DNA of 64,000 nucleotides from a virus: IMG/VR virus record IMGVR_UViG_3300029305_006397. The stretch is one strand, 5' to 3'. Shown in pieces: positions 1-64,000 of the stretch. The notes under the pieces were generated by a model. That model saw nothing but the letters and a program-made list of their open reading frames with translations, had not been told where the DNA came from and ran no database searches. A program made the position numbers and the translations under genes. Each line of letters opens with the position of its first letter. Position 1 is the first letter of the stretch.

Positions 1-433
1 TATCTTCTACGGGAAAACCTTGCTTTGCCAGTTCTAAGACAGCTTGCCATTTCCGCAATTCCATAATGTAAGCATCGAAATTCTCAGTAATAACATATTT
101 AGAACCGGCTTCCGCTTCTTCCCAAGCACCATATTCTTCATATTTTGTTTTCAACTTAGGATGTTTGTCCAAATAAAAATTCACCGTACCGGAATCAAGG
201 GTTTTCTTTCTTTCGCTGACAAGAACGCCATAAGCAATTGCAAAATACACACGGCAACAATCATCATCAAAACTATCTACAGATAGATTATTGTCCTCGA
301 AAATCAAATCCGGCTGTTTATAAATCGCAGCAATAATATTTGATTCTGCATTTCGCTTATATTCGAAAATTCTATTTATAATACGCTCTCGTTCAGCTTC
401 GAACGGAGTTTGTTTTTTGTTTTTTTCTGCCAT
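1..433 (-). CDS. DnaB-like replicative helicase, N-terminal part (gene runs off left edge)
   Basis: own translation from ATG at 433: MAEKNKKQTPFEAERERIINRIFEY...; spacing of conserved hydrophobics resembles the DnaB N-terminal domain; absent from ORF track because truncated. Confidence 0.4.
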   Translation of the reverse strand, partial: MAEKNKKQTPFEAERERIINRIFEYKRNAESNIIAAIYKQPDLIFEDNNLSVDSFDDDCCRVYFAIAYGVLVSERKKTLDSGTVNFYLDKHPKLKTKYEEYGAWEEAEAGSKYVITENFDAYIMELRKWQAVLELAKQGFPVED

Positions 434-450
434 GAGGAAAATCACCTCTA

Positions 451-1212
451 TTAGAATGCGTCTGCAAATACGCCAGTTTTTTCTTTAAGTTTTTTATCCG
501 AAGAATGAGCGTTTACATAACGCCCCATTTGTTCTTCATAGGTTTCAATGGGAACGGCAGATAATGCCCTATCTTGCATTGCACGTTCATGGGCTTTCAT
601 TGCTTCCAGTACCTGATTTAAGTGTTTTGCAACGATTGTGCATACATAAGAAAGTTTATGATAATCGCTGGAAAACTTCTTATTTTTTACTACCCAATCA
701 ATTTTATCTTTGCAGGCAATAAATGTATTTAAAACGACTCGATCAGAATAATTAGCCAGCGCTTCCTTTCTATAATCAGCAATTTTCTGCCCACGTTTTA
801 ATCCAACAAGCAAAAGCATCATATGCGAAGGAATATTTACTTCTTCGGGATAATGCAGAATCTCATACTTCACATGCCGATACAACAAATCCCAATCTGT
901 ATCGGACAGGTATTCTCGTCTTTTTCTTGTGCAGCCACAAGACAAGATTGTTTTTCGAGTCTTCTTTAATGTGTTATCTGCTACCTCAACTTCTTTGCCA
1001 CAATCACATCTGCAAAGCCAGGTTTTATTGGTTCCCTTGGGAGCTTCAGTGATGACATTTCCATTTTCATCTTTTCTTTTTTTGCCCCTGGTAGGTTTAT
1101 TGCCGACAAAAGCGATAACAGTGAGCATATCAAACTTTTTGCCAATCATATCGTTATCTTGAATGATTTCAACACACATATAAATCTCCTTTTGCCCCTT
1201 ATGGAAAACCAT
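451..1212 (-). CDS. hypothetical protein with zinc-ribbon-like CxC/CxC motif
   Basis: ORF track 253 aa; CRCDCG...SCGC. Confidence 0.6.
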   Translation of the reverse strand: MVFHKGQKEIYMCVEIIQDNDMIGKKFDMLTVIAFVGNKPTRGKKRKDENGNVITEAPKGTNKTWLCRCDCGKEVEVADNTLKKTRKTILSCGCTRKRREYLSDTDWDLLYRHVKYEILHYPEEVNIPSHMMLLLVGLKRGQKIADYRKEALANYSDRVVLNTFIACKDKIDWVVKNKKFSSDYHKLSYVCTIVAKHLNQVLEAMKAHERAMQDRALSAVPIETYEEQMGRYVNAHSSDKKLKEKTGVFADAF

Positions 1213-1229
1213 AAGGGGCGATAGACGAA

Positions 1230-2363
1230 TTAAGCTTCAGATTCAATCATTGCGAAAATGGTTTTTGCATCTTCAAGCTTGGTAATCTTGGAGGGATTTT
1301 CATATCCCAATTCCTTGCACTTCATGAGTACCGGACGGATAACTTCGATATTGGTTTTATTCTCAGTAAAGAACTGAATAATATTGGTAATCACAGCATT
1401 CAATTCATTCTTTACCGCAATGCCAGCCAAACGTGCCTCCTGCTGGGCAGACTGTTTGTTGCGAGCTTCATCAATGGATACGCCGGACTTGCTATGTTCG
1501 GCTGCAATGGCATCAGTAATTGCCTTAATAAGGGCATCAACATCCATAGGAATAGATTCAACGATATTGCTAAAGCGAGATTTGGAATCGATAACAAAAT
1601 TATCATCGCGGAAAGTAATCTTTCTGGTTTCTCCCTTTACAACGCCCTTTTCAATATCCTTGCCTGTAACGGCATTCTTCTTGCCAGTTTTCTGCTTTAC
1701 AATTTCACGATCTACCGCTGCAACGCCCAGGAAATGTACCTTAGTTTTAATGGCATTAAAATACTTCTGGGACATATTGGTGGTGAGCTGCATATAATCT
1801 TCGCCAGTGACGGGATCGGTGACATTGCGAGACTTTGTGTGACCGATTACGATAAAGGATACGCCCACCTTCTTCAACGCCCACAGGCGATCCAGAACGA
1901 TTTCAATTGCCTTTTCCTCACCTGCCTGGAAGCCGCCAAATGCACCCTTAATAGATTTGACGCGCTTGGTGGGGTTTTCATGGTTGTGCATAGCGATAAC
2001 TTCAGGTTCTGCAATAGCAAAGAGTTCATCATAGGTATCGACGACAACAACCTTCAGATCGGCCCAATCCGTAGTGCGATTATCTACAACGTCTTCCACG
2101 AAAGTATTGAAACCGATAGAGTTGGTTTCTTCATCGTATTCCTGATCCCATTCGGGGCAATTCAGGAAATTGATGCCATCAATTGCATCTGCACCATCTT
2201 CCTTACCAATTTCAAGGAACATGTATCCATCGGAGCCAGCAAGCTTTTCAACATACTGCTTGATAATAGTGGTTTTACCGATACCGGATTCGCCGATCAA
2301 CGCAAGATTATAAGCAAGCGGATCGATCTTGATTTCATTTTTCTTGCCATACTTCATTTTCAT
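1230..2363 (-). CDS. P-loop ATPase, Sak4/AAA_24-like recombination-replication ATPase
   Basis: Walker A GESGIGKT, Walker B VVVVDTYDE, IVIGHTK motif. Confidence 0.6.
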   Translation of the reverse strand: MKMKYGKKNEIKIDPLAYNLALIGESGIGKTTIIKQYVEKLAGSDGYMFLEIGKEDGADAIDGINFLNCPEWDQEYDEETNSIGFNTFVEDVVDNRTTDWADLKVVVVDTYDELFAIAEPEVIAMHNHENPTKRVKSIKGAFGGFQAGEEKAIEIVLDRLWALKKVGVSFIVIGHTKSRNVTDPVTGEDYMQLTTNMSQKYFNAIKTKVHFLGVAAVDREIVKQKTGKKNAVTGKDIEKGVVKGETRKITFRDDNFVIDSKSRFSNIVESIPMDVDALIKAITDAIAAEHSKSGVSIDEARNKQSAQQEARLAGIAVKNELNAVITNIIQFFTENKTNIEVIRPVLMKCKELGYENPSKITKLEDAKTIFAMIESEA

Positions 2364-2390
2364 ATCAACTATTGTCCTTTCACATTAATT

Positions 2391-2409
2391 TTTGCACTTA
2401 ATGTTTATT
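2391..2409 (-). promoter_or_regulatory. conserved phage motif copy
   Basis: AATAAACATTAAGTGCAAA on minus strand, 27 nt upstream of ATG 2363, overlapping the upstream stop codon. Confidence 0.45.
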
Positions 2410-3595
2410 GCAATTTATTAAGCCAATCAATAGAGAGCTCTGCATCTCCCATATCGATAGGATTATCATCATCCTCTTCGTCTTCTTCAACTTCTGCATT
2501 TTCAGAAGACATGCAAGGCAGAATTAAATCATCTTCGGTGTAGCGATTCTCGAACTTGAGCAGTACGGTGGTTTTATTATCTTCATCGCCTTCGTTACGA
2601 GTGAAAGGCTTGGTAAGCACCATTCGCTCAACGCGATTTCCATTTCCGGAACAACGTGCGATTGCTTCTTCCAGGCTGAAAATTTCAAGATCAACAAGAC
2701 CACGGATATCATCAGGAAGATCATCATAGGTAATAGAAGCAGAAGCCCTGCCAGACACAAATTCACCCTCAAAGGTGATCTGAGTATAGCCCTTACTTAC
2801 TTTGAAAAGCTTTTCCACAATCTTCTTGCACAGAGCTTCCTTTTCAAAGTTCATTCCAAATTCGTACTGGACATCAAAGGGGAACTGACTCTTTACTTCC
2901 TGGCCGTTGTATTCTTTCATATAATCGAGAACTTTAGCATCAACGAACATTACGCCCTTTTCCTTATCAACATTTTTAAGGGAAGCGGAAAGCTTATCGA
3001 GCAAAATAGACTGGGTAAAACGAGCATGATGATATTCTTCCGCAGCTTCAGAAAGAATAATGGTATCGATATTCTTGCGAATCTGGACACGATCCTGATA
3101 CATGGAGTAACGCAAGGAGCCGCGCACATTTACGGTAGTACCATCTTCCAGATGATCCTTAATGTAAGCAATTGCATCATAAGCAGACAAGAACTTCTTG
3201 CGGAAAAGCTTATTCTTTGTGGTCTTTTCAAGGCCAACAGTGATAAAGGAGCGATCGCCAATCTTTTCCAGAATAGATTCATCAAAGCGATCTTCCCAGG
3301 CGACCTCAATCTGATCATCATAATTATCGGAGCCATCGTCATTTTTGCCGTGGGCATAGATGACACCAGGCTTTTCGTCGCTATAGCCTCCCATAAGTTC
3401 AGCATAAACAATGCCGTTTTTATCGCCGCAATCTATACCCAGATACATGTTGTTATAAATCCAGGAAGACTTTTCGGCATGTTCATCAATTTTAAAAGTT
3501 TTTTCGGTAACTTTGGCCTTGCCCGTCAGGTTGAAGGAAGAAATCCAGTCGGTACGGTTAATGGTCTTTTTAGAGGTGTTTGTTTTTTTAGCCAT
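2405..3595 (-). CDS. putative single-stranded DNA-binding protein
   Basis: 396 aa with strongly acidic C-terminal tail EVEEDEEDDDNPIDMGD, next to recombination ATPase; inference. Confidence 0.4.
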   Translation of the reverse strand: MAKKTNTSKKTINRTDWISSFNLTGKAKVTEKTFKIDEHAEKSSWIYNNMYLGIDCGDKNGIVYAELMGGYSDEKPGVIYAHGKNDDGSDNYDDQIEVAWEDRFDESILEKIGDRSFITVGLEKTTKNKLFRKKFLSAYDAIAYIKDHLEDGTTVNVRGSLRYSMYQDRVQIRKNIDTIILSEAAEEYHHARFTQSILLDKLSASLKNVDKEKGVMFVDAKVLDYMKEYNGQEVKSQFPFDVQYEFGMNFEKEALCKKIVEKLFKVSKGYTQITFEGEFVSGRASASITYDDLPDDIRGLVDLEIFSLEEAIARCSGNGNRVERMVLTKPFTRNEGDEDNKTTVLLKFENRYTEDDLILPCMSSENAEVEEDEEDDDNPIDMGDAELSIDWLNKLQ

Positions 3596-3648
3596 AATAT
3601 TATTTCTCCTTTGAAATAAGATATATATACTAAAAGCAAATTAGCTTA

Positions 3649-4071
3649 TTAGTTAAGATAAAACTCTACCAGGTGTTCAACAGCACCTTTTAAGCCGGAG
3701 CACATACGAGTGCAGCATTCAAGAAGCCAAGGATGCAAAGATTTGGAATCTCCAAATCCAATCACCGGAATGCGATATTCCTTGGCGATTGCCAATTCCA
3801 TAGCAGTTCCAATGCTGGATGGATTGTTGAAATTTACTACAACAACATCGGACTTTCGAAGCATAGCCAGATCAAATTCCATGGCTTCGCGTTCGCAAGT
3901 ATGTGCATTGGTAAAAACAGAATAATAATCCGGAGGAGAAAAAACGGTAAAAGGCTTAGACGGAGCATATTGGAACTTCAATGCATCTTTTATACGATTT
4001 CTCCATTCCGTCTGATCCACAAGAGACATACCAGTCATTCCGCCAGAAAGATAGATGCGAACTTCATTCAT
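3649..4071 (-). CDS. nucleoside 2-deoxyribosyltransferase-like protein
   Basis: IYLSGGM...SDVVVVNF...GTAMELAIAKEYRIPVIGF pattern of the NDT/Rcl fold. Confidence 0.45.
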   Translation of the reverse strand: MNEVRIYLSGGMTGMSLVDQTEWRNRIKDALKFQYAPSKPFTVFSPPDYYSVFTNAHTCEREAMEFDLAMLRKSDVVVVNFNNPSSIGTAMELAIAKEYRIPVIGFGDSKSLHPWLLECCTRMCSGLKGAVEHLVEFYLN

Positions 4072-4510
4072 TGGTATCTACATCCTTTTCCGTAATTTCT
4101 TTTGCATGCCTCGGCAACAAATCTGCATTTTGCAGGACATTTCCAATGACTTCTATGTAAGGAGACATCGATTTTTCAATGGGATAAAAATGCATTTCGA
4201 TATCATCGAGCATGATATATCCGCAGAGTTCTTCTGCGAAAGAAATGACACCGACAACTTCTTTATCTTCCAGTGGCAATGCTAATTTGCAAATATCACC
4301 TTCGTGAATATCGACATACTTTTTATCACAGATTCCAATAGCATTGTGATACTTATAATCGGTAAAAGACAGACGCCGGATTTTGCCAAATGAAAGAAAC
4401 GCTCTTTTCCATTGGTAAAGATCACCATCCGGAGAAAGGAATGCATTATCTGAACTGGATAAGAATCGAGATTCGGGAATAGAATAAACTCTAAAGGACA
4501 TGGTTATCAC
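4064..4510 (-). CDS. YopX-like protein
   Basis: C-terminal IEVIGNVLQNADLL resembles the YopX EVIGNI..NPELL signature. Confidence 0.4.
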   Translation of the reverse strand: MITMSFRVYSIPESRFLSSSDNAFLSPDGDLYQWKRAFLSFGKIRRLSFTDYKYHNAIGICDKKYVDIHEGDICKLALPLEDKEVVGVISFAEELCGYIMLDDIEMHFYPIEKSMSPYIEVIGNVLQNADLLPRHAKEITEKDVDTNE

Positions 4511-5164
4511 CTACTTTATATAAGTTCTATTATCTTTTAATTCCCTTGATTTGAGAATGAAAGAACGATAAGTTTCGTAGTTAAGAATACAAGTGTCGAA
4601 TCCAGAATTAACGTCAATAAGACGCTCTCCGCAAGCCAATTCAAAACTATTAGCCGCAGCAACAATATAAATAGTAGAATCAGGATTTTCGCGAATCAAA
4701 AAATTAAAAAGATGCTCTTTAACTTCAAGAATATTATCGATAGATAACCCGGAATCAATCGCATCAAATAAGAACCACAGTTCAGGTTCGCCGCGATAAT
4801 TCCTGCAAAACCTGCCTATTTTCGCAGCCATTTGACCAAGGGCAAGAATAATATTTTCACCTTCGCTTGAACACATGGCTGTACCAACCAGATTCCAATC
4901 CTGTTGGAGTGCAGCCGCGCCTTTTACATATTCAGCGCCATCGGTAAGATTATTAAAGGCAATAACCGGAATATTAGAAGATTCAAGCTGATCTTTTAAT
5001 TGACGAAGCAAAGTGGTTTTTCCAGACCCATTACATCCACCCAATATGTTGACGCCAGGGGTGAAAACATAATTTCGATCCGCAAGTATCGCACATCCAG
5101 TATCCATATAATCCGGATGAAATTTAAAGGATTTAGAATAAACGTCTGTATTCATAATCATCAC
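4511..5164 (-). CDS. ATP-binding protein (ABC/AAA-type P-loop)
   Basis: GGCNGSGKTTLL Walker A; LWFLFDAIDSGL Walker B-like. Confidence 0.6.
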   Translation of the reverse strand: MMIMNTDVYSKSFKFHPDYMDTGCAILADRNYVFTPGVNILGGCNGSGKTTLLRQLKDQLESSNIPVIAFNNLTDGAEYVKGAAALQQDWNLVGTAMCSSEGENIILALGQMAAKIGRFCRNYRGEPELWFLFDAIDSGLSIDNILEVKEHLFNFLIRENPDSTIYIVAAANSFELACGERLIDVNSGFDTCILNYETYRSFILKSRELKDNRTYIK

Positions 5165-5171
5165 CTACAAG

Positions 5172-5489
5172 TTACATATCCATACTTTCGATTAACGGAT
5201 AACAGAACCAATGCCATACATAAGGATCAGACGTTGCAACAGTGGTATTCAAAAAAGAATCCAAGTGATTATAAAATGCTGGGGTACTTAGATTATGCCC
5301 AGTTCCGGCTCTGAACACGACCCATTCCTGTGGATCAGCCATTGTATCGACAACAGCCCACAAGCAAGCACAGCCATCTTTATAATCAACCTTTAGAGGC
5401 TTAATGATCGGCGCAGTTACATATTGGGTTTCAAAGAAGTCCAAAGAGAATTTACGAATTGTAATCACAGCAAGCACTCCCTTTTGCAT
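5172..5489 (-). CDS. hypothetical protein
   Basis: tiled minus-strand ORF, no motif. Confidence 0.55.
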   Translation of the reverse strand: MQKGVLAVITIRKFSLDFFETQYVTAPIIKPLKVDYKDGCACLWAVVDTMADPQEWVVFRAGTGHNLSTPAFYNHLDSFLNTTVATSDPYVWHWFCYPLIESMDM

Positions 5490-5932
5490 GTGTTGATTGC
5501 ATATAGGGAAATTCGAGCAAACTTAGAAACATCGCCGCATTTTCCTTCCGAAAGCGCAGAATAATGGGAAATAGCATTTTCCACATCATCCGAAGAATAG
5601 GATTCAAACGGAAGTTTTCTTTCGTTGGAAGTGGGCATATGCAACCAGATTCGCCAATCAATACCGTAGTCATATTCGCGAAGAAAATCATCCGGATTTG
5701 CGCCAAAGACACCGACCAGGTAATCATCATAAAAATCTACGACACCAGCGGATAAACCGGATGCAGCACGTTCTATAAAACAGGGAAAACCAATGCAATC
5801 CATTTTTTCATCGAAGTATTCATAAACATCGCGAACTTCTTTAAGGGTTAAAGGACGAGATTCATTCATTAATTGATCGAACTGTACTTGAGTCATGTAA
5901 AACCACCAGCTTTCTAAGTGCATCATTTTCAT
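5465..5932 (-). CDS. hypothetical protein (start uncertain, ATG 5896 possible)
   Basis: tiled minus-strand ORF, no motif. Confidence 0.55.
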   Translation of the reverse strand: MKMMHLESWWFYMTQVQFDQLMNESRPLTLKEVRDVYEYFDEKMDCIGFPCFIERAASGLSAGVVDFYDDYLVGVFGANPDDFLREYDYGIDWRIWLHMPTSNERKLPFESYSSDDVENAISHYSALSEGKCGDVSKFARISLYAINTCKRECLL

Positions 5933-6095
5933 TTTGTAGAGCTTTAATGGCGAGTTCGTCTACACCGGATTGATGACGAAGCTGCCATAGTTCTTTGCGA
6001 TCCTGTTGATTTGTAGTATGTCCATGTTTAAATCCAAGAGAATATGCCATAACGGATATAAGCAAGAGTATAAGCATTAAGAATGGGAAGTCCAT
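5862..6095 (-). CDS. small membrane protein
   Basis: N-terminal hydrophobic helix FPFLMLILLLISVMAY. Confidence 0.45.
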   Translation of the reverse strand: MDFPFLMLILLLISVMAYSLGFKHGHTTNQQDRKELWQLRHQSGVDELAIKALQNENDALRKLVVLHDSSTVRSINE

Positions 6096-6307
6096 AAAGA
6101 ATCACCACCGGAAGATGAATTATAGCGACGAACTGCCAACGCATGTGCAAAATTGCTTCTTACTTCTTCAGACATAGAATCGGCCTCTTCAAACCAGAAA
6201 ATATCAGGAGAAGTGGAATGACAGCACGGGCACTGATAATTCTTGTACATTTTATACATCACCACACCTGACGGACAATACGGACACAGAATTTCTTTTT
6301 TATTCAT
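6077..6307 (-). CDS. small zinc-ribbon protein
   Basis: CPYC...CPCC; start moved to internal ATG 6307 to avoid overlap. Confidence 0.5.
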   Translation of the reverse strand: MNKKEILCPYCPSGVVMYKMYKNYQCPCCHSTSPDIFWFEEADSMSEEVRSNFAHALAVRRYNSSSGGDSLWTSHS

Positions 6308-6494
6308 TTTGAACCAACTTCTTTCGTTTAGGATTACAATTAGGACAATATGTAGATTTGCCGATTGACCAACCTTTAGATCGCAAATGTTCTTTAGCTT
6401 CATTCATTGTAACTATTTGAGATGCCCACCATTCACCACATTGATCACAGGAGCAATGAATTTGAGATTCAAAAACAATAGGCATAGATTTCAC
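6300..6494 (-). CDS. small zinc-ribbon protein
   Basis: CSCDQC...CPNC. Confidence 0.55.
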   Translation of the reverse strand: MKSMPIVFESQIHCSCDQCGEWWASQIVTMNEAKEHLRSKGWSIGKSTYCPNCNPKRKKLVQNE

Positions 6495-6763
6495 CTCTCG
6501 TGGATAATTATCTCACCTTCAAAAAAGCCATAGGTGCTATCCACAAAATAACGATGGGTTTCCGCAGGATCATCTGCGGGACGCTCCTTGGTTAAAATCC
6601 AAAGATCGTCATCCTTCCAAGTAACAACTTCCAGTTCCTGACCAGCCTGAAGATCTACTTCATAGGTTCCGCCCCAATTTCGAGCAATACTTTGCTGAGT
6701 GCAGCCAGTTAATATCAAAACGAGAGCAAGAAACAAAACAAAGGTTACAATTTTCTTATTCAT
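6491..6763 (-). CDS. putative lipoprotein
   Basis: start moved to MNKKIVTFVLFLALVLILTGC (signal peptide plus lipobox), SD AAAGGAG upstream. Confidence 0.6.
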   Translation of the reverse strand: MNKKIVTFVLFLALVLILTGCTQQSIARNWGGTYEVDLQAGQELEVVTWKDDDLWILTKERPADDPAETHRYFVDSTYGFFEGEIIIHER

Positions 6764-6776
6764 AAAGTCACTCCTT

Positions 6777-7106
6777 TTAGCAATGCGTAATGACCGAATC
6801 CGCATCAGACTCTTCCTTATCCCAGTTATCAATGAGTTTTTGAATGTGTTCGACTTGCTTCTGAAGATAATCCAGATACATATCTTCACAAAACCACATG
6901 GCTTCTTCCAGGGAATCGGCTTCAAAATCGCCAAAGGATAGAATATCTGATGCGTACCACCAACGCCCCTGAACATCTTTATCAGCAGTAAGACTTAAAA
7001 TGTTGCTGCCGATCTGACCGACCCAATAATACATGGCATAAAAGCAACGATCATCTGAAAAGACTTCAAACCAATGCTTATTAATTTGCTTCATGTTTTC
7101 CGGCAT
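6777..7106 (-). CDS. hypothetical protein
   Basis: start at ATG 7106 with GGAGGAA SD. Confidence 0.55.
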   Translation of the reverse strand: MPENMKQINKHWFEVFSDDRCFYAMYYWVGQIGSNILSLTADKDVQGRWWYASDILSFGDFEADSLEEAMWFCEDMYLDYLQKQVEHIQKLIDNWDKEESDADSVITHC

Positions 7107-7506
7107 AATATGCTTCCTCCAAAAGATCAGGATTATCAAAAATATTGCCGATAACTTCACCACGAAGGATAAAATTTAAATCTGATAAGGCATAGACGGA
7201 ATCAATCAATCGTTCTTTGCGTCCTACAAAGAAAATTCCTTTGTGATAATAAACTTTCCCAACAGGCTCATTGATATCAAATTGACGAAGTAAAAATGGA
7301 TCAATACGGACAATATCATGTTCACAAACCTCGCAATTGTTTATATCTTTAATACCTATATAGCGTCCAACCGTATCAGGATCGACGGGATAGGCAACAC
7401 CGTTAAGGTCTGTAATAAAATGGCGTTCGTTATTAAGTTTGGTATAACCGCCAAATACCCATTCCCCTCCATTTAAGCGCTTACCGCGACATCTTAAATC
7501 GATCAT
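7081..7506 (-). CDS. YopX family protein
   Basis: GEWVFGGY..., C-terminal GEVIGNIFDNPDLLEE typical of YopX. Confidence 0.75.
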   Translation of the reverse strand: MIDLRCRGKRLNGGEWVFGGYTKLNNERHFITDLNGVAYPVDPDTVGRYIGIKDINNCEVCEHDIVRIDPFLLRQFDINEPVGKVYYHKGIFFVGRKERLIDSVYALSDLNFILRGEVIGNIFDNPDLLEEAYYAGKHEAN

Positions 7507-7511
7507 AGAAA

Positions 7512-7727
7512 TTACTCCTTATTCAAGTTGATATATTTACTCAGAAACATATTACAACAATCCGAAAATGAAGATTTATGGTATTGAGATTGATCGTATT
7601 TCAAGCAATGAAATTCAGAGCTGACATGCATTGCTTGAATCAACTTGTCTACCAAGCGTTTATATCTTGCTTCGTGCTGTTGTAAGACAAGAGATGCTTT
7701 GTAAATTTGGCGTTTACGATTGTTCAT
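7512..7727 (-). CDS. hypothetical protein
   Basis: start at ATG 7727 with GAGAGGTG SD. Confidence 0.5.
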   Translation of the reverse strand: MNNRKRQIYKASLVLQQHEARYKRLVDKLIQAMHVSSEFHCLKYDQSQYHKSSFSDCCNMFLSKYINLNKE

Positions 7728-7774
7728 ATTGACACCTCTCAACGACAACAAACTATGGACAATATCATGTAAGA

Positions 7775-8251
7775 TCACCTAATCATGGGACGCGGAAAAT
7801 CTGCAAAATGCGTGACGACTATACCATTTCTACCTTCATCTGCAAAATGAGGTTCCCATCGTTCTTCATCCTGACCAGTTTCTTCATTATGCACACAGCG
7901 AAACAATAACCAATCCATACAACAATAGTAAGCATAACGTTCTTCGTCAGGATCAAATGGAATATCATCATACCTAAACATGCAACGACAAAGATAGCGA
8001 CCGAAGTTTTTAAGGTTTTCTGCCTCTTCACGCTTATGCCAAACAAGTTGATTTTTCACATTTGCTTCAAGTTCTTTGATGCACAGCTCTGCATCATTCA
8101 TAAGATGAGAACCAGGTACTTCATCTCGCTTATCATAGCCTTCTTTACATTCGGAATCATAAGGACAGGTTTCGCATGTGGCATCGAAAGGATCGGCACG
8201 ACTACAACAATGCAGTCCAGCTTTAACTCGATCAATTGTCTGTTGATTCAT
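7775..8251 (-). CDS. hypothetical cysteine-rich protein
   Basis: tiled minus-strand ORF. Confidence 0.6.
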   Translation of the reverse strand: MNQQTIDRVKAGLHCCSRADPFDATCETCPYDSECKEGYDKRDEVPGSHLMNDAELCIKELEANVKNQLVWHKREEAENLKNFGRYLCRCMFRYDDIPFDPDEERYAYYCCMDWLLFRCVHNEETGQDEERWEPHFADEGRNGIVVTHFADFPRPMIR

Positions 8252-8609
8252 CTTCGACCACCCAAATTCTCAAAGTATTTTCGTCTGCTACAAATTGATC
8301 TATCGGATATTTGAGACAGGAATCCGATAAACGACGCAAAAGAGAATAGGCTTCGCCATATACAACATCGGCATCTTTGTCACCAAATCTCACTTCGACT
8401 TTCTGTGTATCAGGAAGATAATCGAGGAAATCACCAAGGTTCATTCGAGGATAATTCTTAAAATAATGATCTACACCTTGACGGACACGCAAAACATTAA
8501 CCAAATACGCTCCATTGGTATATACGCATTCTGCATCTTTAAATTTTTCATAATTTATAAATTCATCAAAAGTTCTAGGGAAATCCATCTGGGCACCCAT
8601 ATTATTCAC
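8232..8609 (-). CDS. hypothetical protein
   Basis: tiled minus-strand ORF, no motif. Confidence 0.6.
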   Translation of the reverse strand: MNNMGAQMDFPRTFDEFINYEKFKDAECVYTNGAYLVNVLRVRQGVDHYFKNYPRMNLGDFLDYLPDTQKVEVRFGDKDADVVYGEAYSLLRRLSDSCLKYPIDQFVADENTLRIWVVEDESTDN

Positions 8610-9012
8610 CTTCTTTATTTTTTTTAGGCAGAGGCATCAAGTTTAGATAATGACGCTTGCCTTTAATTTTCACATATCGACCTTTACGATTGAAATAACA
8701 TTCCTTCATTACGGTAAGATCAGGGTAATACCCATCAACATATCGAAGCGATACAAATCCACCAGCATCGGATACAACCTGAATATTCTCAGCCAAATCA
8801 AAGGGAGTTTTTCGAATATAAGGTCTTTGGCATTTGCCACAAAACATATTGCTTTCTAAATTGGTGTATACAATATCATGGACGCCAAGACTTTTACCGC
8901 AGCATTCGCAGAATAATTCTGCACATCTGTATGGCATTTTATCAGGAGATTCAGCCCATTTGCGACCGCTTTTAATTAGTTTATCTTCCTGTTTTTGCCA
9001 GAGCTTCCCCAT
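8602..9012 (-). CDS. hypothetical zinc-finger protein
   Basis: CECCGK...CGKC; start at ATG 9012 with AAGGAGGAA SD. Confidence 0.55.
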   Translation of the reverse strand: MGKLWQKQEDKLIKSGRKWAESPDKMPYRCAELFCECCGKSLGVHDIVYTNLESNMFCGKCQRPYIRKTPFDLAENIQVVSDAGGFVSLRYVDGYYPDLTVMKECYFNRKGRYVKIKGKRHYLNLMPLPKKNKEGE

Positions 9013-9181
9013 ATTCTTCCTCCTTTGCAGCTGCATCTTGAAGTATCCTTTGAGCATCAAGCATATCGCGCAGATAATCTAAATTATCCATGTCAGGATC
9101 GCTGCGAATATCATGAAGTAAATTTATTTCAATGAACAATGCAAGATTTCTGCATTGGCTTTTTGAGAGTTCAACCTTCAT
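8981..9181 (-). CDS. hypothetical protein
   Basis: tiled minus-strand ORF, start uncertain. Confidence 0.45.
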   Translation of the reverse strand: MKVELSKSQCRNLALFIEINLLHDIRSDPDMDNLDYLRDMLDAQRILQDAAAKEEEYGEALAKTGR

Positions 9182-9392
9182 TGTCAACCTCATTTCGAGC
9201 AATGCCAGCATTTGCCCACATCACACATTCTTCCAATTTGGTCATAGCCAAAGATTTCTCACGGCTGTCAGGTGTATGCATATCAATCATGTAAGCAAGT
9301 TCCTTAGCTTGTGCCCGAATCATAGCATACTTGGCAGGCTGTCCATCCTTGGATGGATGATATGTAAAGTTATTTTCAATTTGCTGGTTCAT
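9171..9392 (-). CDS. hypothetical protein
   Basis: tiled minus-strand ORF, no motif. Confidence 0.55.
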   Translation of the reverse strand: MNQQIENNFTYHPSKDGQPAKYAMIRAQAKELAYMIDMHTPDSREKSLAMTKLEECVMWANAGIARNEVDNEG

Positions 9393-9735
9393 GTATTATG
9401 TCCTCCATTTCATACGAAATAAGCTTTCGTGCAATGCGCTTCCAAAATGCTTCTTTTTTGGGAGTCATTTCTTCTTGAATGTCAATTCTTTTCTCAGCGT
9501 CTTCTTTCAAATAAACCACTTTAGATATGCTTGTGTACATAATTCCACAACGTTGACAAAAATTAGGAAGTGGAACTCCGGCATATGTGCATTTATAGCC
9601 GCAACAGCCACATGTATACAAATTGTTTCTTAAATGAGATTGACTCAAATATCCAAAATCAAGAGCGTTATCAGGTATCATACTTAGCCTCATAAATCTT
9701 AAAATTAAACCATGGATTATCATGCATATTGTCAA
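9376..9735 (-). CDS. hypothetical zinc-ribbon protein
   Basis: CGCCGYKC...CQRC. Confidence 0.5.
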   Translation of the reverse strand: MTICMIIHGLILRFMRLSMIPDNALDFGYLSQSHLRNNLYTCGCCGYKCTYAGVPLPNFCQRCGIMYTSISKVVYLKEDAEKRIDIQEEMTPKKEAFWKRIARKLISYEMEDIIHEPAN

Positions 9736-10193
9736 CGACTAAACTTTTCCTCATTTGTTTCAAACTCCATTTTAATCCCACATTCACTGCAATACTTCTT
9801 TTCAGGCTTTTCCCAACTGCCTTCGGTATGAATTACTTCGCCACACTGAGAACAGCACCATTCATCGCCCCCAAGATGCACCCAATAACCACAATGCACT
9901 TCATCGGCATAATAAACACGGCACTGATTTCCTTGTTTTACAATGATCCTGTTGGCATAAGAGCCAATAGTTTCGGTTGTTATAAACGTTGTATCTCCTT
10001 CATGACATACGGGTTCTACATTCGCTGCCTTTGCAAACCGCATAGTTTCACACATACCGAGGATCGTATTTTGCTTCCATTCAGGTTGATACTTTGCCAT
10101 CAATTTGAAGTCAGTTATCATTTGATCAATGTTGCAATACTTAGGCATACAATCACGCATCCTTTTCAGCTGAAAATACACAGGTGATATCAT
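9732..10193 (-). CDS. hypothetical zinc-ribbon protein
   Basis: CSQCG...CSECG; start uncertain. Confidence 0.55.
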   Translation of the reverse strand: MISPVYFQLKRMRDCMPKYCNIDQMITDFKLMAKYQPEWKQNTILGMCETMRFAKAANVEPVCHEGDTTFITTETIGSYANRIIVKQGNQCRVYYADEVHCGYWVHLGGDEWCCSQCGEVIHTEGSWEKPEKKYCSECGIKMEFETNEEKFSR

Positions 10194-10425
10194 TTACGGA
10201 AACATCTCCGTCTATCCACCATGCTTCACCATATTTATTGTGATGATCCGGGAGCTTATACTGAGGAAGATCGGAATCAATTTCGTAAATAACTGTACGA
10301 CCTGTTTTACAGCACCAGGCAAGTGCCGCATTTAACGTGGTAAACCCGCGAACAGGACGATGGATGCAGTTACTTTCACGATAATGCTTTGCTTTCTTAG
10401 GTGTTGTGCAATGATAGATCAGCAT
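10153..10425 (-). CDS. hypothetical protein
   Basis: tiled minus-strand ORF, no motif. Confidence 0.55.
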   Translation of the reverse strand: MLIYHCTTPKKAKHYRESNCIHRPVRGFTTLNAALAWCCKTGRTVIYEIDSDLPQYKLPDHHNKYGEAWWIDGDVSVNDITCVFSAEKDA

Positions 10426-10648
10426 GAATGTTTTCCTCCGGATTCAAATTACGTCCACACATGGGACAAAAATTAATGGCGATTGCATCCTGATGATCAT
10501 GCAGGTTATCATAATCATCAGGAAAATGGCGACATCGCAGAAGATGCGCAGCAATTAAACGCATTTCAATTCCGCTATATGCAACCGAATAAGAGTTAAG
10601 AGGTTTACAGGTTTCCGGATCACAATAAGGACAAAATTTCTTGTTCAT
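10397..10648 (-). CDS. hypothetical zinc-ribbon protein
   Basis: CPYC...CPMC. Confidence 0.55.
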   Translation of the reverse strand: MNKKFCPYCDPETCKPLNSYSVAYSGIEMRLIAAHLLRCRHFPDDYDNLHDHQDAIAINFCPMCGRNLNPEENIHADLSLHNT

Positions 10649-10839
10649 TCAGAGATCAACTCAATTCCATCGCATTCGATAGTTTCACCACATTCTGTAT
10701 AGACATGGCGTTGACATGCTTTGCGAAACAGATCTTCAGCTTTTTCAAGTGCTTCGGCCCTGGAAGACGCGGACACGACAAACTTACGCTTCATAAGTTT
10801 CGTTACGAATGAACCCAGGTGTACTCGATACTTGGACAT
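10645..10839 (-). CDS. hypothetical protein
   Basis: tiled minus-strand ORF, no motif. Confidence 0.55.
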   Translation of the reverse strand: MSKYRVHLGSFVTKLMKRKFVVSASSRAEALEKAEDLFRKACQRHVYTECGETIECDGIELISE

Positions 10840-10987
10840 TTGGATTCACCTCTGATCCCTTAGTAGTATTGCTATATGTAAATGTAGGAGTATAACCGCA
10901 GTAAGGACAATACCATTTCCCTTGCGCAGGATAAATGATCTCTATTTCCATAGGAGTGCGGCATTTAGGACAACGAAGAAGTTCCAT
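10784..10987 (-). CDS. hypothetical zinc-ribbon protein
   Basis: CPKC...CPYC. Confidence 0.5.
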   Translation of the reverse strand: MELLRCPKCRTPMEIEIIYPAQGKWYCPYCGYTPTFTYSNTTKGSEVNPNVQVSSTPGFIRNETYEA

Positions 10988-10998
10988 TAACGATCACC

Positions 10999-11466
10999 TC
11001 ACAAATAAGACCAATGATATCCTTTGGCCGTTCTTTCAGGATTATTACATGCCATCCTAATTGTTGTATGACCGCATCCAAAATGTCTCGCTGCGACTCG
11101 AACTCCATCGAAGATTTTGTTGAGTTCTATACACTTTATTTTGCGCCTGGTTTTTTGCGTCCTATTACCATAATTATTGTTATATTTTGCGGTACACCAT
11201 TCTAAATTACCTGCGCTATCATTATTTTTGCTTTCATCTTTATGATTCACATGAGGTAAGTTATTGGGATTTGGAATAAATGCAATTGCTACAAGGCGGC
11301 AAATCCTGCGGTTATACTGTTTTCCTTTATGACGAAGTGTTACTTGTCGATATCCATCGCGATCATGGCCTCCAATAAGTATGCATCCAGATTGGTTATT
11401 TCTAACTCTTCCTAAATTGGATACACTATAGATAGGAAACTCTTTTATAGTTTTCCAAATTTCCAT
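10999..11466 (-). CDS. HNH homing endonuclease (NUMOD4 plus HNH_3 type)
   Basis: YSVSNLGRVRN, DGYRQV, VNHKDESKNNDSAGNLEWCT motifs. Confidence 0.8.
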   Translation of the reverse strand: MEIWKTIKEFPIYSVSNLGRVRNNQSGCILIGGHDRDGYRQVTLRHKGKQYNRRICRLVAIAFIPNPNNLPHVNHKDESKNNDSAGNLEWCTAKYNNNYGNRTQKTRRKIKCIELNKIFDGVRVAARHFGCGHTTIRMACNNPERTAKGYHWSYL

Positions 11467-12119
11467 TAACGATCACTTTCTGCGTAAACATCGAAGTCAA
11501 ATAAAAGGAATTTCCGAGACGCCAGATAATCACAAAGATGGACAAAATGTTCAATACCATTATTAGGTTTCGGTAAGACAACGCCTTTTGCATAATTGGC
11601 AGTATTAAACTGTCCCATATGAGAAGCGATTGCACCATAGATAACAGGAACAGCATCCTTCAGGACATTTACACGGATTTCGGAAATACCGGAATTAGAG
11701 CGAATATAATTGGCCACCATTTCTTTAAACAGCTTCGCCGCTACGACAGGATGATCAAAGCGAGTGGAATGCTTGGGAGTATCATCGCACTTGCAGCAAT
11801 CATGAAGGATCAATGCAGCATAAGCACAATCTGCCATAAGAGATACCCTGGCCGCATCCGACTTGGCCGCGCAATCTCCAATCATATTGGCAAAGATTTC
11901 AGTTTCAATAAGGCTATGAGCCATACCGACAGCAGCCTTCACATGTCGCATAAGACCACCTTCTCCCAAGGAATAGGCAGGATGATATTTTCCGGAAGAG
12001 GATGCAGGGATGGATACAATTACATCCGGTGCGGCATCAAGAGTAGCAGCAGTGATTGCGCGAATATCAGAATTTTTGATATAGGATAATTCGCGAGTAA
12101 AATTTTCAGATACTTTCAT
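11466..12119 (-). CDS. HD-domain phosphohydrolase
   Basis: GKYHP...GGLMRH...LILHDCCK metal-binding pattern. Confidence 0.7.
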   Translation of the reverse strand: MKVSENFTRELSYIKNSDIRAITAATLDAAPDVIVSIPASSSGKYHPAYSLGEGGLMRHVKAAVGMAHSLIETEIFANMIGDCAAKSDAARVSLMADCAYAALILHDCCKCDDTPKHSTRFDHPVVAAKLFKEMVANYIRSNSGISEIRVNVLKDAVPVIYGAIASHMGQFNTANYAKGVVLPKPNNGIEHFVHLCDYLASRKFLLFDFDVYAESDR

Positions 12120-13310
12120 TTATATGTCTCCTTCGTAAGTAAGAATTTTTATTGCTTTATCGATCTGGTTTAAAACAAATTGTAAATCTTCATGGGTGAT
12201 GTTATCTGGTAATGTGAAACGAATGGTTCTTGCCGCATCCTGATCTGAAAGCCCAATGGCCTTAAGTACATGGGAAGGCTTAATGGATTGGGAATTGCAT
12301 GCCGATCCGGCAGAAGCATAAATACCAGCTGATTCCAATAAAAACAAAAGGGATTCGGAATAAACACCATCAGGAAAAGTGACGTTAATATTGTTTGGCA
12401 ACCTTGTATCATATGAAGCACCATTTAATCTGCAGCCGCGCTTTTCCAAAAGATTGATCATATCTTTTTGTTTTTCACCAAGCTTTGATCTTATTAAAGG
12501 GTTGATACATTCGACCGCTTCTGCAAAAGCCATAATGCCAGGAACATTTTCTGTTCCACCACGCATAGAATCCATTTGGGAACCAAACACCAAAGGTTGA
12601 ATCTGGACGCCATCACGAATATAGAGAAAACCTATTCCTTTTGGAGCACCAATTTTATGACCGGATGCCGACATCATATCGATTCCAAGCTTTTGAACAT
12701 CAATTTCGATATGGCCGAATGCCTGGACAGCATCGGTATGAAAAAGTGCATTCGCATTATAAGAATGAATCAATGTGGCAAGAAACCCGATATGTTGGAT
12801 AGTACCAATTTCATTATTAGCGAACTGAATAGATACCAGAGGATCACGGCATTTATACTTTTCCATGGCTTCACGAAGCGCATTTGTATCGACAAATCCA
12901 TATTGATCAACTGGAAGAATTTCAATGTCCGCAATATTATCCCATGCTTTTACACATTCCAGAATGGATTTATGCTCAATAGCCGTCGTAATAATTACAG
13001 GATAGGTATTTCTATGTGGATCAGACAGACATTTATGGATATAACCCTGGATTGCCCAACAATTAGATTCACTGCCACCGGATGTGAAATAGATTTCGTT
13101 AAGCGACCTAGAATTAATATAATCTGAAGTTACCTTTCTGGCCCTTTCCACTTCACCACGAATCCAATGCGCAGGTTTATAATGAGCAGAAGGATTATGC
13201 CATTTGATATTGATATAATGACTGATAATATCTGCAATCATATTCCGTTTTTCAGGATCAGACATTGAAGTGGCGGCTTCATCAAGATAGATTTCGTGCA
13301 TGAGATTCAC
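12120..13310 (-). CDS. cysteine desulfurase (NifS/IscS class, PLP-dependent)
   Basis: PLP-lysine motif SASGHKIGAPKGIGFLY and catalytic-Cys loop SAGSACNS. Confidence 0.85.
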   Translation of the reverse strand: MNLMHEIYLDEAATSMSDPEKRNMIADIISHYINIKWHNPSAHYKPAHWIRGEVERARKVTSDYINSRSLNEIYFTSGGSESNCWAIQGYIHKCLSDPHRNTYPVIITTAIEHKSILECVKAWDNIADIEILPVDQYGFVDTNALREAMEKYKCRDPLVSIQFANNEIGTIQHIGFLATLIHSYNANALFHTDAVQAFGHIEIDVQKLGIDMMSASGHKIGAPKGIGFLYIRDGVQIQPLVFGSQMDSMRGGTENVPGIMAFAEAVECINPLIRSKLGEKQKDMINLLEKRGCRLNGASYDTRLPNNINVTFPDGVYSESLLFLLESAGIYASAGSACNSQSIKPSHVLKAIGLSDQDAARTIRFTLPDNITHEDLQFVLNQIDKAIKILTYEGDI

Positions 13311-13503
13311 CTACTTCCTGTTTCATATGTTCAGCAGCTTTGGCAAAAATTTTAGAATAATCACCAGTATGGTCAACCAATTCCACATGATTAAAAGAAT
13401 CAAAAGGACGAAGCTTTAACCGAATCCCATTAAACGCAGTAGATGTAAGCGAATAAACGAATCGATATTTTTCACACAGTTTTCGAAAATGGTCAAAGCT
13501 CAC
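13282..13503 (-). CDS. hypothetical protein
   Basis: tiled minus-strand ORF, no motif. Confidence 0.5.
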   Translation of the reverse strand: MSFDHFRKLCEKYRFVYSLTSTAFNGIRLKLRPFDSFNHVELVDHTGDYSKIFAKAAEHMKQEVGESHARNLS

Positions 13504-14015
13504 TTGGCAGACACCTTCTTATTAGGTTTGCCGGACAGGCTAGAAATTGCATGACGAATGCTTTCATGTGCATCGCGAAGCATTTTCAGATTAGAATCGA
13601 GTTCTGTTTCCTTCTGAGTAAAAGCCTTATCGGTAGCACGAAGCTGTGCAAGGCTAATGCCCTTTTTCAAAGAAAATTCGTCATCTGCATGACAGGACGC
13701 CTCACCACGAATGTCATCCATGAATTTAAATTGTACCTTTTTATTGTTAGTACGATAAAATCCATATGTAGCGCCATCGGCTCCAATCGCAGGTTCCCAA
13801 GGCGTCCAGGTTCGATTTAATTGAATGATTTCCGGCTTCACAAAGTATTCATTAACTACATTCACATCAATTGCCGCCAATGCAACCTTAGAAACACGAT
13901 CACGAATAATAATGGAAGTTTCGGTGATATTGCCGATCTCATAAGTTTCGCCGACAATCAGTTTGCCCTGATAAGACTTAATAAGAACAACCTTATCATT
14001 TTTAAAAAGAGTCAT
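13500..14015 (-). CDS. hypothetical protein
   Basis: tiled minus-strand ORF, no motif. Confidence 0.6.
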   Translation of the reverse strand: MTLFKNDKVVLIKSYQGKLIVGETYEIGNITETSIIIRDRVSKVALAAIDVNVVNEYFVKPEIIQLNRTWTPWEPAIGADGATYGFYRTNNKKVQFKFMDDIRGEASCHADDEFSLKKGISLAQLRATDKAFTQKETELDSNLKMLRDAHESIRHAISSLSGKPNKKVSAK

Positions 14016-14021
14016 TGATTG

Positions 14022-14837
14022 TTACCTCCTAATGAAAAAATTGCGTGTGGTAGTAATGGTCATTCCAGCATGGGAACGATTTCTATTTTTTCGACGCCTT
14101 CGATATCTAGTATTTGAATCATCATCTTCGAGCCAGTTATTTTCGAGATAATAAAACCCCGTAACAATAGCTGTTATAAGAATAATCCATACGACCCAGA
14201 ACACGATTAATTCAGAGCCGGATTCCAAGTGGCTAATGGTTTGATCAATATCAAAACCATAATAGAACTCGGTATTTTGAATATCGGAATCTGCAAGATT
14301 GGCATAAAGAGTTCCAATGCATGATACAGGTGTACCATAATACACATAGCGGATACGAGATGATTCTTTTATGGTATCAATATGAGACATGGATGGAAGT
14401 TCAATAACACCATAATCAAACGGAACATTTAGAAAAGCGATCTGATCGGTATGCTTGGATTCGGACGATACATAATCCCAAGACCAATATGTGCGAGTGC
14501 GCACTTGAGGCTTGCCATTTACCATAACGGTATAGGTCTGTGTATGCCTGGTATATCGTTCTTTTACTTTTTTAAGCTGCGCATATTCGCCGCCAATTTC
14601 AGGGTAAGTAACGGGATTCAACGCTTTCAACTCGCCATAAACAAAAGCATTACCGATATTGGTACGCATACCATACTCAAATTCAGATTGATCATTTACA
14701 ATTTGCAGTGCAGTATTATAATCCTGATATTTAAGCATTAATGCATTATCAATAGACTGATGGATGATCAAGCCGATTAAAAGCATGATCAGAATGATTG
14801 AAATACTGAGTAAGACTTCCCTGCGTGTTATCTTCAT
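14022..14837 (-). CDS. membrane protein (N- and C-terminal TM helices, basic tail)
   Basis: LLSISIILIMLLIGLII and LIVFWVVWIILITAIVTGFYY helices; follows LemA. Confidence 0.6.
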   Translation of the reverse strand: MKITRREVLLSISIILIMLLIGLIIHQSIDNALMLKYQDYNTALQIVNDQSEFEYGMRTNIGNAFVYGELKALNPVTYPEIGGEYAQLKKVKERYTRHTQTYTVMVNGKPQVRTRTYWSWDYVSSESKHTDQIAFLNVPFDYGVIELPSMSHIDTIKESSRIRYVYYGTPVSCIGTLYANLADSDIQNTEFYYGFDIDQTISHLESGSELIVFWVVWIILITAIVTGFYYLENNWLEDDDSNTRYRRRRKNRNRSHAGMTITTTRNFFIRR

Positions 14838-14840
14838 ATA

Positions 14841-15377
14841 TTAATCCTCAAAGAGCTTGTAAGAGGGATCATATGTAATTTCAAATTCCAATTCAGGGTA
14901 AGACTGAACTTCATAACCGAGCAAGCCCAGAATCGGCGCATTGGGGAACTGGCGCACATAAATCTTGTACTTATTGGCCCAGGTATTGTAATTTCCGCGT
15001 ACTTTGGCAATGATATTTTCAGTTACGGAAAGTTCGTTCATAAGTTCTCTGTAATTCGTTGCAGACTTAAGTTCGGGATATTCTTCTGCGACTGCATTAA
15101 TCATGGTTTTGATTTGAGAAACAGATTCATCGTTTACGCCGCGCATTTCAATAATCGCATTGAGCGTATCATACTCAAACTTATCATATTCTTTAACGCA
15201 CTCAACGAGCTTGGGAATGAGGTCGTTGCGGCGCTTTTCCTGAACAGCGATTTCTGCTTCGGCGATGGATACCTGGCCTTCATAAGAAATGGCTTTATTC
15301 TGAATGCCGAAGATAGCGAAAGTAGATACGAGAATAAGAGACAGGACAATTGCGAAAATGATCAGAAACTTCTTCAT
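14841..15377 (-). CDS. LemA family protein
   Basis: N-terminal TM then EKRRNDLIPKLVECVKEYDKFE...RG pattern typical of LemA. Confidence 0.8.
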   Translation of the reverse strand: MKKFLIIFAIVLSLILVSTFAIFGIQNKAISYEGQVSIAEAEIAVQEKRRNDLIPKLVECVKEYDKFEYDTLNAIIEMRGVNDESVSQIKTMINAVAEEYPELKSATNYRELMNELSVTENIIAKVRGNYNTWANKYKIYVRQFPNAPILGLLGYEVQSYPELEFEITYDPSYKLFED

Positions 15378-15395
15378 GAGATTAAACCTCCATTT

Positions 15396-15605
15396 TTAAA
15401 GATTATTAGGATTACGCAGTGGCGGATAATCGTTTTGGCCGAGTGAATATTCCATTAAAGCAATGTTATATTCATGGGTTCGGATTGCGCCATCCGACAG
15501 ACAGCTGCGATTCTTTTCAAGATAGGCTTTGTTGGTTGCCAGACGGCGCTCTACATAGCGAATACAGCGGGCGGCAATCTCCATTGATTCAAGAAACTTA
15601 TCCAT
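15396..15605 (-). CDS. hypothetical protein
   Basis: tiled minus-strand ORF, no motif. Confidence 0.5.
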   Translation of the reverse strand: MDKFLESMEIAARCIRYVERRLATNKAYLEKNRSCLSDGAIRTHEYNIALMEYSLGQNDYPPLRNPNNL

Positions 15606-15615
15606 AAGAACTCCT

Positions 15616-15885
15616 TCAACTTATCGTAGAATTGCTTATTGTTGAATTGCTAATAGGTTCAATTTTTGTAGCGCCACAAATACTACAACGATAGTGATTG
15701 CCAAGTGTTGAAAAGCTCACCCATTCCCAAATACATGGTTCAAGACCTGTATGACCTGGGAATGTTTTGCCTGTTTCCATTTCAGAAGGAGGATAAAAGA
15801 CGGCTGTCGAAATGCGTTCACATTCGATATTACGCTTTTCACACCAACCGCAGGGCAGTTTATATTTGCATTCAGTTGTAATCAT
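15616..15885 (-). CDS. hypothetical cysteine-rich protein
   Basis: CGWC...CSIC. Confidence 0.5.
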   Translation of the reverse strand: MITTECKYKLPCGWCEKRNIECERISTAVFYPPSEMETGKTFPGHTGLEPCIWEWVSFSTLGNHYRCSICGATKIEPISNSTISNSTIS

Positions 15886-15894
15886 AGAGTTACC

Positions 15895-16116
15895 TCAACC
15901 ATATTGATAATCAACGTGATGGCAGTTATTACAAACAAACTGATATTTAGGAGGGTACGAGCAAAGAACCATGCTTTCATCTTTACACATCCCACCTTGC
16001 TTGCATTTAGGGCAAAGATACTTAGGAGCAGAATATCTGCTCATTGAGAATGAATTTGTATTAGGCATAACTCTTGCCTGATATACTTCTCTAGTTGGAA
16101 GATGATCATAATTCAT
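15895..16116 (-). CDS. hypothetical zinc-ribbon protein
   Basis: CPKC...CNNC. Confidence 0.5.
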   Translation of the reverse strand: MNYDHLPTREVYQARVMPNTNSFSMSRYSAPKYLCPKCKQGGMCKDESMVLCSYPPKYQFVCNNCHHVDYQYG

Positions 16117-16205
16117 TTACAATTCCCCCTACCACGATAAATAGGCAGAAAATTAAGTCCAAGCATAACTGCTAGTGGCTTACGAAGCGCATAGATAAAT
16201 CTCAT
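16113..16205 (-). CDS. possible 30-aa micro-protein
   Basis: own translation MRFIYALRKPLAVMLGLNFLPIYRGRGNCK; GGAG SD; stop overlaps next ATG. Confidence 0.3.
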   Translation of the reverse strand: MRFIYALRKPLAVMLGLNFLPIYRGRGNCK

Positions 16206-16214
16206 ATAAACTCC

Positions 16215-16517
16215 TTATTCAAACGTGCGCCAACACGCAGCTGCACGTTGTTCATCGATGGGTTTGACAAACCAAATTCGATAGGTTTGATTGTACATAG
16301 AGGGCGTATATCCAAAGAGTTCGCCTTCCACGATAGACATTACTTCGCGCCAACAAATCCATCCGGAATCACCTTTTTGATAACGCGATTCAAAATAAAG
16401 ATAAGGTGGCATATTAGTGGGCCAGGAATGATCTTGTCGAGCATTGTAAATCGACTTGATTTCCTGCCAAGATAATGGATTGGGATGGTAATTAACACAA
16501 TGAATCATCAGAAACAC
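16215..16517 (-). CDS. hypothetical protein
   Basis: tiled minus-strand ORF, no motif. Confidence 0.55.
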   Translation of the reverse strand: MFLMIHCVNYHPNPLSWQEIKSIYNARQDHSWPTNMPPYLYFESRYQKGDSGWICWREVMSIVEGELFGYTPSMYNQTYRIWFVKPIDEQRAAACWRTFE

Positions 16518-16773
16518 CTTCTTTTTGGATCATGCTATTCCACTCAACAACCGCATCGCGATACTTAGAATGCAGATTGGATGTACGGTGACATTTAGAA
16601 CATTCTATTTGATGTTCTCCGTATACAACCCAGCTGATAGCTTTTCCACCGCAATTACAAGGAATGGGTTCCAGGCGTTTACGCTTTTTAACAAGTGTAT
16701 ATCCGCGATTTTCAGCTTCTTCGCGCAAATCTTCAAGCGTAAACAAGGAAAGAGCTTTCTTATTTACTCGCAT
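16492..16773 (-). CDS. hypothetical zinc-ribbon protein
   Basis: CNCGG...CSKC. Confidence 0.55.
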   Translation of the reverse strand: MRVNKKALSLFTLEDLREEAENRGYTLVKKRKRLEPIPCNCGGKAISWVVYGEHQIECSKCHRTSNLHSKYRDAVVEWNSMIQKEGVSDDSLC

Positions 16774-17047
16774 AAGCTTTTAACACAGCAGACACATCAG
16801 TGCGCGACTTTTTTAATGCCTCAAAGAAAGCAAGCATATGACCTGTATCGCCAGGATCAGTGCAGAAAAGCTCATATTCATCACCGTGCTTTTCAAGCAA
16901 ACGGCCAATCGCAAGAAATTCAGAAATTCCAGATTTCAGATTGAACTGCTCGGATTTATCATTTTTTAAAAGGTATACATCCTTTTTGCATTGCTTAATA
17001 GCTTCGCGAAAGAGATGAACTTCGTGTTCGGTTAAAAGTTTTTCCAT
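16760..17047 (-). CDS. hypothetical protein
   Basis: tiled minus-strand ORF, no motif. Confidence 0.55.
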   Translation of the reverse strand: MEKLLTEHEVHLFREAIKQCKKDVYLLKNDKSEQFNLKSGISEFLAIGRLLEKHGDEYELFCTDPGDTGHMLAFFEALKKSRTDVSAVLKAYASK

Positions 17048-17049
17048 GA

Positions 17050-17361
17050 TTAAGACTCCTTTTTTAATTTAGATAAGATGTAAACGGCTACGTTTCGATT
17101 TGTAATATTGTCAAAACGCTTGCCGGATACGGCGATAATTTCTTTATTAACAAGCTCAGTTAGTCTAGGCTGAACAGCCTGACGATCCTGATGGATAACA
17201 ACGCCTTCATGATATAAAACATGTGCAATTTCTCTGGCAGTAAGACCATCAGGTGCATTGTTTAAGGCTTCGAGGATAAATGCATATAATCGATTTTTAT
17301 TTACTTTTTCCAAAGACTCTCTTCGGGTTTGTTGTGTGACAGAATATTCGCATATAGACAT
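17050..17361 (-). CDS. putative winged-helix DNA-binding protein
   Basis: LTAREIAHVLYHEG...QPRLTELV helix-turn-helix-like segment. Confidence 0.4.
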   Translation of the reverse strand: MSICEYSVTQQTRRESLEKVNKNRLYAFILEALNNAPDGLTAREIAHVLYHEGVVIHQDRQAVQPRLTELVNKEIIAVSGKRFDNITNRNVAVYILSKLKKES

Positions 17362-17376
17362 ATGGTAACACCTTCT

Positions 17377-17724
17377 TTAATCATCTTCTTCGGCCTGATA
17401 CGAGATAATTTCCGCACCTACAATCAAATCATCAAGCTCAGAAACGAAATCAGAAATCCACATAGGATTATCGTTTTCATCAAAGAGAGTCATGCTGAAA
17501 CAATCTTCGCCATCACCATCGATAAGTGCAAACTCGCAATCATTTTCTACGGCTTTAAATTCATAATCACAGTCTTCAAAGAAAGAAAGTGCAGATTCCA
17601 GGATGCTTCGGCCATGGCAATTTCCACCGATTTCAAACGCAACATGACCTATATACTCATGATATTGTAGGGTTAAACGAACACGATGGATTCCGCTACA
17701 ATTATCAACTTCATAAAATTCCAT
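17377..17724 (-). CDS. hypothetical acidic protein
   Basis: tiled minus-strand ORF. Confidence 0.55.
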   Translation of the reverse strand: MEFYEVDNCSGIHRVRLTLQYHEYIGHVAFEIGGNCHGRSILESALSFFEDCDYEFKAVENDCEFALIDGDGEDCFSMTLFDENDNPMWISDFVSELDDLIVGAEIISYQAEEDD

Positions 17725-17738
17725 TTGATTATTCTCCT

Positions 17739-18233
17739 TTATTTATGCCTACAAATAACAACGCTAAGATTCGAGCCTTTGAACACATTTTCAGATACAT
17801 TCTGAATAACAAGGGAGTTTAAATTTCCAGGCATGGAAATGGCAATGGAAGCATTATTTTCTTCGGCCATTTGAGCAACGAGATGTATACCTCCTGCAAA
17901 GGCAGTAGCATCAATCTGGCGATCTTCGCGACAGCAATAAACGGGAACGATGTACTGATAATGAGAATCATAATCAGGCACGGATGTATTCTTGATAGTA
18001 TCAACCATAGTCAGCGCCCAGACTTCTGCGGGAATAAATTGAATAGAGCCGCGAGGATCGATGTTCTTTTTAGAACAATGACGTAGATATTTCAGGCATT
18101 CACGATGAACGTGGGGAAAAGCCTGATTAATTTTTGAAAGAGAGTTGAAACTCATGTCGCCGGAAATCGGCATGGGAATTACGATGTAATTTTCATCTGC
18201 ATCAAGGATATGTTCATTGATAATCTTCGGCAT
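17739..18233 (-). CDS. hypothetical protein
   Basis: tiled minus-strand ORF, no motif. Confidence 0.6.
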   Translation of the reverse strand: MPKIINEHILDADENYIVIPMPISGDMSFNSLSKINQAFPHVHRECLKYLRHCSKKNIDPRGSIQFIPAEVWALTMVDTIKNTSVPDYDSHYQYIVPVYCCREDRQIDATAFAGGIHLVAQMAEENNASIAISMPGNLNSLVIQNVSENVFKGSNLSVVICRHK

Positions 18234-18673
18234 TAGGCAACCTCCTGTTTGATTTTCGATTCAGAGTTTTTATGGTCTGCTTCAATTTGGGCCTCTTCGA
18301 ATGATGAGAATAATTTGGATTCAGGAACCTCAAGTTTAGCGTCTCCGCAAGAAACTTCATAGCTTATATCAGTATCCGTCTCATCGTCTGAGTCGTTATA
18401 TGCAATAACGGCCTCAACTGTAAAAGGATATTTATCTGCATAATACATCCATTGAGTTTTTGCTAGTTTCCCTGCTTGGCAAAAATATCTGGCAGGGGCA
18501 TCCCCAAAGACATGAAAAACGGCAGCGCATTTGGCAATGCGGTCGCCTTCAAGTCTTACTTCTCCAGCGCCTTTACAGGCGGGGCAAAGCAAACCAGGAA
18601 TCACGAGAGGACGATTTGAACTTTCAACACGATATACCTTGTCACCCACGTTGTATTTGCACTTAATGTTCAT
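18233..18673 (-). CDS. hypothetical protein
   Basis: start moved to MNIKCKY (ATG 18673, GGAGG SD); longer track ORF runs through tRNA-Gln. Confidence 0.6.
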   Translation of the reverse strand: MNIKCKYNVGDKVYRVESSNRPLVIPGLLCPACKGAGEVRLEGDRIAKCAAVFHVFGDAPARYFCQAGKLAKTQWMYYADKYPFTVEAVIAYNDSDDETDTDISYEVSCGDAKLEVPESKLFSSFEEAQIEADHKNSESKIKQEVA

Positions 18674-18774
18674 AGAAACCTCCTGAGATAAAATGAACCT
18701 GCAAACCAATAAAGGATAATCCGACGAATGGCGAAATATTTTTCCGACGATTGGTTGCAGGTTGAATTGTGAAA

Positions 18775-18849
18775 TGGCTGGGGTAGTTGGATTCGAACCA
18801 ACGATGTGGGAGTCAAAGTCCCATGCCTTAGCCGCTTGGCTATACCCCA
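18775..18849 (-). tRNA. tRNA-Gln(TTG)
   Basis: cloverleaf; anticodon loop CUUUGAC; GGTTCGAATCC T-arm; CCA encoded. Confidence 0.85.
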
Positions 18850-19234
18850 ACAGCAGAGAAGTTTAAACCTTGTGTTTTTTTAATGCGGAGCTAACGGGAC
18901 ATTGTTTCAGCTCAGGCATTTCTTCGTAACACATTACTCCTACTTCCAAAGGATGCACTTTAAGACCGTATGTCTTGCTGCTGCGCAGAGGTAGCATTTC
19001 CTCCGCTTGAACACTTTCGCAGTTCCCGGCACTAGACACTTTCGTAGTCTCCAACGCCATCGTTTGTATGCTCAATTTACTTTTACCCAGTAGCGAACTG
19101 GAGAAGGCTGAACCACCTGGCTATAAATACAACAATGGTCTAAGCGTTAGGCAGACGGTCAAGAATCTGCCCCACGGAATCGTACCGTGCCACCTGCGGT
19201 AAATAAGACGCAGGATCGAACCTCGCTTTTAGGA

Positions 19235-19576
19235 TTAATTTTGTATGGGTTTTGCAATTCTAAGTGCAATTGCAATACAGTAAATGCATGCCCATACATA
19301 ATCAATTATGCCTTTCAAGCTCTCAAAAAATGTAGGCTTACGTTCCATCATACGACTAAGCTCGATCAAACGAACACGACGTTCACGGTCGCGAGTTTCC
19401 TCTACAATATGATGGATATCTGTAAGGTCTCGAAGCTGACGATTAAATTTCAAATTAAGCTCTTCAATTTCATTTTGGTGCTCAATTCTGGATTTCTCCA
19501 TTTCATGAGCATGGATTTCGTTGAGACGCCTGGTTTCATTAATTACCAAATTGATATCGCTGAGAGTGAGATTCAT
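19235..19576 (-). CDS. hypothetical coiled-coil protein with C-terminal TM helix
   Basis: AGGAGG SD; sits inside tRNA island. Confidence 0.55.
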   Translation of the reverse strand: MNLTLSDINLVINETRRLNEIHAHEMEKSRIEHQNEIEELNLKFNRQLRDLTDIHHIVEETRDRERRVRLIELSRMMERKPTFFESLKGIIDYVWACIYCIAIALRIAKPIQN

Positions 19577-19620
19577 AGAAGCCTCCTATTGTTGTTCGTC
19601 GATATCTTTGAAAATAAAGA

Positions 19621-19697
19621 TGGTACTCCGGGAGGGACTTGAACCCCCGACTACAGACTTAGAAGGACTGTGCTCTTTCCAACTGAGCTACCGGAGC
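19621..19697 (-). tRNA. tRNA-Arg(TCT)
   Basis: 77 nt cloverleaf; anticodon loop CUUCUAA; CCA encoded. Confidence 0.85.
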
Positions 19698-19701
19698 ATA
19701 T

Positions 19702-19777
19702 TGGCAGGGAAGAAGAGATTCGAACTCTTATCTACATCGGTTTTGGAGACCGGAGTTTTGCATTAAACTACTTCCCT
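19702..19777 (-). tRNA. tRNA-Trp(CCA)
   Basis: 76 nt cloverleaf; anticodon loop CUCCAAA; CCA encoded. Confidence 0.8.
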
Positions 19778-19948
19778 ATTTATTATTATTGAGCCATAGG
19801 ACTTTCACCTATGGGAGCAAGGGTTAGGTTTCGTGTTTGCAACCACTTTCTAACGGTCTATTTCTAATTACTAATCTTGCCGACCAAGCATCTACAATTT
19901 TACCTTGCTTTTTCATATTTCGTACTTTTAAGAGATTTTCTTTTTGCT

Positions 19949-20036
19949 CGGCATCAACAGGACTTGAACCTGAACCCTCCGGCCAGCACTATCCAGCCAG
20001 CATGCTCTCCACCTACACCAGACACCTAATCCCTGC
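19949..20036 (-). other. tRNA-like element with aberrant anticodon arm
   Basis: acceptor GGTGTCT/TGATGCC, D-arm GTGT..GCAT, T-arm CAGGTTCAAGTCCTG; central hairpin has a 6- or 8-nt loop, no assignable anticodon. Confidence 0.35.
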
Positions 20037-20127
20037 CACACAAACCATCGGCTGTACCTTCCGTTATAGGCTTGTTTGTACGTTGTGGCATACTCCATAT
20101 GGCTTTGTACTCACCACTCAAAAATAA

Positions 20128-20391
20128 TCACGTTTGCTTTTTGCGAAGCGCCTGAACCTTGCGATTAAAAGCATGAATCTCGCTTTTTGTAAGGTTGGGC
20201 TTGATTTCTACGATTGAAAGATTCCATGAATAAAGGATGTCTTTGCTAGTGCCAGATAACTTGTTTGCATTGACTACAAAACGAGCCAATTGATCAAGCG
20301 TTTCAAACCTACGAACAAAAGCTCCGCGACAATGACGATTAAAAGATTTAAACTTCAATCCTGACCTTGCAAATGCAACTTCATAACGCAT
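20128..20391 (-). CDS. small basic protein inside tRNA island
   Basis: 87 aa, K/R rich; AAAGAGGT SD 5 nt before ATG. Confidence 0.4.
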   Translation of the reverse strand: MRYEVAFARSGLKFKSFNRHCRGAFVRRFETLDQLARFVVNANKLSGTSKDILYSWNLSIVEIKPNLTKSEIHAFNRKVQALRKKQT

Positions 20392-20672
20392 AAAGTACCT
20401 CTTTCATAACCGGGTTACGATCTACACGGTAGACGGCCTGTCCCCTACCCCTTTAGCCTTGGACTGTTTGGCTTCCCTCGTTGGTTGATGGTCGCGTCCA
20501 ACTCTTTCAACCTCTTTCACTGCCCCTCGAACGTATTACCAGTGCCAACACCCACTTAGCGTTAAGCAGAATTACATCGACGTTGTTGGCTGCGCGAATG
20601 ACTGCGCGTACATAAGCTTCATTAAATGGCCGTCTGCTGCGGCATCAACTTAAGAAAAGAAAGAAAGGAGTT

Positions 20673-20743
20673 TGCTTCGAGACGGAATCGAACCGCCGAC
20701 AAGAGCCATTCCAGCTTTTACTCTTCCCCTGAGTTACCGAAGC
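20673..20743 (-). tRNA. atypical tRNA, Phe(GAA)-like with G33
   Basis: good acceptor, D and T arms; anticodon loop UGGAAUG (G at position 33), A-C mismatch in stem; no CCA. Confidence 0.45.
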
Positions 20744-20746
20744 ATG

Positions 20747-20822
20747 TGGAGCTGGCGAAGGGACTTGAACCCGCAACCTGCTGATTACAAATCAGCTGCT
20801 CTGCCAATTGAGCTACGCCAGC
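20747..20822 (-). tRNA. tRNA-Thr(TGT)
   Basis: 76 nt cloverleaf; anticodon loop UUUGUAA; CCA encoded. Confidence 0.85.
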
Positions 20823-20831
20823 CCGATATAT

Positions 20832-20954
20832 TTACTGGGTTTCCAGTAAACGAATACGACGTTTGAGTTTATTGATAATGTTAACATTGACAACGGGATC
20901 GCGCATCTGCAGGATGTGCATGCGAATGGAGAGAGATTCGATAGAGTTTTTCAT
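20832..20954 (-). CDS. possible 40-aa protein between tRNAs
   Basis: own translation MKNSIESLSIRMHILQMRDP...; GAAAGAGGTAC SD as for 20128..20391. Confidence 0.3.
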   Translation of the reverse strand: MKNSIESLSIRMHILQMRDPVVNVNIINKLKRRIRLLETQ

Positions 20955-20984
20955 GGATTTGTACCTCTTTCATTGAATTTTAGA

Positions 20985-21061
20985 TGGAGCACCAGACGGG
21001 ACTCGAACCCGCAAACCTCCGGCTTGGAAGGCCAGCATTCTAACCATTGAACTACTGGTGC
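20985..21061 (-). tRNA. tRNA-Gly(TCC)
   Basis: 77 nt cloverleaf; anticodon loop CUUCCAA; CCA encoded. Confidence 0.85.
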
Positions 21062-21316
21062 ATATACCCTAATCTGTTATCGTACAGATTGGTAGAAACG
21101 CCGGATTTGCACCGGGACTCGCGAGTGTCTTTGGGCGCAGCCAGGGATCGAACCCGGAAATCAAGACTTGGCTTCCTGCATTTTGCCTCTTAAATTACTG
21201 AGCCATAAAACTCCCGGTGGGTTCTCAGGCCCACATTGCCCGTTTACCGAAGCAGTGACGGCAGTCCTTCAGGTGATAAGCTTAAAGTCACCCTTGCGAA
21301 TTTGTACGACAGGAGT

Positions 21317-21402
21317 TGGTGAATACAATTGGATTCGAACCAATGCTCGACGACTGAGCCAAAGGCATGGGCCGTCCGTGCTAACCGCTACACCATATAT
21401 TC
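21317..21402 (-). tRNA. atypical 86-nt tRNA-like gene, expanded anticodon arm, isotype unassigned
   Basis: acceptor GAATATA/TGTATTC, D-arm GTGTAGCGGTTAGCAC, T-arm ATTGGTTCGAATCCAAT, ACCA end; about 13 extra nt in the anticodon arm. Confidence 0.45.
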
Positions 21403-21550
21403 ATGCATCCGACTAAGCAGTAGTCGGCACTGTGAAACACGCCGCGTGACACCTCGTCTGCGTCTGCGTCTGCGATTTCAATCAGTGATATCGCCACTGA
21501 TCCTCCCCTTGTCATCGGGAAAACTATCTTGACCAAGCGATATTTGGGAC

Positions 21551-21627
21551 TGGTGGGGGCCACAGGACTCGAACCTGTGACCGATCGGTTATGAGCCGAC
21601 TGCTCTGACCAACTGCGCTAGACCCCC
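21551..21627 (-). tRNA. tRNA-Met or Ile2 (CAT)
   Basis: 77 nt cloverleaf; anticodon loop CUCAUAA; CCA encoded. Confidence 0.85.
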
Positions 21628-21878
21628 ATATGTAATGCCCCTGGTTGTATTAAATACATATGCATATGGATAGCTACGTCCCGCGAAGGAGTATTCGCGT
21701 GTATGCCTGACTTAAATCACGGACTCCAATTGTATTACTATGTGACGCATACTTTCGTTTTTATCCGCTATCTGGACGGGGCAGGTTAAGCGATAACCTA
21801 TGCCTTTCGACAACCCAGCCTCTAATAAGAGGCTGACGCTCATGGCCTAATGTCCTGTTTCAACTCGCCATGACGAGC

Positions 21879-21942
21879 AATCACCTGCAAGAATCGAACC
21901 TGCCTGGAAGTCAAGCTTCCTTTACTGCCGCCCAGAAGTGAT
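21879..21942 (-). other. truncated tRNA-like element lacking a D-arm
   Basis: acceptor ATCACTT/AGGTGAT, T-arm GCAGGTTCGATTCTTGC, hairpin GGAAG-CUUGA-CUUCC. Confidence 0.3.
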
Positions 21943-22006
21943 TAAGATGGATTGTTTGACTTTAATTTGATAAGCGGAGGCCAAACAACCAAATTTCTCT
22001 CACGAT

Positions 22007-22092
<86 letters not shown>

Positions 22093-22170
22093 AGATTGGT
22101 GGGCCTTAACGTCGGCCCAAACGACAGATGGGTTTATGCGCTGCGTAACCTCTTTTGCTCTTAACCGCGA

Positions 22171-22253
22171 TGGTGGGGATGGTGGGACTTGAACCCACAC
22201 GGTCTAGCCGTCGCATTTTGAGTGCGATGCGTCTGCCATTCCGCCACAACCCC
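22171..22253 (-). tRNA. tRNA-Leu(CAA)
   Basis: 83 nt type II tRNA; anticodon loop CUCAAAA; CCA encoded. Confidence 0.8.
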
Positions 22254-22366
22254 GCCTAGTATGGCATGCCGTTCGGCTTACGACGGCCATAACGCCGGAT
22301 TTAGGAAATCACCCAAGAAAGGAGGTGTACATATGAAACCGTATCTCACCCGGAATCAGATGTAAG

Positions 22367-22442
22367 TGGTGAAAGTGGCGGGATTCGAACCCGCGACTCA
22401 CAGATTAAAAGTCTGTTACTCTACCGACTGAGTTACACTTCC
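22367..22442 (-). tRNA. tRNA-Lys(TTT)
   Basis: 76 nt cloverleaf; anticodon loop CUUUUAA; CCA encoded. Confidence 0.85.
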
Positions 22443-22450
22443 AAGTAATT

Positions 22451-22469
22451 TTTGCACATAATGTTTATT
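22451..22469 (-). promoter_or_regulatory. conserved phage motif copy (AATAAACATTATGTGCAAA on minus strand)
   Basis: 9 nt upstream of the tRNA-Lys 5' end; one of 10 copies. Confidence 0.5.
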
Positions 22470-22509
22470 GTTTATCAGATCAATCCGAATTATCGTTTTC
22501 ATCTTTATT

Positions 22510-22528
22510 TTTGCATATAATGTTTATA
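22510..22528 (-). promoter_or_regulatory. conserved phage motif copy
   Basis: TATAAACATTATATGCAAA on minus strand, upstream of tRNA island. Confidence 0.45.
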
Positions 22529-22619
22529 AGCAATAAAAGAATGATTTACTGCCTTTTCAAATGATCGCCATTTGAATGCCTTCGGATTGATTGATAATAG
22601 ACAGTGATTCATTTTATCG

Positions 22620-22638
22620 TTTGCACTTAATGTTTATT
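22620..22638 (-). promoter_or_regulatory. conserved phage motif copy
   Basis: AATAAACATTAAGTGCAAA on minus strand, upstream of tRNA island. Confidence 0.45.
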
Positions 22639-22729
22639 AAAACATCTTAAATCGCCAACGACTGTAATAATACTACCACAAGATTCATAGCTTGTCAACC
22701 CCTTTTTCAAACTTTTTTGAAAAAAATTT

Positions 22730-23905
22730 TCAAGCTTCTGCTTTAAAATTATAGATGGGTTTAAAACGATCTACGATATCTACGGTTGGGCCAATGCAAT
22801 TAATAATTTCCTGATAATCCTTGTAAACAAAAGGAGCTTCATCCAAGGTTGATTCATTAATGCATGTGGAATATATGCCATTCATAGTTTCGGCATATTC
22901 TTCTACGGTAAATATCTTCTTTGCCTGTGCGCGAGAATACAGGCGACCAGCTCCATGAGGAGCAGAACAATTCCATTCGGTATTGCCCTTTCCTCTGCAG
23001 ATCAAAAGACCATCACGCATATTAAGAGGAATTACAAGAAACTGACCTTGCTGCGCAGAGATTGCGCCTTTGCGCAAAATCATTTCTTTCACATTGATAT
23101 AATTATGTACACTATCAATGCAATAATCGATTTCACCACCCATAGCAGATACGATTGTATGCAACATTATCCATCTATTCTGTTCAGCAAATTCCTGTAG
23201 AATTGCAACGTCATGAAGATAATCATCCATGTCCTGTCCGGTAAGATAACAAAGATCGGGATCAATTGCGATATGATGTTCAGACAGCCATTGCTGGCGC
23301 ATAACAGGTTCAATAAACTGCAGTTGCTCCATGCGCAAATTATAGTTGTATTTCTTTATGCGATTTACGGCGAGGTTCTGGTAGTATTGAGCCACTTTCA
23401 GGCCGATATTGCGACTGCCTGAATGAACAGCGATATATCCATTTTCATACGCTTCGATGAAATGGTTCCCACCTCCAAGAGTTCCAAGGGTACACTTTGC
23501 CCTTTCCTGGGTCGCTTTATCCAATTTGTCCCAGCACCGCAATTCTTCGAAATCTCGTTCCCATACCTTCTCAGTCGAATGTACATCCATACCAAACGGA
23601 ATACTAGATCGGATAGCGGCGTCCAATTCATCAAGGCGAGAATCAAAATCAATATTGGTTTGTACAAGTGATACACCACAACCGATATCTACGCCAACCA
23701 AATTCGGGCATACCTTATCCGTGATATGCATAGTAGTACCGATTACACAGCCAGCTCCGGCATGGGCATCCGGCATGATTCGAATATGTGCGTCCTTACC
23801 CAAAGGAGAATCCGCCATCTTTTTAATTTGATCGATAGCTTGATCCTCAATTGTCTTAGCATAAATGACGACATCATCACCATGGGTAGACTTATATATT
23901 TTCAC
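22730..23905 (-). CDS. rtcB: RtcB RNA 3'-phosphate/2',3'-cyclic phosphate ligase
   Basis: PDAHAGAG, GGGNHFIE, HSGSRNIG, HNY and HGAGR motifs; GTG start with AAGGTGA SD. Confidence 0.9.
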   Translation of the reverse strand: MKIYKSTHGDDVVIYAKTIEDQAIDQIKKMADSPLGKDAHIRIMPDAHAGAGCVIGTTMHITDKVCPNLVGVDIGCGVSLVQTNIDFDSRLDELDAAIRSSIPFGMDVHSTEKVWERDFEELRCWDKLDKATQERAKCTLGTLGGGNHFIEAYENGYIAVHSGSRNIGLKVAQYYQNLAVNRIKKYNYNLRMEQLQFIEPVMRQQWLSEHHIAIDPDLCYLTGQDMDDYLHDVAILQEFAEQNRWIMLHTIVSAMGGEIDYCIDSVHNYINVKEMILRKGAISAQQGQFLVIPLNMRDGLLICRGKGNTEWNCSAPHGAGRLYSRAQAKKIFTVEEYAETMNGIYSTCINESTLDEAPFVYKDYQEIINCIGPTVDIVDRFKPIYNFKAEA

Positions 23906-23985
23906 TTTTTCTCACCTTCTCAGTAAATTCTTCAAGACTATAAAAGGTATTATAAAACCCCTATAATCCTATTTTATACTCATGA

Positions 23986-24624
23986 TTAAACCTCATTCAA
24001 TTCCTTGTACCTTTCCAACAGCGCAGCCATTTCAGGATTCTTATCTGCAATTGCCTGGTAAAGAATAAGTTCCTGATTATCCTTCACCATCTTGTCCATT
24101 TGCTTTTTCAGTGCTTCCTTGGCCTTACGCTGTTCCCGGCGTCTATGATAGGCTTCGAAATCGACCTTACAGACGACTTCTTTTACAGGCATAGTCCAGC
24201 CACTTTCACGGGCTTCATCCTGTGTAGCAAGACCTGAGACCCTACAAACCTGGAATCCACTAGCTGAATCAACAAGCACATAATCATTTACTTTTACCAG
24301 ATGTTCAGGATCGAAAAGTGCAAAATAATAATCCTTCACCGGGTTTGTACCATCAACAAAACGGCAAGCTGCCACCATATAATTTCCAGAAACTGCCATA
24401 TGATTCTTCTCCTTATTCTCTTTTGCTTCTTTTGCAATTTTATATTTGCGACCAACCCATATCAAACTATAGGGACTGTATTCATATGTTCCATAGCCAT
24501 TGTCAAGTTCTACTCTGATACGACTACCATCAAAACAATTTAAAGCTACGATCACGCCATATCTGCCATTGGTATAAGCTTTAGGCGATTGAATTTTCAC
24601 CCGGTCTCCAATAGAAAATTTCAC
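23986..24624 (-). CDS. hypothetical protein
   Basis: start placed at GTG 24624 just after upstream stop. Confidence 0.5.
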   Translation of the reverse strand: MKFSIGDRVKIQSPKAYTNGRYGVIVALNCFDGSRIRVELDNGYGTYEYSPYSLIWVGRKYKIAKEAKENKEKNHMAVSGNYMVAACRFVDGTNPVKDYYFALFDPEHLVKVNDYVLVDSASGFQVCRVSGLATQDEARESGWTMPVKEVVCKVDFEAYHRRREQRKAKEALKKQMDKMVKDNQELILYQAIADKNPEMAALLERYKELNEV

Positions 24625-24625
24625 A

Positions 24626-25117
24626 TTAATCACCAGCCTGATTCTTAGCCGATGCGCCTTTGAGCTTTTTAACAACGGGCTTATGTCGCAAAAGCTTTTC
24701 GTCATCCGAAGTAAACACCTTAGTTACGGTAACGACAGATGTATTGGAACCATCCTTGCATTTGGATTTGACCTGTACAATATCTCCAACTTCAATAGAC
24801 ATGCGCTTTGCAACGCGCCAGGTATATTCCTTATCATTTCCTTCAAATTTGCCGCAGATATATACCGAGACTACGTTATCAAGCTGTTTCTGCTGCTCAG
24901 ATACAGAAATATAGGGAATATGATCCATTCCGGCTTCGATAGCTACAAGATAACGAACATAGCCATCGACAAGGACATTATCGGATAGAACTACGGGGCG
25001 ATCCAATTTACCATTTTCTTTGAGGTATGTACGAACGACATCCATTTTGTGAGTACCAGGTTTAGTGTTGCGAAAAGACGACGGTACATAGATATCCTTA
25101 ATGTTGATCTTTTTCAT
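24626..25117 (-). CDS. ParB-like N-terminal domain protein (weak)
   Basis: PVVLSDNVLVDGYVRYLVAIEAGMDHIPY resembles the ParB/Srx fold motif. Confidence 0.35.
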   Translation of the reverse strand: MKKINIKDIYVPSSFRNTKPGTHKMDVVRTYLKENGKLDRPVVLSDNVLVDGYVRYLVAIEAGMDHIPYISVSEQQKQLDNVVSVYICGKFEGNDKEYTWRVAKRMSIEVGDIVQVKSKCKDGSNTSVVTVTKVFTSDDEKLLRHKPVVKKLKGASAKNQAGD

Positions 25118-25146
25118 TATTGTGCCTCCAATTCATATGTCGTGAG

Positions 25147-25587
25147 TTATTCAACAACCAGTTCAAGTTTTGTAAAAGTGGAAAGTTCATCGACAAGATA
25201 GATTTCAAAGCAATCGCAGCCATCCTGAGTGCCAACGTATTTAAAAGCAATATGTGCAATATCCAATGCTTCTTCTACCATATAATCGTAACCATCCTGA
25301 TCGAGAATCCAGAGGGCATCGGTACATTCAGAAAGGCGCAGATTGTAACCGTAGTCAAAACCCAGCAAGTCAAAGCTGCCTCTATTCTTTTCGTAATCAA
25401 GGACTCGAAGTGTTTTGATGGTACGAGATTCTTTAATTTCTGAGCGAATGCGGCGCAACACAAAAATGGGATCATCAAAAGATTGGGAAACCTCGTTAAT
25501 CCATGAATGATCCTGGGTAAATAAAGAACAAGGATTATCGATGATTTGAAGATGAAAAGGATTGGCGACGATGATTTCAGTATTCAT
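25147..25587 (-). CDS. hypothetical protein
   Basis: tiled minus-strand ORF; GGAGAG SD. Confidence 0.6.
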   Translation of the reverse strand: MNTEIIVANPFHLQIIDNPCSLFTQDHSWINEVSQSFDDPIFVLRRIRSEIKESRTIKTLRVLDYEKNRGSFDLLGFDYGYNLRLSECTDALWILDQDGYDYMVEEALDIAHIAFKYVGTQDGCDCFEIYLVDELSTFTKLELVVE

Positions 25588-25626
25588 AAAAATCTCTCCT
25601 TATAAAATAATCTTAAACTGGTATTC

Positions 25627-25655
25627 TTTACAAGGAGTAGAAAATGTGCTATGAT
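25627..25655 (+). promoter_or_regulatory. sigma70-type promoter (TTTACA-17 nt-TATGAT with TG extension)
   Basis: read directly; faces into a gene-free gap. Confidence 0.55.
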
Positions 25656-25660
25656 ATAGA

Positions 25661-25838
25661 CGCATAAAGACCTCCAAGTACGGCATCTTTTCGCATAAAG
25701 ACCTCCTGTACTGAAGCCTTTATGTCCAACAAAGCACACTTAACGAAGCCATCCGGTAAAGACGGCCAATTAAGCTGTTTTGTTGTTGGGGCCACCTTGA
25801 GTTGATCCGCCAAGATTCAGAACTCAAGGTGGTTTTTA
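25661..25838 (+). ncRNA. candidate small RNA, antisense to the leader of 25147..25587
   Basis: promoter at 25627 and intrinsic terminator at 25792-25838 bracket about 175 nt with no convincing ORF; contains two copies of CGCATAAAGACCTCC. Confidence 0.4.
25792..25838 (+). terminator. intrinsic terminator
   Basis: 12-bp stem CCACCTTGAGTT/AACTCAAGGTGG followed by TTTTT. Confidence 0.6.
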
Positions 25839-25948
25839 TGTTCCAGAACGCTTATCGAACAAGCGTTTGGTTGATATTTCTAATGATACCACATAATGTC
25901 ACGTTTTGCAATGGTACTAAATGGGATTTTCAGAACATTCGTTCGATT

Positions 25949-26905
25949 TTACGTTTTGTTCGGGCTAATTGGTACATCAAACATATCTACTCGTCCACGC
26001 ATAGTAACAAGAAAATTCGGAAGCTCAGACTTGTATTTACTTCGTTTCAATTCATTTTGAATAATTTCAAATCCTCGCTTATTTCGGGAGCGCTTTTCAA
26101 ATACCTCAGACATATCAAGTCCTTCCTTATGAAGATTGATCGCAATACGATGCATAATTCCACTTATATAAACATCATACGGGCGAATATCATAATCAAT
26201 ATAGCGTTTTGCAATATTTCTAAACGCAGTTTGATGTTTAACGTGGGCAAACCTCCCGTCAGACGAAGATCGAGCTGCCATCTTGAAACAACTATCTACA
26301 TGTTCGCCTTCCAATGGAGAACGAGAAACCGTTCCGAATCGGTTGGGATGTTCCCAAACACTTATTTTGCTAAGTTCTATGAGATCGTTAGCAAGTTTTG
26401 CAGATATTTCCAAATCGTAGATTTCGCCCTCGTCTGTGTGCAAAGTTACAAAGCCATCATGGATATCTTCACTCTTCAAGTGAACCAACACATCCAAATT
26501 ATCATTATAAATGCCTTCATAAATAGAACGCATCAGACAGGTATAGTACAGCACATTGTATTCTTCTTCAGTTTGAATCCTGGAGCAAAGAGCTTCAAAA
26601 TCTGCATTTGAGATGTATTTCTTTGAATTTTCCTTATACATTTCCCAAAACACGCCTTTATCAAATCTGCGAACAGCGCTAACGATATCTTTTCTGTTTA
26701 TAAAATAAGCATATTTTATAATAATGGTAAGATATTGAGATACAATGCGATCCGATACAGGTTTAGCCTCAATGAGAATATCAGCAATCGACTGCTGTGT
26801 AAAACTTTCAAAATCATATTCTTCCAAAGCGGTAAATGTTTTTGCAGTTCGTTTCAATCCAGAAGATTCGATTGAATCTAAAAACCGGGCATACGTTTCC
26901 TTCAT
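25949..26905 (-). CDS. hypothetical protein in integrase module
   Basis: 318 aa ORF, no firm motif. Confidence 0.55.
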   Translation of the reverse strand: MKETYARFLDSIESSGLKRTAKTFTALEEYDFESFTQQSIADILIEAKPVSDRIVSQYLTIIIKYAYFINRKDIVSAVRRFDKGVFWEMYKENSKKYISNADFEALCSRIQTEEEYNVLYYTCLMRSIYEGIYNDNLDVLVHLKSEDIHDGFVTLHTDEGEIYDLEISAKLANDLIELSKISVWEHPNRFGTVSRSPLEGEHVDSCFKMAARSSSDGRFAHVKHQTAFRNIAKRYIDYDIRPYDVYISGIMHRIAINLHKEGLDMSEVFEKRSRNKRGFEIIQNELKRSKYKSELPNFLVTMRGRVDMFDVPISPNKT

Positions 26906-26992
26906 TATTATTTCCTCTCTTTCTTTTCAATGGGGATTTGATAACTTTCTTTGGGATAATCAAAAATAAGCATTGTTGCTTGTTATACTCGC

Positions 26993-27439
26993 TCAATAAG
27001 GGCCTCGATAAATCTTGCCAGTGAAGTTGCCGTTTTTATCCTGCTCCCATATACAATCATACATACCGATTAAACGATTTCTGTATACCTGGCTGGGTTC
27101 GTTACCTTCGTAAATCTTGTCGTCCTTATATCTGATTTTATCGTATTCATATCGGTTCCAGTCGATGATTTTTGCCACAGGCAGAGGATGTTGTTTAATG
27201 ATTTTGCGATACTTACCATCGCTATACCATTCATTGATCTGGCGTTTCTCGAAATGCTCAATATCCCACTTCCAGCTTTCGATATCGACAACGCCCTGGG
27301 GGATGGGATCTTCAGGAAGATAATAGAGCGTTTTCCTGATCTCGGCGGCACGGGCATTGGTTTCTCTGGTTTTCTTATTCTGCGCAGCGGCAGCTGCGCC
27401 CCAAAGGAAAAGACCTGCGAGAAGTTTAATCATCAACAT
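26993..27439 (-). CDS. secreted or membrane-anchored protein
   Basis: start at MLMIKLLAGLFLWGAAAAAQ (signal-like), AAAGGAG SD. Confidence 0.5.
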   Translation of the reverse strand: MLMIKLLAGLFLWGAAAAAQNKKTRETNARAAEIRKTLYYLPEDPIPQGVVDIESWKWDIEHFEKRQINEWYSDGKYRKIIKQHPLPVAKIIDWNRYEYDKIRYKDDKIYEGNEPSQVYRNRLIGMYDCIWEQDKNGNFTGKIYRGPY

Positions 27440-27449
27440 TCGACTCCTT

Positions 27450-28253
27450 TCAAATATATTCAAGACCAAGTTCCACGCTATTGAAAATGCTTTCTACTTC
27501 GGTATCCATGATGCCAATATACTTTAGTGTAACTTGCGGACTGGAATGACCAAACGCCTGTTGAAGTATAACCAGTGCTTTAGACTTATCTTCTGCGTTG
27601 TGCCATCTCCAATAGCCCCACGTTTTTCTCAGTGAATGCGACCCGATATTTTGTTTGATTCCAGCTTCCGCCGCTGTATCTTTTATAACTCTCCAGAGAT
27701 ATTTAGATTCAATCGGATCGTTTCCCTTTTGAGAAGGAAAAAGGTAATCGTCTAAATTATCTATTGGGTATTCTGAAATGAAATTCATAATTGCAGCCTG
27801 TACAGTTTGATTGAAAAACAGCTTTACAAATTTCTTTTGCTTCTTTTGCTTTTGCGGTTGCAAGGCATAGAATTGTTTAAAAGCAAGGTTTCCGGCATTA
27901 TTTCGTTCGAGAAAGAACGACCAGCGCAAAGTGCGAAGATCGGATGCCCGAACACCAACATTGATTCCGATCAAAAACAGTAGCTTGTTTCGCGAAGCAG
28001 TTTTTTTGCGACATACGCCAGAAGCTGACGTAATATGTTTATCAAATATGGCGATCATCGCCTGAATTTCTTCCTGGGTGCGAAATGCGTACACTTCTGA
28101 AGATTCGCCTGCAATTTTATTATTGCGGCTTTTATTGATCGAACCATCCAGATTGTACTTGACTTTCTTTTTCTGTTTACCGCCCTGCAAAACGCTAAGA
28201 GGAACGATGTTTGAAGTGTCCCGTTCAATCGGGAAAGCGACCACATTATTCAT
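27450..28253 (-). CDS. tyrosine recombinase / integrase
   Basis: R (GVRASDL), HSLRKT, GHSS..TLKYI catalytic-Tyr region; start placed at ATG 28253 overlapping upstream stop. Confidence 0.85.
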   Translation of the reverse strand: MNNVVAFPIERDTSNIVPLSVLQGGKQKKKVKYNLDGSINKSRNNKIAGESSEVYAFRTQEEIQAMIAIFDKHITSASGVCRKKTASRNKLLFLIGINVGVRASDLRTLRWSFFLERNNAGNLAFKQFYALQPQKQKKQKKFVKLFFNQTVQAAIMNFISEYPIDNLDDYLFPSQKGNDPIESKYLWRVIKDTAAEAGIKQNIGSHSLRKTWGYWRWHNAEDKSKALVILQQAFGHSSPQVTLKYIGIMDTEVESIFNSVELGLEYI

Positions 28254-28971
28254 GTACGATTTCAATCCTTTCTTTAATTTTTGATGTGTCAATGACCAAT
28301 TCATCTTCATCTCGGCCATTGAAATAAGCGAGGATTTCAGATTTATCGACGGTTGCCCTTTGAATATAACCTTTTTCATCGGCTATATCAAAGCGGTGGG
28401 CAAACCACTTTGCAGTTTCAAGACTCCAAGTCCACGAAAGACCATTGGGGTTACGACCCACAGAGACGCCACGATATACCGTAAGATGCTGAGGCAACCT
28501 TTCGTAATAAGCAAGTTCATCAGCATCCATGAGATACTTTTTATTTGCCTGACGGAACCACGATGCAGCTGTACGCAAGGAAACATTTGCATCTTGATTT
28601 GGATTTTCTACGTTTACCCATACAGTTGCCAACATCCGATCCCGTTCTTCCTTTGAAAGATAGGTGCGGATATGTTTTAGAAAAGTAAGCTGATAAGCTT
28701 TTCGGATCATCATGACGACGCCAAATGCATTAGTTTGCTTATCAATTACCGGAAGCATTGCTTCACGAGCAAGATTAAGCTCATTTGAATCTAACAGATT
28801 CAGCATTTTCCATTCGCCATTAATCATCGCTGGATGCGTTGCAGTTTCAAAAACAGGGTGATAGAGAATAAAAGGCAAATCGCTTTGATGGATATTCATA
28901 TATAAGAATATCCTTGCCATTCTCTTGACTTCATTCAAATCAGTTTGCCTTTTCATGCTCAATTCTCCCAT
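28246..28971 (-). CDS. possible ADP-ribosyltransferase-like protein (R-S-E pattern)
   Basis: C-terminal TVYRGV...GLSWTWS...EDELVID fits the R / S-x-T / E-x-E arrangement; weak. Confidence 0.3.
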   Translation of the reverse strand: MGELSMKRQTDLNEVKRMARIFLYMNIHQSDLPFILYHPVFETATHPAMINGEWKMLNLLDSNELNLAREAMLPVIDKQTNAFGVVMMIRKAYQLTFLKHIRTYLSKEERDRMLATVWVNVENPNQDANVSLRTAASWFRQANKKYLMDADELAYYERLPQHLTVYRGVSVGRNPNGLSWTWSLETAKWFAHRFDIADEKGYIQRATVDKSEILAYFNGRDEDELVIDTSKIKERIEIVHE

Positions 28972-28976
28972 TTATT

Positions 28977-28995
28977 TTTGCACATTATGTTTGTA
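28977..28995 (-). promoter_or_regulatory. conserved phage motif copy
   Basis: TACAAACATAATGTGCAAA on minus strand, 6 nt upstream of the ATG at 28971 and just after a hairpin. Confidence 0.45.
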
Positions 28996-29070
28996 TAAAA
29001 TGCATAATCAGGTTTGCAAGCCCCTGATCTGATATTATTTTACCATATTTTGTACAGAAAATCAATCCCT

Positions 29071-29092
29071 TAAACATGATATGCAAAAATTA
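29071..29092 (+). promoter_or_regulatory. conserved phage motif copy, plus orientation
   Basis: TAAACATGATATGCAAAAATTA, divergent from the copy at 28977. Confidence 0.35.
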
Positions 29093-29106
29093 ATTTTCAT
29101 ATGCCA

Positions 29107-29463
29107 TTACATGATTGTTACTTCAATAGAGGTTCCTTCATAATTCCCCGACATGATTTCATAGCAAGAATCGGAAACAGAGGTAATGTTGATAAACTGA
29201 ATCGCTTTATCAAACATATTGTAGATAATCGGGAGTAAATAGCGGTGATTTGAGCACACATGAATATCACAAAGGATTCTTTCAAGAAATGTTCTTGCCT
29301 CAATTTTACAACTGGAAGCTAAAGCTTTTTCAAATTTTCCATGAATATTATACCATTCGTATCCTTCGGTATAAAAATCGGCCATTTTGCGAATAGATGG
29401 ATCGAGATCGAGCAATTCGAAATCGCCATCTGTTTTAAGTGTTATGTCGATTTCAATAAGCAC
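29107..29463 (-). CDS. hypothetical protein
   Basis: tiled minus-strand ORF, no motif. Confidence 0.55.
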   Translation of the reverse strand: MLIEIDITLKTDGDFELLDLDPSIRKMADFYTEGYEWYNIHGKFEKALASSCKIEARTFLERILCDIHVCSNHRYLLPIIYNMFDKAIQFINITSVSDSCYEIMSGNYEGTSIEVTIM

Positions 29464-29466
29464 ACT

Positions 29467-29844
29467 CTACCCCACCTTTTCTTCGGTATTCTCATATCGG
29501 ATGCGATCCATTATACGCTGAAAAATCCAATGAACGCGCAGAAAGCGATCCCATGACCAACGATCAGAACAATAGAAGGTTTCCCAACGCAGCATATCAA
29601 ACCAATCGTATACTGATTTTGATTTCTCTGCTTCTGTTTCCCATAAATGTTCCCAGTTACCCTGACACAAATTTTCCAGTAGGAAATTGGTTCTCCCAAT
29701 CATTCCAAATTTCCAGAATAAAAGATTCCTGGCAAAACGAAAATAATCTCGCTGAAAGTTGATAGAGGAGACATACCACGGACATGCATTTTGTTTTGCT
29801 GTAACTTTATTTATAAATTTCCTCGTAATTAAATAATGAAACAT
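29467..29844 (-). CDS. hypothetical protein
   Basis: tiled minus-strand ORF, no motif. Confidence 0.55.
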   Translation of the reverse strand: MFHYLITRKFINKVTAKQNACPWYVSSINFQRDYFRFARNLLFWKFGMIGRTNFLLENLCQGNWEHLWETEAEKSKSVYDWFDMLRWETFYCSDRWSWDRFLRVHWIFQRIMDRIRYENTEEKVG

Positions 29845-30123
29845 TTATTCCACCTCCGTATCAAACCCCAAGTCCATAAGCAGCTCACGAACTTCAGAAA
29901 TTCCATCACGAAAAGACTGTTGTACAAGAGATTCGGTACGCAATAGCTTTTCATGGTCGATCAACATTTCGTATCTAGACGCACTGATATTCCTTTTATT
30001 AGTATGCTCTGCGTCAAGGAGTTCCTTGACGACCAGCCTTCTTTCTTCTTCCATTTCAGCAAGCTTTTTACACTCTTGGCGGTATAATTCGGATACTTTA
30101 TCGATGACCTCTGACATTTTCAT
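29845..30123 (-). CDS. hypothetical protein
   Basis: start at ATG 30123 with GGAG SD. Confidence 0.55.
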   Translation of the reverse strand: MKMSEVIDKVSELYRQECKKLAEMEEERRLVVKELLDAEHTNKRNISASRYEMLIDHEKLLRTESLVQQSFRDGISEVRELLMDLGFDTEVE

Positions 30124-30371
30124 TTGTTTTTCTCCTTTACCATATCGGCCTGTTTTCTGCAATTCAAGGCATATTCCAGGCTGAAATTATCCAGATGCCC
30201 ATAGATACTTAAATCTCTGGCATTCTGCATACAGGCATAGAGCAGCAAAAATCTTTCATTTCGATCTTCATCGCCAACCTCATCCAAAGCATTACAGATA
30301 CAGTTAAGCTCCTCGGCTGACAAACAGACGACTGCTTTTCTTTCCACCTTGGAAACACTATTAATAATCAT
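30120..30371 (-). CDS. hypothetical protein
   Basis: tiled minus-strand ORF, no motif. Confidence 0.55.
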   Translation of the reverse strand: MIINSVSKVERKAVVCLSAEELNCICNALDEVGDEDRNERFLLLYACMQNARDLSIYGHLDNFSLEYALNCRKQADMVKEKNK

Positions 30372-30581
30372 TTATTCTGCCTCCGTCCATATATCTTTTT
30401 CCTGAATAGATGGAATTTCAATTTTTGTTTCGCGCCCATATTTATCTTTGACGTAGAAAATATATTCTATATCTCTATCACCGGAAACGATATAGCCTAT
30501 AGATGCTACAGATCCTACACCGTGCAACATTTCATACGCTTGCAAAAACGCAATAATTTGACTTGTACTTGCAGTTTTCAT
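30372..30581 (-). CDS. hypothetical protein
   Basis: tiled minus-strand ORF, no motif. Confidence 0.55.
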   Translation of the reverse strand: MKTASTSQIIAFLQAYEMLHGVGSVASIGYIVSGDRDIEYIFYVKDKYGRETKIEIPSIQEKDIWTEAE

Positions 30582-30582
30582 T

Positions 30583-30918
30583 TTACTTTACCTCCGTCCA
30601 GCCATTGCGCTGGATAATTCTGCGCATATTTTCAGCGCCTACAGGGTTCATGCTATGGATTCTGATGGGGTAATTGCGGCCAGTTTCTTCAAGCCAATCA
30701 AGTAACTTAATATAGTCGCCGCCATACTGGGCATAGTCGCCTGCGTCATGATCAAGGTCAATGAGTTCAATAGGTTCAATGCTTTCAATATCACCAAATT
30801 CTTTGATTTCATTTTCTCTAATCTGAATCTCTTTAATTGCTCTCCATACGCTATGGCACCAAACATAACCCTCCGGCGCAGGACGAACGTCATCCACCCA
30901 AAGCTTCATTTCATCCAC
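30583..30918 (-). CDS. cyclic-phosphate-processing receiver (cREC)-like domain protein
   Basis: LWVDDVRPAPEGYVW...DLDHDAGD...IRIHSMNPVGAENM matches my recollection of this phage receiver-like family. Confidence 0.5.
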   Translation of the reverse strand: MDEMKLWVDDVRPAPEGYVWCHSVWRAIKEIQIRENEIKEFGDIESIEPIELIDLDHDAGDYAQYGGDYIKLLDWLEETGRNYPIRIHSMNPVGAENMRRIIQRNGWTEVK

Positions 30919-31241
30919 TCTCCAAATCCATTTACATAGTGATTTCCATCGCTGCGAACCCTGACAAGCGTAAATGCCCTGGCAATGCGTTCACCCAAAG
31001 AGATATGCTCTTTATCAAACACATCATCAAATAGGCGCATGAACGTGCTGGGTTTATCGCAGGTATCGATGTAATCATACATGGCTGTACGCATGATTTC
31101 CGCCATTTTATATTCGCTGTAATGGTGGATAGGACAGGCACATTCTTCCGACATATAAGCCTTGACGCCATCGATTACATCGGCAGTATTTTCAGATCGA
31201 CGTTTGCAAGCCATAATGATATTAAACGTTCTTTCAGTCAT
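30906..31241 (-). CDS. hypothetical protein
   Basis: tiled minus-strand ORF, no motif. Confidence 0.55.
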   Translation of the reverse strand: MTERTFNIIMACKRRSENTADVIDGVKAYMSEECACPIHHYSEYKMAEIMRTAMYDYIDTCDKPSTFMRLFDDVFDKEHISLGERIARAFTLVRVRSDGNHYVNGFGEWMK

Positions 31242-31256
31242 ATTTCTTCGTCCTCC

Positions 31257-31469
31257 TTACGAATATTGAAAACCGCGAAGATCAGCAAAACCTTGTCCAA
31301 ATGCTTCTTCAAACAAACCTTGTGCTTCCGCTGCAGATCTGCAGGCAACGGTAATAAAATGCCCAGGTTCTTCAGTAAGCTTTAAAATCAAATATTCTCC
31401 GTCAATAAGCATCGAGCAGCATTCATACAAACATTCTGCACACTTAGGTGCGCTCAAACGAACTCTCAT
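31257..31469 (-). CDS. hypothetical protein
   Basis: tiled minus-strand ORF, no motif. Confidence 0.55.
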   Translation of the reverse strand: MRVRLSAPKCAECLYECCSMLIDGEYLILKLTEEPGHFITVACRSAAEAQGLFEEAFGQGFADLRGFQYS

Positions 31470-31473
31470 TTCA

Positions 31474-31680
31474 TTATTCCTTTCTATTCCATTCTTCTTT
31501 GGTCATTCCAAGCTCCTTCATGAGCAAGCGATTGACCAAGCCATTAAGCGAGATATTGAATATTTCACAATACTCTTTTATCGCGCTTTCGCGACCTTTG
31601 GGAAGATAAATTCTTGAAGTATAATAAGTTCTTTTATTATATTCCGCCTGATATTGACCCTTGGCATTACCGTTCGACAT
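31474..31680 (-). CDS. Arc/ribbon-helix-helix-type DNA-binding protein
   Basis: YLPKGRESAIKEYCEIFNISLNGLVNRLL; paralog of 52123..52341; start at ATG 31680 with GGAGGG SD. Confidence 0.5.
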   Translation of the reverse strand: MSNGNAKGQYQAEYNKRTYYTSRIYLPKGRESAIKEYCEIFNISLNGLVNRLLMKELGMTKEEWNRKE

Positions 31681-32008
31681 GAAATTCCCTCCAATTGAGA
31701 ATAAATCCGTTGTTAATGAAGCGTTCGATGAATGCAGCACGACCAGGATCATCGCCAGAAATCATGATGTTAATAGAGTTACTGGGTATAAGACAATTTT
31801 CCGTTTCAGGAATATCATTATAAAAAGAAAATTCTACATTCATCAGATCAAGGAGATGTCTTAACCTATCAAAAGTTTCATCTCTTAAAAGAGATAAGTT
31901 TTTGATGTAGGTATTTCCATAGGCAACCTTCACGATAGGCGTGATTGCCTGTAAATACTCTTTCATTTTCTCCTGATATCTGCGTTCAATTTCTTCATTT
32001 GAAAACAT
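31667..32008 (-). CDS. hypothetical protein
   Basis: tiled minus-strand ORF, no motif. Confidence 0.55.
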   Translation of the reverse strand: MFSNEEIERRYQEKMKEYLQAITPIVKVAYGNTYIKNLSLLRDETFDRLRHLLDLMNVEFSFYNDIPETENCLIPSNSINIMISGDDPGRAAFIERFINNGFILNWREFHVER

Positions 32009-32014
32009 GGCAAC

Positions 32015-32173
32015 TTACCTCCAGGGATTAGAATAAGAGTTCCACAATTCCCTTCCACAATGAGGGCAAAACTTCCACTCATTTTCGATAGCTTCTTGGT
32101 GATCGATTGGCTTCTGGCAAAAGCTGCAGCAATAAACCGGGATATTATCAATTATACACTGAATTTGAAGCAT
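32015..32173 (-). CDS. small zinc-ribbon protein
   Basis: CCSFC...CPHC; start at ATG 32173 with AAAGGAGGAA SD. Confidence 0.5.
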   Translation of the reverse strand: MLQIQCIIDNIPVYCCSFCQKPIDHQEAIENEWKFCPHCGRELWNSYSNPWR

Positions 32174-32186
32174 GGCGATTCCTCCT

Positions 32187-32444
32187 TTATTCTTTATCAC
32201 AAAGTTCTATACAAATAACTGCTTGTTCATAATATTCTCCACGAGATTCGTCGTAGAAAAGCTGATCTTCCGGATAGATATAGGCAATTTCGCGACCAAC
32301 ATAATTGATCATATCTTTTGGATAACAATACTCGGCATCGCCCTCGTAATAAATATCACGTTTGCTTTGCTGAACATTGAAATGGCTGATTTGTATTTTT
32401 CCTTCTACGACATGTTCTGCAAACAAAAGATCATGAAGTGTCAT
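32187..32444 (-). CDS. hypothetical protein
   Basis: GAGGAGGAA SD. Confidence 0.55.
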   Translation of the reverse strand: MTLHDLLFAEHVVEGKIQISHFNVQQSKRDIYYEGDAEYCYPKDMINYVGREIAYIYPEDQLFYDESRGEYYEQAVICIELCDKE

Positions 32445-32575
32445 AAAATTCCTCCTCTACATGCAAATCAATATTCACTCATATACCACGGAGCAATTCA
32501 AATTTTCCATCTGAGTTGCATCGTAGAACATGTAACATCAAAATTTCCATCTAACATTTAACTTGTTACATATGA

Positions 32576-32610
32576 GGGTAAATAAGAGGAGAGGTTTCGC
32601 TCTCTCCTCT
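32576..32610 (-). terminator. intrinsic terminator
   Basis: AGAGGAGAG-AGCGAAAC-CUCUCCUCU followed by UAUUUA on minus strand. Confidence 0.5.
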
Positions 32611-32617
32611 ATCTCGG

Positions 32618-32857
32618 TTATTCAACTGCTTTCCAATTCCCATATGTAAAAGGATATCCAGCGGCATTTTTTAGGCTCCGCAGAGCCTTTGTGAGAGCTT
32701 CTTCCTGAGCCTCACAAATAGGCCAAGGGTCATCACAGCAGCCTTCTGAGATCAATGTATGGACGCCACGCACACAGCGAATCATATCTTCCATTGACCG
32801 CATCATAGATTCCATTTTGTTCAAAGAATTATTCAGTCTGTTCTGACTTACATTCAT
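32618..32857 (-). CDS. hypothetical protein
   Basis: start moved to MNVSQNRL (ATG 32857). Confidence 0.5.
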   Translation of the reverse strand: MNVSQNRLNNSLNKMESMMRSMEDMIRCVRGVHTLISEGCCDDPWPICEAQEEALTKALRSLKNAAGYPFTYGNWKAVE

Positions 32858-33401
32858 TGTTACAACACTCCTCTCTGATACGAGCAGCGAGATCGTGAAA
32901 CACCTTTGCCCAAACATCTGCCTGTTCCGGCTTATCGATTTGAATAAACAGAATGGGAAGTATGATCTGGTTGTCCCAATTTTCTCTGAGATTATTACCA
33001 CCTACTTCAACGGCTTTATTCGACGCAGATACCATGACTCCATAAGCTCCATCATCATTCCTTCTCAGAGAAAATCTTGCTTGCCCAATCGGAATATGGA
33101 GCAAATCATATTTGACCTTTTCAAGCTTCTCTCTCAAATAAGAGTCATAATAATCATATTCAGTTTTGAGTTCGCTTTCCTGGCTAAATTCCTGAATTGC
33201 AGAATAGATATCCTCAATGATATCATTCTGAGGAATATCCTGTCGGAATTTTTCCACTGAATCATATTCCTCGGCAGTGCTGCCGCCGAAATAGAACCAA
33301 TTATCTCCGATCCGACATACAATACCATCATTATTAGGACTCTGTTCCAGTTTGATAATGCCATATCGAAGTCCATCTCGAATCATTTCCTTAAAAATCA
33401 T
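32829..33401 (-). CDS. hypothetical protein
   Basis: tiled minus-strand ORF, no motif. Confidence 0.6.
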   Translation of the reverse strand: MIFKEMIRDGLRYGIIKLEQSPNNDGIVCRIGDNWFYFGGSTAEEYDSVEKFRQDIPQNDIIEDIYSAIQEFSQESELKTEYDYYDSYLREKLEKVKYDLLHIPIGQARFSLRRNDDGAYGVMVSASNKAVEVGGNNLRENWDNQIILPILFIQIDKPEQADVWAKVFHDLAARIREECCNNECKSEQTE

Positions 33402-33403
33402 GT

Positions 33404-33595
33404 TTATTCCTCCACTTCTTCCGTGTAAATCGTAAATTCATCAGGGTCGCAATCAAACTTCTCACAGAATTTTTCGTTCTCTTTTTCGTGCCACCATTTA
33501 GCCCCCAATGCAGCATTATAATTGGAATACACTCCGCAGATTTTAATGAACTCCCCCGTTGCTTCGTCTGTTTTTACAATGATATGAACTTTCAT
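33404..33595 (-). CDS. hypothetical protein, paralog of 33605..33811
   Basis: MKVHIIVKTDEATGEFIKICGVY versus MNVYIIVATDSITGQFIRICEVY. Confidence 0.55.
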   Translation of the reverse strand: MKVHIIVKTDEATGEFIKICGVYSNYNAALGAKWWHEKENEKFCEKFDCDPDEFTIYTEEVEE

Positions 33596-33604
33596 TGTTT
33601 CCTC

Positions 33605-33811
33605 CTACATCTTAATATAAGCTGTACTTTCATGGATTGTAAAACAATAACGATCCATGTTCAGTTCGTTACTGAGTTCTTCATCCTCTTTTTCGAATCG
33701 TTCAACAGCTTTTAACGCTTCAACATGATCGTTGTACACTTCGCAGATACGAATAAACTGTCCAGTTATCGAATCAGTTGCGACAATGATATAAACATTC
33801 ATAATAGTCAT
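33605..33811 (-). CDS. hypothetical protein, paralog of 33404..33595
   Basis: tandem duplicate. Confidence 0.55.
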   Translation of the reverse strand: MTIMNVYIIVATDSITGQFIRICEVYNDHVEALKAVERFEKEDEELSNELNMDRYCFTIHESTAYIKM

Positions 33812-34344
33812 TCCTTTCTTTCATCAATATTTTCCAAACCAGCTTTCAGGTTGAACACGACTTTTTCAAGACACTCTCTGCAAAAGTGATGTTCATGGCT
33901 GCAAATCTTCACCGCATAAACGTGGTCTACAATTTTGGTATCGGATTCTTTCATCCAGCTTTCTCTATTTACAGCGAAGCAAATATCACAATTTGCGAAT
34001 GTACGGCAAGGTTTTACTTTGATTTCCGGCAACAATTTTTCTTTCTCAGATTCATAATTCGATTCCACTTTTCGCAGAAGAACCTCCGCAATAAACCTGA
34101 GATAAAAATTACGCTGACCATCGTCATCAAAACCACCTTTATACGCATCATCGAAATTATGATAATATACGCATACGCCATTTGCATCAGGGAAGCTGCA
34201 TGTAAGTTCACCCCAACGCAATCGCACATAGCCAATCAGCTTTCGTTCCGATTGTGTTTCATAATATACATCGTATTGTTCCGGACATCTCCAAGACGTT
34301 TCCACAAATACGATGCTTTTCATATCGTTGAATTGAAAAGTCAT
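33808..34344 (-). CDS. hypothetical cysteine-rich protein
   Basis: tiled minus-strand ORF. Confidence 0.6.
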   Translation of the reverse strand: MTFQFNDMKSIVFVETSWRCPEQYDVYYETQSERKLIGYVRLRWGELTCSFPDANGVCVYYHNFDDAYKGGFDDDGQRNFYLRFIAEVLLRKVESNYESEKEKLLPEIKVKPCRTFANCDICFAVNRESWMKESDTKIVDHVYAVKICSHEHHFCRECLEKVVFNLKAGLENIDERKE

Positions 34345-34380
34345 CCTTTCGCACCTCTTTTTTATTTGAAAAGTTGTTCG

Positions 34381-34707
34381 TTATTCGAGCCATTGTATAG
34401 CTTTATATTCTTTATCATTTGGCTTACGCAAAAACAGCAGCCATGTTTTACCATGCTCTGCCATTATCTCTTGGTCATCCAGATATAAACAAAACTCTTT
34501 GAACTCGATCCATCTGCTTGGGATGACGCCAGGTGGAAATAGTTCGCCGGGTTTTACTTCACGACTATAACGTTCTTCTATCCAGACCATCGGTGCAAAT
34601 GAGGTTCGGCAATCCAGAACATCATAAGCCATTTCAATACTAAGAGGAAGATTCTTTTCAAATACTTGGCCCCATGTAAGTTCCATTGCTTTGTCTAATC
34701 TTCCCAT
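34381..34707 (-). CDS. hypothetical protein
   Basis: start at ATG 34707 with GGAGGAA SD. Confidence 0.55.
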   Translation of the reverse strand: MGRLDKAMELTWGQVFEKNLPLSIEMAYDVLDCRTSFAPMVWIEERYSREVKPGELFPPGVIPSRWIEFKEFCLYLDDQEIMAEHGKTWLLFLRKPNDKEYKAIQWLE

Positions 34708-34964
34708 ACAGGTTTCCTCCAATCCAGTTTTTGTCCGCACTGCTTACAATAATGAGCTGATCTATAAACCACATCATTGCAAACAGGACAACGATCACCA
34801 TTGAACTTCGGCGATTTGACAACGTACTTCGGGATTTGCTTTTCAAGGGCAAAGCCTATAACATCAAGTTCTTTTGTGGCGGGAATTTTTCCGTCATAAA
34901 CCTGACAACCTATTTTAAAATAGACTTTTCTATATTCATCTGATCCGATTTTCATTATTCTCAC
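34695..34964 (-). CDS. hypothetical zinc-ribbon protein
   Basis: CPVC...CKQC. Confidence 0.5.
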   Translation of the reverse strand: MRIMKIGSDEYRKVYFKIGCQVYDGKIPATKELDVIGFALEKQIPKYVVKSPKFNGDRCPVCNDVVYRSAHYCKQCGQKLDWRKPVWED

Positions 34965-35110
34965 GCATCCTTACGCATTTCCTTTGCAAGTATATCGCAT
35001 GTCTTACGAACAGGACAGAGTGAACAAATAATTGGCTTATCAGAAAAATAGCAGTCGATGCAAACTGCATCTACCGCTTCAAGGTATTTCTTATACTGTT
35101 CTTTCGTCAT
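34961..35110 (-). CDS. 49-aa cysteine-rich micro-protein
   Basis: own translation MTKEQYKKYLEAVDAVCIDCYF...; GAGGTG SD. Confidence 0.4.
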   Translation of the reverse strand: MTKEQYKKYLEAVDAVCIDCYFSDKPIICSLCPVRKTCDILAKEMRKDA

Positions 35111-35120
35111 AAACTACACC

Positions 35121-35705
35121 TCACTTAGAGTTCCATTTGTTTTCCCACTTGGTTCCTTTGAAATTGAATCCGTCAATCATGTAGTGGGAAATTTCATCCA
35201 ATATTTCATCAGGCGTCTCATGAATAAACCTTTTCATATTCACTGTCGTTCTATCGTGATTATATTCATCAATGAAATCCATGATTTCTTTTACCGTGAT
35301 ATCGTTCCTTTGGATTTTATAAAAATCAGGATACCAACGATCAGAGAAAATTCCATTAAAGTAATCAGTGGCATACATGCCAGACATCATCGGAACCTTA
35401 TAACCATGGCTATAAACAATTTCGCTGATCCCCTTATTCTGTTCTCCGGTCTCAAAATCTGCTGCCGTAATGCTTGCATCTTCATAGTCTGAGAAAGTTC
35501 CTGAATACATCATGTAGCATTTCTTTCCAGGAATATCTTCATACCAATCCTCAGTAATATCTGCGCCAATCAAAGTTGCATGTCCGCAACCTGCGCAAAT
35601 CAAAAGAAGGTTTTTATCATTTTCAATCGCTTTATCAAGTTTGGCGGATTCAGTCATGTGGATTCTTCCACATTTGCAAATCCTCATATCATATTTATTG
35701 CCCAT
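35121..35705 (-). CDS. hypothetical zinc-ribbon protein
   Basis: CKCG...CAGCG; start at ATG 35705 with GGAGGA SD. Confidence 0.55.
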   Translation of the reverse strand: MGNKYDMRICKCGRIHMTESAKLDKAIENDKNLLLICAGCGHATLIGADITEDWYEDIPGKKCYMMYSGTFSDYEDASITAADFETGEQNKGISEIVYSHGYKVPMMSGMYATDYFNGIFSDRWYPDFYKIQRNDITVKEIMDFIDEYNHDRTTVNMKRFIHETPDEILDEISHYMIDGFNFKGTKWENKWNSK

Positions 35706-35736
35706 ATTAAATCCTCCGCATATTTTACTCATGCTG

Positions 35737-35952
35737 TTAGTAAAGAATCGTCACCTTTTCATCGTCTCCAAGAAGCATCCAATTGTGAATCAGAACTTTT
35801 CCCTCGTCAATGTTTTCGTTCTTACATAACTTAGCTAGAGCTTCGTTTTTAATACTATCGGTAAAAATATAATCGCCATCCACACATACAATAGCGATTT
35901 TAGCCGAATTGAAATTGGGATGATCGTACATGATATAAATCCAATTCTTCAT
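35737..35952 (-). CDS. hypothetical protein
   Basis: tiled minus-strand ORF, no motif. Confidence 0.55.
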   Translation of the reverse strand: MKNWIYIMYDHPNFNSAKIAIVCVDGDYIFTDSIKNEALAKLCKNENIDEGKVLIHNWMLLGDDEKVTILY

Positions 35953-35964
35953 AACTTGTTTTAC

Positions 35965-36129
35965 TTAACCCCCCACCTCATGCCAATAATCCAGATTGAC
36001 AAGCAACCATCTCGGATTCATTCTTTTATCAACAGTTTCGATGATAGCAGTATTATCTTCGTACAAACGAACGATCTTTCCGAAAAGTACGGGCAATACA
36101 GAACTTTGTATGGCAGTTCCTACGTCCAT
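35965..36129 (-). CDS. hypothetical protein
   Basis: start at ATG 36129 with AGGAGGAA SD. Confidence 0.5.
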   Translation of the reverse strand: MDVGTAIQSSVLPVLFGKIVRLYEDNTAIIETVDKRMNPRWLLVNLDYWHEVGG

Positions 36130-36425
36130 TAAGATTCCTCCTGCCAAAATTTGACCAGATGATAATCAAAGACAAGCTCTGCGTCCATACGCTTAAAGGC
36201 CGTCTTGAAATTTTCCATGTGAAGAAGCTCCCACATTTCTGCCGGAAGCTCAAACCAAACCTCGGCCACACGATCATTTGTAGGCAAATCGAATTTGCCT
36301 CGGCTGCCCCAGGCATCAAAGCAATGGAGAAAATCATTCACGGCTCCATTGACGCCATTGTAATTGACCACGGATACCATACCGTGAACATTCTGAAAAG
36401 CATATACGCACTTGCAATTCTTCAT
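36129..36425 (-). CDS. hypothetical protein
   Basis: tiled minus-strand ORF, no motif. Confidence 0.55.
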   Translation of the reverse strand: MKNCKCVYAFQNVHGMVSVVNYNGVNGAVNDFLHCFDAWGSRGKFDLPTNDRVAEVWFELPAEMWELLHMENFKTAFKRMDAELVFDYHLVKFWQEES

Positions 36426-36563
36426 TTACTCCTCCTCCATTGCTTCAATGTCTGATCCCAAACTTGGATTCCAAATCGATTCAGCCTTCAAAGTATTCCC
36501 GCAGGAGCATTTTTCACTGAACCAAACCCAATAACCACAGCAGTGGCAATGCCATTTATACAT
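36426..36563 (-). CDS. 45-aa zinc-ribbon micro-protein
   Basis: own translation MYKWHCHCCGYWVWFSEKCSCG...; GGAGAA SD. Confidence 0.4.
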   Translation of the reverse strand: MYKWHCHCCGYWVWFSEKCSCGNTLKAESIWNPSLGSDIEAMEEE

Positions 36564-36575
36564 TGAACATTCTCC

Positions 36576-36812
36576 TTAATCCAAGATCAATTCACCAGTG
36601 CTTTTGATTTTCGGCACATACTGGATGTAGTCGGGATGCAGAACCCATTCAATAAAGGGCGAAAGCACCTCACCGCATATGCTCATTTCAGCATCATCCA
36701 TTCTATCCACATTCAGCTTAATGCCAAGTTTCTTAAAAATGTTCTCTAACTGCTCGTCAAAAGAATAATCGATTTTTCTATTCAATTCCAACCACCCTCT
36801 CCATTTCTTCAA
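36576..36812 (-). CDS. hypothetical protein
   Basis: tiled minus-strand ORF (TTG start in track). Confidence 0.5.
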   Translation of the reverse strand: MKKWRGWLELNRKIDYSFDEQLENIFKKLGIKLNVDRMDDAEMSICGEVLSPFIEWVLHPDYIQYVPKIKSTGELILD

Positions 36813-36873
36813 CCAGTTCCAGAAGTTCCAGCAGCGTCAGTGTGATAGGACTGCCACATCTCTTATCAGTCAT
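36778..36873 (-). CDS. possible 31-aa micro-protein
   Basis: internal ATG 36873 of track ORF, GGAGGAGGA SD, overlaps upstream stop. Confidence 0.3.
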   Translation of the reverse strand: MTDKRCGSPITLTLLELLELVEEMERVVGIE

Positions 36874-37112
36874 GAATAATTGTCCTCCTCCACAATCAGA
36901 CCAATCTGATTTATAATCAATTCCAGATATTTGTTGACCCATTCCAAAGTTACATAAAACTGTTCGTGTCCAGACTGCCACCATTCTATAACAGCTTTTT
37001 CGGCATCATCTGCAAACTGAGGGTATTCGCCATGCAGTTTCCTGTATTGAATTGCAGCAGTTCCGGCGATAGCCTGACACAAAGCCAATTCTCCATAGCT
37101 GATATTTTCCAT
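36870..37112 (-). CDS. hypothetical protein
   Basis: tiled minus-strand ORF, no motif. Confidence 0.55.
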   Translation of the reverse strand: MENISYGELALCQAIAGTAAIQYRKLHGEYPQFADDAEKAVIEWWQSGHEQFYVTLEWVNKYLELIINQIGLIVEEDNYS

Positions 37113-37124
37113 CTTATTTTTCTC

Positions 37125-37499
37125 CTACATTTCCACGTTGAAAGAACCTTCACACTCCGGGCATACCGCATGTAGTCCAAGATCGTCCATGTAGATTCTG
37201 TTTGCATCATAAAATTCATTACCGCAGTTAGGGCAGGTGTGCAACGAAACCTGAGCCATACAATACTCTCTGTGCGCGTCAGCTTTGATCCTGTTAATCA
37301 GGGTCTGAGGGATCACAATCAATGTGCTGTCGTAGTTGAACATGGGACTATCTGCATCACAATCAAGCTGCTCTGCAAGGTATTTTTCTATCTCGCTTTC
37401 CTTTTCTCCGGCAGGATCAAGGGCTTCAAAACAATGTTCGATTCCATATTTCGTTTCTTCCCAACCATGATAAAGGTTAATGTAATACATCTTACTCAT
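37125..37499 (-). CDS. hypothetical zinc-ribbon protein
   Basis: CPNCG...CPECE; start moved to MSKMYY (ATG 37499). Confidence 0.5.
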   Translation of the reverse strand: MSKMYYINLYHGWEETKYGIEHCFEALDPAGEKESEIEKYLAEQLDCDADSPMFNYDSTLIVIPQTLINRIKADAHREYCMAQVSLHTCPNCGNEFYDANRIYMDDLGLHAVCPECEGSFNVEM

Positions 37500-37663
37500 A
37501 TCAAATTCCACTCCTTTTGATAATAATCGATAGCAAGCTGGCAATCTTTCTTCCGGGGATATCTGCCGAAGCATGTGTATGTACTCCACATTTTACGTCC
37601 CAAATCATAAACACACCACCAGATTTTTCCATTCAGGGCGATTCGCTTCCTGGGTTCGAACAT
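37496..37663 (-). CDS. 55-aa micro-protein
   Basis: own translation MFEPRKRIALNGKIWWCVYDLG...; GGAGGC SD. Confidence 0.4.
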   Translation of the reverse strand: MFEPRKRIALNGKIWWCVYDLGRKMWSTYTCFGRYPRKKDCQLAIDYYQKEWNLI

Positions 37664-37683
37664 AGGTTATGCCTCCGATTTCT

Positions 37684-37890
37684 TTATTCTTTTATTCCCT
37701 GCGACATTTGAAAGACAATCCAAGCAGCATCATTCAAACGTCTGATTGTGCTGGTAGCATCGGGATCGCTATATTCCATATCATCAGCAACGGCAGCAAT
37801 CATATCATGCACGGCATACAGAACATCTTCTGCTTCCTCATATATCCAATGTTCCTTCAGGATTTTATCAAAGCGTTCTTTCCAGTTCAT
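37684..37890 (-). CDS. hypothetical protein
   Basis: tiled minus-strand ORF, no motif. Confidence 0.55.
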   Translation of the reverse strand: MNWKERFDKILKEHWIYEEAEDVLYAVHDMIAAVADDMEYSDPDATSTIRRLNDAAWIVFQMSQGIKE

Positions 37891-37904
37891 GACTCATTCC
37901 TCAT

Positions 37905-38111
37905 TTAATCTGTATTTGATTTCAGGTGATAGTAATTTATTTTATAACCACAGCTGGGACAAGTGACCGCATGTACGCCAAGTTCATTTACCTTTGGAAA
38001 ATACAAGGTGTATCCACAGGGGCAGAAAACGGCATCAAAGCCCTCTTTTACCTTGATTGAATGTTCCATTATAATGGTGTTCACATCCACTTCCATTCTT
38101 TTCACTCCCAC
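37905..38111 (-). CDS. hypothetical zinc-ribbon protein
   Basis: CPCG...CPSCG. Confidence 0.5.
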   Translation of the reverse strand: MGVKRMEVDVNTIIMEHSIKVKEGFDAVFCPCGYTLYFPKVNELGVHAVTCPSCGYKINYYHLKSNTD

Positions 38112-38118
38112 ATTTTAA

Positions 38119-38433
38119 TCAGTTTCTAGGAATATATTTCTCAATCATCTGCATTACAGGATCATAAATTGTTACCACCGCAACTTGATTGCAATGATGT
38201 GTGACCTTGGGCATATCCAACACATGAAAAATTTCCATACCAGCAACTCTATTTGCCCACTTCATCAATCGTTCTACTTCATGTTTGAGGGTAGAAATAT
38301 GTGAATAGGCACTGCGCTTGCGAATCTTAATGGTGTAGCCAGCAGCATAATGTTCGTGATTCTTGCAAAAATCAAAATCATATCTGCTGCGTTCCATAAG
38401 GTTTTGAATATATTTGGGGACAGGCTTATCCAT
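38119..38433 (-). CDS. hypothetical protein
   Basis: tiled minus-strand ORF, no motif. Confidence 0.55.
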   Translation of the reverse strand: MDKPVPKYIQNLMERSRYDFDFCKNHEHYAAGYTIKIRKRSAYSHISTLKHEVERLMKWANRVAGMEIFHVLDMPKVTHHCNQVAVVTIYDPVMQMIEKYIPRN

Positions 38434-38446
38434 GTCGCACCTCCAC

Positions 38447-38779
38447 TCATACCTTGCAGAATTGATATTCGTTTTCCGTAATCAAACCTTCCAACAGCAT
38501 TTCATACAGCGTTCTATATTCTGCGTTCCTTCTCGAAGAACAGAAACAGAAGCCATCCCAATGTCCAATACAACTATCGTAGTTTTCATTCGACTGGGCT
38601 TGCAGTTTATTGGCAAGATCGTACTTCCCAAAGAAATTTGCCTTATACATGGCAGCTTTAAGAGTCAGTTCATCAATAATCATCTCCTGCTGTTCGACAG
38701 TTTTATGAAGATTGACAAGCTCTACTCCAAACTCCTTTGTTATGCTTTGTCTGCGATAACTTTCCATTTGAACCCCCAT
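38447..38779 (-). CDS. hypothetical protein
   Basis: tiled minus-strand ORF, start uncertain. Confidence 0.55.
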   Translation of the reverse strand: MGVQMESYRRQSITKEFGVELVNLHKTVEQQEMIIDELTLKAAMYKANFFGKYDLANKLQAQSNENYDSCIGHWDGFCFCSSRRNAEYRTLYEMLLEGLITENEYQFCKV

Positions 38780-39186
38780 CCAGAAATGTTTTCATCCCAC
38801 CATTTGTTGTACGCATCGCGCATTACCATGGGATCAAGGTCGAAAATATAAGCAGCGCCTTCCATTACACCACGGGATTTTCCGAGATACCACTCATAAT
38901 CATGAGAATTTGAAGGAGCTTCTTTGGACTGCATTTCATACTTAGCTGCCTTCTGAAACACAATTTCGGGAATTTTCTTCCCTTCAACAATCACGAATAC
39001 ACGATTTTCCATCTCAAAAATCCTCCATGGGAATACCAACGATTCCCCAAGTCCATTCGTATTCGCCGTCACAGCTAGATACATAATTACTCTTTTATTA
39101 CCATCCCATCGGATTAAAGAGGCATATAAATATTTGTATTCATTACTTCCACCTTCTTCAATCACGATATTCTTCGTCGGTATCAA
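38740..39186 (-). CDS. hypothetical protein
   Basis: tiled minus-strand ORF, no motif. Confidence 0.55.
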   Translation of the reverse strand: MIPTKNIVIEEGGSNEYKYLYASLIRWDGNKRVIMYLAVTANTNGLGESLVFPWRIFEMENRVFVIVEGKKIPEIVFQKAAKYEMQSKEAPSNSHDYEWYLGKSRGVMEGAAYIFDLDPMVMRDAYNKWWDENISGWGFKWKVIADKA

Positions 39187-39319
39187 TTTCCATTCGATTC
39201 AACACATCCAAAAGCGCATCGTGAAAACCATCTTTGTATCCACGATCATAAGACATATCTTCATCCCATTCATTGCAACAGTCAAGCAGTTCGTCAATCA
39301 CGGTTTTCAGTTTTTCCAT
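39158..39319 (-). CDS. 53-aa acidic micro-protein
   Basis: own translation MEKLKTVIDELLDCCNEWDEDMSY...; AGGAGGA SD. Confidence 0.4.
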   Translation of the reverse strand: MEKLKTVIDELLDCCNEWDEDMSYDRGYKDGFHDALLDVLNRMEIDTDEEYRD

Positions 39320-39320
39320 C

Positions 39321-39539
39321 TCAAAATCCTCCTGCTAGACATACATAGCCCAAGCTATGATCCATTTGATATTTCAGGTATTCTTCATAGGCTTTTCTTC
39401 CAAGGTTATAAACGATACTCTTACTTACTCTGTCATGCCGCAGTACGGCATTATAGAGAGCAGGATATTTCGCTTTTACTTTGGGATTATGAGTGATATC
39501 GTAGTTGTTGTTTATGATATATACAGTGTTGTCGTACAT
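39321..39539 (-). CDS. hypothetical protein
   Basis: tiled minus-strand ORF, no motif. Confidence 0.55.
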   Translation of the reverse strand: MYDNTVYIINNNYDITHNPKVKAKYPALYNAVLRHDRVSKSIVYNLGRKAYEEYLKYQMDHSLGYVCLAGGF

Positions 39540-39554
39540 TTAATGCTTCCTTTC

Positions 39555-39842
39555 TTACGCAGGATAGAGCGACGCACAGAACCTTGCCAATCTATGCCAG
39601 AGGGTATAAGTGGCGATATTCATGCGTACATTCTCCGGGATTCCACGGCTTACAAACCAGATATGCGACTGCTTGAACAGCTTTTCTGCAAGCTCACGTT
39701 CATACACATTAAACTCTGCTTCCCAGCGGCGTCTGCGACGGTAGGTGTCCCACATGCAGCCATATCGAGTAGAGCATACAATCTGATAGGGTACGTTTTC
39801 TATCACTTCATCTCTGCTCATTACGATTTCAAGTGTTGCCAT
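39555..39842 (-). CDS. hypothetical protein
   Basis: tiled minus-strand ORF, no motif. Confidence 0.55.
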   Translation of the reverse strand: MATLEIVMSRDEVIENVPYQIVCSTRYGCMWDTYRRRRRWEAEFNVYERELAEKLFKQSHIWFVSRGIPENVRMNIATYTLWHRLARFCASLYPA

Positions 39843-39845
39843 AGC

Positions 39846-40160
39846 TTATTCCTCCAGACTTTCAAACTGTTCATAGATGGGCAGTTCCGGCAGCGGTTCA
39901 AAGTCTCCATCAAAACGAATCCATGCGCAATCATGTTCAAGGGCGAAGTCCAAGCATGCTTTCAGATCATCAGGAATAGGTTCATTACAAAATTCATCGT
40001 AATCTTCAGCAAGTACAAAGCATCCATACAAACAATCATAGGCTTCTACGTTATAAACGATAACATCGTATTCATGATCTACCATTTCCCTGAAGGTTTT
40101 AGGCTTGAGATGTTCCGTAGAAAGATAAAGGATTTTATAGATTTCCATAGTTTCCTCCAT
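39846..40160 (-). CDS. hypothetical acidic protein
   Basis: tiled minus-strand ORF. Confidence 0.55.
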   Translation of the reverse strand: MEETMEIYKILYLSTEHLKPKTFREMVDHEYDVIVYNVEAYDCLYGCFVLAEDYDEFCNEPIPDDLKACLDFALEHDCAWIRFDGDFEPLPELPIYEQFESLEE

Positions 40161-40532
40161 TTATCCGATCCAAAATTCCGATCCGTCAAATACAGGATAA
40201 TCTTTGCCATCAATGGTGATGTATTGATTAACAGGTGCGCTGCCATCAGCCTGATATGTATGTTTAACCTCAGAAACTTCACCAGTTTTCATGTCAACTT
40301 TGCAATCAGTAGTGGCCTTAAATCCGTCATTCCATACAGATGTGAAGGTCGCATTCTTAATATCATCGTCCTCGGTCGTAAATCGTTCAGCATCAGCATC
40401 CACATGGACGGCAAAATAAGTTCCTCCATTCTCAATACAATCATCAATCTGGAGGGAGAGTTCTTTCAGAAAATCTTCCTTACTGGCATACTTCATGCCG
40501 GAACCATTATCCGACTCAATATAAAATTTCAT
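40161..40532 (-). CDS. hypothetical protein
   Basis: start at MKFYIESD (ATG 40532). Confidence 0.55.
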   Translation of the reverse strand: MKFYIESDNGSGMKYASKEDFLKELSLQIDDCIENGGTYFAVHVDADAERFTTEDDDIKNATFTSVWNDGFKATTDCKVDMKTGEVSEVKHTYQADGSAPVNQYITIDGKDYPVFDGSEFWIG

Positions 40533-40536
40533 ATTC

Positions 40537-40794
40537 TTACTCCATTTCACGTTTAATAATGACAACAGGGGCATCATCTGAGGGCTGATAGACACAGGTC
40601 TGAATGCACTTCCGGCAGCTATCGTATTCGACCACGGCTACCATGTCCTTATCCTCACAGCAATCACGTTTGCCGTTGGGAATGAAATCGATGTATACGC
40701 CAGGGAAATCATTGGGTTCATCTACTTCATGCTTTGCCCATACCTTGATTTTTCCAAGCGGAGTATCTATATAAAACTCTCGTTTATTTTCCAT
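40537..40794 (-). CDS. hypothetical protein
   Basis: tiled minus-strand ORF, no motif. Confidence 0.55.
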   Translation of the reverse strand: MENKREFYIDTPLGKIKVWAKHEVDEPNDFPGVYIDFIPNGKRDCCEDKDMVAVVEYDSCRKCIQTCVYQPSDDAPVVIIKREME

Positions 40795-40799
40795 CTGAT

Positions 40800-41015
40800 T
40801 TACTCCTTTGCTTCAACTTCGATAATAAGGTTCTGATCCATTGGATAGATGTAAATGACTTCCATATCAAGGGCAACGTTATCAACGCCCAGCAATTCAT
40901 CTTCTACCCTGTACAGCTCGGTATAATCGTTTTCATCGTCATGCCATTCTTTGACGATAATCTCTCGACCCTGAAGCTGGATTCCTGCATCCAACATATC
41001 TCTGATAGTAATCAT
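40800..41015 (-). CDS. hypothetical protein
   Basis: start at ATG 41015 with GGAGG SD. Confidence 0.5.
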   Translation of the reverse strand: MITIRDMLDAGIQLQGREIIVKEWHDDENDYTELYRVEDELLGVDNVALDMEVIYIYPMDQNLIIEVEAKE

Positions 41016-41026
41016 TTGAACCTCCA

Positions 41027-41173
41027 CTACCAATCGTATTTTCCGTTCAACTCTTTGCGCATTTCATCATAGTCGCCATCGAATCCATCCGGGCCACAGA
41101 AGTGGAGAATAGAAAGAGTGGATTCTTTGCCAAATGCGTTGTAATATTCCAGAATGTCCTGACGATTCAACAT
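41027..41173 (-). CDS. 48-aa micro-protein
   Basis: own translation MLNRQDILEYYNAFGKESTLSILHF... Confidence 0.35.
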   Translation of the reverse strand: MLNRQDILEYYNAFGKESTLSILHFCGPDGFDGDYDEMRKELNGKYDW

Positions 41174-41661
41174 ACTTTTGCTTTTCCTCCCCACAATTCA
41201 TCGAATTTTGCAGTGCGCTCAGTAGGAGCTTTGCGAATTTCTTCTTTCATTTCATGGACAGCCTTTTGGATACCTGCAAGTGATTCTTTGTATGAAAGAT
41301 ATTTGGTACACCAGCCAGGATAAACCTGACACATGCCATATTCCACGCATTCCCGAAGGAAATTTCCAACTTGAGTTGCTTCCTTGAGGACTTCCTTCTT
41401 TTCCTGCCAAGAATCATACCAAAGGTAGTCGAGGAAAATATCAATAGAGAAACCCTCATAGTAACCCGGTTCAATCTTCACATCGAAAAAGCGGAAGTTG
41501 TACTTATTCAGAATAAACTGGATTTCTTCTCGGTCAGCTTCAATGGTATCGGCAATTACATCGTAAACATCCTCTCCATCTTCCACTTCAAAGTCATCAG
41601 GATTATACACGTTCAAGCCGATGGTGATATAGTCCGAGGATTTATAGTTGATGGTTCCCAT
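41167..41661 (-). CDS. hypothetical protein
   Basis: AAGGAGA SD. Confidence 0.6.
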   Translation of the reverse strand: MGTINYKSSDYITIGLNVYNPDDFEVEDGEDVYDVIADTIEADREEIQFILNKYNFRFFDVKIEPGYYEGFSIDIFLDYLWYDSWQEKKEVLKEATQVGNFLRECVEYGMCQVYPGWCTKYLSYKESLAGIQKAVHEMKEEIRKAPTERTAKFDELWGGKAKVC

Positions 41662-41678
41662 ATTGATAATCTCCTTTA

Positions 41679-41846
41679 TTATTTTGTGAATGTTTTAGAA
41701 TTGCCATTCTTGTCGGTAATAGTTACGCTTGTACCAGTAGAGTACCAGTATTTAATACTGTTCCAAACCATATCTAATGTTTCACAGTCGTTACCACATT
41801 CGACATAGCTTCTTCCAGTGTGATTATTTTTGATCGTAAATTCCAT
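41679..41846 (-). CDS. 55-aa micro-protein
   Basis: own translation MEFTIKNNHTGRSYVECGNDCETL...; AAGGAGAA SD. Confidence 0.4.
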   Translation of the reverse strand: MEFTIKNNHTGRSYVECGNDCETLDMVWNSIKYWYSTGTSVTITDKNGNSKTFTK

Positions 41847-41871
41847 TCAAGATTCTCCTTTACGATAACAC

Positions 41872-42102
41872 CTACGTTTCATTGAAAAAGTCGTTAGTAT
41901 CCAGACGGCGCAACATGGATTTGACTACCGCATTGATTTCCTGCAGAGTTCCAAACCAGAGTTCGCCGCCATTTAGGGATAATGAACAAAGGTTAGTTCC
42001 TTCAATGGGGTTCACCTCCAAAACACTCTGCATCAGCATCTTAGAGTTGTTCATTTCCATCCAAAGGGCGCAATCGCCGCGAATCATCTCCAAATATTCC
42101 AA
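41872..42102 (-). CDS. hypothetical protein
   Basis: tiled minus-strand ORF, no motif. Confidence 0.55.
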   Translation of the reverse strand: MEYLEMIRGDCALWMEMNNSKMLMQSVLEVNPIEGTNLCSLSLNGGELWFGTLQEINAVVKSMLRRLDTNDFFNET

Positions 42103-42594
42103 TTACCATTCCCCTTCCTCAAATTCAAAGCCCATAAGGTTTTCAATGCGCAGCACATGATCTTCCATCCAACGGAAATAAAAGTCATAGTGCTTGAGGG
42201 CAACATGGGTATCCATGTAGTTGAGATAGTAGGTCAAATCTTCTTCGGGATTGATTTCACCAGCATCCAGCAGATCACGATATTCGATCAGTTTGATGTA
42301 TCCATCTTCTTCATCGAAGTTTTCCACACCATCTTCCTTTGCATCTGCTGCATATCTTTCTATTTCATCTTTGATTGCTTCGCGAATATCGTCTTTATCA
42401 TTTTCAAAGGCATCGTTCAGATCGAATCTCGCCTGTTCAAATACACCTCGGAAGATAGAGTTAATATTCATATCTTTATTGGCAATCATATCCTTGAGAA
42501 TATCCCAAAGATCATACTTGACATCTTCCAGCATAGTCAGATCGCATACCCCACAATCCAGCAGAGTACAGAGAATGCTATCTTTGTAATCCAT
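42103..42594 (-). CDS. hypothetical acidic protein
   Basis: tiled minus-strand ORF. Confidence 0.6.
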   Translation of the reverse strand: MDYKDSILCTLLDCGVCDLTMLEDVKYDLWDILKDMIANKDMNINSIFRGVFEQARFDLNDAFENDKDDIREAIKDEIERYAADAKEDGVENFDEEDGYIKLIEYRDLLDAGEINPEEDLTYYLNYMDTHVALKHYDFYFRWMEDHVLRIENLMGFEFEEGEW

Positions 42595-42603
42595 TTGAAC
42601 CTC

Positions 42604-42750
42604 CTATCCAATTCGATCAATGTGTTCTACAGGCACTTTATAATCAGTTTTTCCATCTGAGAAATATGCCTTGCCATCTGCAAAGCTGATACCATTTTCA
42701 TCGACGGCGCGGACGATCAATCCGACTTCATCAAAATAGGCAATAATCAT
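42604..42750 (-). CDS. 48-aa micro-protein
   Basis: own translation MIIAYFDEVGLIVRAVDENG...; AAGGAGG SD. Confidence 0.4.
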   Translation of the reverse strand: MIIAYFDEVGLIVRAVDENGISFADGKAYFSDGKTDYKVPVEHIDRIG

Positions 42751-42763
42751 TATGTTTGCCTCC

Positions 42764-43072
42764 TTATACCTCGATGTACTTCGTCAGTATGGGATAATAA
42801 CCCCATGTGCCGCCAAACTTATCGGCGATAGAATCAAAGATTGCTTCCATCTGTTCCTCTCGACTGGAATACTCCTCGCCATCTTCGTCGTAATCCATAT
42901 CTTCCATACACTCGATTGCATCATCAAGGTCATTGCAAAGGACAGCTCCCAAAGAAAAGGCATTACCGAAGGGCGTAGTAGGGATAGAGAACCGCACAAT
43001 ATCCGGCACATCATCGTCTCTCTCCATATATCGAACAGCTACATAGTAGTCGTGCATTACGGTATTTCCCAT
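42764..43072 (-). CDS. hypothetical acidic protein
   Basis: start at ATG 43072 with AAGGAGGA SD. Confidence 0.55.
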   Translation of the reverse strand: MGNTVMHDYYVAVRYMERDDDVPDIVRFSIPTTPFGNAFSLGAVLCNDLDDAIECMEDMDYDEDGEEYSSREEQMEAIFDSIADKFGGTWGYYPILTKYIEV

Positions 43073-43082
43073 ATTGTCCTCC

Positions 43083-43676
43083 TTAGTATTCAAATCGTAC
43101 TTCGTCTTTGTGGAAGTCTACATAGAAGTCAGCTTCATTGCCGCAGCCTTTAACACCACAAATCTGCTGGATAGCGCAGCAATCATCGAATTTTCCGATC
43201 ATAAGTGCGCCGTACTTCTTCTTACAGTCAACGCACATTGCAGACCAACATCCACTTTCATCATTATTGAAATCATCAAAAACAACTTCTGTCTTATCTT
43301 CGCTAGTGAAGATCATGTGTCTTGCAATCGGATCGGGTTCATCCTCGGTCTGCTCACGGCGTTCATGAGCCTCTACGATATGATACAGGCCAGCATCCTT
43401 AACGGCCTTATGTACAGCTTCATTCCAGCCGAAGCTATCATCTTCCATGAGGTCGCGCTTGATCTTAGCGATGATATTGAGCTGATCGTCATTGAACATG
43501 CCCTCATAGACAAGCTCCACATCTTCAATATCAACCTGCCGCTGATAACGCAGGTATGCTTCTCTCATTTCATCAAAGGTCAGGGTCAAAGATACTTTAT
43601 TTCCACTGAAGTCACGGTTGATCGTCAAATTTTCCATCCAGATCACCTTGTCCTTTCCCGTCCAGATATACTCCAT
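43083..43676 (-). CDS. hypothetical protein
   Basis: start uncertain (ATG 43676 or 43733). Confidence 0.5.
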   Translation of the reverse strand: MEYIWTGKDKVIWMENLTINRDFSGNKVSLTLTFDEMREAYLRYQRQVDIEDVELVYEGMFNDDQLNIIAKIKRDLMEDDSFGWNEAVHKAVKDAGLYHIVEAHERREQTEDEPDPIARHMIFTSEDKTEVVFDDFNNDESGCWSAMCVDCKKKYGALMIGKFDDCCAIQQICGVKGCGNEADFYVDFHKDEVRFEY

Positions 43677-44067
43677 TCTTAGCTTCCTGCTCACGCTCCC
43701 ACTTTCGCTGTTCTTCCCGGACTTCCCATACATGGTCAGACAGCTCTTTAATTACGATCTCCACAGCGCCCTCTGCACCATTGCTTCTGAACCATGCGCG
43801 AACATTATCTTTCGTAGTGCTGATATTCGGAAACTCATACCATTCAAGGTAGAATTTAATGGTATTCAGCAAGGTATCCCATGCAATAACCTCCGGCTTC
43901 ATGCGAAGATTCAGCATACGCTTGTAGGTTTTCTGATCGTTATCCATCATCAGGATAATCTCGTCGATAAAATCGGAGGTGTTGATTCCTCCGCCCTGTA
44001 ATCCCCAACGCTCATTGAGGACTTCGTTGATCTTTTGTTGCTTGTTCGCAAGATGTTTAGCTATCAT
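43612..44067 (-). CDS. hypothetical protein
   Basis: tiled minus-strand ORF, no motif. Confidence 0.55.
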   Translation of the reverse strand: MIAKHLANKQQKINEVLNERWGLQGGGINTSDFIDEIILMMDNDQKTYKRMLNLRMKPEVIAWDTLLNTIKFYLEWYEFPNISTTKDNVRAWFRSNGAEGAVEIVIKELSDHVWEVREEQRKWEREQEAKNGVYLDGKGQGDLDGKFDDQP

Positions 44068-44432
44068 TCGTAATCCTCCATTTTTCGATCTCTGTTGGGC
44101 TTGCCAACGTATTTTCCTTTCAAACGCAGAATAAAACCATGGAGTCCGGTTACAGCGTTGCTATGAGAAAACATGTTGGTATTGGGATAGTAGAACAGAT
44201 TACTTTCTTCTACGTCGAACATATACATGTTTGCAAAAATTGCACGTTCGATTTCCATTTGAGTAAATGGCGTAGCAAAAATGTACCGAGAACCAATGCT
44301 GCTTGCCAGATCGAATCCGGCTACCAGACGATTGCTTAAACGATCATGGGAAATGTAGATGGGTTTTCCGTCTGCGTGATATTCACAAAAGTCAGAAAAT
44401 CCGCTGATATAAGGGATGTATTCATGCTCCAT
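44064..44432 (-). CDS. hypothetical protein
   Basis: tiled minus-strand ORF, no motif. Confidence 0.55.
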   Translation of the reverse strand: MEHEYIPYISGFSDFCEYHADGKPIYISHDRLSNRLVAGFDLASSIGSRYIFATPFTQMEIERAIFANMYMFDVEESNLFYYPNTNMFSHSNAVTGLHGFILRLKGKYVGKPNRDRKMEDYE

Positions 44433-44441
44433 ATTGATCTC

Positions 44442-44831
44442 CTATTCCAGTTCATTCACAAGCTCAACGAGTGCGCCGTAGGTATTTTCACACACCATGC
44501 CGCACATGTAGTTATGGATTTCAGTAATCCACTGGTATACAAATTCGTCATCATCATCTTCATACTGGCAATCTTCAAACCAATGCTTCTTAGTAAAGGT
44601 TCTGAATTTTTCCATGTTCCGGGTAATGAGGTCAGCCCACTTACATACAGCAGTGACATCAGAAGCATCGAATTTTTCCACTTCGACCTTCTTGATGATC
44701 TCCATGCAGAACCTATCGTAGTTCTCCTTGAAGGGTTCGGGGATGTAGCAGACGGTTACTTCGGCATCGTACACGGTATCGTAGGTATCAAAATCGTCCT
44801 GGGAAATTGCCACGAGTTCATACAAAGTCAT
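44442..44831 (-). CDS. hypothetical protein
   Basis: start moved to MTLYELV (ATG 44831) preceded by the conserved leader AAAGATAGGAGGAA. Confidence 0.55.
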   Translation of the reverse strand: MTLYELVAISQDDFDTYDTVYDAEVTVCYIPEPFKENYDRFCMEIIKKVEVEKFDASDVTAVCKWADLITRNMEKFRTFTKKHWFEDCQYEDDDDEFVYQWITEIHNYMCGMVCENTYGALVELVNELE

Positions 44832-45076
44832 AAGATTCTTCCTCCTATCTTTTGATAACGGATTCATGGGAGCGTTAGCGATACACCTTTATAACCGGAT
44901 GGGCAAGGCCGCTATTCTGTGATTCTTAATCTACTCTTCAGGTTAAACCCTTATGTTACCATCGGTTCCCAATCATTTAAGGCCATCCCAGGTCTTGATT
45001 CGCCTCCGTCTATCTTTCAGCGCACCCACTACTTTAGATATGTGGTGTGTAGCTTTAACCAGCCGAAGCTGGCCTA

Positions 45077-45361
45077 TCAGCGTTTGCGCTCATAAGGTTC
45101 GTACCCTTCCATGTCCCATTTTCCATCGAACAACTCTCCGTTAAGCCATCCTTCGGAGTCGAAGTAGTTGACGCGCAGCCAACCATTTTCCTGATAGGTT
45201 TTGACAATAATTTCGTCCGGGCGGACACTCATTGTAACCAACTCTCCGTTTTCATTGTGGCCGATAAAATCAGAGTCAGAGTCACCATACTCTGCCATAA
45301 TCTGTTTGCGAACCTCGACTTCGCCAAATCGTGCGGACAGTTCATTGGGAATGCTTTTCAT
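45077..45361 (-). CDS. hypothetical protein
   Basis: start at MKSIPNE (ATG 45361) with GGAGG SD. Confidence 0.55.
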   Translation of the reverse strand: MKSIPNELSARFGEVEVRKQIMAEYGDSDSDFIGHNENGELVTMSVRPDEIIVKTYQENGWLRVNYFDSEGWLNGELFDGKWDMEGYEPYERKR

Positions 45362-45647
45362 AAGAACCTCCTTGTTTTTCCATCTCGGCAATCATTGCAG
45401 CTTTCATCATGCTTTTAGCCGTTTCGTTAATAACGCTTAAGACACGATCTCCATACAAGTAATAGTAGTCAAACCGATCAAAGCTCTTATGGTATTCGCC
45501 CATCGGTTCGACAAGCTCTCCATCCTTGTTTTTTATTGTGCCGAAGCTGCATAGGAACCGATTGTCATTTATCCAATAGCCGACCAAACTTCCATCAAAC
45601 GCCCTCCCATCTGCGCTGGTTACGAGTGCGCCAGCGTACAAATTCAC
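45342..45647 (-). CDS. hypothetical protein (GTG start in track, uncertain)
   Basis: tiled minus-strand ORF. Confidence 0.45.
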   Translation of the reverse strand: MNLYAGALVTSADGRAFDGSLVGYWINDNRFLCSFGTIKNKDGELVEPMGEYHKSFDRFDYYYLYGDRVLSVINETAKSMMKAAMIAEMEKQGGSYEKHSQ

Positions 45648-45759
45648 GGTGACGCTTGATTCTGTTATAGTGTTTAACGACCTTTTTCCATCCGTACATT
45701 ACCGCCTCGGAAATTCCAACGGCAATGCTCAGGCTTCCCATGAGGACGATAATGCTCAT
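45595..45759 (-). CDS. possible 54-aa membrane micro-protein
   Basis: own translation MSIIVLMGSLSIAVGISEAVMYGW...; AGGAGG SD; overlaps next ORF. Confidence 0.3.
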   Translation of the reverse strand: MSIIVLMGSLSIAVGISEAVMYGWKKVVKHYNRIKRHREFVRWRTRNQRRWEGV

Positions 45760-45774
45760 TTGATTTACCTCCTG

Positions 45775-46014
45775 TTATTCTTCTTCGTACCTCTCTGCCA
45801 ATTCATCGGCAGCGCAAGCATATACATCATCGGCATCTCTTGCCCAAAGTTCATGATTGATAGCATACAAGAGTTCCTTGCACAGATCGACAAGCTCAGA
45901 CTTGCTCAGTTCATGCCCATAATTTGCAAGTGCATCAAACAGGCAATCCGGGCAATCTCTCAGACCTTCAATAATGCTCTGCATCGTCAGGGTCTTAGAA
46001 TTTTCCATCTGCAT
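45775..46014 (-). CDS. hypothetical protein
   Basis: start at ATG 46014 with GGAAGG SD. Confidence 0.5.
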   Translation of the reverse strand: MQMENSKTLTMQSIIEGLRDCPDCLFDALANYGHELSKSELVDLCKELLYAINHELWARDADDVYACAADELAERYEEE

Positions 46015-46063
46015 ACCTTCCTTCTTTTCTTTTAGCATATCGGATACTTTGGATTTTCCGATG

Positions 46064-46098
46064 TAGCATTAAAGAATCAGGAGAGGCTTTCGCCTCTC
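46064..46098 (-). terminator. possible intrinsic terminator
   Basis: GGAGAGGC-GAAA-GCCUCUCC hairpin then UGAUUCUUUAAU on minus strand. Confidence 0.4.
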
Positions 46099-46124
46099 CC
46101 TATCTCCCATCTGCGTTTATGCTG

Positions 46125-46460
46125 TTAGTCACCGCCGACTGCGCCAACCACCAAACAATCGTATTCTTCCGGCAGGTCATAGTCCCAATCAAGCTGGGCT
46201 TCAACGTACAAAACCTTTTCAACGTACAGGATTTCGCCAAACTGACAGAGGAAATCTTTGGCCTGTTCTTCATACCGGGCATCACAGGTTACAAATACGC
46301 TGTTCGTTCCGGCAAGATTTTCCAGCTTAAAAAGCTCCTCATTGTCGCGCACGTTATTGAAGATCGCAAGGAAATCTCTTGCATACTTGTTCAGGTCTGC
46401 GCTCAGTTCGACCTTAATCTGCACGGCATCCTTCTTCTCCGTATAAAACTTCATCTTCAT
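46125..46460 (-). CDS. hypothetical protein
   Basis: start at ATG 46460 by analogy with the conserved leader. Confidence 0.55.
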   Translation of the reverse strand: MKMKFYTEKKDAVQIKVELSADLNKYARDFLAIFNNVRDNEELFKLENLAGTNSVFVTCDARYEEQAKDFLCQFGEILYVEKVLYVEAQLDWDYDLPEEYDCLVVGAVGGD

Positions 46461-46498
46461 GTGATTTTCCATCCTTTCTTTTCTTGCAGGTGTGGCTT

Positions 46499-46588
46499 CC
46501 TACGACACAAGCGGAAGGAAAGATAGGAAGGAAGAAAACCTTCCGCTTGTCATTTCGGCTGGTTGCCGTCCAGCTCTCGTCAGGTAGG
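46499..46588 (-). ncRNA. hammerhead ribozyme, type I (HH-5)
   Basis: minus strand CCUAC-CUGACGA-G..stem II..C-GAAA-12-bp stem III-GUC/GUAGG; predicted cleavage between 46504 and 46503; UGA stop of 46580..46786 lies inside the CUGACGA core. Confidence 0.8.
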
Positions 46589-46786
46589 TGTGGTTAATTT
46601 GAATGATTTGGTAGTCAATGCTGCCAGCTTTTGTTCGCAAGCGGTGTAGCTACCTCTATAAATGGTTTTCCAGTTATAACGGCATCTGCCGCCAACAGTG
46701 TAGAATCGTCTTTCTTTGAGTTCCCATACAGGCTTCAGGTCAAAGCCAATCGTTTCAGAAATTACATATCTTGCTTTGTTAGCCAT
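46580..46786 (-). CDS. hypothetical protein
   Basis: GGAGGCAAC SD; last codons and stop overlap HH-5. Confidence 0.55.
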   Translation of the reverse strand: MANKARYVISETIGFDLKPVWELKERRFYTVGGRCRYNWKTIYRGSYTACEQKLAALTTKSFKLTTPT

Positions 46787-46794
46787 GTTGCCTC

Positions 46795-46986
46795 CTACTT
46801 AATCGCAATGCGTTTAGAATTGTTCTCCAAGACAGCTTCAATTTTCCGTTTGACATGCAGCATGTTTTCTTTTACATGATTTGCAAGGGCTTCCATACCC
46901 TCTGTAGGATTTTCCATGCTATCTGCTTCATGCTGCAATGCGTTCATAATCCATCTAAGCTCGTTATGAGTTAAGGTCTGCATCAT
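46795..46986 (-). CDS. hypothetical protein (63 aa)
   Basis: start moved to MMQTLTHNEL (ATG 46986); longer track ORF reads through HH-4. Confidence 0.5.
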   Translation of the reverse strand: MMQTLTHNELRWIMNALQHEADSMENPTEGMEALANHVKENMLHVKRKIEAVLENNSKRIAIK

Positions 46987-47022
46987 TTGTAGACACCCTC
47001 TTTCTTTTCTATATGGTGATTT

Positions 47023-47089
47023 TCCACGACACAGCCGGAATTTTCCGACTATGTTTCGACCGGGCATCACCCGGTTCTCGTCAGGTGGA
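47023..47089 (-). ncRNA. hammerhead ribozyme, type I (HH-4)
   Basis: UCCAC-CUGACGA-G(A)ACCGGG-UGAUG-CCCGGUC-GAAA-CAUAGUCGG-AAAAUU-CCGGCUGUGUC/GUGGA; predicted cleavage between 47028 and 47027. Confidence 0.85.
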
Positions 47090-47092
47090 TTG

Positions 47093-47254
47093 TTACTTGA
47101 GTTCCCATTTTTCCATCCACGGCTCTCCTTGCCGATCATACTTATCTGCGTACATTCGATCAAGGGCTTCCTGCGCTTTCTTTTCCGATGAATAGATTTC
47201 TCTGATTCCTTCGTCACCATAGCAGCCGGACATGATAACGTAAACGTACTTCAT
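47093..47254 (-). CDS. 53-aa protein
   Basis: own translation MKYVYVIMSGCYGDEGIREIYSSEKKAQ...; GGAGGT SD; stop directly abuts HH-4. Confidence 0.45.
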   Translation of the reverse strand: MKYVYVIMSGCYGDEGIREIYSSEKKAQEALDRMYADKYDRQGEPWMEKWELK

Positions 47255-47263
47255 ACATACCTC

Positions 47264-47479
47264 CTAACCATCATTCCATGCGTAATCGTACCAGAGGGAA
47301 ATCACATCGTTTTCCGGCTCAAAAGGCGTATCATCAAACGACAGGGCATTCAGACCTTCATCCTTAAGCCGCTGCATTGCCATCGTTTCCAGCTCCTCGT
47401 TGGATTTTCCGACTGCATCTTCGTCGTCAATGTATACCTTATAGAAACGCTTTACCTCAGCCATGATAGCTACTGCCAT
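47264..47479 (-). CDS. hypothetical acidic protein
   Basis: conserved leader GGAAAGATAGGAGGAAAC upstream. Confidence 0.55.
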   Translation of the reverse strand: MAVAIMAEVKRFYKVYIDDEDAVGKSNEELETMAMQRLKDEGLNALSFDDTPFEPENDVISLWYDYAWNDG

Positions 47480-47575
47480 AAGTGTTTCCTCCTATCTTTC
47501 CTTATGCGTTTGGCTTTAGGGGCTTGTGACCTTATGCCTTGCCGCATTAACAGGGCTTATGCCCTGCCACTCTGC

Positions 47576-47761
47576 TTAATCTCGATTGGAAAGCTCCGTG
47601 TGATAGATATGCACACTCTGAAGGCGTCTGCTTCCAAATTTCCGTCGAAATTCCTCTTTCGCATCTTTCATGTTTGCCTTGCTACCGTTTCGATGATCGC
47701 TTACATACTCAAATTCTCCGTAATCGTGACCATCATCATAAAGCGCAATGTAGTTTTTCAT
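47576..47761 (-). CDS. hypothetical protein
   Basis: tiled minus-strand ORF, no motif. Confidence 0.55.
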   Translation of the reverse strand: MKNYIALYDDGHDYGEFEYVSDHRNGSKANMKDAKEEFRRKFGSRRLQSVHIYHTELSNRD

Positions 47762-47772
47762 GCCGCCTCCTG

Positions 47773-47970
47773 TTAATCCATAGTGTAGTCATTGATTCTA
47801 CAAAATTCCGACCAGTCTCCGCCAAGTCGCCGGATAAGCTCCCTTTCGATCTTGACGCGCTCTTGCGGATAACGCTTGTTCTTCGGGTAGAGGATTTCCT
47901 GCGCAACAATGATTCCATAGGTGCTTACCAAATCTTCATGCGAATAATCCATGTACTTGTTTTTCCGCAT
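47773..47970 (-). CDS. hypothetical protein
   Basis: tiled minus-strand ORF, no motif. Confidence 0.55.
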   Translation of the reverse strand: MRKNKYMDYSHEDLVSTYGIIVAQEILYPKNKRYPQERVKIERELIRRLGGDWSEFCRINDYTMD

Positions 47971-47973
47971 GGT

Positions 47974-48219
47974 TTAACCCTCCATCATGCAGCCCATTTC
48001 AAGCTGTACACGGTGATTGAAATCTTCCATCGCAGCCTTAAGGTCATTCAGGAAGTAATGACCGTGACAATAGGATTTTCCGTTCATACAAAACCATGTA
48101 ATCCACATGATTCCCTGACTTGTTTCAGTTTTTGCCAGAACAACTTCGCCCTCAATGACAGGCTCCGCATGGATAATCTCACAATTTTCCGAGTAGTTTT
48201 TGTTGTAGCGCCTTTCCAT
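47974..48219 (-). CDS. hypothetical protein
   Basis: conserved leader GGAAAAGATAGGAGGAAAC upstream. Confidence 0.55.
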   Translation of the reverse strand: MERRYNKNYSENCEIIHAEPVIEGEVVLAKTETSQGIMWITWFCMNGKSYCHGHYFLNDLKAAMEDFNHRVQLEMGCMMEG

Positions 48220-48274
48220 GTATGTTTCCTCCTATCTTTTCCTTATGGTTTCCATGGATATTTCCATGGGGTTT

Positions 48275-48342
48275 CCCACGACGCTCTCAGGATTTTCCAT
48301 CAAGCGTTTCGGTTGCTAACCGGGCAGCCATCATCAGGTGGG
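48275..48342 (-). ncRNA. hammerhead ribozyme, type I (HH-3)
   Basis: CCCAC-CUGAUGA-U-stem II-GAAA-CGCU..AGCGUC/GUGGG; predicted cleavage between 48280 and 48279; stem II pairing less regular. Confidence 0.7.
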
Positions 48343-48343
48343 G

Positions 48344-48547
48344 TTAAAAAACGAATCCGGCATAAACCATCTTGTTTCCGTCCAGCATCCTCCATGCGTT
48401 AGCATCGTCCCATGCCGTACAACAGTAACGTTTTTCCGACCTGTCATATTCGCCGCGGATATAGACCCGATTTGCAGACTCTTTCAACTTGAAAAATTCT
48501 CCATGCTTCAGGTCTTTCAGCTTGTACATTCCTGCATCTCTTTCCAT
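48344..48547 (-). CDS. hypothetical protein
   Basis: stop TAA abuts HH-3 stem I. Confidence 0.55.
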   Translation of the reverse strand: MERDAGMYKLKDLKHGEFFKLKESANRVYIRGEYDRSEKRYCCTAWDDANAWRMLDGNKMVYAGFVF

Positions 48548-48548
48548 G

Positions 48549-48743
48549 TTAGGCTCCCTTCTTAATCCGCTTTACTTCGATATGATCGTAGCCTTTATCC
48601 GGGTGAAGAAAATTCCGAATACCATAGCTTCGTGCTTCCTGCTCATTAGTTGCTTCGATCTTGTGATATTCCAAGGCCATGCCAGATTTTCCGACACCAA
48701 TTCGATAGAGATATTTCCTTGCCATTGTGCTTCCTCCGTTCAT
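48549..48743 (-). CDS. hypothetical protein
   Basis: ATGA overlap with upstream micro-ORF. Confidence 0.55.
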   Translation of the reverse strand: MNGGSTMARKYLYRIGVGKSGMALEYHKIEATNEQEARSYGIRNFLHPDKGYDHIEVKRIKKGA

Positions 48744-48913
48744 TTACCGATTGCCTCGGCGTAGTATTCGTCGAAATTTCCGAAAACTTCCAGATACACC
48801 ATGCCACCATTGCCCCGATAAGGCCGGATATTTTTCATGATGAATCGATATTCCGTGAACATCAATGCAAGCACACAAAGGGCAATACATGCTCCAATCG
48901 CCAGCTTTTTCAT
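48740..48913 (-). CDS. 57-aa membrane micro-protein
   Basis: own translation MKKLAIGACIALCVLALMFTEYRF...; conserved leader upstream. Confidence 0.45.
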   Translation of the reverse strand: MKKLAIGACIALCVLALMFTEYRFIMKNIRPYRGNGGMVYLEVFGNFDEYYAEAIGK

Positions 48914-48949
48914 GATTTTCCTCCTATCTTTTCCATGTGGTTTTGACTT

Positions 48950-49015
48950 CCCACGACAGGCCAGCTCAAGGCCAGCCTGTTTCGGCTCGTTGTCAACTCG
49001 CCATCGTCAGGTGGG
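48950..49015 (-). ncRNA. hammerhead ribozyme, type I (HH-2)
   Basis: CCCAC-CUGACGA-U-GGC(GA)GUU-GAC-AAC(GA)GCC-GAAA-CAGGCUGGCC..GGCCUGUC/GUGGG; predicted cleavage between 48955 and 48954. Confidence 0.75.
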
Positions 49016-49020
49016 TATGC

Positions 49021-49482
49021 TTACCATTCCTCCAATTCTTCCTCCAGATCGGCGATTTCTTCCTCCAGATCATCGGCATCCGACTGGTAATTGCTTCTCC
49101 AGATTGCCATTCTCAGGCTTTCGATTTCTTCCTCGTCCAGCTCATTCATTCCGGCAAGCTCACGATTGGAATTGATTTCGTCGATTTGTTCCTCGACTTC
49201 TTCTTCGTAACTTTCCTTGAGTTCTTCCAGCTCGTACTGTTTTTCTTCCAGTTCGGCGCGGATAACTTTCTCGGAACGGATTCCAACCCATTCATACACG
49301 GATTCCGGCTCAAACCAAAGCAGATCATTTAGACCAGTTTCGGTCATTCCATCCGGGTACAAATCCTCCAGAACAGCCTCCAGCTGCGCACATTTTCCGG
49401 CGTTGCGTACACGATCAAGGGTATCGACAGCTCCAGACCATGCCTCGAAAGTTTCCAAATCAAGCTCGTATGTGATTTTCAT
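49021..49482 (-). CDS. hypothetical highly acidic protein
   Basis: C-terminal half very E/D rich; stop 5 nt before HH-2 stem I. Confidence 0.6.
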   Translation of the reverse strand: MKITYELDLETFEAWSGAVDTLDRVRNAGKCAQLEAVLEDLYPDGMTETGLNDLLWFEPESVYEWVGIRSEKVIRAELEEKQYELEELKESYEEEVEEQIDEINSNRELAGMNELDEEEIESLRMAIWRSNYQSDADDLEEEIADLEEELEEW

Positions 49483-49589
49483 TGTAAAATTCCCCTTCCT
49501 ATCTTTCCAAATGATTGACAGGAAGGGGCAAACTATGATATATTTCTGTATAGGAAGGGCGGAAGGAAATTCCCTCCACCCCCATGCGG

Positions 49590-49673
49590 TTAGATTTCGT
49601 CCGGGTTATCCGTGGCGCGAATAATCCCATCAGACCACATCCAGCCGTATTTAGTCCGATACAGGGCTTTCAT
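49590..49673 (-). CDS. possible 27-aa micro-protein
   Basis: own translation MKALYRTKYGWMWSDGIIRATDNPDEI; leader AAAGATAGGAAGGAGG upstream. Confidence 0.3.
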   Translation of the reverse strand: MKALYRTKYGWMWSDGIIRATDNPDEI

Positions 49674-49699
49674 GGCGGTTGTCCTCCTTCCTATCTTTT

Positions 49700-49734
49700 T
49701 ATAAAAAGCGGTCTTGTGTTGGTAGCACAAGGCC
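49700..49734 (-). terminator. possible intrinsic terminator or attenuator
   Basis: GGCCUUGUG-CUACCAA-CACAAGACC then GCUUUUUAU on minus strand. Confidence 0.4.
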
Positions 49735-49958
49735 GTTTTTATCTTTTAAAGCCGTTTTTTCTACGATACGGCAAAACGCTTGACCCATGCTATATGGGAA
49801 TGAATCGGGGTTCAAGGGATTGCCCCGGTCGCCTCCAGCCGTGTTCTTACATGCCGCTGGACACAGGTAGCCTGCATAATCATCTCATTCTCCGGCTACA
49901 GAGTTTTGCGCGGTTTCGATAGACGCACATTTATTGGCGGTTGCTATCGGGAATGGTT

Positions 49959-50020
49959 AACCCAGACCAGCCCATGTGGGCGTGGTTTCGTCGCAATTTT
50001 CAGCGACTCGTCAGTGGGTT
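49959..50020 (-). ncRNA. hammerhead ribozyme, type I (HH-1)
   Basis: AACCCA-CUGACGA-GUCGC-UGAAAAUU-GCGAC-GAAA-CCA(C)GCCC-ACAU-GGGCUGGUC/UGGGUU; predicted cleavage between 49965 and 49964; overlaps stop of 50011..50208. Confidence 0.85.
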
Positions 50021-50208
50021 TCAGGGTATTCCATTGCTATGGCTCTGACGGCTTCAATATCCGTCAACATTCCTCTTTCATATACGCGCAAAATATTTTC
50101 TATGCGTGTTTTTCTTAATTCTTTGATAGACGTTAACATTAACGTATTTTCTGCATCTGTCTGAAGCATATCTTGCGCAAACTCATGCACATAGCGTTTT
50201 CTTCTCAT
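50011..50208 (-). CDS. hypothetical protein
   Basis: last codons and UGA lie in HH-1 stem I and core. Confidence 0.55.
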   Translation of the reverse strand: MRRKRYVHEFAQDMLQTDAENTLMLTSIKELRKTRIENILRVYERGMLTDIEAVRAIAMEYPETH

Positions 50209-50230
50209 GTTTATACCTTCCCTTCTCTTT

Positions 50231-50298
50231 CCATACCCACGCCCCGGCAGGGCGTGACGCTCACGGCTTAAATGGCTTTTTATAGTCGCCGTGACGAC
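50231..50298 (-). ncRNA. pistol ribozyme (P-2)
   Basis: GUCG-UCACGGC-GAC-UAUAAAAAG-CCAU-UUAA-GCCGUGA-GCG-UCACGCCC-UGCCG-GGGCGUGG-GU-AUGG; loop/GCCGUGA pseudoknot and CCAU/AUGG helix; predicted G/U cleavage between 50236 and 50235. Confidence 0.75.
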
Positions 50299-50610
50299 TC
50301 AGACAATTATGCAGCGTTTGAACGGATTTTCGCAGGGGTCGCAACCGAAACCGAAATTTTCTCCGTATATATCGATATACTGAAGTCCAGCGAATTTGCC
50401 GTTCTGAATGGTTTTTAACTCCATTGTAGCGCGGCGCATAGCCTGTTTTGCCTGTTTAATGGTTACGTCGTCGATATTGTAGAATCTGTTTAGCTTGTTT
50501 TGAATTTTATTCAAGAAATTCATTGCAAGGTCATTTGTAACATTCTTTTTATCGGACTCCATGAAACAGTCAAACCCGTATGCACGAAGATAAAAACCCT
50601 GTTTTTTCAT
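50299..50610 (-). CDS. hypothetical protein
   Basis: stop abuts pistol P-2. Confidence 0.55.
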   Translation of the reverse strand: MKKQGFYLRAYGFDCFMESDKKNVTNDLAMNFLNKIQNKLNRFYNIDDVTIKQAKQAMRRATMELKTIQNGKFAGLQYIDIYGENFGFGCDPCENPFKRCIIV

Positions 50611-50633
50611 TGTATAACCCTCCCTATCTATTT

Positions 50634-50698
50634 TTGAACCCGCCCCAAACGGGGCGACGCTTTGGGCCTAATCAACTATTTAAAGTCGCCCAAACGAC
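50634..50698 (-). ncRNA. pistol ribozyme (P-1)
   Basis: GUCG-UUUGGGC-GAC-UUUAAAUAG-UUGA-UUAG-GCCCAAA-GCG-UCGCCCC-GUUU-GGGGCGG-GU-UCAA, near-identical in layout to the published pistol consensus; predicted G/U cleavage between 50639 and 50638. Confidence 0.85.
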
Positions 50699-50955
50699 TA
50701 AACGCGCATTACATTGTCAAGATAAATGCGCATTGCACCCTTACGAATATATGCCCGACCTGCCGTCGAATAGTGGACTTTATGACGATGAAAACCCACA
50801 TATCCTTCAGGGTTAACCCATGCCGCAATATAATCGCATTCGAATTTATCGCCGTCGTCGGGTTCCCAAAGTGCAACGCCGAAACAGTTGGAAAAATGGC
50901 AAACGCCAACCGGGGCAATATTAGAATAACGCTTGTAAAGTGCTACATTTTTCAT
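50698..50955 (-). CDS. hypothetical protein
   Basis: stop codon G is the first nt of pistol P-1. Confidence 0.55.
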   Translation of the reverse strand: MKNVALYKRYSNIAPVGVCHFSNCFGVALWEPDDGDKFECDYIAAWVNPEGYVGFHRHKVHYSTAGRAYIRKGAMRIYLDNVMRV

Positions 50956-50989
50956 TGTGTTTTACCTTCCCTCTTTTTTTTAGGTTATT

Positions 50990-51044
50990 CACCCGACGCC
51001 CGGCAGGGCGTTTCGTCTTAATTTTCAAAGACTCTTCAGGGGCG
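50990..51044 (-). ncRNA. hammerhead ribozyme, type I (HH-6)
   Basis: CGCCC-CUGAAGA-GUCUU-UGAAAAUU-AAGAC-GAAA-CGCCC-UGCC-GGGCGUC/GGGUG; predicted cleavage between 50995 and 50994. Confidence 0.9.
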
Positions 51045-51047
51045 TTA

Positions 51048-51368
51048 TTATCTCAAGTTGTCGTTATATGCAATATCCCTGTTTTTGATTGCAATTTCGA
51101 TTCGCTTTTTGCTAACGTCGCCGCCGAAAATGTGACGGGCGTATTCGCGCAAAAACTCATAGAGATATTTTGCGGTTGTATTGGAGTAACACCAATTCCG
51201 ACCCAAAGTCAACGCCGCCGCGCCCTGCGCGTCATAATCAACGATTGCAATAACGCTGTCATAAGACTGGAAAATAACAGCATTATTGGAGTGAATGATA
51301 AACTGGTTTGCAACGGGGCGACCACTTCGGGGGGATACCATGTTCCTAACACTTGCATATTTCATCAT
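51048..51368 (-). CDS. hypothetical protein (first gene of the ribozyme-punctuated operon)
   Basis: GGAAGGTG SD; conserved motif copy 27 nt upstream. Confidence 0.6.
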   Translation of the reverse strand: MMKYASVRNMVSPRSGRPVANQFIIHSNNAVIFQSYDSVIAIVDYDAQGAAALTLGRNWCYSNTTAKYLYEFLREYARHIFGGDVSKKRIEIAIKNRDIAYNDNLR

Positions 51369-51395
51369 GTTTTACACCTTCCTATTCTTTTCTTG

Positions 51396-51414
51396 TTTGC
51401 AAGTAATGTTTATT
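51396..51414 (-). promoter_or_regulatory. conserved phage motif copy
   Basis: AATAAACATTACTTGCAAA on minus strand, just upstream of 51048..51368. Confidence 0.45.
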
Positions 51415-51856
51415 ACTATGCATAAACCCGACTTTCGACGGGCTTTAGTCGCCTGTTATAATCTCGTTTGAATGTCAAGCCCTAAGCAGCTTGCAGGGAC
51501 TTTCGGCGTATGCGGTACTTGTTTGCATTCTGCCGGATTTGTGATTCTTTCTCGATTCTAACAAGCGTCTAAAGCCTATTGAGTAGACTTTAGTTAGAAA
51601 AGATAGAAAAGATAAAGGTTTGAGGGCTTTTAATGAGGCTGTAAAAACAGCGTCAAGACTTAGGATTATACGCGCCCTTATTAGGGGATTTTTCGACGGC
51701 CTGCACCTTTGCGGTATAGGTTTTTAATTAACCATTGCAGCCCCGGACTTGCGACCATTCGCCCTGCGACCTTTGCCGCTTTTTTCGCCTTTTTGAGACG
51801 GGGTTCAATCGTGCGCGTAGTATCCTTTGCGCCCTTGAATTTATTCAATTTTCAAG

Positions 51857-51885
51857 TTGCCTTTTGCGTACAAACGTGGTATAAT
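51857..51885 (+). promoter_or_regulatory. sigma70-type promoter (TTGCCT-17 nt-TATAAT, TG extension)
   Basis: read directly; followed by a GC-rich untranslated segment of about 225 nt before 52123. Confidence 0.55.
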
Positions 51886-52037
51886 AACCACGTTCGGCAC
51901 GGCCTCGGCTTCCCTCTCAACCTTGCAGGGCTTGCGTCCTCTCGGGGTTCGTGGTTCGGCCTCGGGCTTGTGTCGTTCGGGTTCCGGTTCCGGGGTTCCG
52001 GTTCCGTTGCCGTCCTGACGTGTATTATGTTACACCA

Positions 52038-52049
52038 TATTGCGCAATA
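52038..52049. promoter_or_regulatory. perfect 12-bp palindrome TATTGCGCAATA (operator candidate)
   Basis: upstream of the RHH gene; related copy at 52096. Confidence 0.4.
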
Positions 52050-52095
52050 CGTCAACCCGTATTTTTAACCAAAAATATCAATTCGTATTTGTGTA

Positions 52096-52107
52096 TATTG
52101 CACAATA
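52096..52107. promoter_or_regulatory. near-palindrome TATTGCACAATA (operator candidate)
   Basis: 16 nt upstream of ATG 52123. Confidence 0.4.
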
Positions 52108-52122
52108 CATTATAGGATTATT

Positions 52123-52341
52123 ATGTACGATAAAGATAAAGCGATAAAAAGACAAAACGATTTTAATAAATCGAATTATGATAGATTAAACACGACTATA
52201 CCGAAGGGACGCAAGGCCGATATAGTTGCATATTGCGATAGTATTGGAACCACGCCAAACGGCTTAATTAATGAATTGTTGCGGTTTGAATTGGGGTTTA
52301 CACCTGAACAATGGAAGGAACGGGCGACGGCTGAAGAATAG
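52123..52341 (+). CDS. Arc/ribbon-helix-helix-type DNA-binding protein
   Basis: NYDRLNTTIPKGRKADIVAYCDSIGTTPNGLINELL; paralog of 31474..31680. Confidence 0.55.
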   Translation: MYDKDKAIKRQNDFNKSNYDRLNTTIPKGRKADIVAYCDSIGTTPNGLINELLRFELGFTPEQWKERATAEE

Positions 52342-52446
52342 TAATACTGTATTTTTTGTTTAATGTTGCTATACTTTATAGCTAACCGTTTACGGTTAAT
52401 TATATGCGGTTAATTAACCGTGTTTGAAAATTGGGGCGAATTTTAG

Positions 52447-52470
52447 CGACGGCGCAAACCGTCGTTTTTT
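52447..52470 (+). terminator. intrinsic terminator
   Basis: CGACGG-CGCAAA-CCGTCG followed by TTTTTT. Confidence 0.6.
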
Positions 52471-52825
52471 GTTGTGCGCTGTTGGGCGTTTGGGGCTGTT
52501 TGCAAGGCCAGGGCGACTGTTACCGGGGGCGGCGGTTGCCGTGGGTTTGCTTGATTTTTGCGGCGGCGATAGCCCCCGGATTTATTCGACCAAAAAAGCG
52601 AAAAAATTAGCTAATATCGCATTTTAGGCGACAGCCCCGGCCCCTAGGGGTATTTTACACTTTTTTAACATTTTCGCGCGATCCGCCGTCTGGTGTCTGG
52701 TATATCTATGACATATTGATTTTTGAACCGCATTCCGATCCTAAAAATGCTGCAAGATCGCAATTCAAAATCCACTTTGATTTAATCGACGGTATACTTC
52801 AACGGTAGCAGCTTTTACTATTTTC

Positions 52826-52847
52826 AAAAAGCTATTGAAACTCAGTG
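52826..52847 (+). repeat. iteron-like repeat copy A (AAAAAGCTATTGAAACTCAGTG)
   Basis: three related copies in the gene-free hub. Confidence 0.45.
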
Positions 52848-52970
52848 TCTTTTTAGGTCAATTTAAATCACCCTCAAGCCTGGACTTTCATGATTTCTAC
52901 CTATAATACCTCTCCTCTTTTACCTGTCGCAAAATAAATAAGACGAATCAAAGTCAATCTGATTCATTGT

Positions 52971-52992
52971 AAAAACTATTGAGTTTCAGCAC
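52971..52992 (+). repeat. iteron-like repeat copy B (AAAAACTATTGAGTTTCAGCAC)
   Basis: direct with copy A. Confidence 0.45.
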
Positions 52993-53083
52993 TTATTTCA
53001 ATAAATACAACCAGTCTTTTCGAATACAAATACTAAAATTTTCGACGGTAAACCGTTGTTCACTTTTCGTGTTATTTTGAAAA

Positions 53084-53104
53084 GCTCTGAAATCTAATAG
53101 TTTT
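53084..53104 (-). repeat. iteron-like repeat copy C (inverted, AAAACTATTAGATTTCAGAGC)
   Basis: inverted relative to A and B. Confidence 0.4.
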
Positions 53105-53125
53105 AAAGAATATTGTCATTTGATC

Positions 53126-53154
53126 TTGACAACTAACCTTATCTGTGTTAAAAT
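53126..53154 (+). promoter_or_regulatory. sigma70-type promoter (TTGACA-17 nt-TAAAAT, TG extension)
   Basis: read directly; points into the plus-strand block. Confidence 0.6.
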
Positions 53155-53180
53155 CATTATAGTTATGTTGTCCATTGTTT

Positions 53181-53198
53181 TTTGCACTTAATTTTTAT
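53181..53198 (-). promoter_or_regulatory. conserved phage motif copy (left-facing half of inverted pair)
   Basis: ATAAAAATTAAGTGCAAA on minus strand. Confidence 0.45.
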
Positions 53199-53200
53199 CA

Positions 53201-53218
53201 ATAAACATTATGTGCAAA
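53201..53218 (+). promoter_or_regulatory. conserved phage motif copy (right-facing half of inverted pair)
   Basis: ATAAACATTATGTGCAAA on plus strand. Confidence 0.45.
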
Positions 53219-53242
53219 TTATATTGCGTTGCTTATGTTTAT

Positions 53243-53376
53243 GCGCAGCAACTAACATCTCCATGGAGCGCGGAAGCGCGACCGTAACCCCGGAGGGCGT
53301 AAGCCCGTAGGTCGTAGCCCCCCTTCCCCAGAGGGAAGGTATGAAGCGCAGCGTAAGCAAGCGACCCCTGCTGCGC
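53243..53376 (+). ncRNA. candidate structured RNA (GC-rich multi-hairpin element)
   Basis: 8-bp closing helix GCGCAGCA/TGCTGCGC enclosing hairpins CGCG-GAAG-CGCG, GGGC-GUAA-GCCC, CCUUCCC-CAGA-GGGAAGG; local GC far above genome average. Confidence 0.35.
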
Positions 53377-53537
53377 CCCACGCGCGGCAGTATACTATAA
53401 TCTTTCTAAGTTAATCTATATAAGTATTGAAGTGAAAATTTCCACGCAAATCTGTGGAAAAAAACGCACCCTCTATAAATATTTCCACAAAATCGCGTGG
53501 ATTTTTTATCAGAGGCTGAAAGGAGGGAAACATGTGA

Positions 53538-54389
53538 TTGGATTTTCAAGATAAAGACAAAACTGAATATCCTGAAACACGAAATAAAGAGCTAAGTTAT
53601 TATCAACAACGTTTTTTGAAACTGCCAAGAATGATAATCGAAAATTTCAACATCGGAGATCAGCGTCTAGCTGTATATACTTATTTGGCAATACGATGTG
53701 GACTTGATTATAAAGTTGACACAGATTTAAAAACGATCATTCTTTCTTTCGGTAAAAAACCCGATAGACATCCAGGTCAAATAAATGATAAAACTGAAAA
53801 CTCCTTATCAAAACTGATCGAGCTTGGGTATATAAAAAAGTTAAGCCAGGATTGCGATTTAAATGTCAATCAAACCTTCTTTTTCGATCAGGAATGGATA
53901 GATAACAATTGCCCTCAATTCACGATTGCTTATATAGACGAAATCGAACGAATACTGAGCAGTGACATTTCAAATAAAGACATCACCCTTTTAGTGTTCG
54001 CTTATTTAAGATTAAAGATACACAGGCGTCCAAATTCTATGCCAAAGAAATATTGGGGAAATCAGGAAGGCTATAAGGCCGATAATCCAGAGGTTTATAA
54101 CTGTTATTATCGAGACATTGCTAAAGAGCTTGGACTAACAGTTCATGTAGTTCAAAAGGCGGTTGATGCTTTAATTGAGATTGGCTTAATATATGCAGAA
54201 GAACTCCCCAGACATTTGGTGAAAAGCAGCAATGGACAAGAAAGATGGATGACTGGACAAACACTTTTTTGCAATACATACAAACGCGATGCAAAATATG
54301 AGTTTGTCAAAGGTAAACAGTATTATGAGAAAGAGATCAAAAATAAAAAGAAAATAATAGAACAAGCGAAAGGAGGTAACTCCATATGA
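53538..54389 (+). CDS. putative DNA-binding protein (winged-helix), possible replication or transcription initiator
   Basis: TTG start 10 nt after AGGAGGG; YRDIAKELGLTVHVVQKAVDALIEIGLIY HTH-like; iterons upstream. Confidence 0.35.
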   Translation: MDFQDKDKTEYPETRNKELSYYQQRFLKLPRMIIENFNIGDQRLAVYTYLAIRCGLDYKVDTDLKTIILSFGKKPDRHPGQINDKTENSLSKLIELGYIKKLSQDCDLNVNQTFFFDQEWIDNNCPQFTIAYIDEIERILSSDISNKDITLLVFAYLRLKIHRRPNSMPKKYWGNQEGYKADNPEVYNCYYRDIAKELGLTVHVVQKAVDALIEIGLIYAEELPRHLVKSSNGQERWMTGQTLFCNTYKRDAKYEFVKGKQYYEKEIKNKKKIIEQAKGGNSI

Positions 54390-54589
54390 ATACGCAAAAT
54401 CATACAGGTATTTATCCTGTAAGTGCTTTTACGACCAAAGATGATCCAGATTTAAAAGCGGAAGATTTTAACAGCGGTGCAGATTGGCGAGAAATACATT
54501 CTTTAATCAGGGACATATCAGACGATGATTGCTTTGCAGAATACGCTCATGATTTTTTTGAAGAATATGAATCGGTTATTGCTGATTAA
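54386..54589 (+). CDS. small acidic protein
   Basis: ATGA overlap with upstream gene. Confidence 0.5.
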   Translation: MNTQNHTGIYPVSAFTTKDDPDLKAEDFNSGADWREIHSLIRDISDDDCFAEYAHDFFEEYESVIAD

Positions 54590-54648
54590 TCTAAAATTCT
54601 CAGACTAAGTAAGGATGAATGAAATGGGTAAATAAAGAAGGTGTTTGT

Positions 54649-57534
54649 ATGCCTCTGGATAAGCAAATTCAAATTATCTCGACTGATACTGCGGGATTCT
54701 ACAGCAACCATGAGGCAAGGTTGCATTTGAAAAATCATAAACTTCGAAGCGAAAGAAAAATACTTAAAAAAGGCGGAGTCGTTAAAAGAGCAAATGGAGA
54801 CAAACGGATCGTTATTGGTTTAGATGAAATTGAAAATAAGCTTGCCGTATTTGGTATTTACTCTACTGACATAGAAGACATCATAAACGAACGCTTTAAT
54901 TTTGACGACTATACCTTAGAGGATATAGGCGAAATTAAGCATTTGATTTCCGATTACAACTTGAAAAAGAAGCTAATTGAAATCAAGAACGCTGCAATCA
55001 GCGAAAGCAAAGAGCAGCTTTTGAAGCTCTTGGCGAATAAAGTCCAGGAGAACGTAAGCTCAAATGGAAGGCATCATACGAGGTACTTGAGAGAGAATAG
55101 CGTTGTAAACAGTAATATCATTTCGGTATTTGATTCGTCCTTTACGAGAATGATCGGAGCAAAGGAAAATGAATTATGCGAAGATTTTATGGTGATTCAG
55201 GTATTTTACTTTGATGTATTGAAAGATATTCTGTATCATGGGTATACATACAAGGGCGAGAAATATATTTATTTTACTTCATCTGCCGGACAGATCAGGA
55301 CAAAAAAAGCGGTTTTTGTAAAAGAAAAAATCTGGAACGAGCATGAGCGTACAATTATGTGTGGATTAACGCTTGACGAGATAAATCGCAAGGGAGGTAA
55401 CAATCCCAATAAGCATCTGGCTTATATGGCTTTGAGCAATTCAGCCACTGATTTGTGGCCTGAGTTCGATATTGATAAAGCCATTGTAATCGATGATTTT
55501 GAAACCAATGTATTTGGAACCTACGATCTCGTGGATGATGCGGACTATACTATTACCAGGGTTTCAGATTTTGTTCCTATATCTCATACAGATGGCGCTG
55601 GTATGATACTCCCCTGTGCCTTTGGAAAGACCCAGAAAAATAAAATGGTTCGATTACCGTGGATTAAAGGATTGCTTGGCGTTTTTGATTTTAGGAAGTT
55701 TATAATTGATCAAGGAGCTTCGCCAGTAATTCGAGATATTTACGGAAAAGAACACAATTTGATTTCCGAAGATATCCAGGTAGTTTTCACCAAATCTCAG
55801 CATAAAATGTGGAAATACTATAACTCCTGGAACGAATATAAAGCGGCTTATAAGAAATATGGTTGTACTGCCGGATATACCAATGAAGAAGAGTTGAATA
55901 TTCCTAATGCGTCCATCAACTATCAAATGCTTCAAACACTGACGGATATTACTCCGGAAGAGATTTTAAAAATTGCAAATAAATCTATTGGCTGTTTGGA
56001 AAATATGACGAGCAGTATAGATAACATTCGAGCAGCATTTGGTGGAGCAAATTATAATCAGGATAAGAGTAGTTTGAACAAAGCATTAGATTTATACCCT
56101 GATCTATTAAACGATGATTGGATTAAGAGAACCCTCCGGGCAATTCGCGATAGCTTGATCAAGGATTATAAAGCTGGAAAATTGAGAGTGCGAGGCAAAT
56201 ACACATTCTTACTCCCTGATTTTTATGCTGCATGCCAATATTGGTTCCTTGGGATCGAGGAACCGGAAGGGCTTTTGCAAGATGGAGAGGTATTTTGTTG
56301 GTTATTTCCTGAAAGCGAAAAATTAGATTGCTTGCGAAGTCCTCATTTATATCGCGAACATCCTATTCGCAGGAATGTCGCATGGATAGGTTATAAAGAA
56401 AGACAAGCCAAGATCAGAGAATGGTTTGGTACAAACGCAGTTTATACGAGCTGCCATGATTTGATCAGCAAGATTTTGCAGTTTGATGTTGACGGAGATA
56501 AGAGTCTGGTGGTGGCAGATAAAACTATTATTGACGTTGCAGAGCGTAATATGCAAGGAATTGTTCCTTTGTATTATAACATGCGTAAAGCTTCTCCAGT
56601 GCAATTGAATAACGAAACGATCTATAACGGGTTGAACGCAGCATTTGTTGGCGGTAATATTGGAATATACAGCAATAATATTTCAAAGATTTGGAATAGT
56701 GAAGTTTTCATAAGCGGCAGCAATGAAGAACGTCGGGAAGCATTGGATATTATTAAGTTGCTTTGTATGGAAAATAATTTCGTTATCGATTATGCCAAAA
56801 CTCTGTATAAACCAGAACGCCCTAAGCACATTCACGAAAGAATCCTGGCCTTTACAAGAAATAAGCTTCCTCATTTTTTCGTTTATGCTAAAGACAAGCT
56901 GGACGATCAAGTGGAAAAACGCAATGGCAGTTTCGTAAATCAGTTGGATGATATAATACCTGTCCCCAGGTTCCATTTCAAAAAACTTGGTTTAGAAAAA
57001 GTTGAACATAGGTTTTTAATGCATGATTCAAATTGCACTGCAAGAGTAGCTTTTACAGATTCGGGTAAAATCATTTCAGAAGAGACAGACCCTTTAATTT
57101 TGGCGTACCATGCATTAAATAAAAAATATTTTTTGGACTTGGGAGAAGTATTACAGGTGAACTATTGCAATACTGAGTTGATATCAATATACGCTAAAAA
57201 TGGTGCTCTTGCCAAGAAGCAGCAAATGATCGAAGAAACGAAAAGCATTCTATCTGAATTTGGATATAATCAAAATCAAATTGTAGATATTTTAGTCGAT
57301 TATGTGTATGGGAAAAATAGGTCGAATGCAAAAGCACTGCTATGGCTTTGCTATGGCGATTCGATTTATAAGAATATGCTACAATATTTAATTCCGGATT
57401 TTAAGACGATACAGTGCGTAGATTGCGATGCATTATTTTCTGTTTCTGCTAAAAATCAATATGCATGCCGTTGTCCAGAATGTGCTAAAAAGCAGAAAAA
57501 GGCCGAAAGGCAATTAAAAAAGATGCTGTCTTAA
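54649..57534 (+). CDS. YonO-like single-subunit RNA polymerase (two-barrel, RdRP-related family)
   Basis: FTSSAGQIRTKKAVF, LRSPHLYREHP and metal-binding QFDVDGDKSLVV motifs in the order seen in YonO and cellular RdRP-type polymerases; start placed at ATG 54649 (track start 54619). Confidence 0.65.
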   Translation: MPLDKQIQIISTDTAGFYSNHEARLHLKNHKLRSERKILKKGGVVKRANGDKRIVIGLDEIENKLAVFGIYSTDIEDIINERFNFDDYTLEDIGEIKHLISDYNLKKKLIEIKNAAISESKEQLLKLLANKVQENVSSNGRHHTRYLRENSVVNSNIISVFDSSFTRMIGAKENELCEDFMVIQVFYFDVLKDILYHGYTYKGEKYIYFTSSAGQIRTKKAVFVKEKIWNEHERTIMCGLTLDEINRKGGNNPNKHLAYMALSNSATDLWPEFDIDKAIVIDDFETNVFGTYDLVDDADYTITRVSDFVPISHTDGAGMILPCAFGKTQKNKMVRLPWIKGLLGVFDFRKFIIDQGASPVIRDIYGKEHNLISEDIQVVFTKSQHKMWKYYNSWNEYKAAYKKYGCTAGYTNEEELNIPNASINYQMLQTLTDITPEEILKIANKSIGCLENMTSSIDNIRAAFGGANYNQDKSSLNKALDLYPDLLNDDWIKRTLRAIRDSLIKDYKAGKLRVRGKYTFLLPDFYAACQYWFLGIEEPEGLLQDGEVFCWLFPESEKLDCLRSPHLYREHPIRRNVAWIGYKERQAKIREWFGTNAVYTSCHDLISKILQFDVDGDKSLVVADKTIIDVAERNMQGIVPLYYNMRKASPVQLNNETIYNGLNAAFVGGNIGIYSNNISKIWNSEVFISGSNEERREALDIIKLLCMENNFVIDYAKTLYKPERPKHIHERILAFTRNKLPHFFVYAKDKLDDQVEKRNGSFVNQLDDIIPVPRFHFKKLGLEKVEHRFLMHDSNCTARVAFTDSGKIISEETDPLILAYHALNKKYFLDLGEVLQVNYCNTELISIYAKNGALAKKQQMIEETKSILSEFGYNQNQIVDILVDYVYGKNRSNAKALLWLCYGDSIYKNMLQYLIPDFKTIQCVDCDALFSVSAKNQYACRCPECAKKQKKAERQLKKMLS

Positions 57535-57696
57535 ATAGCACAAAATGAGCGCTAAAACCATTGAAATTCAATGGTTTTAGCATTTACTATAATTTGAAAT
57601 ATGCCGAATTTCAGTGTTTTTTGTTTTATCAAAATTGACAGAATCGGATAGGAGATGTTCATTTGGGAGAAATTTCCTGTACGCGGAGGAATAAAT

Positions 57697-58056
57697 ATGA
57701 ATAAACAAAATATATCTAAAAGCTATACTAAAGCGATGTTGATTCGTGATACGGCAGATAAGTGTTTTTTGTCTGAAACTCCCGTTGAAAGAATGGGAGT
57801 TAAACGAGCGTTAGCAATTACAACCGCCGTATACAACACTTTAGAGGCAAAAGTAAAAGAGCTACTTTCCTGTGCTGCTCCTGGAGTAGATATAGCTATA
57901 AAGCTATTCGAAGGGATCACATTAAAGGGAAGGCATGTTCCTGAAATTATCAAGCAGAACAATCTAACGGGTGAAATGATGGTGTATAAGGCACACATTA
58001 AACCGGAAGCGCAATTTTCAAAAAGACTTAGAGATTCGCTGATTGTTCAAAATTAA
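57697..58056 (+). CDS. HU/IHF-like DNA-binding protein
   Basis: MNKQNISK..., IKLFEGITLKGRHVPE...GEMMVYKAHIKPEAQFSKRLRD follows the HU arm layout; start at ATG 57697 with GGAGGAA SD. Confidence 0.45.
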   Translation: MNKQNISKSYTKAMLIRDTADKCFLSETPVERMGVKRALAITTAVYNTLEAKVKELLSCAAPGVDIAIKLFEGITLKGRHVPEIIKQNNLTGEMMVYKAHIKPEAQFSKRLRDSLIVQN

Positions 58057-58222
58057 TCCTATATATCCAGCGGAAACGCTGTTTATATATAAACGGGTCG
58101 GGACTTTGAGATAGGTTCCGGCCTGACTTCTTTCATTCATATTTACACCTTTCTCTAGCTGCGCCACGGTTGTTAAAAGCAGCCGTGGTGTTATTTTGAA
58201 GGTAACTGTGATGAAAAGTTTG

Positions 58223-58300
58223 ATGGAAGTAGTTTAAGGCAAAACAGCTGAAGGTACAAAACAAAAACGGAAGTTGAGGGTGCAAATCCCTCCTTCCATC
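58223..58300 (+). other. tRNA-like element without anticodon arm (T-loop UGCAAAU)
   Basis: acceptor ATGGAAG/CTTCCAT, D-like hairpin GTTT-AAGGC-AAAC, A-rich linker, T-arm GAGGG-TGCAAAT-CCCTC. Confidence 0.35.
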
Positions 58301-58305
58301 CGTAT

Positions 58306-58383
58306 TGCGGAGTGGAGAAGCGGACTATCTCGCCAGCCTCATAAGCTGGAGATCGCTGGTTCGAATCCAGCCTCTCGCAACCA
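58306..58383 (+). tRNA. tRNA-Met(CAT), irregular acceptor stem
   Basis: D, anticodon (CUCAUAA) and T arms align with bacterial tRNA-fMet layout; ACCA end; one extra nt or mismatch in acceptor. Confidence 0.7.
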
Positions 58384-58386
58384 CAT

Positions 58387-58461
58387 GTGGAGTTCGTATA
58401 ATGGTTAGTACCTGAGATTTTCAATCTCAAAACAGGGGTTCAACTCCCCTACTCCTCACCA
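58387..58461 (+). tRNA. tRNA-Glu(TTC)
   Basis: 75 nt cloverleaf; anticodon loop UUUUCAA; CCA encoded. Confidence 0.8.
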
Positions 58462-58630
58462 GTTAGTTTTTTGCTGTAATGATCTTCGGACTTATGGCTT
58501 AAATCGCATGCTTCGGATTCCTTCGGGGCCGAGGCTTTATTTTGAAAAATTGTTCGCTAGTCAGTATGCGACTAATAAAATACTGATCAGAAACTACCAT
58601 CTGATTTCTTTTAAATCAGGTGGTTTATAT

Positions 58631-58707
58631 CAGGGTGTATATCAGTTTGGTAGATGGCCGCATTTGGGATGCGGAGGCCGCTGGTTCGAATCCAGTCACC
58701 TTGACCA
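58631..58707 (+). tRNA. tRNA-Pro(TGG)
   Basis: 77 nt cloverleaf; C1-G72; anticodon loop UUUGGGA; CCA encoded. Confidence 0.85.
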
Positions 58708-58748
58708 TGATCGTACTCAAGAATGCTACGGCGCTTGGGTCTATTTAT

Positions 58749-58776
58749 AGGGTGGCGATGCCACCCTTTTATTTTT
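58749..58776 (+). terminator. intrinsic terminator inside tRNA island
   Basis: AGGGTGGC-GAT-GCCACCCT followed by TTTTATTTTT. Confidence 0.65.
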
Positions 58777-58780
58777 ACAT

Positions 58781-58870
58781 GCTGATATGGCCGAGTCTGG
58801 CTTAAGGCGGTGGTCTTGAAAACCATTGGAGGTAACACTCACGGAGGTTCGAATCCTTCTATCAGCGCCA
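58781..58870 (+). tRNA. tRNA-Ser(TGA)
   Basis: 90 nt type II; anticodon loop CUUGAAA; CCA encoded. Confidence 0.85.
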
Positions 58871-59023
58871 GTATTAGCTCTCCTGCATAAAAATGTGCTA
58901 TTGATGACAGAAACAGGAGATAAGAGTCCCGCAAGTAGACACGCGGTTCAGTGCTCGTACAGGTGTTTTGTTGAGCAAGCAGTCTATTAAGAATAAACAC
59001 TGACAGCAGGAAAGACTGCATAT

Positions 59024-59115
59024 GGAGAGGTGGCTGAGTGGCTGAAAGCGGCACCCTGCTAAGATGTTTGCCCTGGTGACAGGGCACGAGAGTTCGAATC
59101 TCTCCCTCTTCGCCA
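59024..59115 (+). tRNA. tRNA-Ser(GCT)
   Basis: 92 nt type II; anticodon loop CUGCUAA; long variable arm; CCA encoded. Confidence 0.8.
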
Positions 59116-59286
59116 AACAAATGTGGTTCCGGTAGAGCCTGACGCATCAGTACCGACCTTGATGGAAAGGGTATCCCGTAGCTAAGACGAGTCCATAGGC
59201 GGGGATTTCTGCCACGTTGATTTAGCTCATCTGCCAAGTGCAGAAGGAGTTCCTGGATGTGTTACACAACTAGCGCATCCTGATTT

Positions 59287-59361
59287 GGTTCTATAGTTTA
59301 GGGGCTAGAATGCCAGCCTGTCACGCTGGAGACACGGGTTCGATTCCCGTTAGAGCCGCCA
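59287..59361 (+). tRNA. tRNA-Asp(GTC)
   Basis: 75 nt cloverleaf; anticodon loop CUGUCAC; CCA encoded. Confidence 0.85.
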
Positions 59362-59420
59362 ATTTGCCTCACACGCCTCTTTGTCGTATGACAAATGCGG
59401 ACTAAGTGAGGTTTTTTCAT

Positions 59421-59496
59421 GGGGTTATAGCTCAGTTGGAAGAGCGCGTGCTTTGCAAGCATGAGGTCAAGGGTTCGAGACCCTTTAGCTCCACCA
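59421..59496 (+). tRNA. tRNA-Ala(TGC)
   Basis: 76 nt cloverleaf; G3-U70; anticodon loop UUUGCAA; CCA encoded. Confidence 0.85.
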
Positions 59497-59498
59497 AT

Positions 59499-59570
59499 CG
59501 CCGGGTGGTGTAAATGTTAGCACCGCAGACTATGATTCTGCGAATAAAGGTTTAAATCCTTTTCCGGCGA
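59499..59570 (+). tRNA. atypical tRNA with anticodon ATG (formally His), no CCA
   Basis: acceptor CGCCGGG/TCCGGCG, D-arm GTGT..GCAC, anticodon arm GCAGA-CUAUGAU-UCUGC, T-arm AAAGG-TTTAAAT-CCTTT. Confidence 0.5.
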
Positions 59571-59903
59571 TTATGTTATCTATTTCCCAACATACTGTCA
59601 TGCGTGGGTGGAATAAGAAGAGACGGGCGTTTTCGGTCGGCATAAACCGAAGTTTGGCATTTGAGGTCAAATGAGTTTGATGAATGCAATCCCGTGCTGC
59701 TATGCGGTATTTGCAGGAGAACAACAGGGGTTTGCGTATAACCACAAGGCAGCTAGGTACAATCCGAAAGAAAAACGGTTATAAAGGGCGTCCCGCCACC
59801 TATATCCCAAGTGTGGAACGATAAAGCAGGTGTTTCGCTGCCTATAAATGCGAAATTTAATCAGCTCCGTGTTGGATATTTTGACATGCGGAGCATTTTA
59901 TAT

Positions 59904-59979
59904 GGCATCATAGCTCAGTCGGTAGAGCAGCTGGCTGTTAACCAGCAGGTCAAGAGTTCGAGCCTCTTCGGTGCCTCCA
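59904..59979 (+). tRNA. tRNA-Asn(GTT)
   Basis: 76 nt cloverleaf; anticodon loop CUGUUAA; CCA encoded. Confidence 0.85.
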
Positions 59980-60100
59980 CGGGTAGATAAGATAACAAAA
60001 CGCGCCACTACCCCAAGGCAGATACATACGCATTCGAGAAGCGCAATGGCTGCGATCAAATTGGCAGATGTGTAGGCGGCAGACTTAACTGTCTTTATTT

Positions 60101-60177
60101 GCTGTCATAGCTACAATTGGCAGAGCGACGGATTTGTAATCCGTAGGTTCAGAGTTCGAGTCTCTGTGGCAGCTCCA
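60101..60177 (+). tRNA. tRNA-Thr(TGT), second copy
   Basis: 77 nt cloverleaf; anticodon loop UUUGUAA; CCA encoded. Confidence 0.85.
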
Positions 60178-60211
60178 AACTGTAGCAGCTACGAAAGGTT
60201 AGGAATTTAGA

Positions 60212-61549
60212 ATGGATTTTATGAATGAAATATCGAAAATTGGACTTACGAAAGATCAATATGATGAATGCCTTCAATTGATTATTGACAAGAAGAATAA
60301 TGTAATCGATATTGATTGGCAGGAAATCTGTGATCGATTCAGCTTGCCGATCACAACTGATTATTTGAGGAAAGCAAATGCAGGCGTATTCGGCGGAGCT
60401 TTTATAGCTGAGTATTTAAAGACAAAAGAAACATGCCAGGTAGAAACAAAGTATAGTGGCAGCAGTGAAATTTCAATTAATAAAGACGGTAATTATACGA
60501 GCACGAAACTTATTGAAATGAATGAAGAGCAATCTAAAGATCCCTCTTATATATTGAAAGCACATGGATTTGATCCCATATGTTGGCAGCTGATTAGTGC
60601 AAGAAATAATATTCGACAGGTTATTTCAAAAGCAGATGGCGTAGTTACTTTATATGCCAGCTTCATTACAGTGAGGCCTATATCAGAAGTTGAATTGCCC
60701 CTTGAAAAAATTGAAGAGTTTTTTGATAAACTTGATCGGAATTATTCTCTTCCAAGATTACAGGAGAATCGAATTTATCTGAGTGGAGACAAAATGCTTC
60801 TGATCGATATCGCTGACTTGCACATGAACTTACAGGCTTCGATGTTTACTACCGGAAACGAATATAATTGCGAGATTGCAGAAAAATTATTTTTTCATGT
60901 TATCGAAGATGTTTTAAACCGCACAAAGAATTATAAATTTGAAGAAATCAATTTTATTATTGGCGGAGATATGCTTAATGGAGACAATCTGGCTGGGACA
61001 ACTACAAAAGGTACAGCTCAGGTGAGTGATTTGCATTATTATGACGCATATGAAAAATTATGTGCAATGACAATTAAAGCAATTGATTTGTTGAAGAGAA
61101 AGTGCAGAGTAAACGTGATTTATGTAATGGGGAATCATGATGAGTTAACCGGGTTTAAACTGGCAAAATATATTGATGCTTGGTTTAGAGATGATGACGG
61201 AGTGACTGTTGATTATCAGCCGTTTGCACGAAAGTATCGTTTGTATGGTAAAACGCTTTTATGTTTTGCTCATGATGGTAAGATTCAAAAATTACCAGCT
61301 ATTATAGCGGATGAAGCAAGAGATTTGTGGGGAAAAGCTACAATGACAGAAGTGTTTTTGCAGCACTTGCATACTGAACAGGTATTAATCGAAGATAATA
61401 ACATTAGGATTCAGCGCTTGCCTACTATTAGCGGTAGAAGCAAATGGAGTGCTGATCAGGGATATAATTCCCGGCGTCAATGTAAATCCTTTATTTTTGA
61501 TGCCGAGGAAGGATTGAAAGATATTTTATATACGACGATCCCGGCATAA
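60212..61549 (+). CDS. metallophosphoesterase (calcineurin-like) domain protein
   Basis: IDIADLH, IIGGDMLNGDN, VMGNHDE, FAHDGK, LQHLH motifs. Confidence 0.6.
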   Translation: MDFMNEISKIGLTKDQYDECLQLIIDKKNNVIDIDWQEICDRFSLPITTDYLRKANAGVFGGAFIAEYLKTKETCQVETKYSGSSEISINKDGNYTSTKLIEMNEEQSKDPSYILKAHGFDPICWQLISARNNIRQVISKADGVVTLYASFITVRPISEVELPLEKIEEFFDKLDRNYSLPRLQENRIYLSGDKMLLIDIADLHMNLQASMFTTGNEYNCEIAEKLFFHVIEDVLNRTKNYKFEEINFIIGGDMLNGDNLAGTTTKGTAQVSDLHYYDAYEKLCAMTIKAIDLLKRKCRVNVIYVMGNHDELTGFKLAKYIDAWFRDDDGVTVDYQPFARKYRLYGKTLLCFAHDGKIQKLPAIIADEARDLWGKATMTEVFLQHLHTEQVLIEDNNIRIQRLPTISGRSKWSADQGYNSRRQCKSFIFDAEEGLKDILYTTIPA

Positions 61550-61566
61550 GAGGAAGGTGAAGAGCA

Positions 61567-62595
61567 ATGGCAAGTTCCGGCAATAAGCCATTGAGAAAAA
61601 AAGAGGCCATTGCTACGCCAGAAACAATGAATTGTTTGCGATGCAATAAGCCTTTTGATAGAGATATTTTTTATGATTCAGATAGTGAACAATTTCAGTC
61701 CGTTGGCAAAATCCCTTATTGTAAGGAATGTCTGGATGAAATGCGCCGACAGAATGTAAAGAAGTATAAGAACTTAGGTTATCGTAATTATGAGCGTAAA
61801 GCAGTTGAGCGAGTTTGCATGATGCTTGATTTGTATTATGCCGATAAGATTTTTGATGCCGCAATTGGAGAAAAAGAGAAGTGTCCAGACACACCGTTTA
61901 TGTCTTGCTACATGAAACATGTAAAGCTATACCAATATCGAAAAAAGGATTACAACTCTACAATTGCAGACAGATACAAAGAGGCAAAAGATAGCATACC
62001 AATTATGTCGATGAACATGCTTGAAGATGAAAAGGTAGAAGAAGAACTTCGAAAAGCGGAACAGTTTTTTGGAAGTGGGTTTGAACCTGAAGATTATAAG
62101 TTTCTTTATGATCAATATACGGACTGGACAACCAGGCATGAATGCGAAACAAAGTCTCAGGAAGAGATGTTTAAATCGATCTGCTTTACCCAGTTGGATT
62201 TGCTGAAAGCAAATCGAATGGGATTAGACACAAAGGATTTGAATTTTACTTTTTTGAAGCAGCTTGAAGCTGCAAAGCTGCAGCCCAAGCAAAATGCAAG
62301 CGAAACTGTGGCGGACACTCAAACATTTGGTACTTTAATTGATAAATGGGAAAACACCCGGCCCATACCAGAAATCGATGAAGAATTGCGGGATGTTGAC
62401 AAAATCGGCCTTTATATAGATGTATTTTTCAGGGGACATTTGGCAAAAATGATGGGCTTGAAAAATGGCCTATCTAATTTGTATACGAAGTTTATTGAAA
62501 AGTATACTGTAAAGAAGCCTGAATATAAAGATAATGAGGACGGAGAAGCCTTGTTTGATATGATTTTTGGAAGATCGGATTTGGGCGATAATTAA
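61567..62595 (+). CDS. hypothetical protein, position suggests small terminase or packaging partner
   Basis: N-terminal CLRC...CKEC zinc ribbon; stop overlaps terminase ATG. Confidence 0.3.
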   Translation: MASSGNKPLRKKEAIATPETMNCLRCNKPFDRDIFYDSDSEQFQSVGKIPYCKECLDEMRRQNVKKYKNLGYRNYERKAVERVCMMLDLYYADKIFDAAIGEKEKCPDTPFMSCYMKHVKLYQYRKKDYNSTIADRYKEAKDSIPIMSMNMLEDEKVEEELRKAEQFFGSGFEPEDYKFLYDQYTDWTTRHECETKSQEEMFKSICFTQLDLLKANRMGLDTKDLNFTFLKQLEAAKLQPKQNASETVADTQTFGTLIDKWENTRPIPEIDEELRDVDKIGLYIDVFFRGHLAKMMGLKNGLSNLYTKFIEKYTVKKPEYKDNEDGEALFDMIFGRSDLGDN

Positions 62596-64000
62596 TGGCT
62601 GATGATTTAAGAAAAACAAAATCAGAAAGACAGATCGCAAATGAAAAATCGAGAAGGATATTAGAGGGTGTAGCATATTGGTGTTCATTTTACAGGCATA
62701 ATCCGCATCGTTTCGCAAAGGATTATTTGAACATCACTTTGAAATTATTTCAGAAAATATTACTATATGCGATGATGTGCAATACGCACTTTATGTTTTG
62801 GGCAAGCCGTGGCTTGGGTAAAACCTGGCTAACGGCTTTGTTTTGTGTGGTTCGTTGCATTTTATTTCCCAAGACAAAAATATGCGTAGCATCTTCTACT
62901 CGAACGCAAGCAAACGAAGTTCTATCAAAGATCGTTGACGATTTCATGAAGAACTATGATTGGGGATCGGAGAATTTACGGCGAGAAGCATCATATTTCA
63001 ATGTTGGTGCAAATAAGGCCGAGATACATTTTTATAATGGTTCATGGATCAAGGTTGTAACTGCTGGCGATACAGGACGCGGTAATCGCGCCAATATCTT
63101 GATCGTAGACGAATTTAGAATGGTTGATAAAGACACTATTGATACTGTTCTTAAAAAATTTCTTACATCATCAAGGCAACCTGCTTATTTGAACTTACCA
63201 TCTTATAAAGATAAAGATGAATACATGGAGAGTAATATTGAGATTTACATGAGTTCATGCTGGTATAAGAGCCATTGGAGTTATAGCAAATCTCAGGCGT
63301 ATACAGTGAATTTACTTGGAGCCAGAGATAGATACTTTGTTTGCGCCCTCCCCTATCAGATTGCAATTAAAGAAATGCTTCTGAAACGATCCGATGTAGA
63401 AGATGAAATGAGCGAAACCGATTTTGATGAAACGAAGTTTAATATGGAAATGGGATGTTTGCCATTTGGAGATACAGATGGCGCATTTTTTACCTATGAC
63501 GATGTTTCGCAAAGACGTAGATTAAAAACGGCTGTATATCCCACGACTTTGGTTGGCAATAGCAGAAATTTGAAGATTCCTGAAGTTGCGACCAATGAAC
63601 GCAGAATACTGTCTGTTGACGTTGCACTGATGGCGTCAAAGAAAACGAAAAATGACGCCAGCAGCATTATTATAAATAGCGCAATTCCGACAAATAATAA
63701 TAGTTACACATCAAATATTGTTTATTTGGAAAATCACGAAGGATTAAATACGGATGAACTTGCTTTGATCGTGAGACGATTATTTGAAATGTACAAATGT
63801 ACAGATTTGGTTATAGATACTAATGGTTCCGGCCTTGGAGTTTACGACAAATTGATTCAAGACATGGTTGATCCGGCAACTGGAGAACTTTATCGAGCTC
63901 TGAGTTGTTGTAATGATAAAGTAATGGCCGAAAGATGCAAAGTGCCAAATGCAAAGAAAGTAATTTGGAGCATAAAGGCTACAGCTTCATTTAATAATGA
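62595..64000 (+). CDS. terL: terminase large subunit (partial, runs off right edge)
   Basis: own translation MADDLRKTKSERQ...; Walker A ASRGLGKTW, Walker B ILIVDEF, downstream nuclease-like region; absent from track because no stop in window. Confidence 0.8.
   Translation, partial: MADDLRKTKSERQIANEKSRRILEGVAYWCSFYRHNPHRFAKDYLNITLKLFQKILLYAMMCNTHFMFWASRGLGKTWLTALFCVVRCILFPKTKICVASSTRTQANEVLSKIVDDFMKNYDWGSENLRREASYFNVGANKAEIHFYNGSWIKVVTAGDTGRGNRANILIVDEFRMVDKDTIDTVLKKFLTSSRQPAYLNLPSYKDKDEYMESNIEIYMSSCWYKSHWSYSKSQAYTVNLLGARDRYFVCALPYQIAIKEMLLKRSDVEDEMSETDFDETKFNMEMGCLPFGDTDGAFFTYDDVSQRRRLKTAVYPTTLVGNSRNLKIPEVATNERRILSVDVALMASKKTKNDASSIIINSAIPTNNNSYTSNIVYLENHEGLNTDELALIVRRLFEMYKCTDLVIDTNGSGLGVYDKLIQDMVDPATGELYRALSCCNDKVMAERCKVPNAKKVIWSIKATASFNN

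Follow-up and report, generated by a model that had tools for sequence, protein, structure and literature searches.

A YonO-type single-chain RNA polymerase gene in an uncultured SPbeta-like phage and a conserved candidate promoter or leader sequence downstream of it

Single-chain RNA polymerases with two double-psi beta-barrels represent a lineage that is thought to have split from the cellular RNA polymerases before LUCA. To our knowledge, YonO of the Bacillus subtilis phage SPbeta is the sole bacterial or phage enzyme of this kind that has been studied biochemically. The virion polymerase of crAss-like phages is presumably another phage two-barrel enzyme. YonO is strictly DNA-dependent and highly processive, is inactive when its Asp triad carries the 3D>3N change, and is required for plaques to form (Forrest et al. 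2017, PMC5467207). Its start site is between yonN and yonK, and from there it transcribes a single operon of 37 late genes; trigger-loop homology is absent from it (PMC5467207). On the genome of B. subtilis 168, the published SPbeta start site is at 2225998. The YonO promoter and any required cofactors were left open in 2017 (PMC5467207), and no later definition of the promoter was found in the literature searched.

The window, i.e., the whole stretch of 64,000 nt that was analysed (IMG/VR record IMGVR_UViG_3300029305_006397), is judged from metagenomic relatives of 100-170 kb to come from an uncultured, temperate, SPbeta-like phage. Its left arm has early-type genes, which include RtcB, integrases and a Sak4-like protein. 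The window is also unusually rich in structured RNAs and ribozymes. An uninterrupted + strand ORF is present at positions 54619-57534 and encodes a protein with the following features:

54649-57534, + strand: gene for a YonO-type single-chain two-barrel RNA polymerase, 961 aa (971 aa from the in-frame ATG at 54619)
54772-54948, + strand: N-terminal insertions, aa 42-57 and 63-100, without a counterpart in YonO of SPbeta and the Bacillus clade by alignment
55279-55299, + strand: SSAGQIR motif, aa 211-217, invariant among homologues
55585-55602, + strand: HTDGAG, with D315 as candidate first-barrel Mg-binding Asp by motif order and spacing; invariant column
55648-55671, + strand: VRLPWIKG, with R335 and K340 as the first-barrel basic pair; invariant columns
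56335-56364, + strand: RSPHLYREHP motif, aa 563-572, in which R563-x-P565 is the second-barrel R-x-P
56485-56499, + strand: DVDGD, aa 613-617, the catalytic Asp triad D613, D615 and D617; invariant, aligned with DNDGD of YonO
57415-57483, + strand: four-cysteine cluster C923, C926, C942 and C945 near the C terminus, all four invariant in 48 sequences

Counted from the first ATG the protein is 971 aa. The start at 54649 is preferred over that at 54619 because GAAGG is 6-7 nt 5' of it, an identical 961-aa protein (P0001) has been called with a 54649-type start in a public metagenome, and homologue conservation starts at residue 3 of the 961-aa form. The ORF represents a real gene and not a chance reading frame, as it is a 2.9-kb open frame in DNA of 36% G+C and has matches with E ~0 to thousands of proteins.

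The protein matches Pfam PF05183, the cellular-type RdRP family, with 39.4 bits (cutoff 23.8, E 4.3e-10), and the same model also matches homologues of the YonO clade. BLASTP shows 44% identity to SPbeta YonO over residues 149-952 (~800 residues) with the three motifs aligned, and an additional N-terminal segment at residues 13-50 (E 1e-4); the tblastn comparison with YonO gives E 0, and phrog_8308 is matched at E 4e-231. SSAGQIRTKK is identical in the two proteins, and LRSPHL[YF]REH, QFD[VN]DGDK and the C-terminal Cys cluster are common to both. They differ in length, 961 vs 839 aa, with insertions here at aa 42-57, 63-100 and 133-142 and at four smaller places; those at aa 42-57 and 63-100 make up a large share of the surplus. 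The Cys cluster is probably a zinc ribbon. It is also invariant in the Bacillus-clade YonO homologues within the 48-sequence set, and paired Cys are present in the matching segment of SPbeta YonO in the pairwise alignment. The YonO-type family comprises 1,147 clusters at 50% identity. With more than 1,000 such clusters, the protein is a further member of a known family. Among cultured phages, homologues are encoded by C. botulinum phage D-1873 (46% identity) and Psychrobacillus phage Perkons (40% identity). Database names for this family read 'RNA-dependent RNA polymerase', and no NCBIfam model matches even SPbeta YonO. HMMER single-sequence and profile searches of PDB sequences returned nothing relevant; no YonO structure is deposited in the PDB, and QDE-1 is beyond sequence reach. 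No nucleotide match was found by megablast of the region against phage records.

Eight residues are invariant in the superfamily, and in Qde1 these are D709, R738, K743, R962, P964, D1007, D1009 and D1011 (Ruprich-Robert & Thuriaux 2010). Their equivalents D315, R335, K340, R563, P565, D613, D615 and D617 are all present here and are invariant in 48 of 48 homologues, a set with 41-86% identity that includes Bacillus-clade YonO homologues. D315, R335 and K340 were matched to Qde1 through motif order and spacing. The order of the motifs, the R-x-P, the DxDGD and the R-to-K spacing of 5 agree with Qde1 (R738/K743). By these motifs, D315 is a candidate counterpart of Qde1 D709 and Rpb2 D837, R335 and K340 would correspond to Qde1 R738/K743 and Rpb2 K979/K987, and R563-x-P565 is, at the level of motif, the counterpart of Qde1 R962/P964 and Rpb1 R446/P448. 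Both barrels are in one 961-aa polypeptide, with the first-barrel residues at aa 315-340 and the second-barrel residues at aa 563-617. In the active site, the DVDGD triad and D315 would hold the catalytic Mg ions, and R335, K340 and R563 would contact the nucleotide and the RNA end.

The AlphaFold model of the protein has a pLDDT of 86.5 and a pTM of 0.77, with low confidence in the catalytic loop (residues 612-616). The insertion zone at aa 42-100 is modelled as small strands and helices followed by a long helix (90-137), and two beta-hairpins at 918-933 are within the Cys cluster zone. A Foldseek search of the PDB gave ten matches, all to RDR2 or QDE-1, with probability 1.00, E values of 1.5e-15 to 8e-9 and 640-950 aligned columns; the next PDB match has an E value of 0.6, and primases, helicases and other families are missing from the significant matches. 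The best BFVD structure matches are phage entries named 'RNA dependent RNA polymerase'. QDE-1 and RDR2 (PDB 7y7t, 7w82, 7eu1, 7rqs) are likewise single chains with two double-psi beta-barrels, belong to the same Pfam family and have the eight active-site residues in common, with the R-x4-K spacing seen in Qde1. Sequence identity to them is however only 12-14%, with TM-scores of 0.36-0.48. The multisubunit enzymes share the DxDGD Mg loop, the R-x-P and the first-barrel Asp and basic pair of beta and beta-prime, but the polymerase here is one polypeptide of about a quarter of the core size; beta, beta-prime and Rpb1 chains were absent from the Pfam, PDB-sequence and Foldseek matches. Likeness to T7-type single-subunit phage RNA polymerases is a functional analogy only, i.e., a dedicated late-transcription enzyme that presumably uses a short conserved promoter, as these have an unrelated right-hand polymerase fold. 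The lone Foldseek match to such an enzyme (N4 mini-vRNAP 3c46, E 7.3) is noise.

An earlier note, made from the letters of this DNA alone, had placed the protein in the YonO and cellular RdRP-related branch of double-psi beta-barrel polymerases, and the PF05183 match, the 44% identity to YonO and the RDR2/QDE-1 fold matches bear this out. SSAGQIR, RSPHLYREHP and DVDGD were all located in the order it gave, and its choice of the 961-aa form agrees with the start preferred above. Its reading of DxDGD as the counterpart of the beta-prime Mg loop stands as a motif-based one. It had proposed a fold search against YonO and QDE-1 structures, which was run as the PDB search above and gave significance to RDR2 and QDE-1 only, and a check of the conserved first-barrel lysines, where the basic residues R335 and K340 are present and invariant.

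The Pfam family, the many database names and the nearest solved structures could be read as evidence for an RNA-dependent RNA polymerase like QDE-1 or RDR2, which, in place of transcribing DNA, would make copies of phage or host RNA or amplify it, and a window so rich in structured RNAs and ribozymes would fit such an activity. This is very improbable. The nearest characterised relative by far is YonO, at 44% identity as against 12-13% for RDR2 and QDE-1; it has a strong preference for DNA templates and is needed for the synthesis of late-gene mRNA. The synteny with the SPbeta late operon has also been retained. QDE-1 and RDR2 copy RNA for gene silencing and have no phage context, whereas the YonO branch is DNA-dependent. 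Even smaller is the chance that the protein is a degenerate or repurposed relative of YonO that does not polymerise RNA, e.g., a structural or regulatory protein. It has about 120 residues more than YonO, mostly N-terminal, which could suggest a changed role, yet none of the eight catalytic-site residues or of the Cys4 cysteines is lost or varies among homologues, the full-length protein has a fold modelled with high confidence, and selection on the hundreds of clusters of the family is clearly purifying. For a functional polymerase of the YonO family, DNA-dependent RNA synthesis that requires the Asp triad is predicted from YonO.

The genes and other elements around the polymerase gene are as follows:

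53126-53154, + strand: strong sigma-70-type promoter-like site at the head of the rightward block (TTGACA, 17 nt, TG-TAAAAT; 11 of 12 consensus matches)
53538-54389, + strand: first gene of the rightward block, with a 283-aa product that has a weak winged-helix/MarR-like signal; position kept in relatives L002 and L003
54386-54589, + strand: 67-aa acidic ORF (pI 4.1) directly 5' of the polymerase gene, at the position of SPbeta yonP
57551-57581, + strand: 14-bp hairpin just past the stop codon of the polymerase gene, where a stem-loop is also annotated in SPbeta
57561-57590: weak promoter-like site ahead of the HU/IHF-like gene
57697-58056, + strand: divergent, very probably HU/IHF-fold DNA-binding protein, 119 aa, at the position of SPbeta YonN
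58223-60177, + strand: RNA-rich spacer with a tRNA-like element (58223-58300), ten tRNA genes and a drum RNA (59675-59782)
60212-61549, + strand: metallophosphoesterase/exonuclease at the YonJ position, first late-type gene
61567-62595, + strand: YonG homologue (E 1e-51)

The site at 53126-53154 is, from its sequence, likely to be the host-polymerase promoter of the polymerase operon. The polymerase gene is the third gene of the rightward block, after those of the 283-aa winged-helix protein and the 67-aa acidic ORF, and not the opening gene as had been proposed. The 'motif-rich hub' that was described nearby also fell away: between 51.3 and 53.5 kb there are only short repeats in two copies, and a GC-rich multi-hairpin island in it folds only marginally better than shuffled sequence. 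The HU-like neighbour named in the earlier note is real but divergent. Its product has 13.3 bits to PF00216 (below the cutoff of 22.4; E 0.1), and this domain is found in 6 of 7 homologues with a best E of 1.4e-6. The top 25 Foldseek matches are HU, IHF or Hbb at E ~1e-3, from a model with a pLDDT of only 69.9, and the pairwise E value to YonN is 0.006. An HU-like fold is very likely.

The order of genes is as in SPbeta: a small ORF, the polymerase, an HU/IHF-fold gene, a spacer rich in RNA that separates the HU-like gene from the late genes, the YonJ-position nuclease gene, YonG and the terminase; the large terminase gene follows the YonG homologue in L002, a relative that is 86% identical. 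Prophages of the Bacillus clade have the same order. There are differences from SPbeta. The HU-like partner has diverged to below the Pfam cutoff, the 67-aa ORF has no BLASTP similarity to YonP and is conserved in position alone, and similarity of the nuclease to YonJ is weak (E 0.006). The spacer here contains the tRNA array and the drum RNA, whereas that of SPbeta has an unannotated ncRNA and includes a DUF3800-VIII RNA motif, and the phage host here is uncultured. The synteny with the SPbeta late operon supports the view that the polymerase would transcribe a part of its own genome.

About 80 nt past the HU-like gene there is an invariant block, CATTCATATTT(n)ACACCTTTCT, between covarying hairpins. 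Four elements make up this leader region:

58059-58093, + strand: element 1, hairpin CAGCG-GAAA-CGCTG with TATATA arms; stem covaries among relatives
58094-58125, + strand: element 2, hairpin of variable sequence among relatives
58126-58157, + strand: element 3, invariant, asymmetric and unstructured block ACTTCTTTCATTCATATTTACACCTTTCTCT, with the core TACACCTTTCT at 58144-58154
58161-58191, + strand: element 4, hairpin of 13-14 bp with extensive compensatory changes and G.U pairs that are valid only on the + strand

Compensatory changes are present in 16 of 24 pairs of the flanking hairpins, while the block is invariant among relatives with polymerases that are only ~60% identical. It is found in one copy per genome and at this position only. 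The exact 23-nt pattern is just 3' of a YonO-like and an HU-like gene in 19 of the 19 IMG/VR stretches that carry it. The core TACWCCYTTCT, whose degenerate positions were picked after the SPbeta sequence had been seen, was counted 23 times in 81 loci, on the + strand and 590-841 nt past the polymerase stop in every case, with zero occurrences in the remaining 2.43 Mb. SPbeta has a single core match, ATATCTACTCCCTTCTTTTC, at positions 9137-9156 of its locus (core 9142-9152), and this falls between the two primers of the P_YonO primer extension. Scans of a representative-genome collection for primers and motif, made to relate position 2225998 of strain 168 to the motif, found nothing, so the SPbeta start site can be placed only between the two primers. 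Three Bacillus-clade loci (Geobacillus, B. altitudinis and Aquibacillus prophages) served as an out-of-sample test, and the core is absent from these (L085-L087) even with one mismatch; SPbeta and the B. altitudinis locus have in common only a shorter core, ACTCCCTT, and other collinear blocks. Relatives at 49-52% identity have no recognisable copy of the block. A fixed hairpin, CAGCGGAAACGCTG, was at one time considered as the conserved element. As the stem covaries, it is present in only ~11-13 of 81 loci, and it was replaced by the structure-based view.

The block is put forward as a candidate promoter or leader of the YonO-type polymerase. That it represents the promoter or initiation region recognised by polymerases of this type, with the HU/IHF-fold protein possibly acting as a DNA-bending cofactor, is a tentative proposal drawn from these sequence patterns. 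The odds are about even that the polymerase assignment is right and the block has another role, with the promoter elsewhere. It could be an RNA leader element in a read-through transcript (e.g., a signal for processing, stability or antitermination, or a sequence of the anti-Shine-Dalgarno type), or a ribosome binding site and start on the minus strand. The flanking hairpins, with their G.U pairs and covariation, act as + strand RNA structures, which implies that element 1, 5' of the block, is itself transcribed, and that the motif is missing in the clade at 49-52% identity as well as in the three Bacillus-clade loci also suits such a role. The reverse complement of the block reads GAAAGGTG-N5-ATG, i.e., a Shine-Dalgarno sequence and an ATG. 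A small minus-strand ORF was nevertheless rejected as the cause of conservation: the window and L002 differ by a 2-nt indel that puts the minus strand into another frame, while the downstream palindrome stays 100% identical, so the conservation of the block is not protein-coding. The invariance at ~60% polymerase identity, the strict strand and position and the single copy per genome are, on the other hand, what a recognition site of a dedicated polymerase would show, and the SPbeta match is inside the mapped start-site interval.

From the synteny and the block at 58126-58157 we infer a late-gene role for the polymerase and a start site 3' of the HU-family gene. The main reading, to which a probability of roughly 0.85 is given, is that the ORF encodes a functional YonO-family polymerase. 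Transcription by the host enzyme would be followed by transcription by the phage enzyme, the latter serving the tRNA array and the late operon. From 53126-53154, host polymerase would transcribe the genes of the winged-helix protein, the 67-aa acidic protein and the phage polymerase. Transcripts of the HU/IHF-like gene would come either from read-through of the hairpin past the polymerase stop codon or from a weak site of the gene itself at 57561-57590, and host transcription would stop at the hairpins past this gene. The phage polymerase would then initiate in or near the invariant block and make the tRNA array and the rightward late operon (YonJ-position nuclease, YonG, terminase and structural genes) as one unit.

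The locus does not represent a new kind of enzyme. It shows the whole YonO module, i.e., the small ORF, polymerase, HU-fold protein, RNA-rich leader and late operon, to be conserved well beyond Bacillus in abundant uncultured phages, and comparison within the clade yields a concrete 30-nt candidate recognition sequence. If the promoter proposal is true, no single-chain two-barrel RNA polymerase would have had a promoter defined in sequence before this one, and the tRNA array of the phage would be made by a trigger-loop-less, pause-insensitive enzyme.

The + strand frame at positions 54619–57534 of the window is open throughout and encodes 971 aa. The polymerase ORF proposed in the earlier note is real and uninterrupted, and its start at 54649 (961 aa) is preferred because a GAAGG ribosome-binding site lies 6–7 nt upstream, because an identical 961-aa protein (P0001) is called with this start in a JGI metagenome, and because conservation across the family sets in at the third residue counted from this start. 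The three motifs occur in the order claimed, with SSAGQIR at aa 211–217, RSPHLYREHP at aa 563–572 and DVDGD at aa 613–617. Several relatives have a polymerase gene match 0.3–1.3 kb longer than expected:

L037 7001–11071, over-long polymerase match
L041 1065–5235, over-long polymerase match
L042 1177–4363, over-long polymerase match
L044 1488–4674, over-long polymerase match

This implies an intervening element, e.g., an intron, intein or homing endonuclease, in these four loci; the window's copy, unlike theirs, has no interruption. The yonO gene is annotated as two pieces with a gene in between in some SPbeta-like Bacillus phages.

The sole significant Pfam family is PF05183, cellular-type RdRP (39.4 bits, gathering score 23.8), which also matches YonO-clade homologues. 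In PHROGs the protein matches phrog_8308 (E 4e-231), a family without assigned function, and NCBIfam has no model for YonO. A tblastn search of 50,697 phage records matched 39, among them C. botulinum phage D-1873 (46.5% identity), Psychrobacillus phage Perkons (39.8% across residues 13–954) and SPbeta (SPBc2) yonO (43.6% across residues 149–952, E 0). BLASTP alignment with YonO shows SSAGQIRTKK in both proteins, LRSPHLYREH where YonO has LRSPHLFREH, and QFDVDGDK where YonO has QFDNDGDK; the N-terminal 40 residues are also alignable. The main differences from YonO are N-terminal insertions at aa 42–57, 63–100 and 133–142, and a more divergent HU-like partner. The family is large, with at least 2,700 and at least 4,600 proteins matched in two candidate sets and 1,147 clusters at 50% identity (336 of them with E <1e-30) when all 1.84 billion representatives were searched. 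Homologues are already annotated as RNA polymerases in several phage records, and the gene therefore adds one more member and not a new kind.

Eight residues are invariant across all two-barrel RNA polymerases (Ruprich-Robert and Thuriaux, PMC2919709); in Qde1 they are D709, R738, K743, R962, P964, D1007, D1009 and D1011 (PMC2919709). An alignment of 48 sequences that are 41–86% identical to the query, among them YonO-clade proteins of Bacillus, Geobacillus and others, has as invariant residues D315 (HTDGAG), R335 and K340 (VRLPWIKG), R563 and P565 (RSP), D613, D615 and D617, where equivalence to the Qde1 positions was assigned by motif order and spacing and not by superposition. The first-barrel basic residues are thus present as R335 and K340, with an R-to-K spacing of 5 equal to that in Qde1. 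C923, C926, C942 and C945 near the C-terminus are also invariant; they probably form a zinc ribbon, since the AlphaFold2 model places them in two predicted beta-hairpins.

This model, built on the 48-sequence alignment, has a pLDDT of 86.5 and a pTM of 0.77, with low confidence in the DVDGD loop. A Foldseek search of 350,542 PDB chains gave ten significant matches, all to maize or Arabidopsis RDR2 or Neurospora QDE-1 (E 1.5e-15 to 8e-9, 640–950 aligned columns; next match E 0.6). No primase, helicase, multisubunit-polymerase or T7-type structure was matched in that search, so membership of an unrelated family such as the first two finds no support. The top BFVD matches are phage proteins labelled RNA-dependent RNA polymerase. 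HMMER gave no match for the polymerase among PDB sequences, which indicates that a YonO structure is not deposited. Pfam, the YonO alignment, the invariant residues and the structure matches establish the protein as a YonO-type polymerase, as had been proposed.

The sign of the GC skew changes near 52–54 kb. The leftward arm (1–51 kb) has early-type genes, i.e., an RtcB ligase, two integrase-like genes and a Sak4-like protein, together with a 12-tRNA cluster and several ribozymes. The integrase-like genes, at 27450–28379 (-) (phrog_216, E 1e-39) and 25949–26905 (-) (phrog_5830, E 2.5e-4), suggest a temperate phage, as SPbeta is. A tandem GGGTTCCGGTTCCG x2 is present at 51979–52006, and the divergent intergenic region has a small ORF at 52124–52342 (+) (MYDKDKAIKRQNDFNKSNYDRLNTTIPKGRKADIVAYCDSIG...) that by eye resembles a ribbon-helix-helix regulator. 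A GC-rich island (53240–53385) lies within this AT-rich region just 5' of the rightward block. Several GNRA-capped hairpins are possible in it, but folding is only marginally better than that of shuffled sequence (z -1.96 on the + strand, -1.12 on the - strand), and it matches no Rfam family. The rightward block has the following order:

53126–53154, strong sigma-70-like site at the head of the block
next, 283-aa winged-helix-like protein
54386–54589 (+), 67-aa acidic ORF (pI 4.1, 17 Asp+Glu)
next, the polymerase, followed by a hairpin
next, 119-aa protein, followed by a 165-nt conserved leader
next, tRNA-like element, ten tRNAs and drum RNA
next, metallophosphoesterase (phrog_704, 'DNA repair exonuclease')
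next, YonG homologue (E 1e-51 to SPbeta YonG)

In L002, an 86%-identical relative, the large terminase follows the YonG homologue. SPbeta matches this arrangement, with yonP, yonO, a stem-loop, yonN (HU family), a 1.7-kb non-coding spacer, yonK, yonJ (exonuclease), yonG and yonF (terminase). Geobacillus, B. altitudinis and Aquibacillus prophages share this gene order with the window and SPbeta. The 67-aa ORF overlaps the winged-helix gene stop and ends 60 nt 5' of the polymerase start. An ORF of 58–86 aa is at this position in all YonO loci examined (SPbeta YonP, L002, the further relative L003, and the three prophages, L085–L087); BLASTP finds no similarity between the 67-aa ORF and YonP. It may encode a cofactor of the polymerase or, alternatively, an inhibitor of the host polymerase.

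The 119-aa neighbour, described earlier as HU-like, is a divergent HU/IHF-fold protein. It is under the Pfam cutoff (E 0.1), but homologues 38–48% identical to it have PF00216, and a model of moderate confidence has HU, IHF and Hbb structures only among its top 25 matches.

The two tRNA clusters, at 18775–22442 (-) and 58223–60177 (+), have 22 genes together. Two of the tRNAs are unusual: a tRNA-His with anticodon ATG at 59498–59571, and a tRNA at 21317–21402 whose anticodon is called with 2 nt only. The tRNA-like element (58223–58300) scores 39.9 bits with the Rfam tRNA model and is kept in L002 and L003, but ARAGORN does not call it. Three pistol ribozymes and one twister-P5 ribozyme, all over Rfam gathering scores, are in the leftward arm. 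Other RNA-related features are listed with them:

21809–21878, 50231–50299, 50634–50699 and 47517–47576 (-), the pistol and twister-P5 ribozymes (Rfam)
22730–23905 (-), RtcB-type RNA ligase gene (phrog_1075, E 3e-127), same arm as the ribozymes
19031–19192 (-), RAGATH-36 RNA (73.2 bits, cutoff 70), inside a tRNA cluster
59675–59782 (+), drum RNA (62.1 bits, cutoff 43), inside a tRNA cluster and the presumed late-operon leader

RtcB acts on 2',3'-cyclic phosphate and 5'-OH ends, the kind that self-cleaving ribozymes leave, and the co-occurrence may therefore be functional.

YonO is an RNA polymerase that depends strictly on DNA, resists pausing and is highly processive (Forrest et al. 2017, PMC5467207). 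A change in its Asp triad kills activity, plaque formation needs it, and 37 late genes transcribed as one operon depend on it (PMC5467207). Its start site is 3' of yonN and 5' of yonK and an unannotated ncRNA; that study did not define the promoter (PMC5467207). A DUF3800-VIII RNA motif in the SPbeta locus (L001 10183–10248 (+), 47.5 bits, cutoff 40.2), about 260 nt 5' of yonK in the non-coding spacer transcribed by YonO, may be part of the 'unannotated non-coding RNA' mentioned by Forrest et al. By analogy with YonO we infer template preference, timing and transcribed gene set for the polymerase. It would be expressed early by the host polymerase and would then transcribe the rightward late operon, here including the tRNA array. 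This two-stage reading is the best supported, given the orthologue-level similarity to YonO and the conserved synteny.

Downstream of the HU-like gene, the intergenic sequence is about 97% identical between the window and L002, whereas the coding sequence around it is about 85% identical. Comparison of 16 distinct relatives, with polymerases about 56–86% identical to the window's, shows four recurring elements within 58059–58191 (+):

element 1, hairpin with TATATA arms and a CAG...CTG base
element 2, hairpin, sequence variable among relatives
element 3 (58126–58157), invariant, unstructured, asymmetric block (A)CTTCTTT-CATTCATATTT(n)ACACCTTTCT
element 4, 13-bp hairpin with many compensatory changes

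The top of element 1 co-varies (CAGCG/CGCTG, CAGTG/CACTG, CAGCT/GGCTG, CAGTA/TACTG). RNAalifold recovers elements 1 and 4, in which 16 of 24 pairs keep pairing via double changes and the G.U pairs are valid on the + strand only. The block itself could be an RNA-level leader signal and not a promoter. Its reverse complement reads as a Shine-Dalgarno sequence plus ATG. Minus-strand protein coding was rejected as the cause of its conservation, since the window and L002 differ by a 2-nt indel that shifts the frame, and the palindrome downstream of the block stays identical despite it.

The core of the block, TACWCCYTTCT, has one copy in the 64-kb window. Among 81 related loci it has 23 copies, all on the + strand and 590–841 nt 3' of the polymerase stop, and zero in the other 2.43 Mb of these loci. 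In a reverse test on 2.9 million IMG/VR contigs the exact 23-nt pattern was found in 19 stretches, one copy each, 16 of them on contigs already collected for their YonO-like gene; in the other three, tblastn places it just 3' of a YonO-like gene and an HU-like gene on the same strand. In SPbeta the core, whose degenerate positions were chosen after this sequence was seen, has one copy in 14 kb (L001 9142–9152). That copy falls in the stretch bracketed by the two mapping primers for P_YonO (L001 9084–9107 and about 9301–9327), and the start at genome position 2225998 is placed to within this interval. The core is absent from the three other Bacillus-clade loci even at one mismatch; at this spot SPbeta and the B. 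altitudinis prophage have only ACTCCCTT in common, plus other collinear blocks further downstream. The clade at 49–52% identity has no clear copy of the block. From these sequence comparisons, element 3 is a tentative candidate for the promoter of the YonO-type polymerase, with a probability of roughly one in three. The conserved leader block is what merits follow-up at this locus, since it offers a testable candidate for YonO's undefined promoter.
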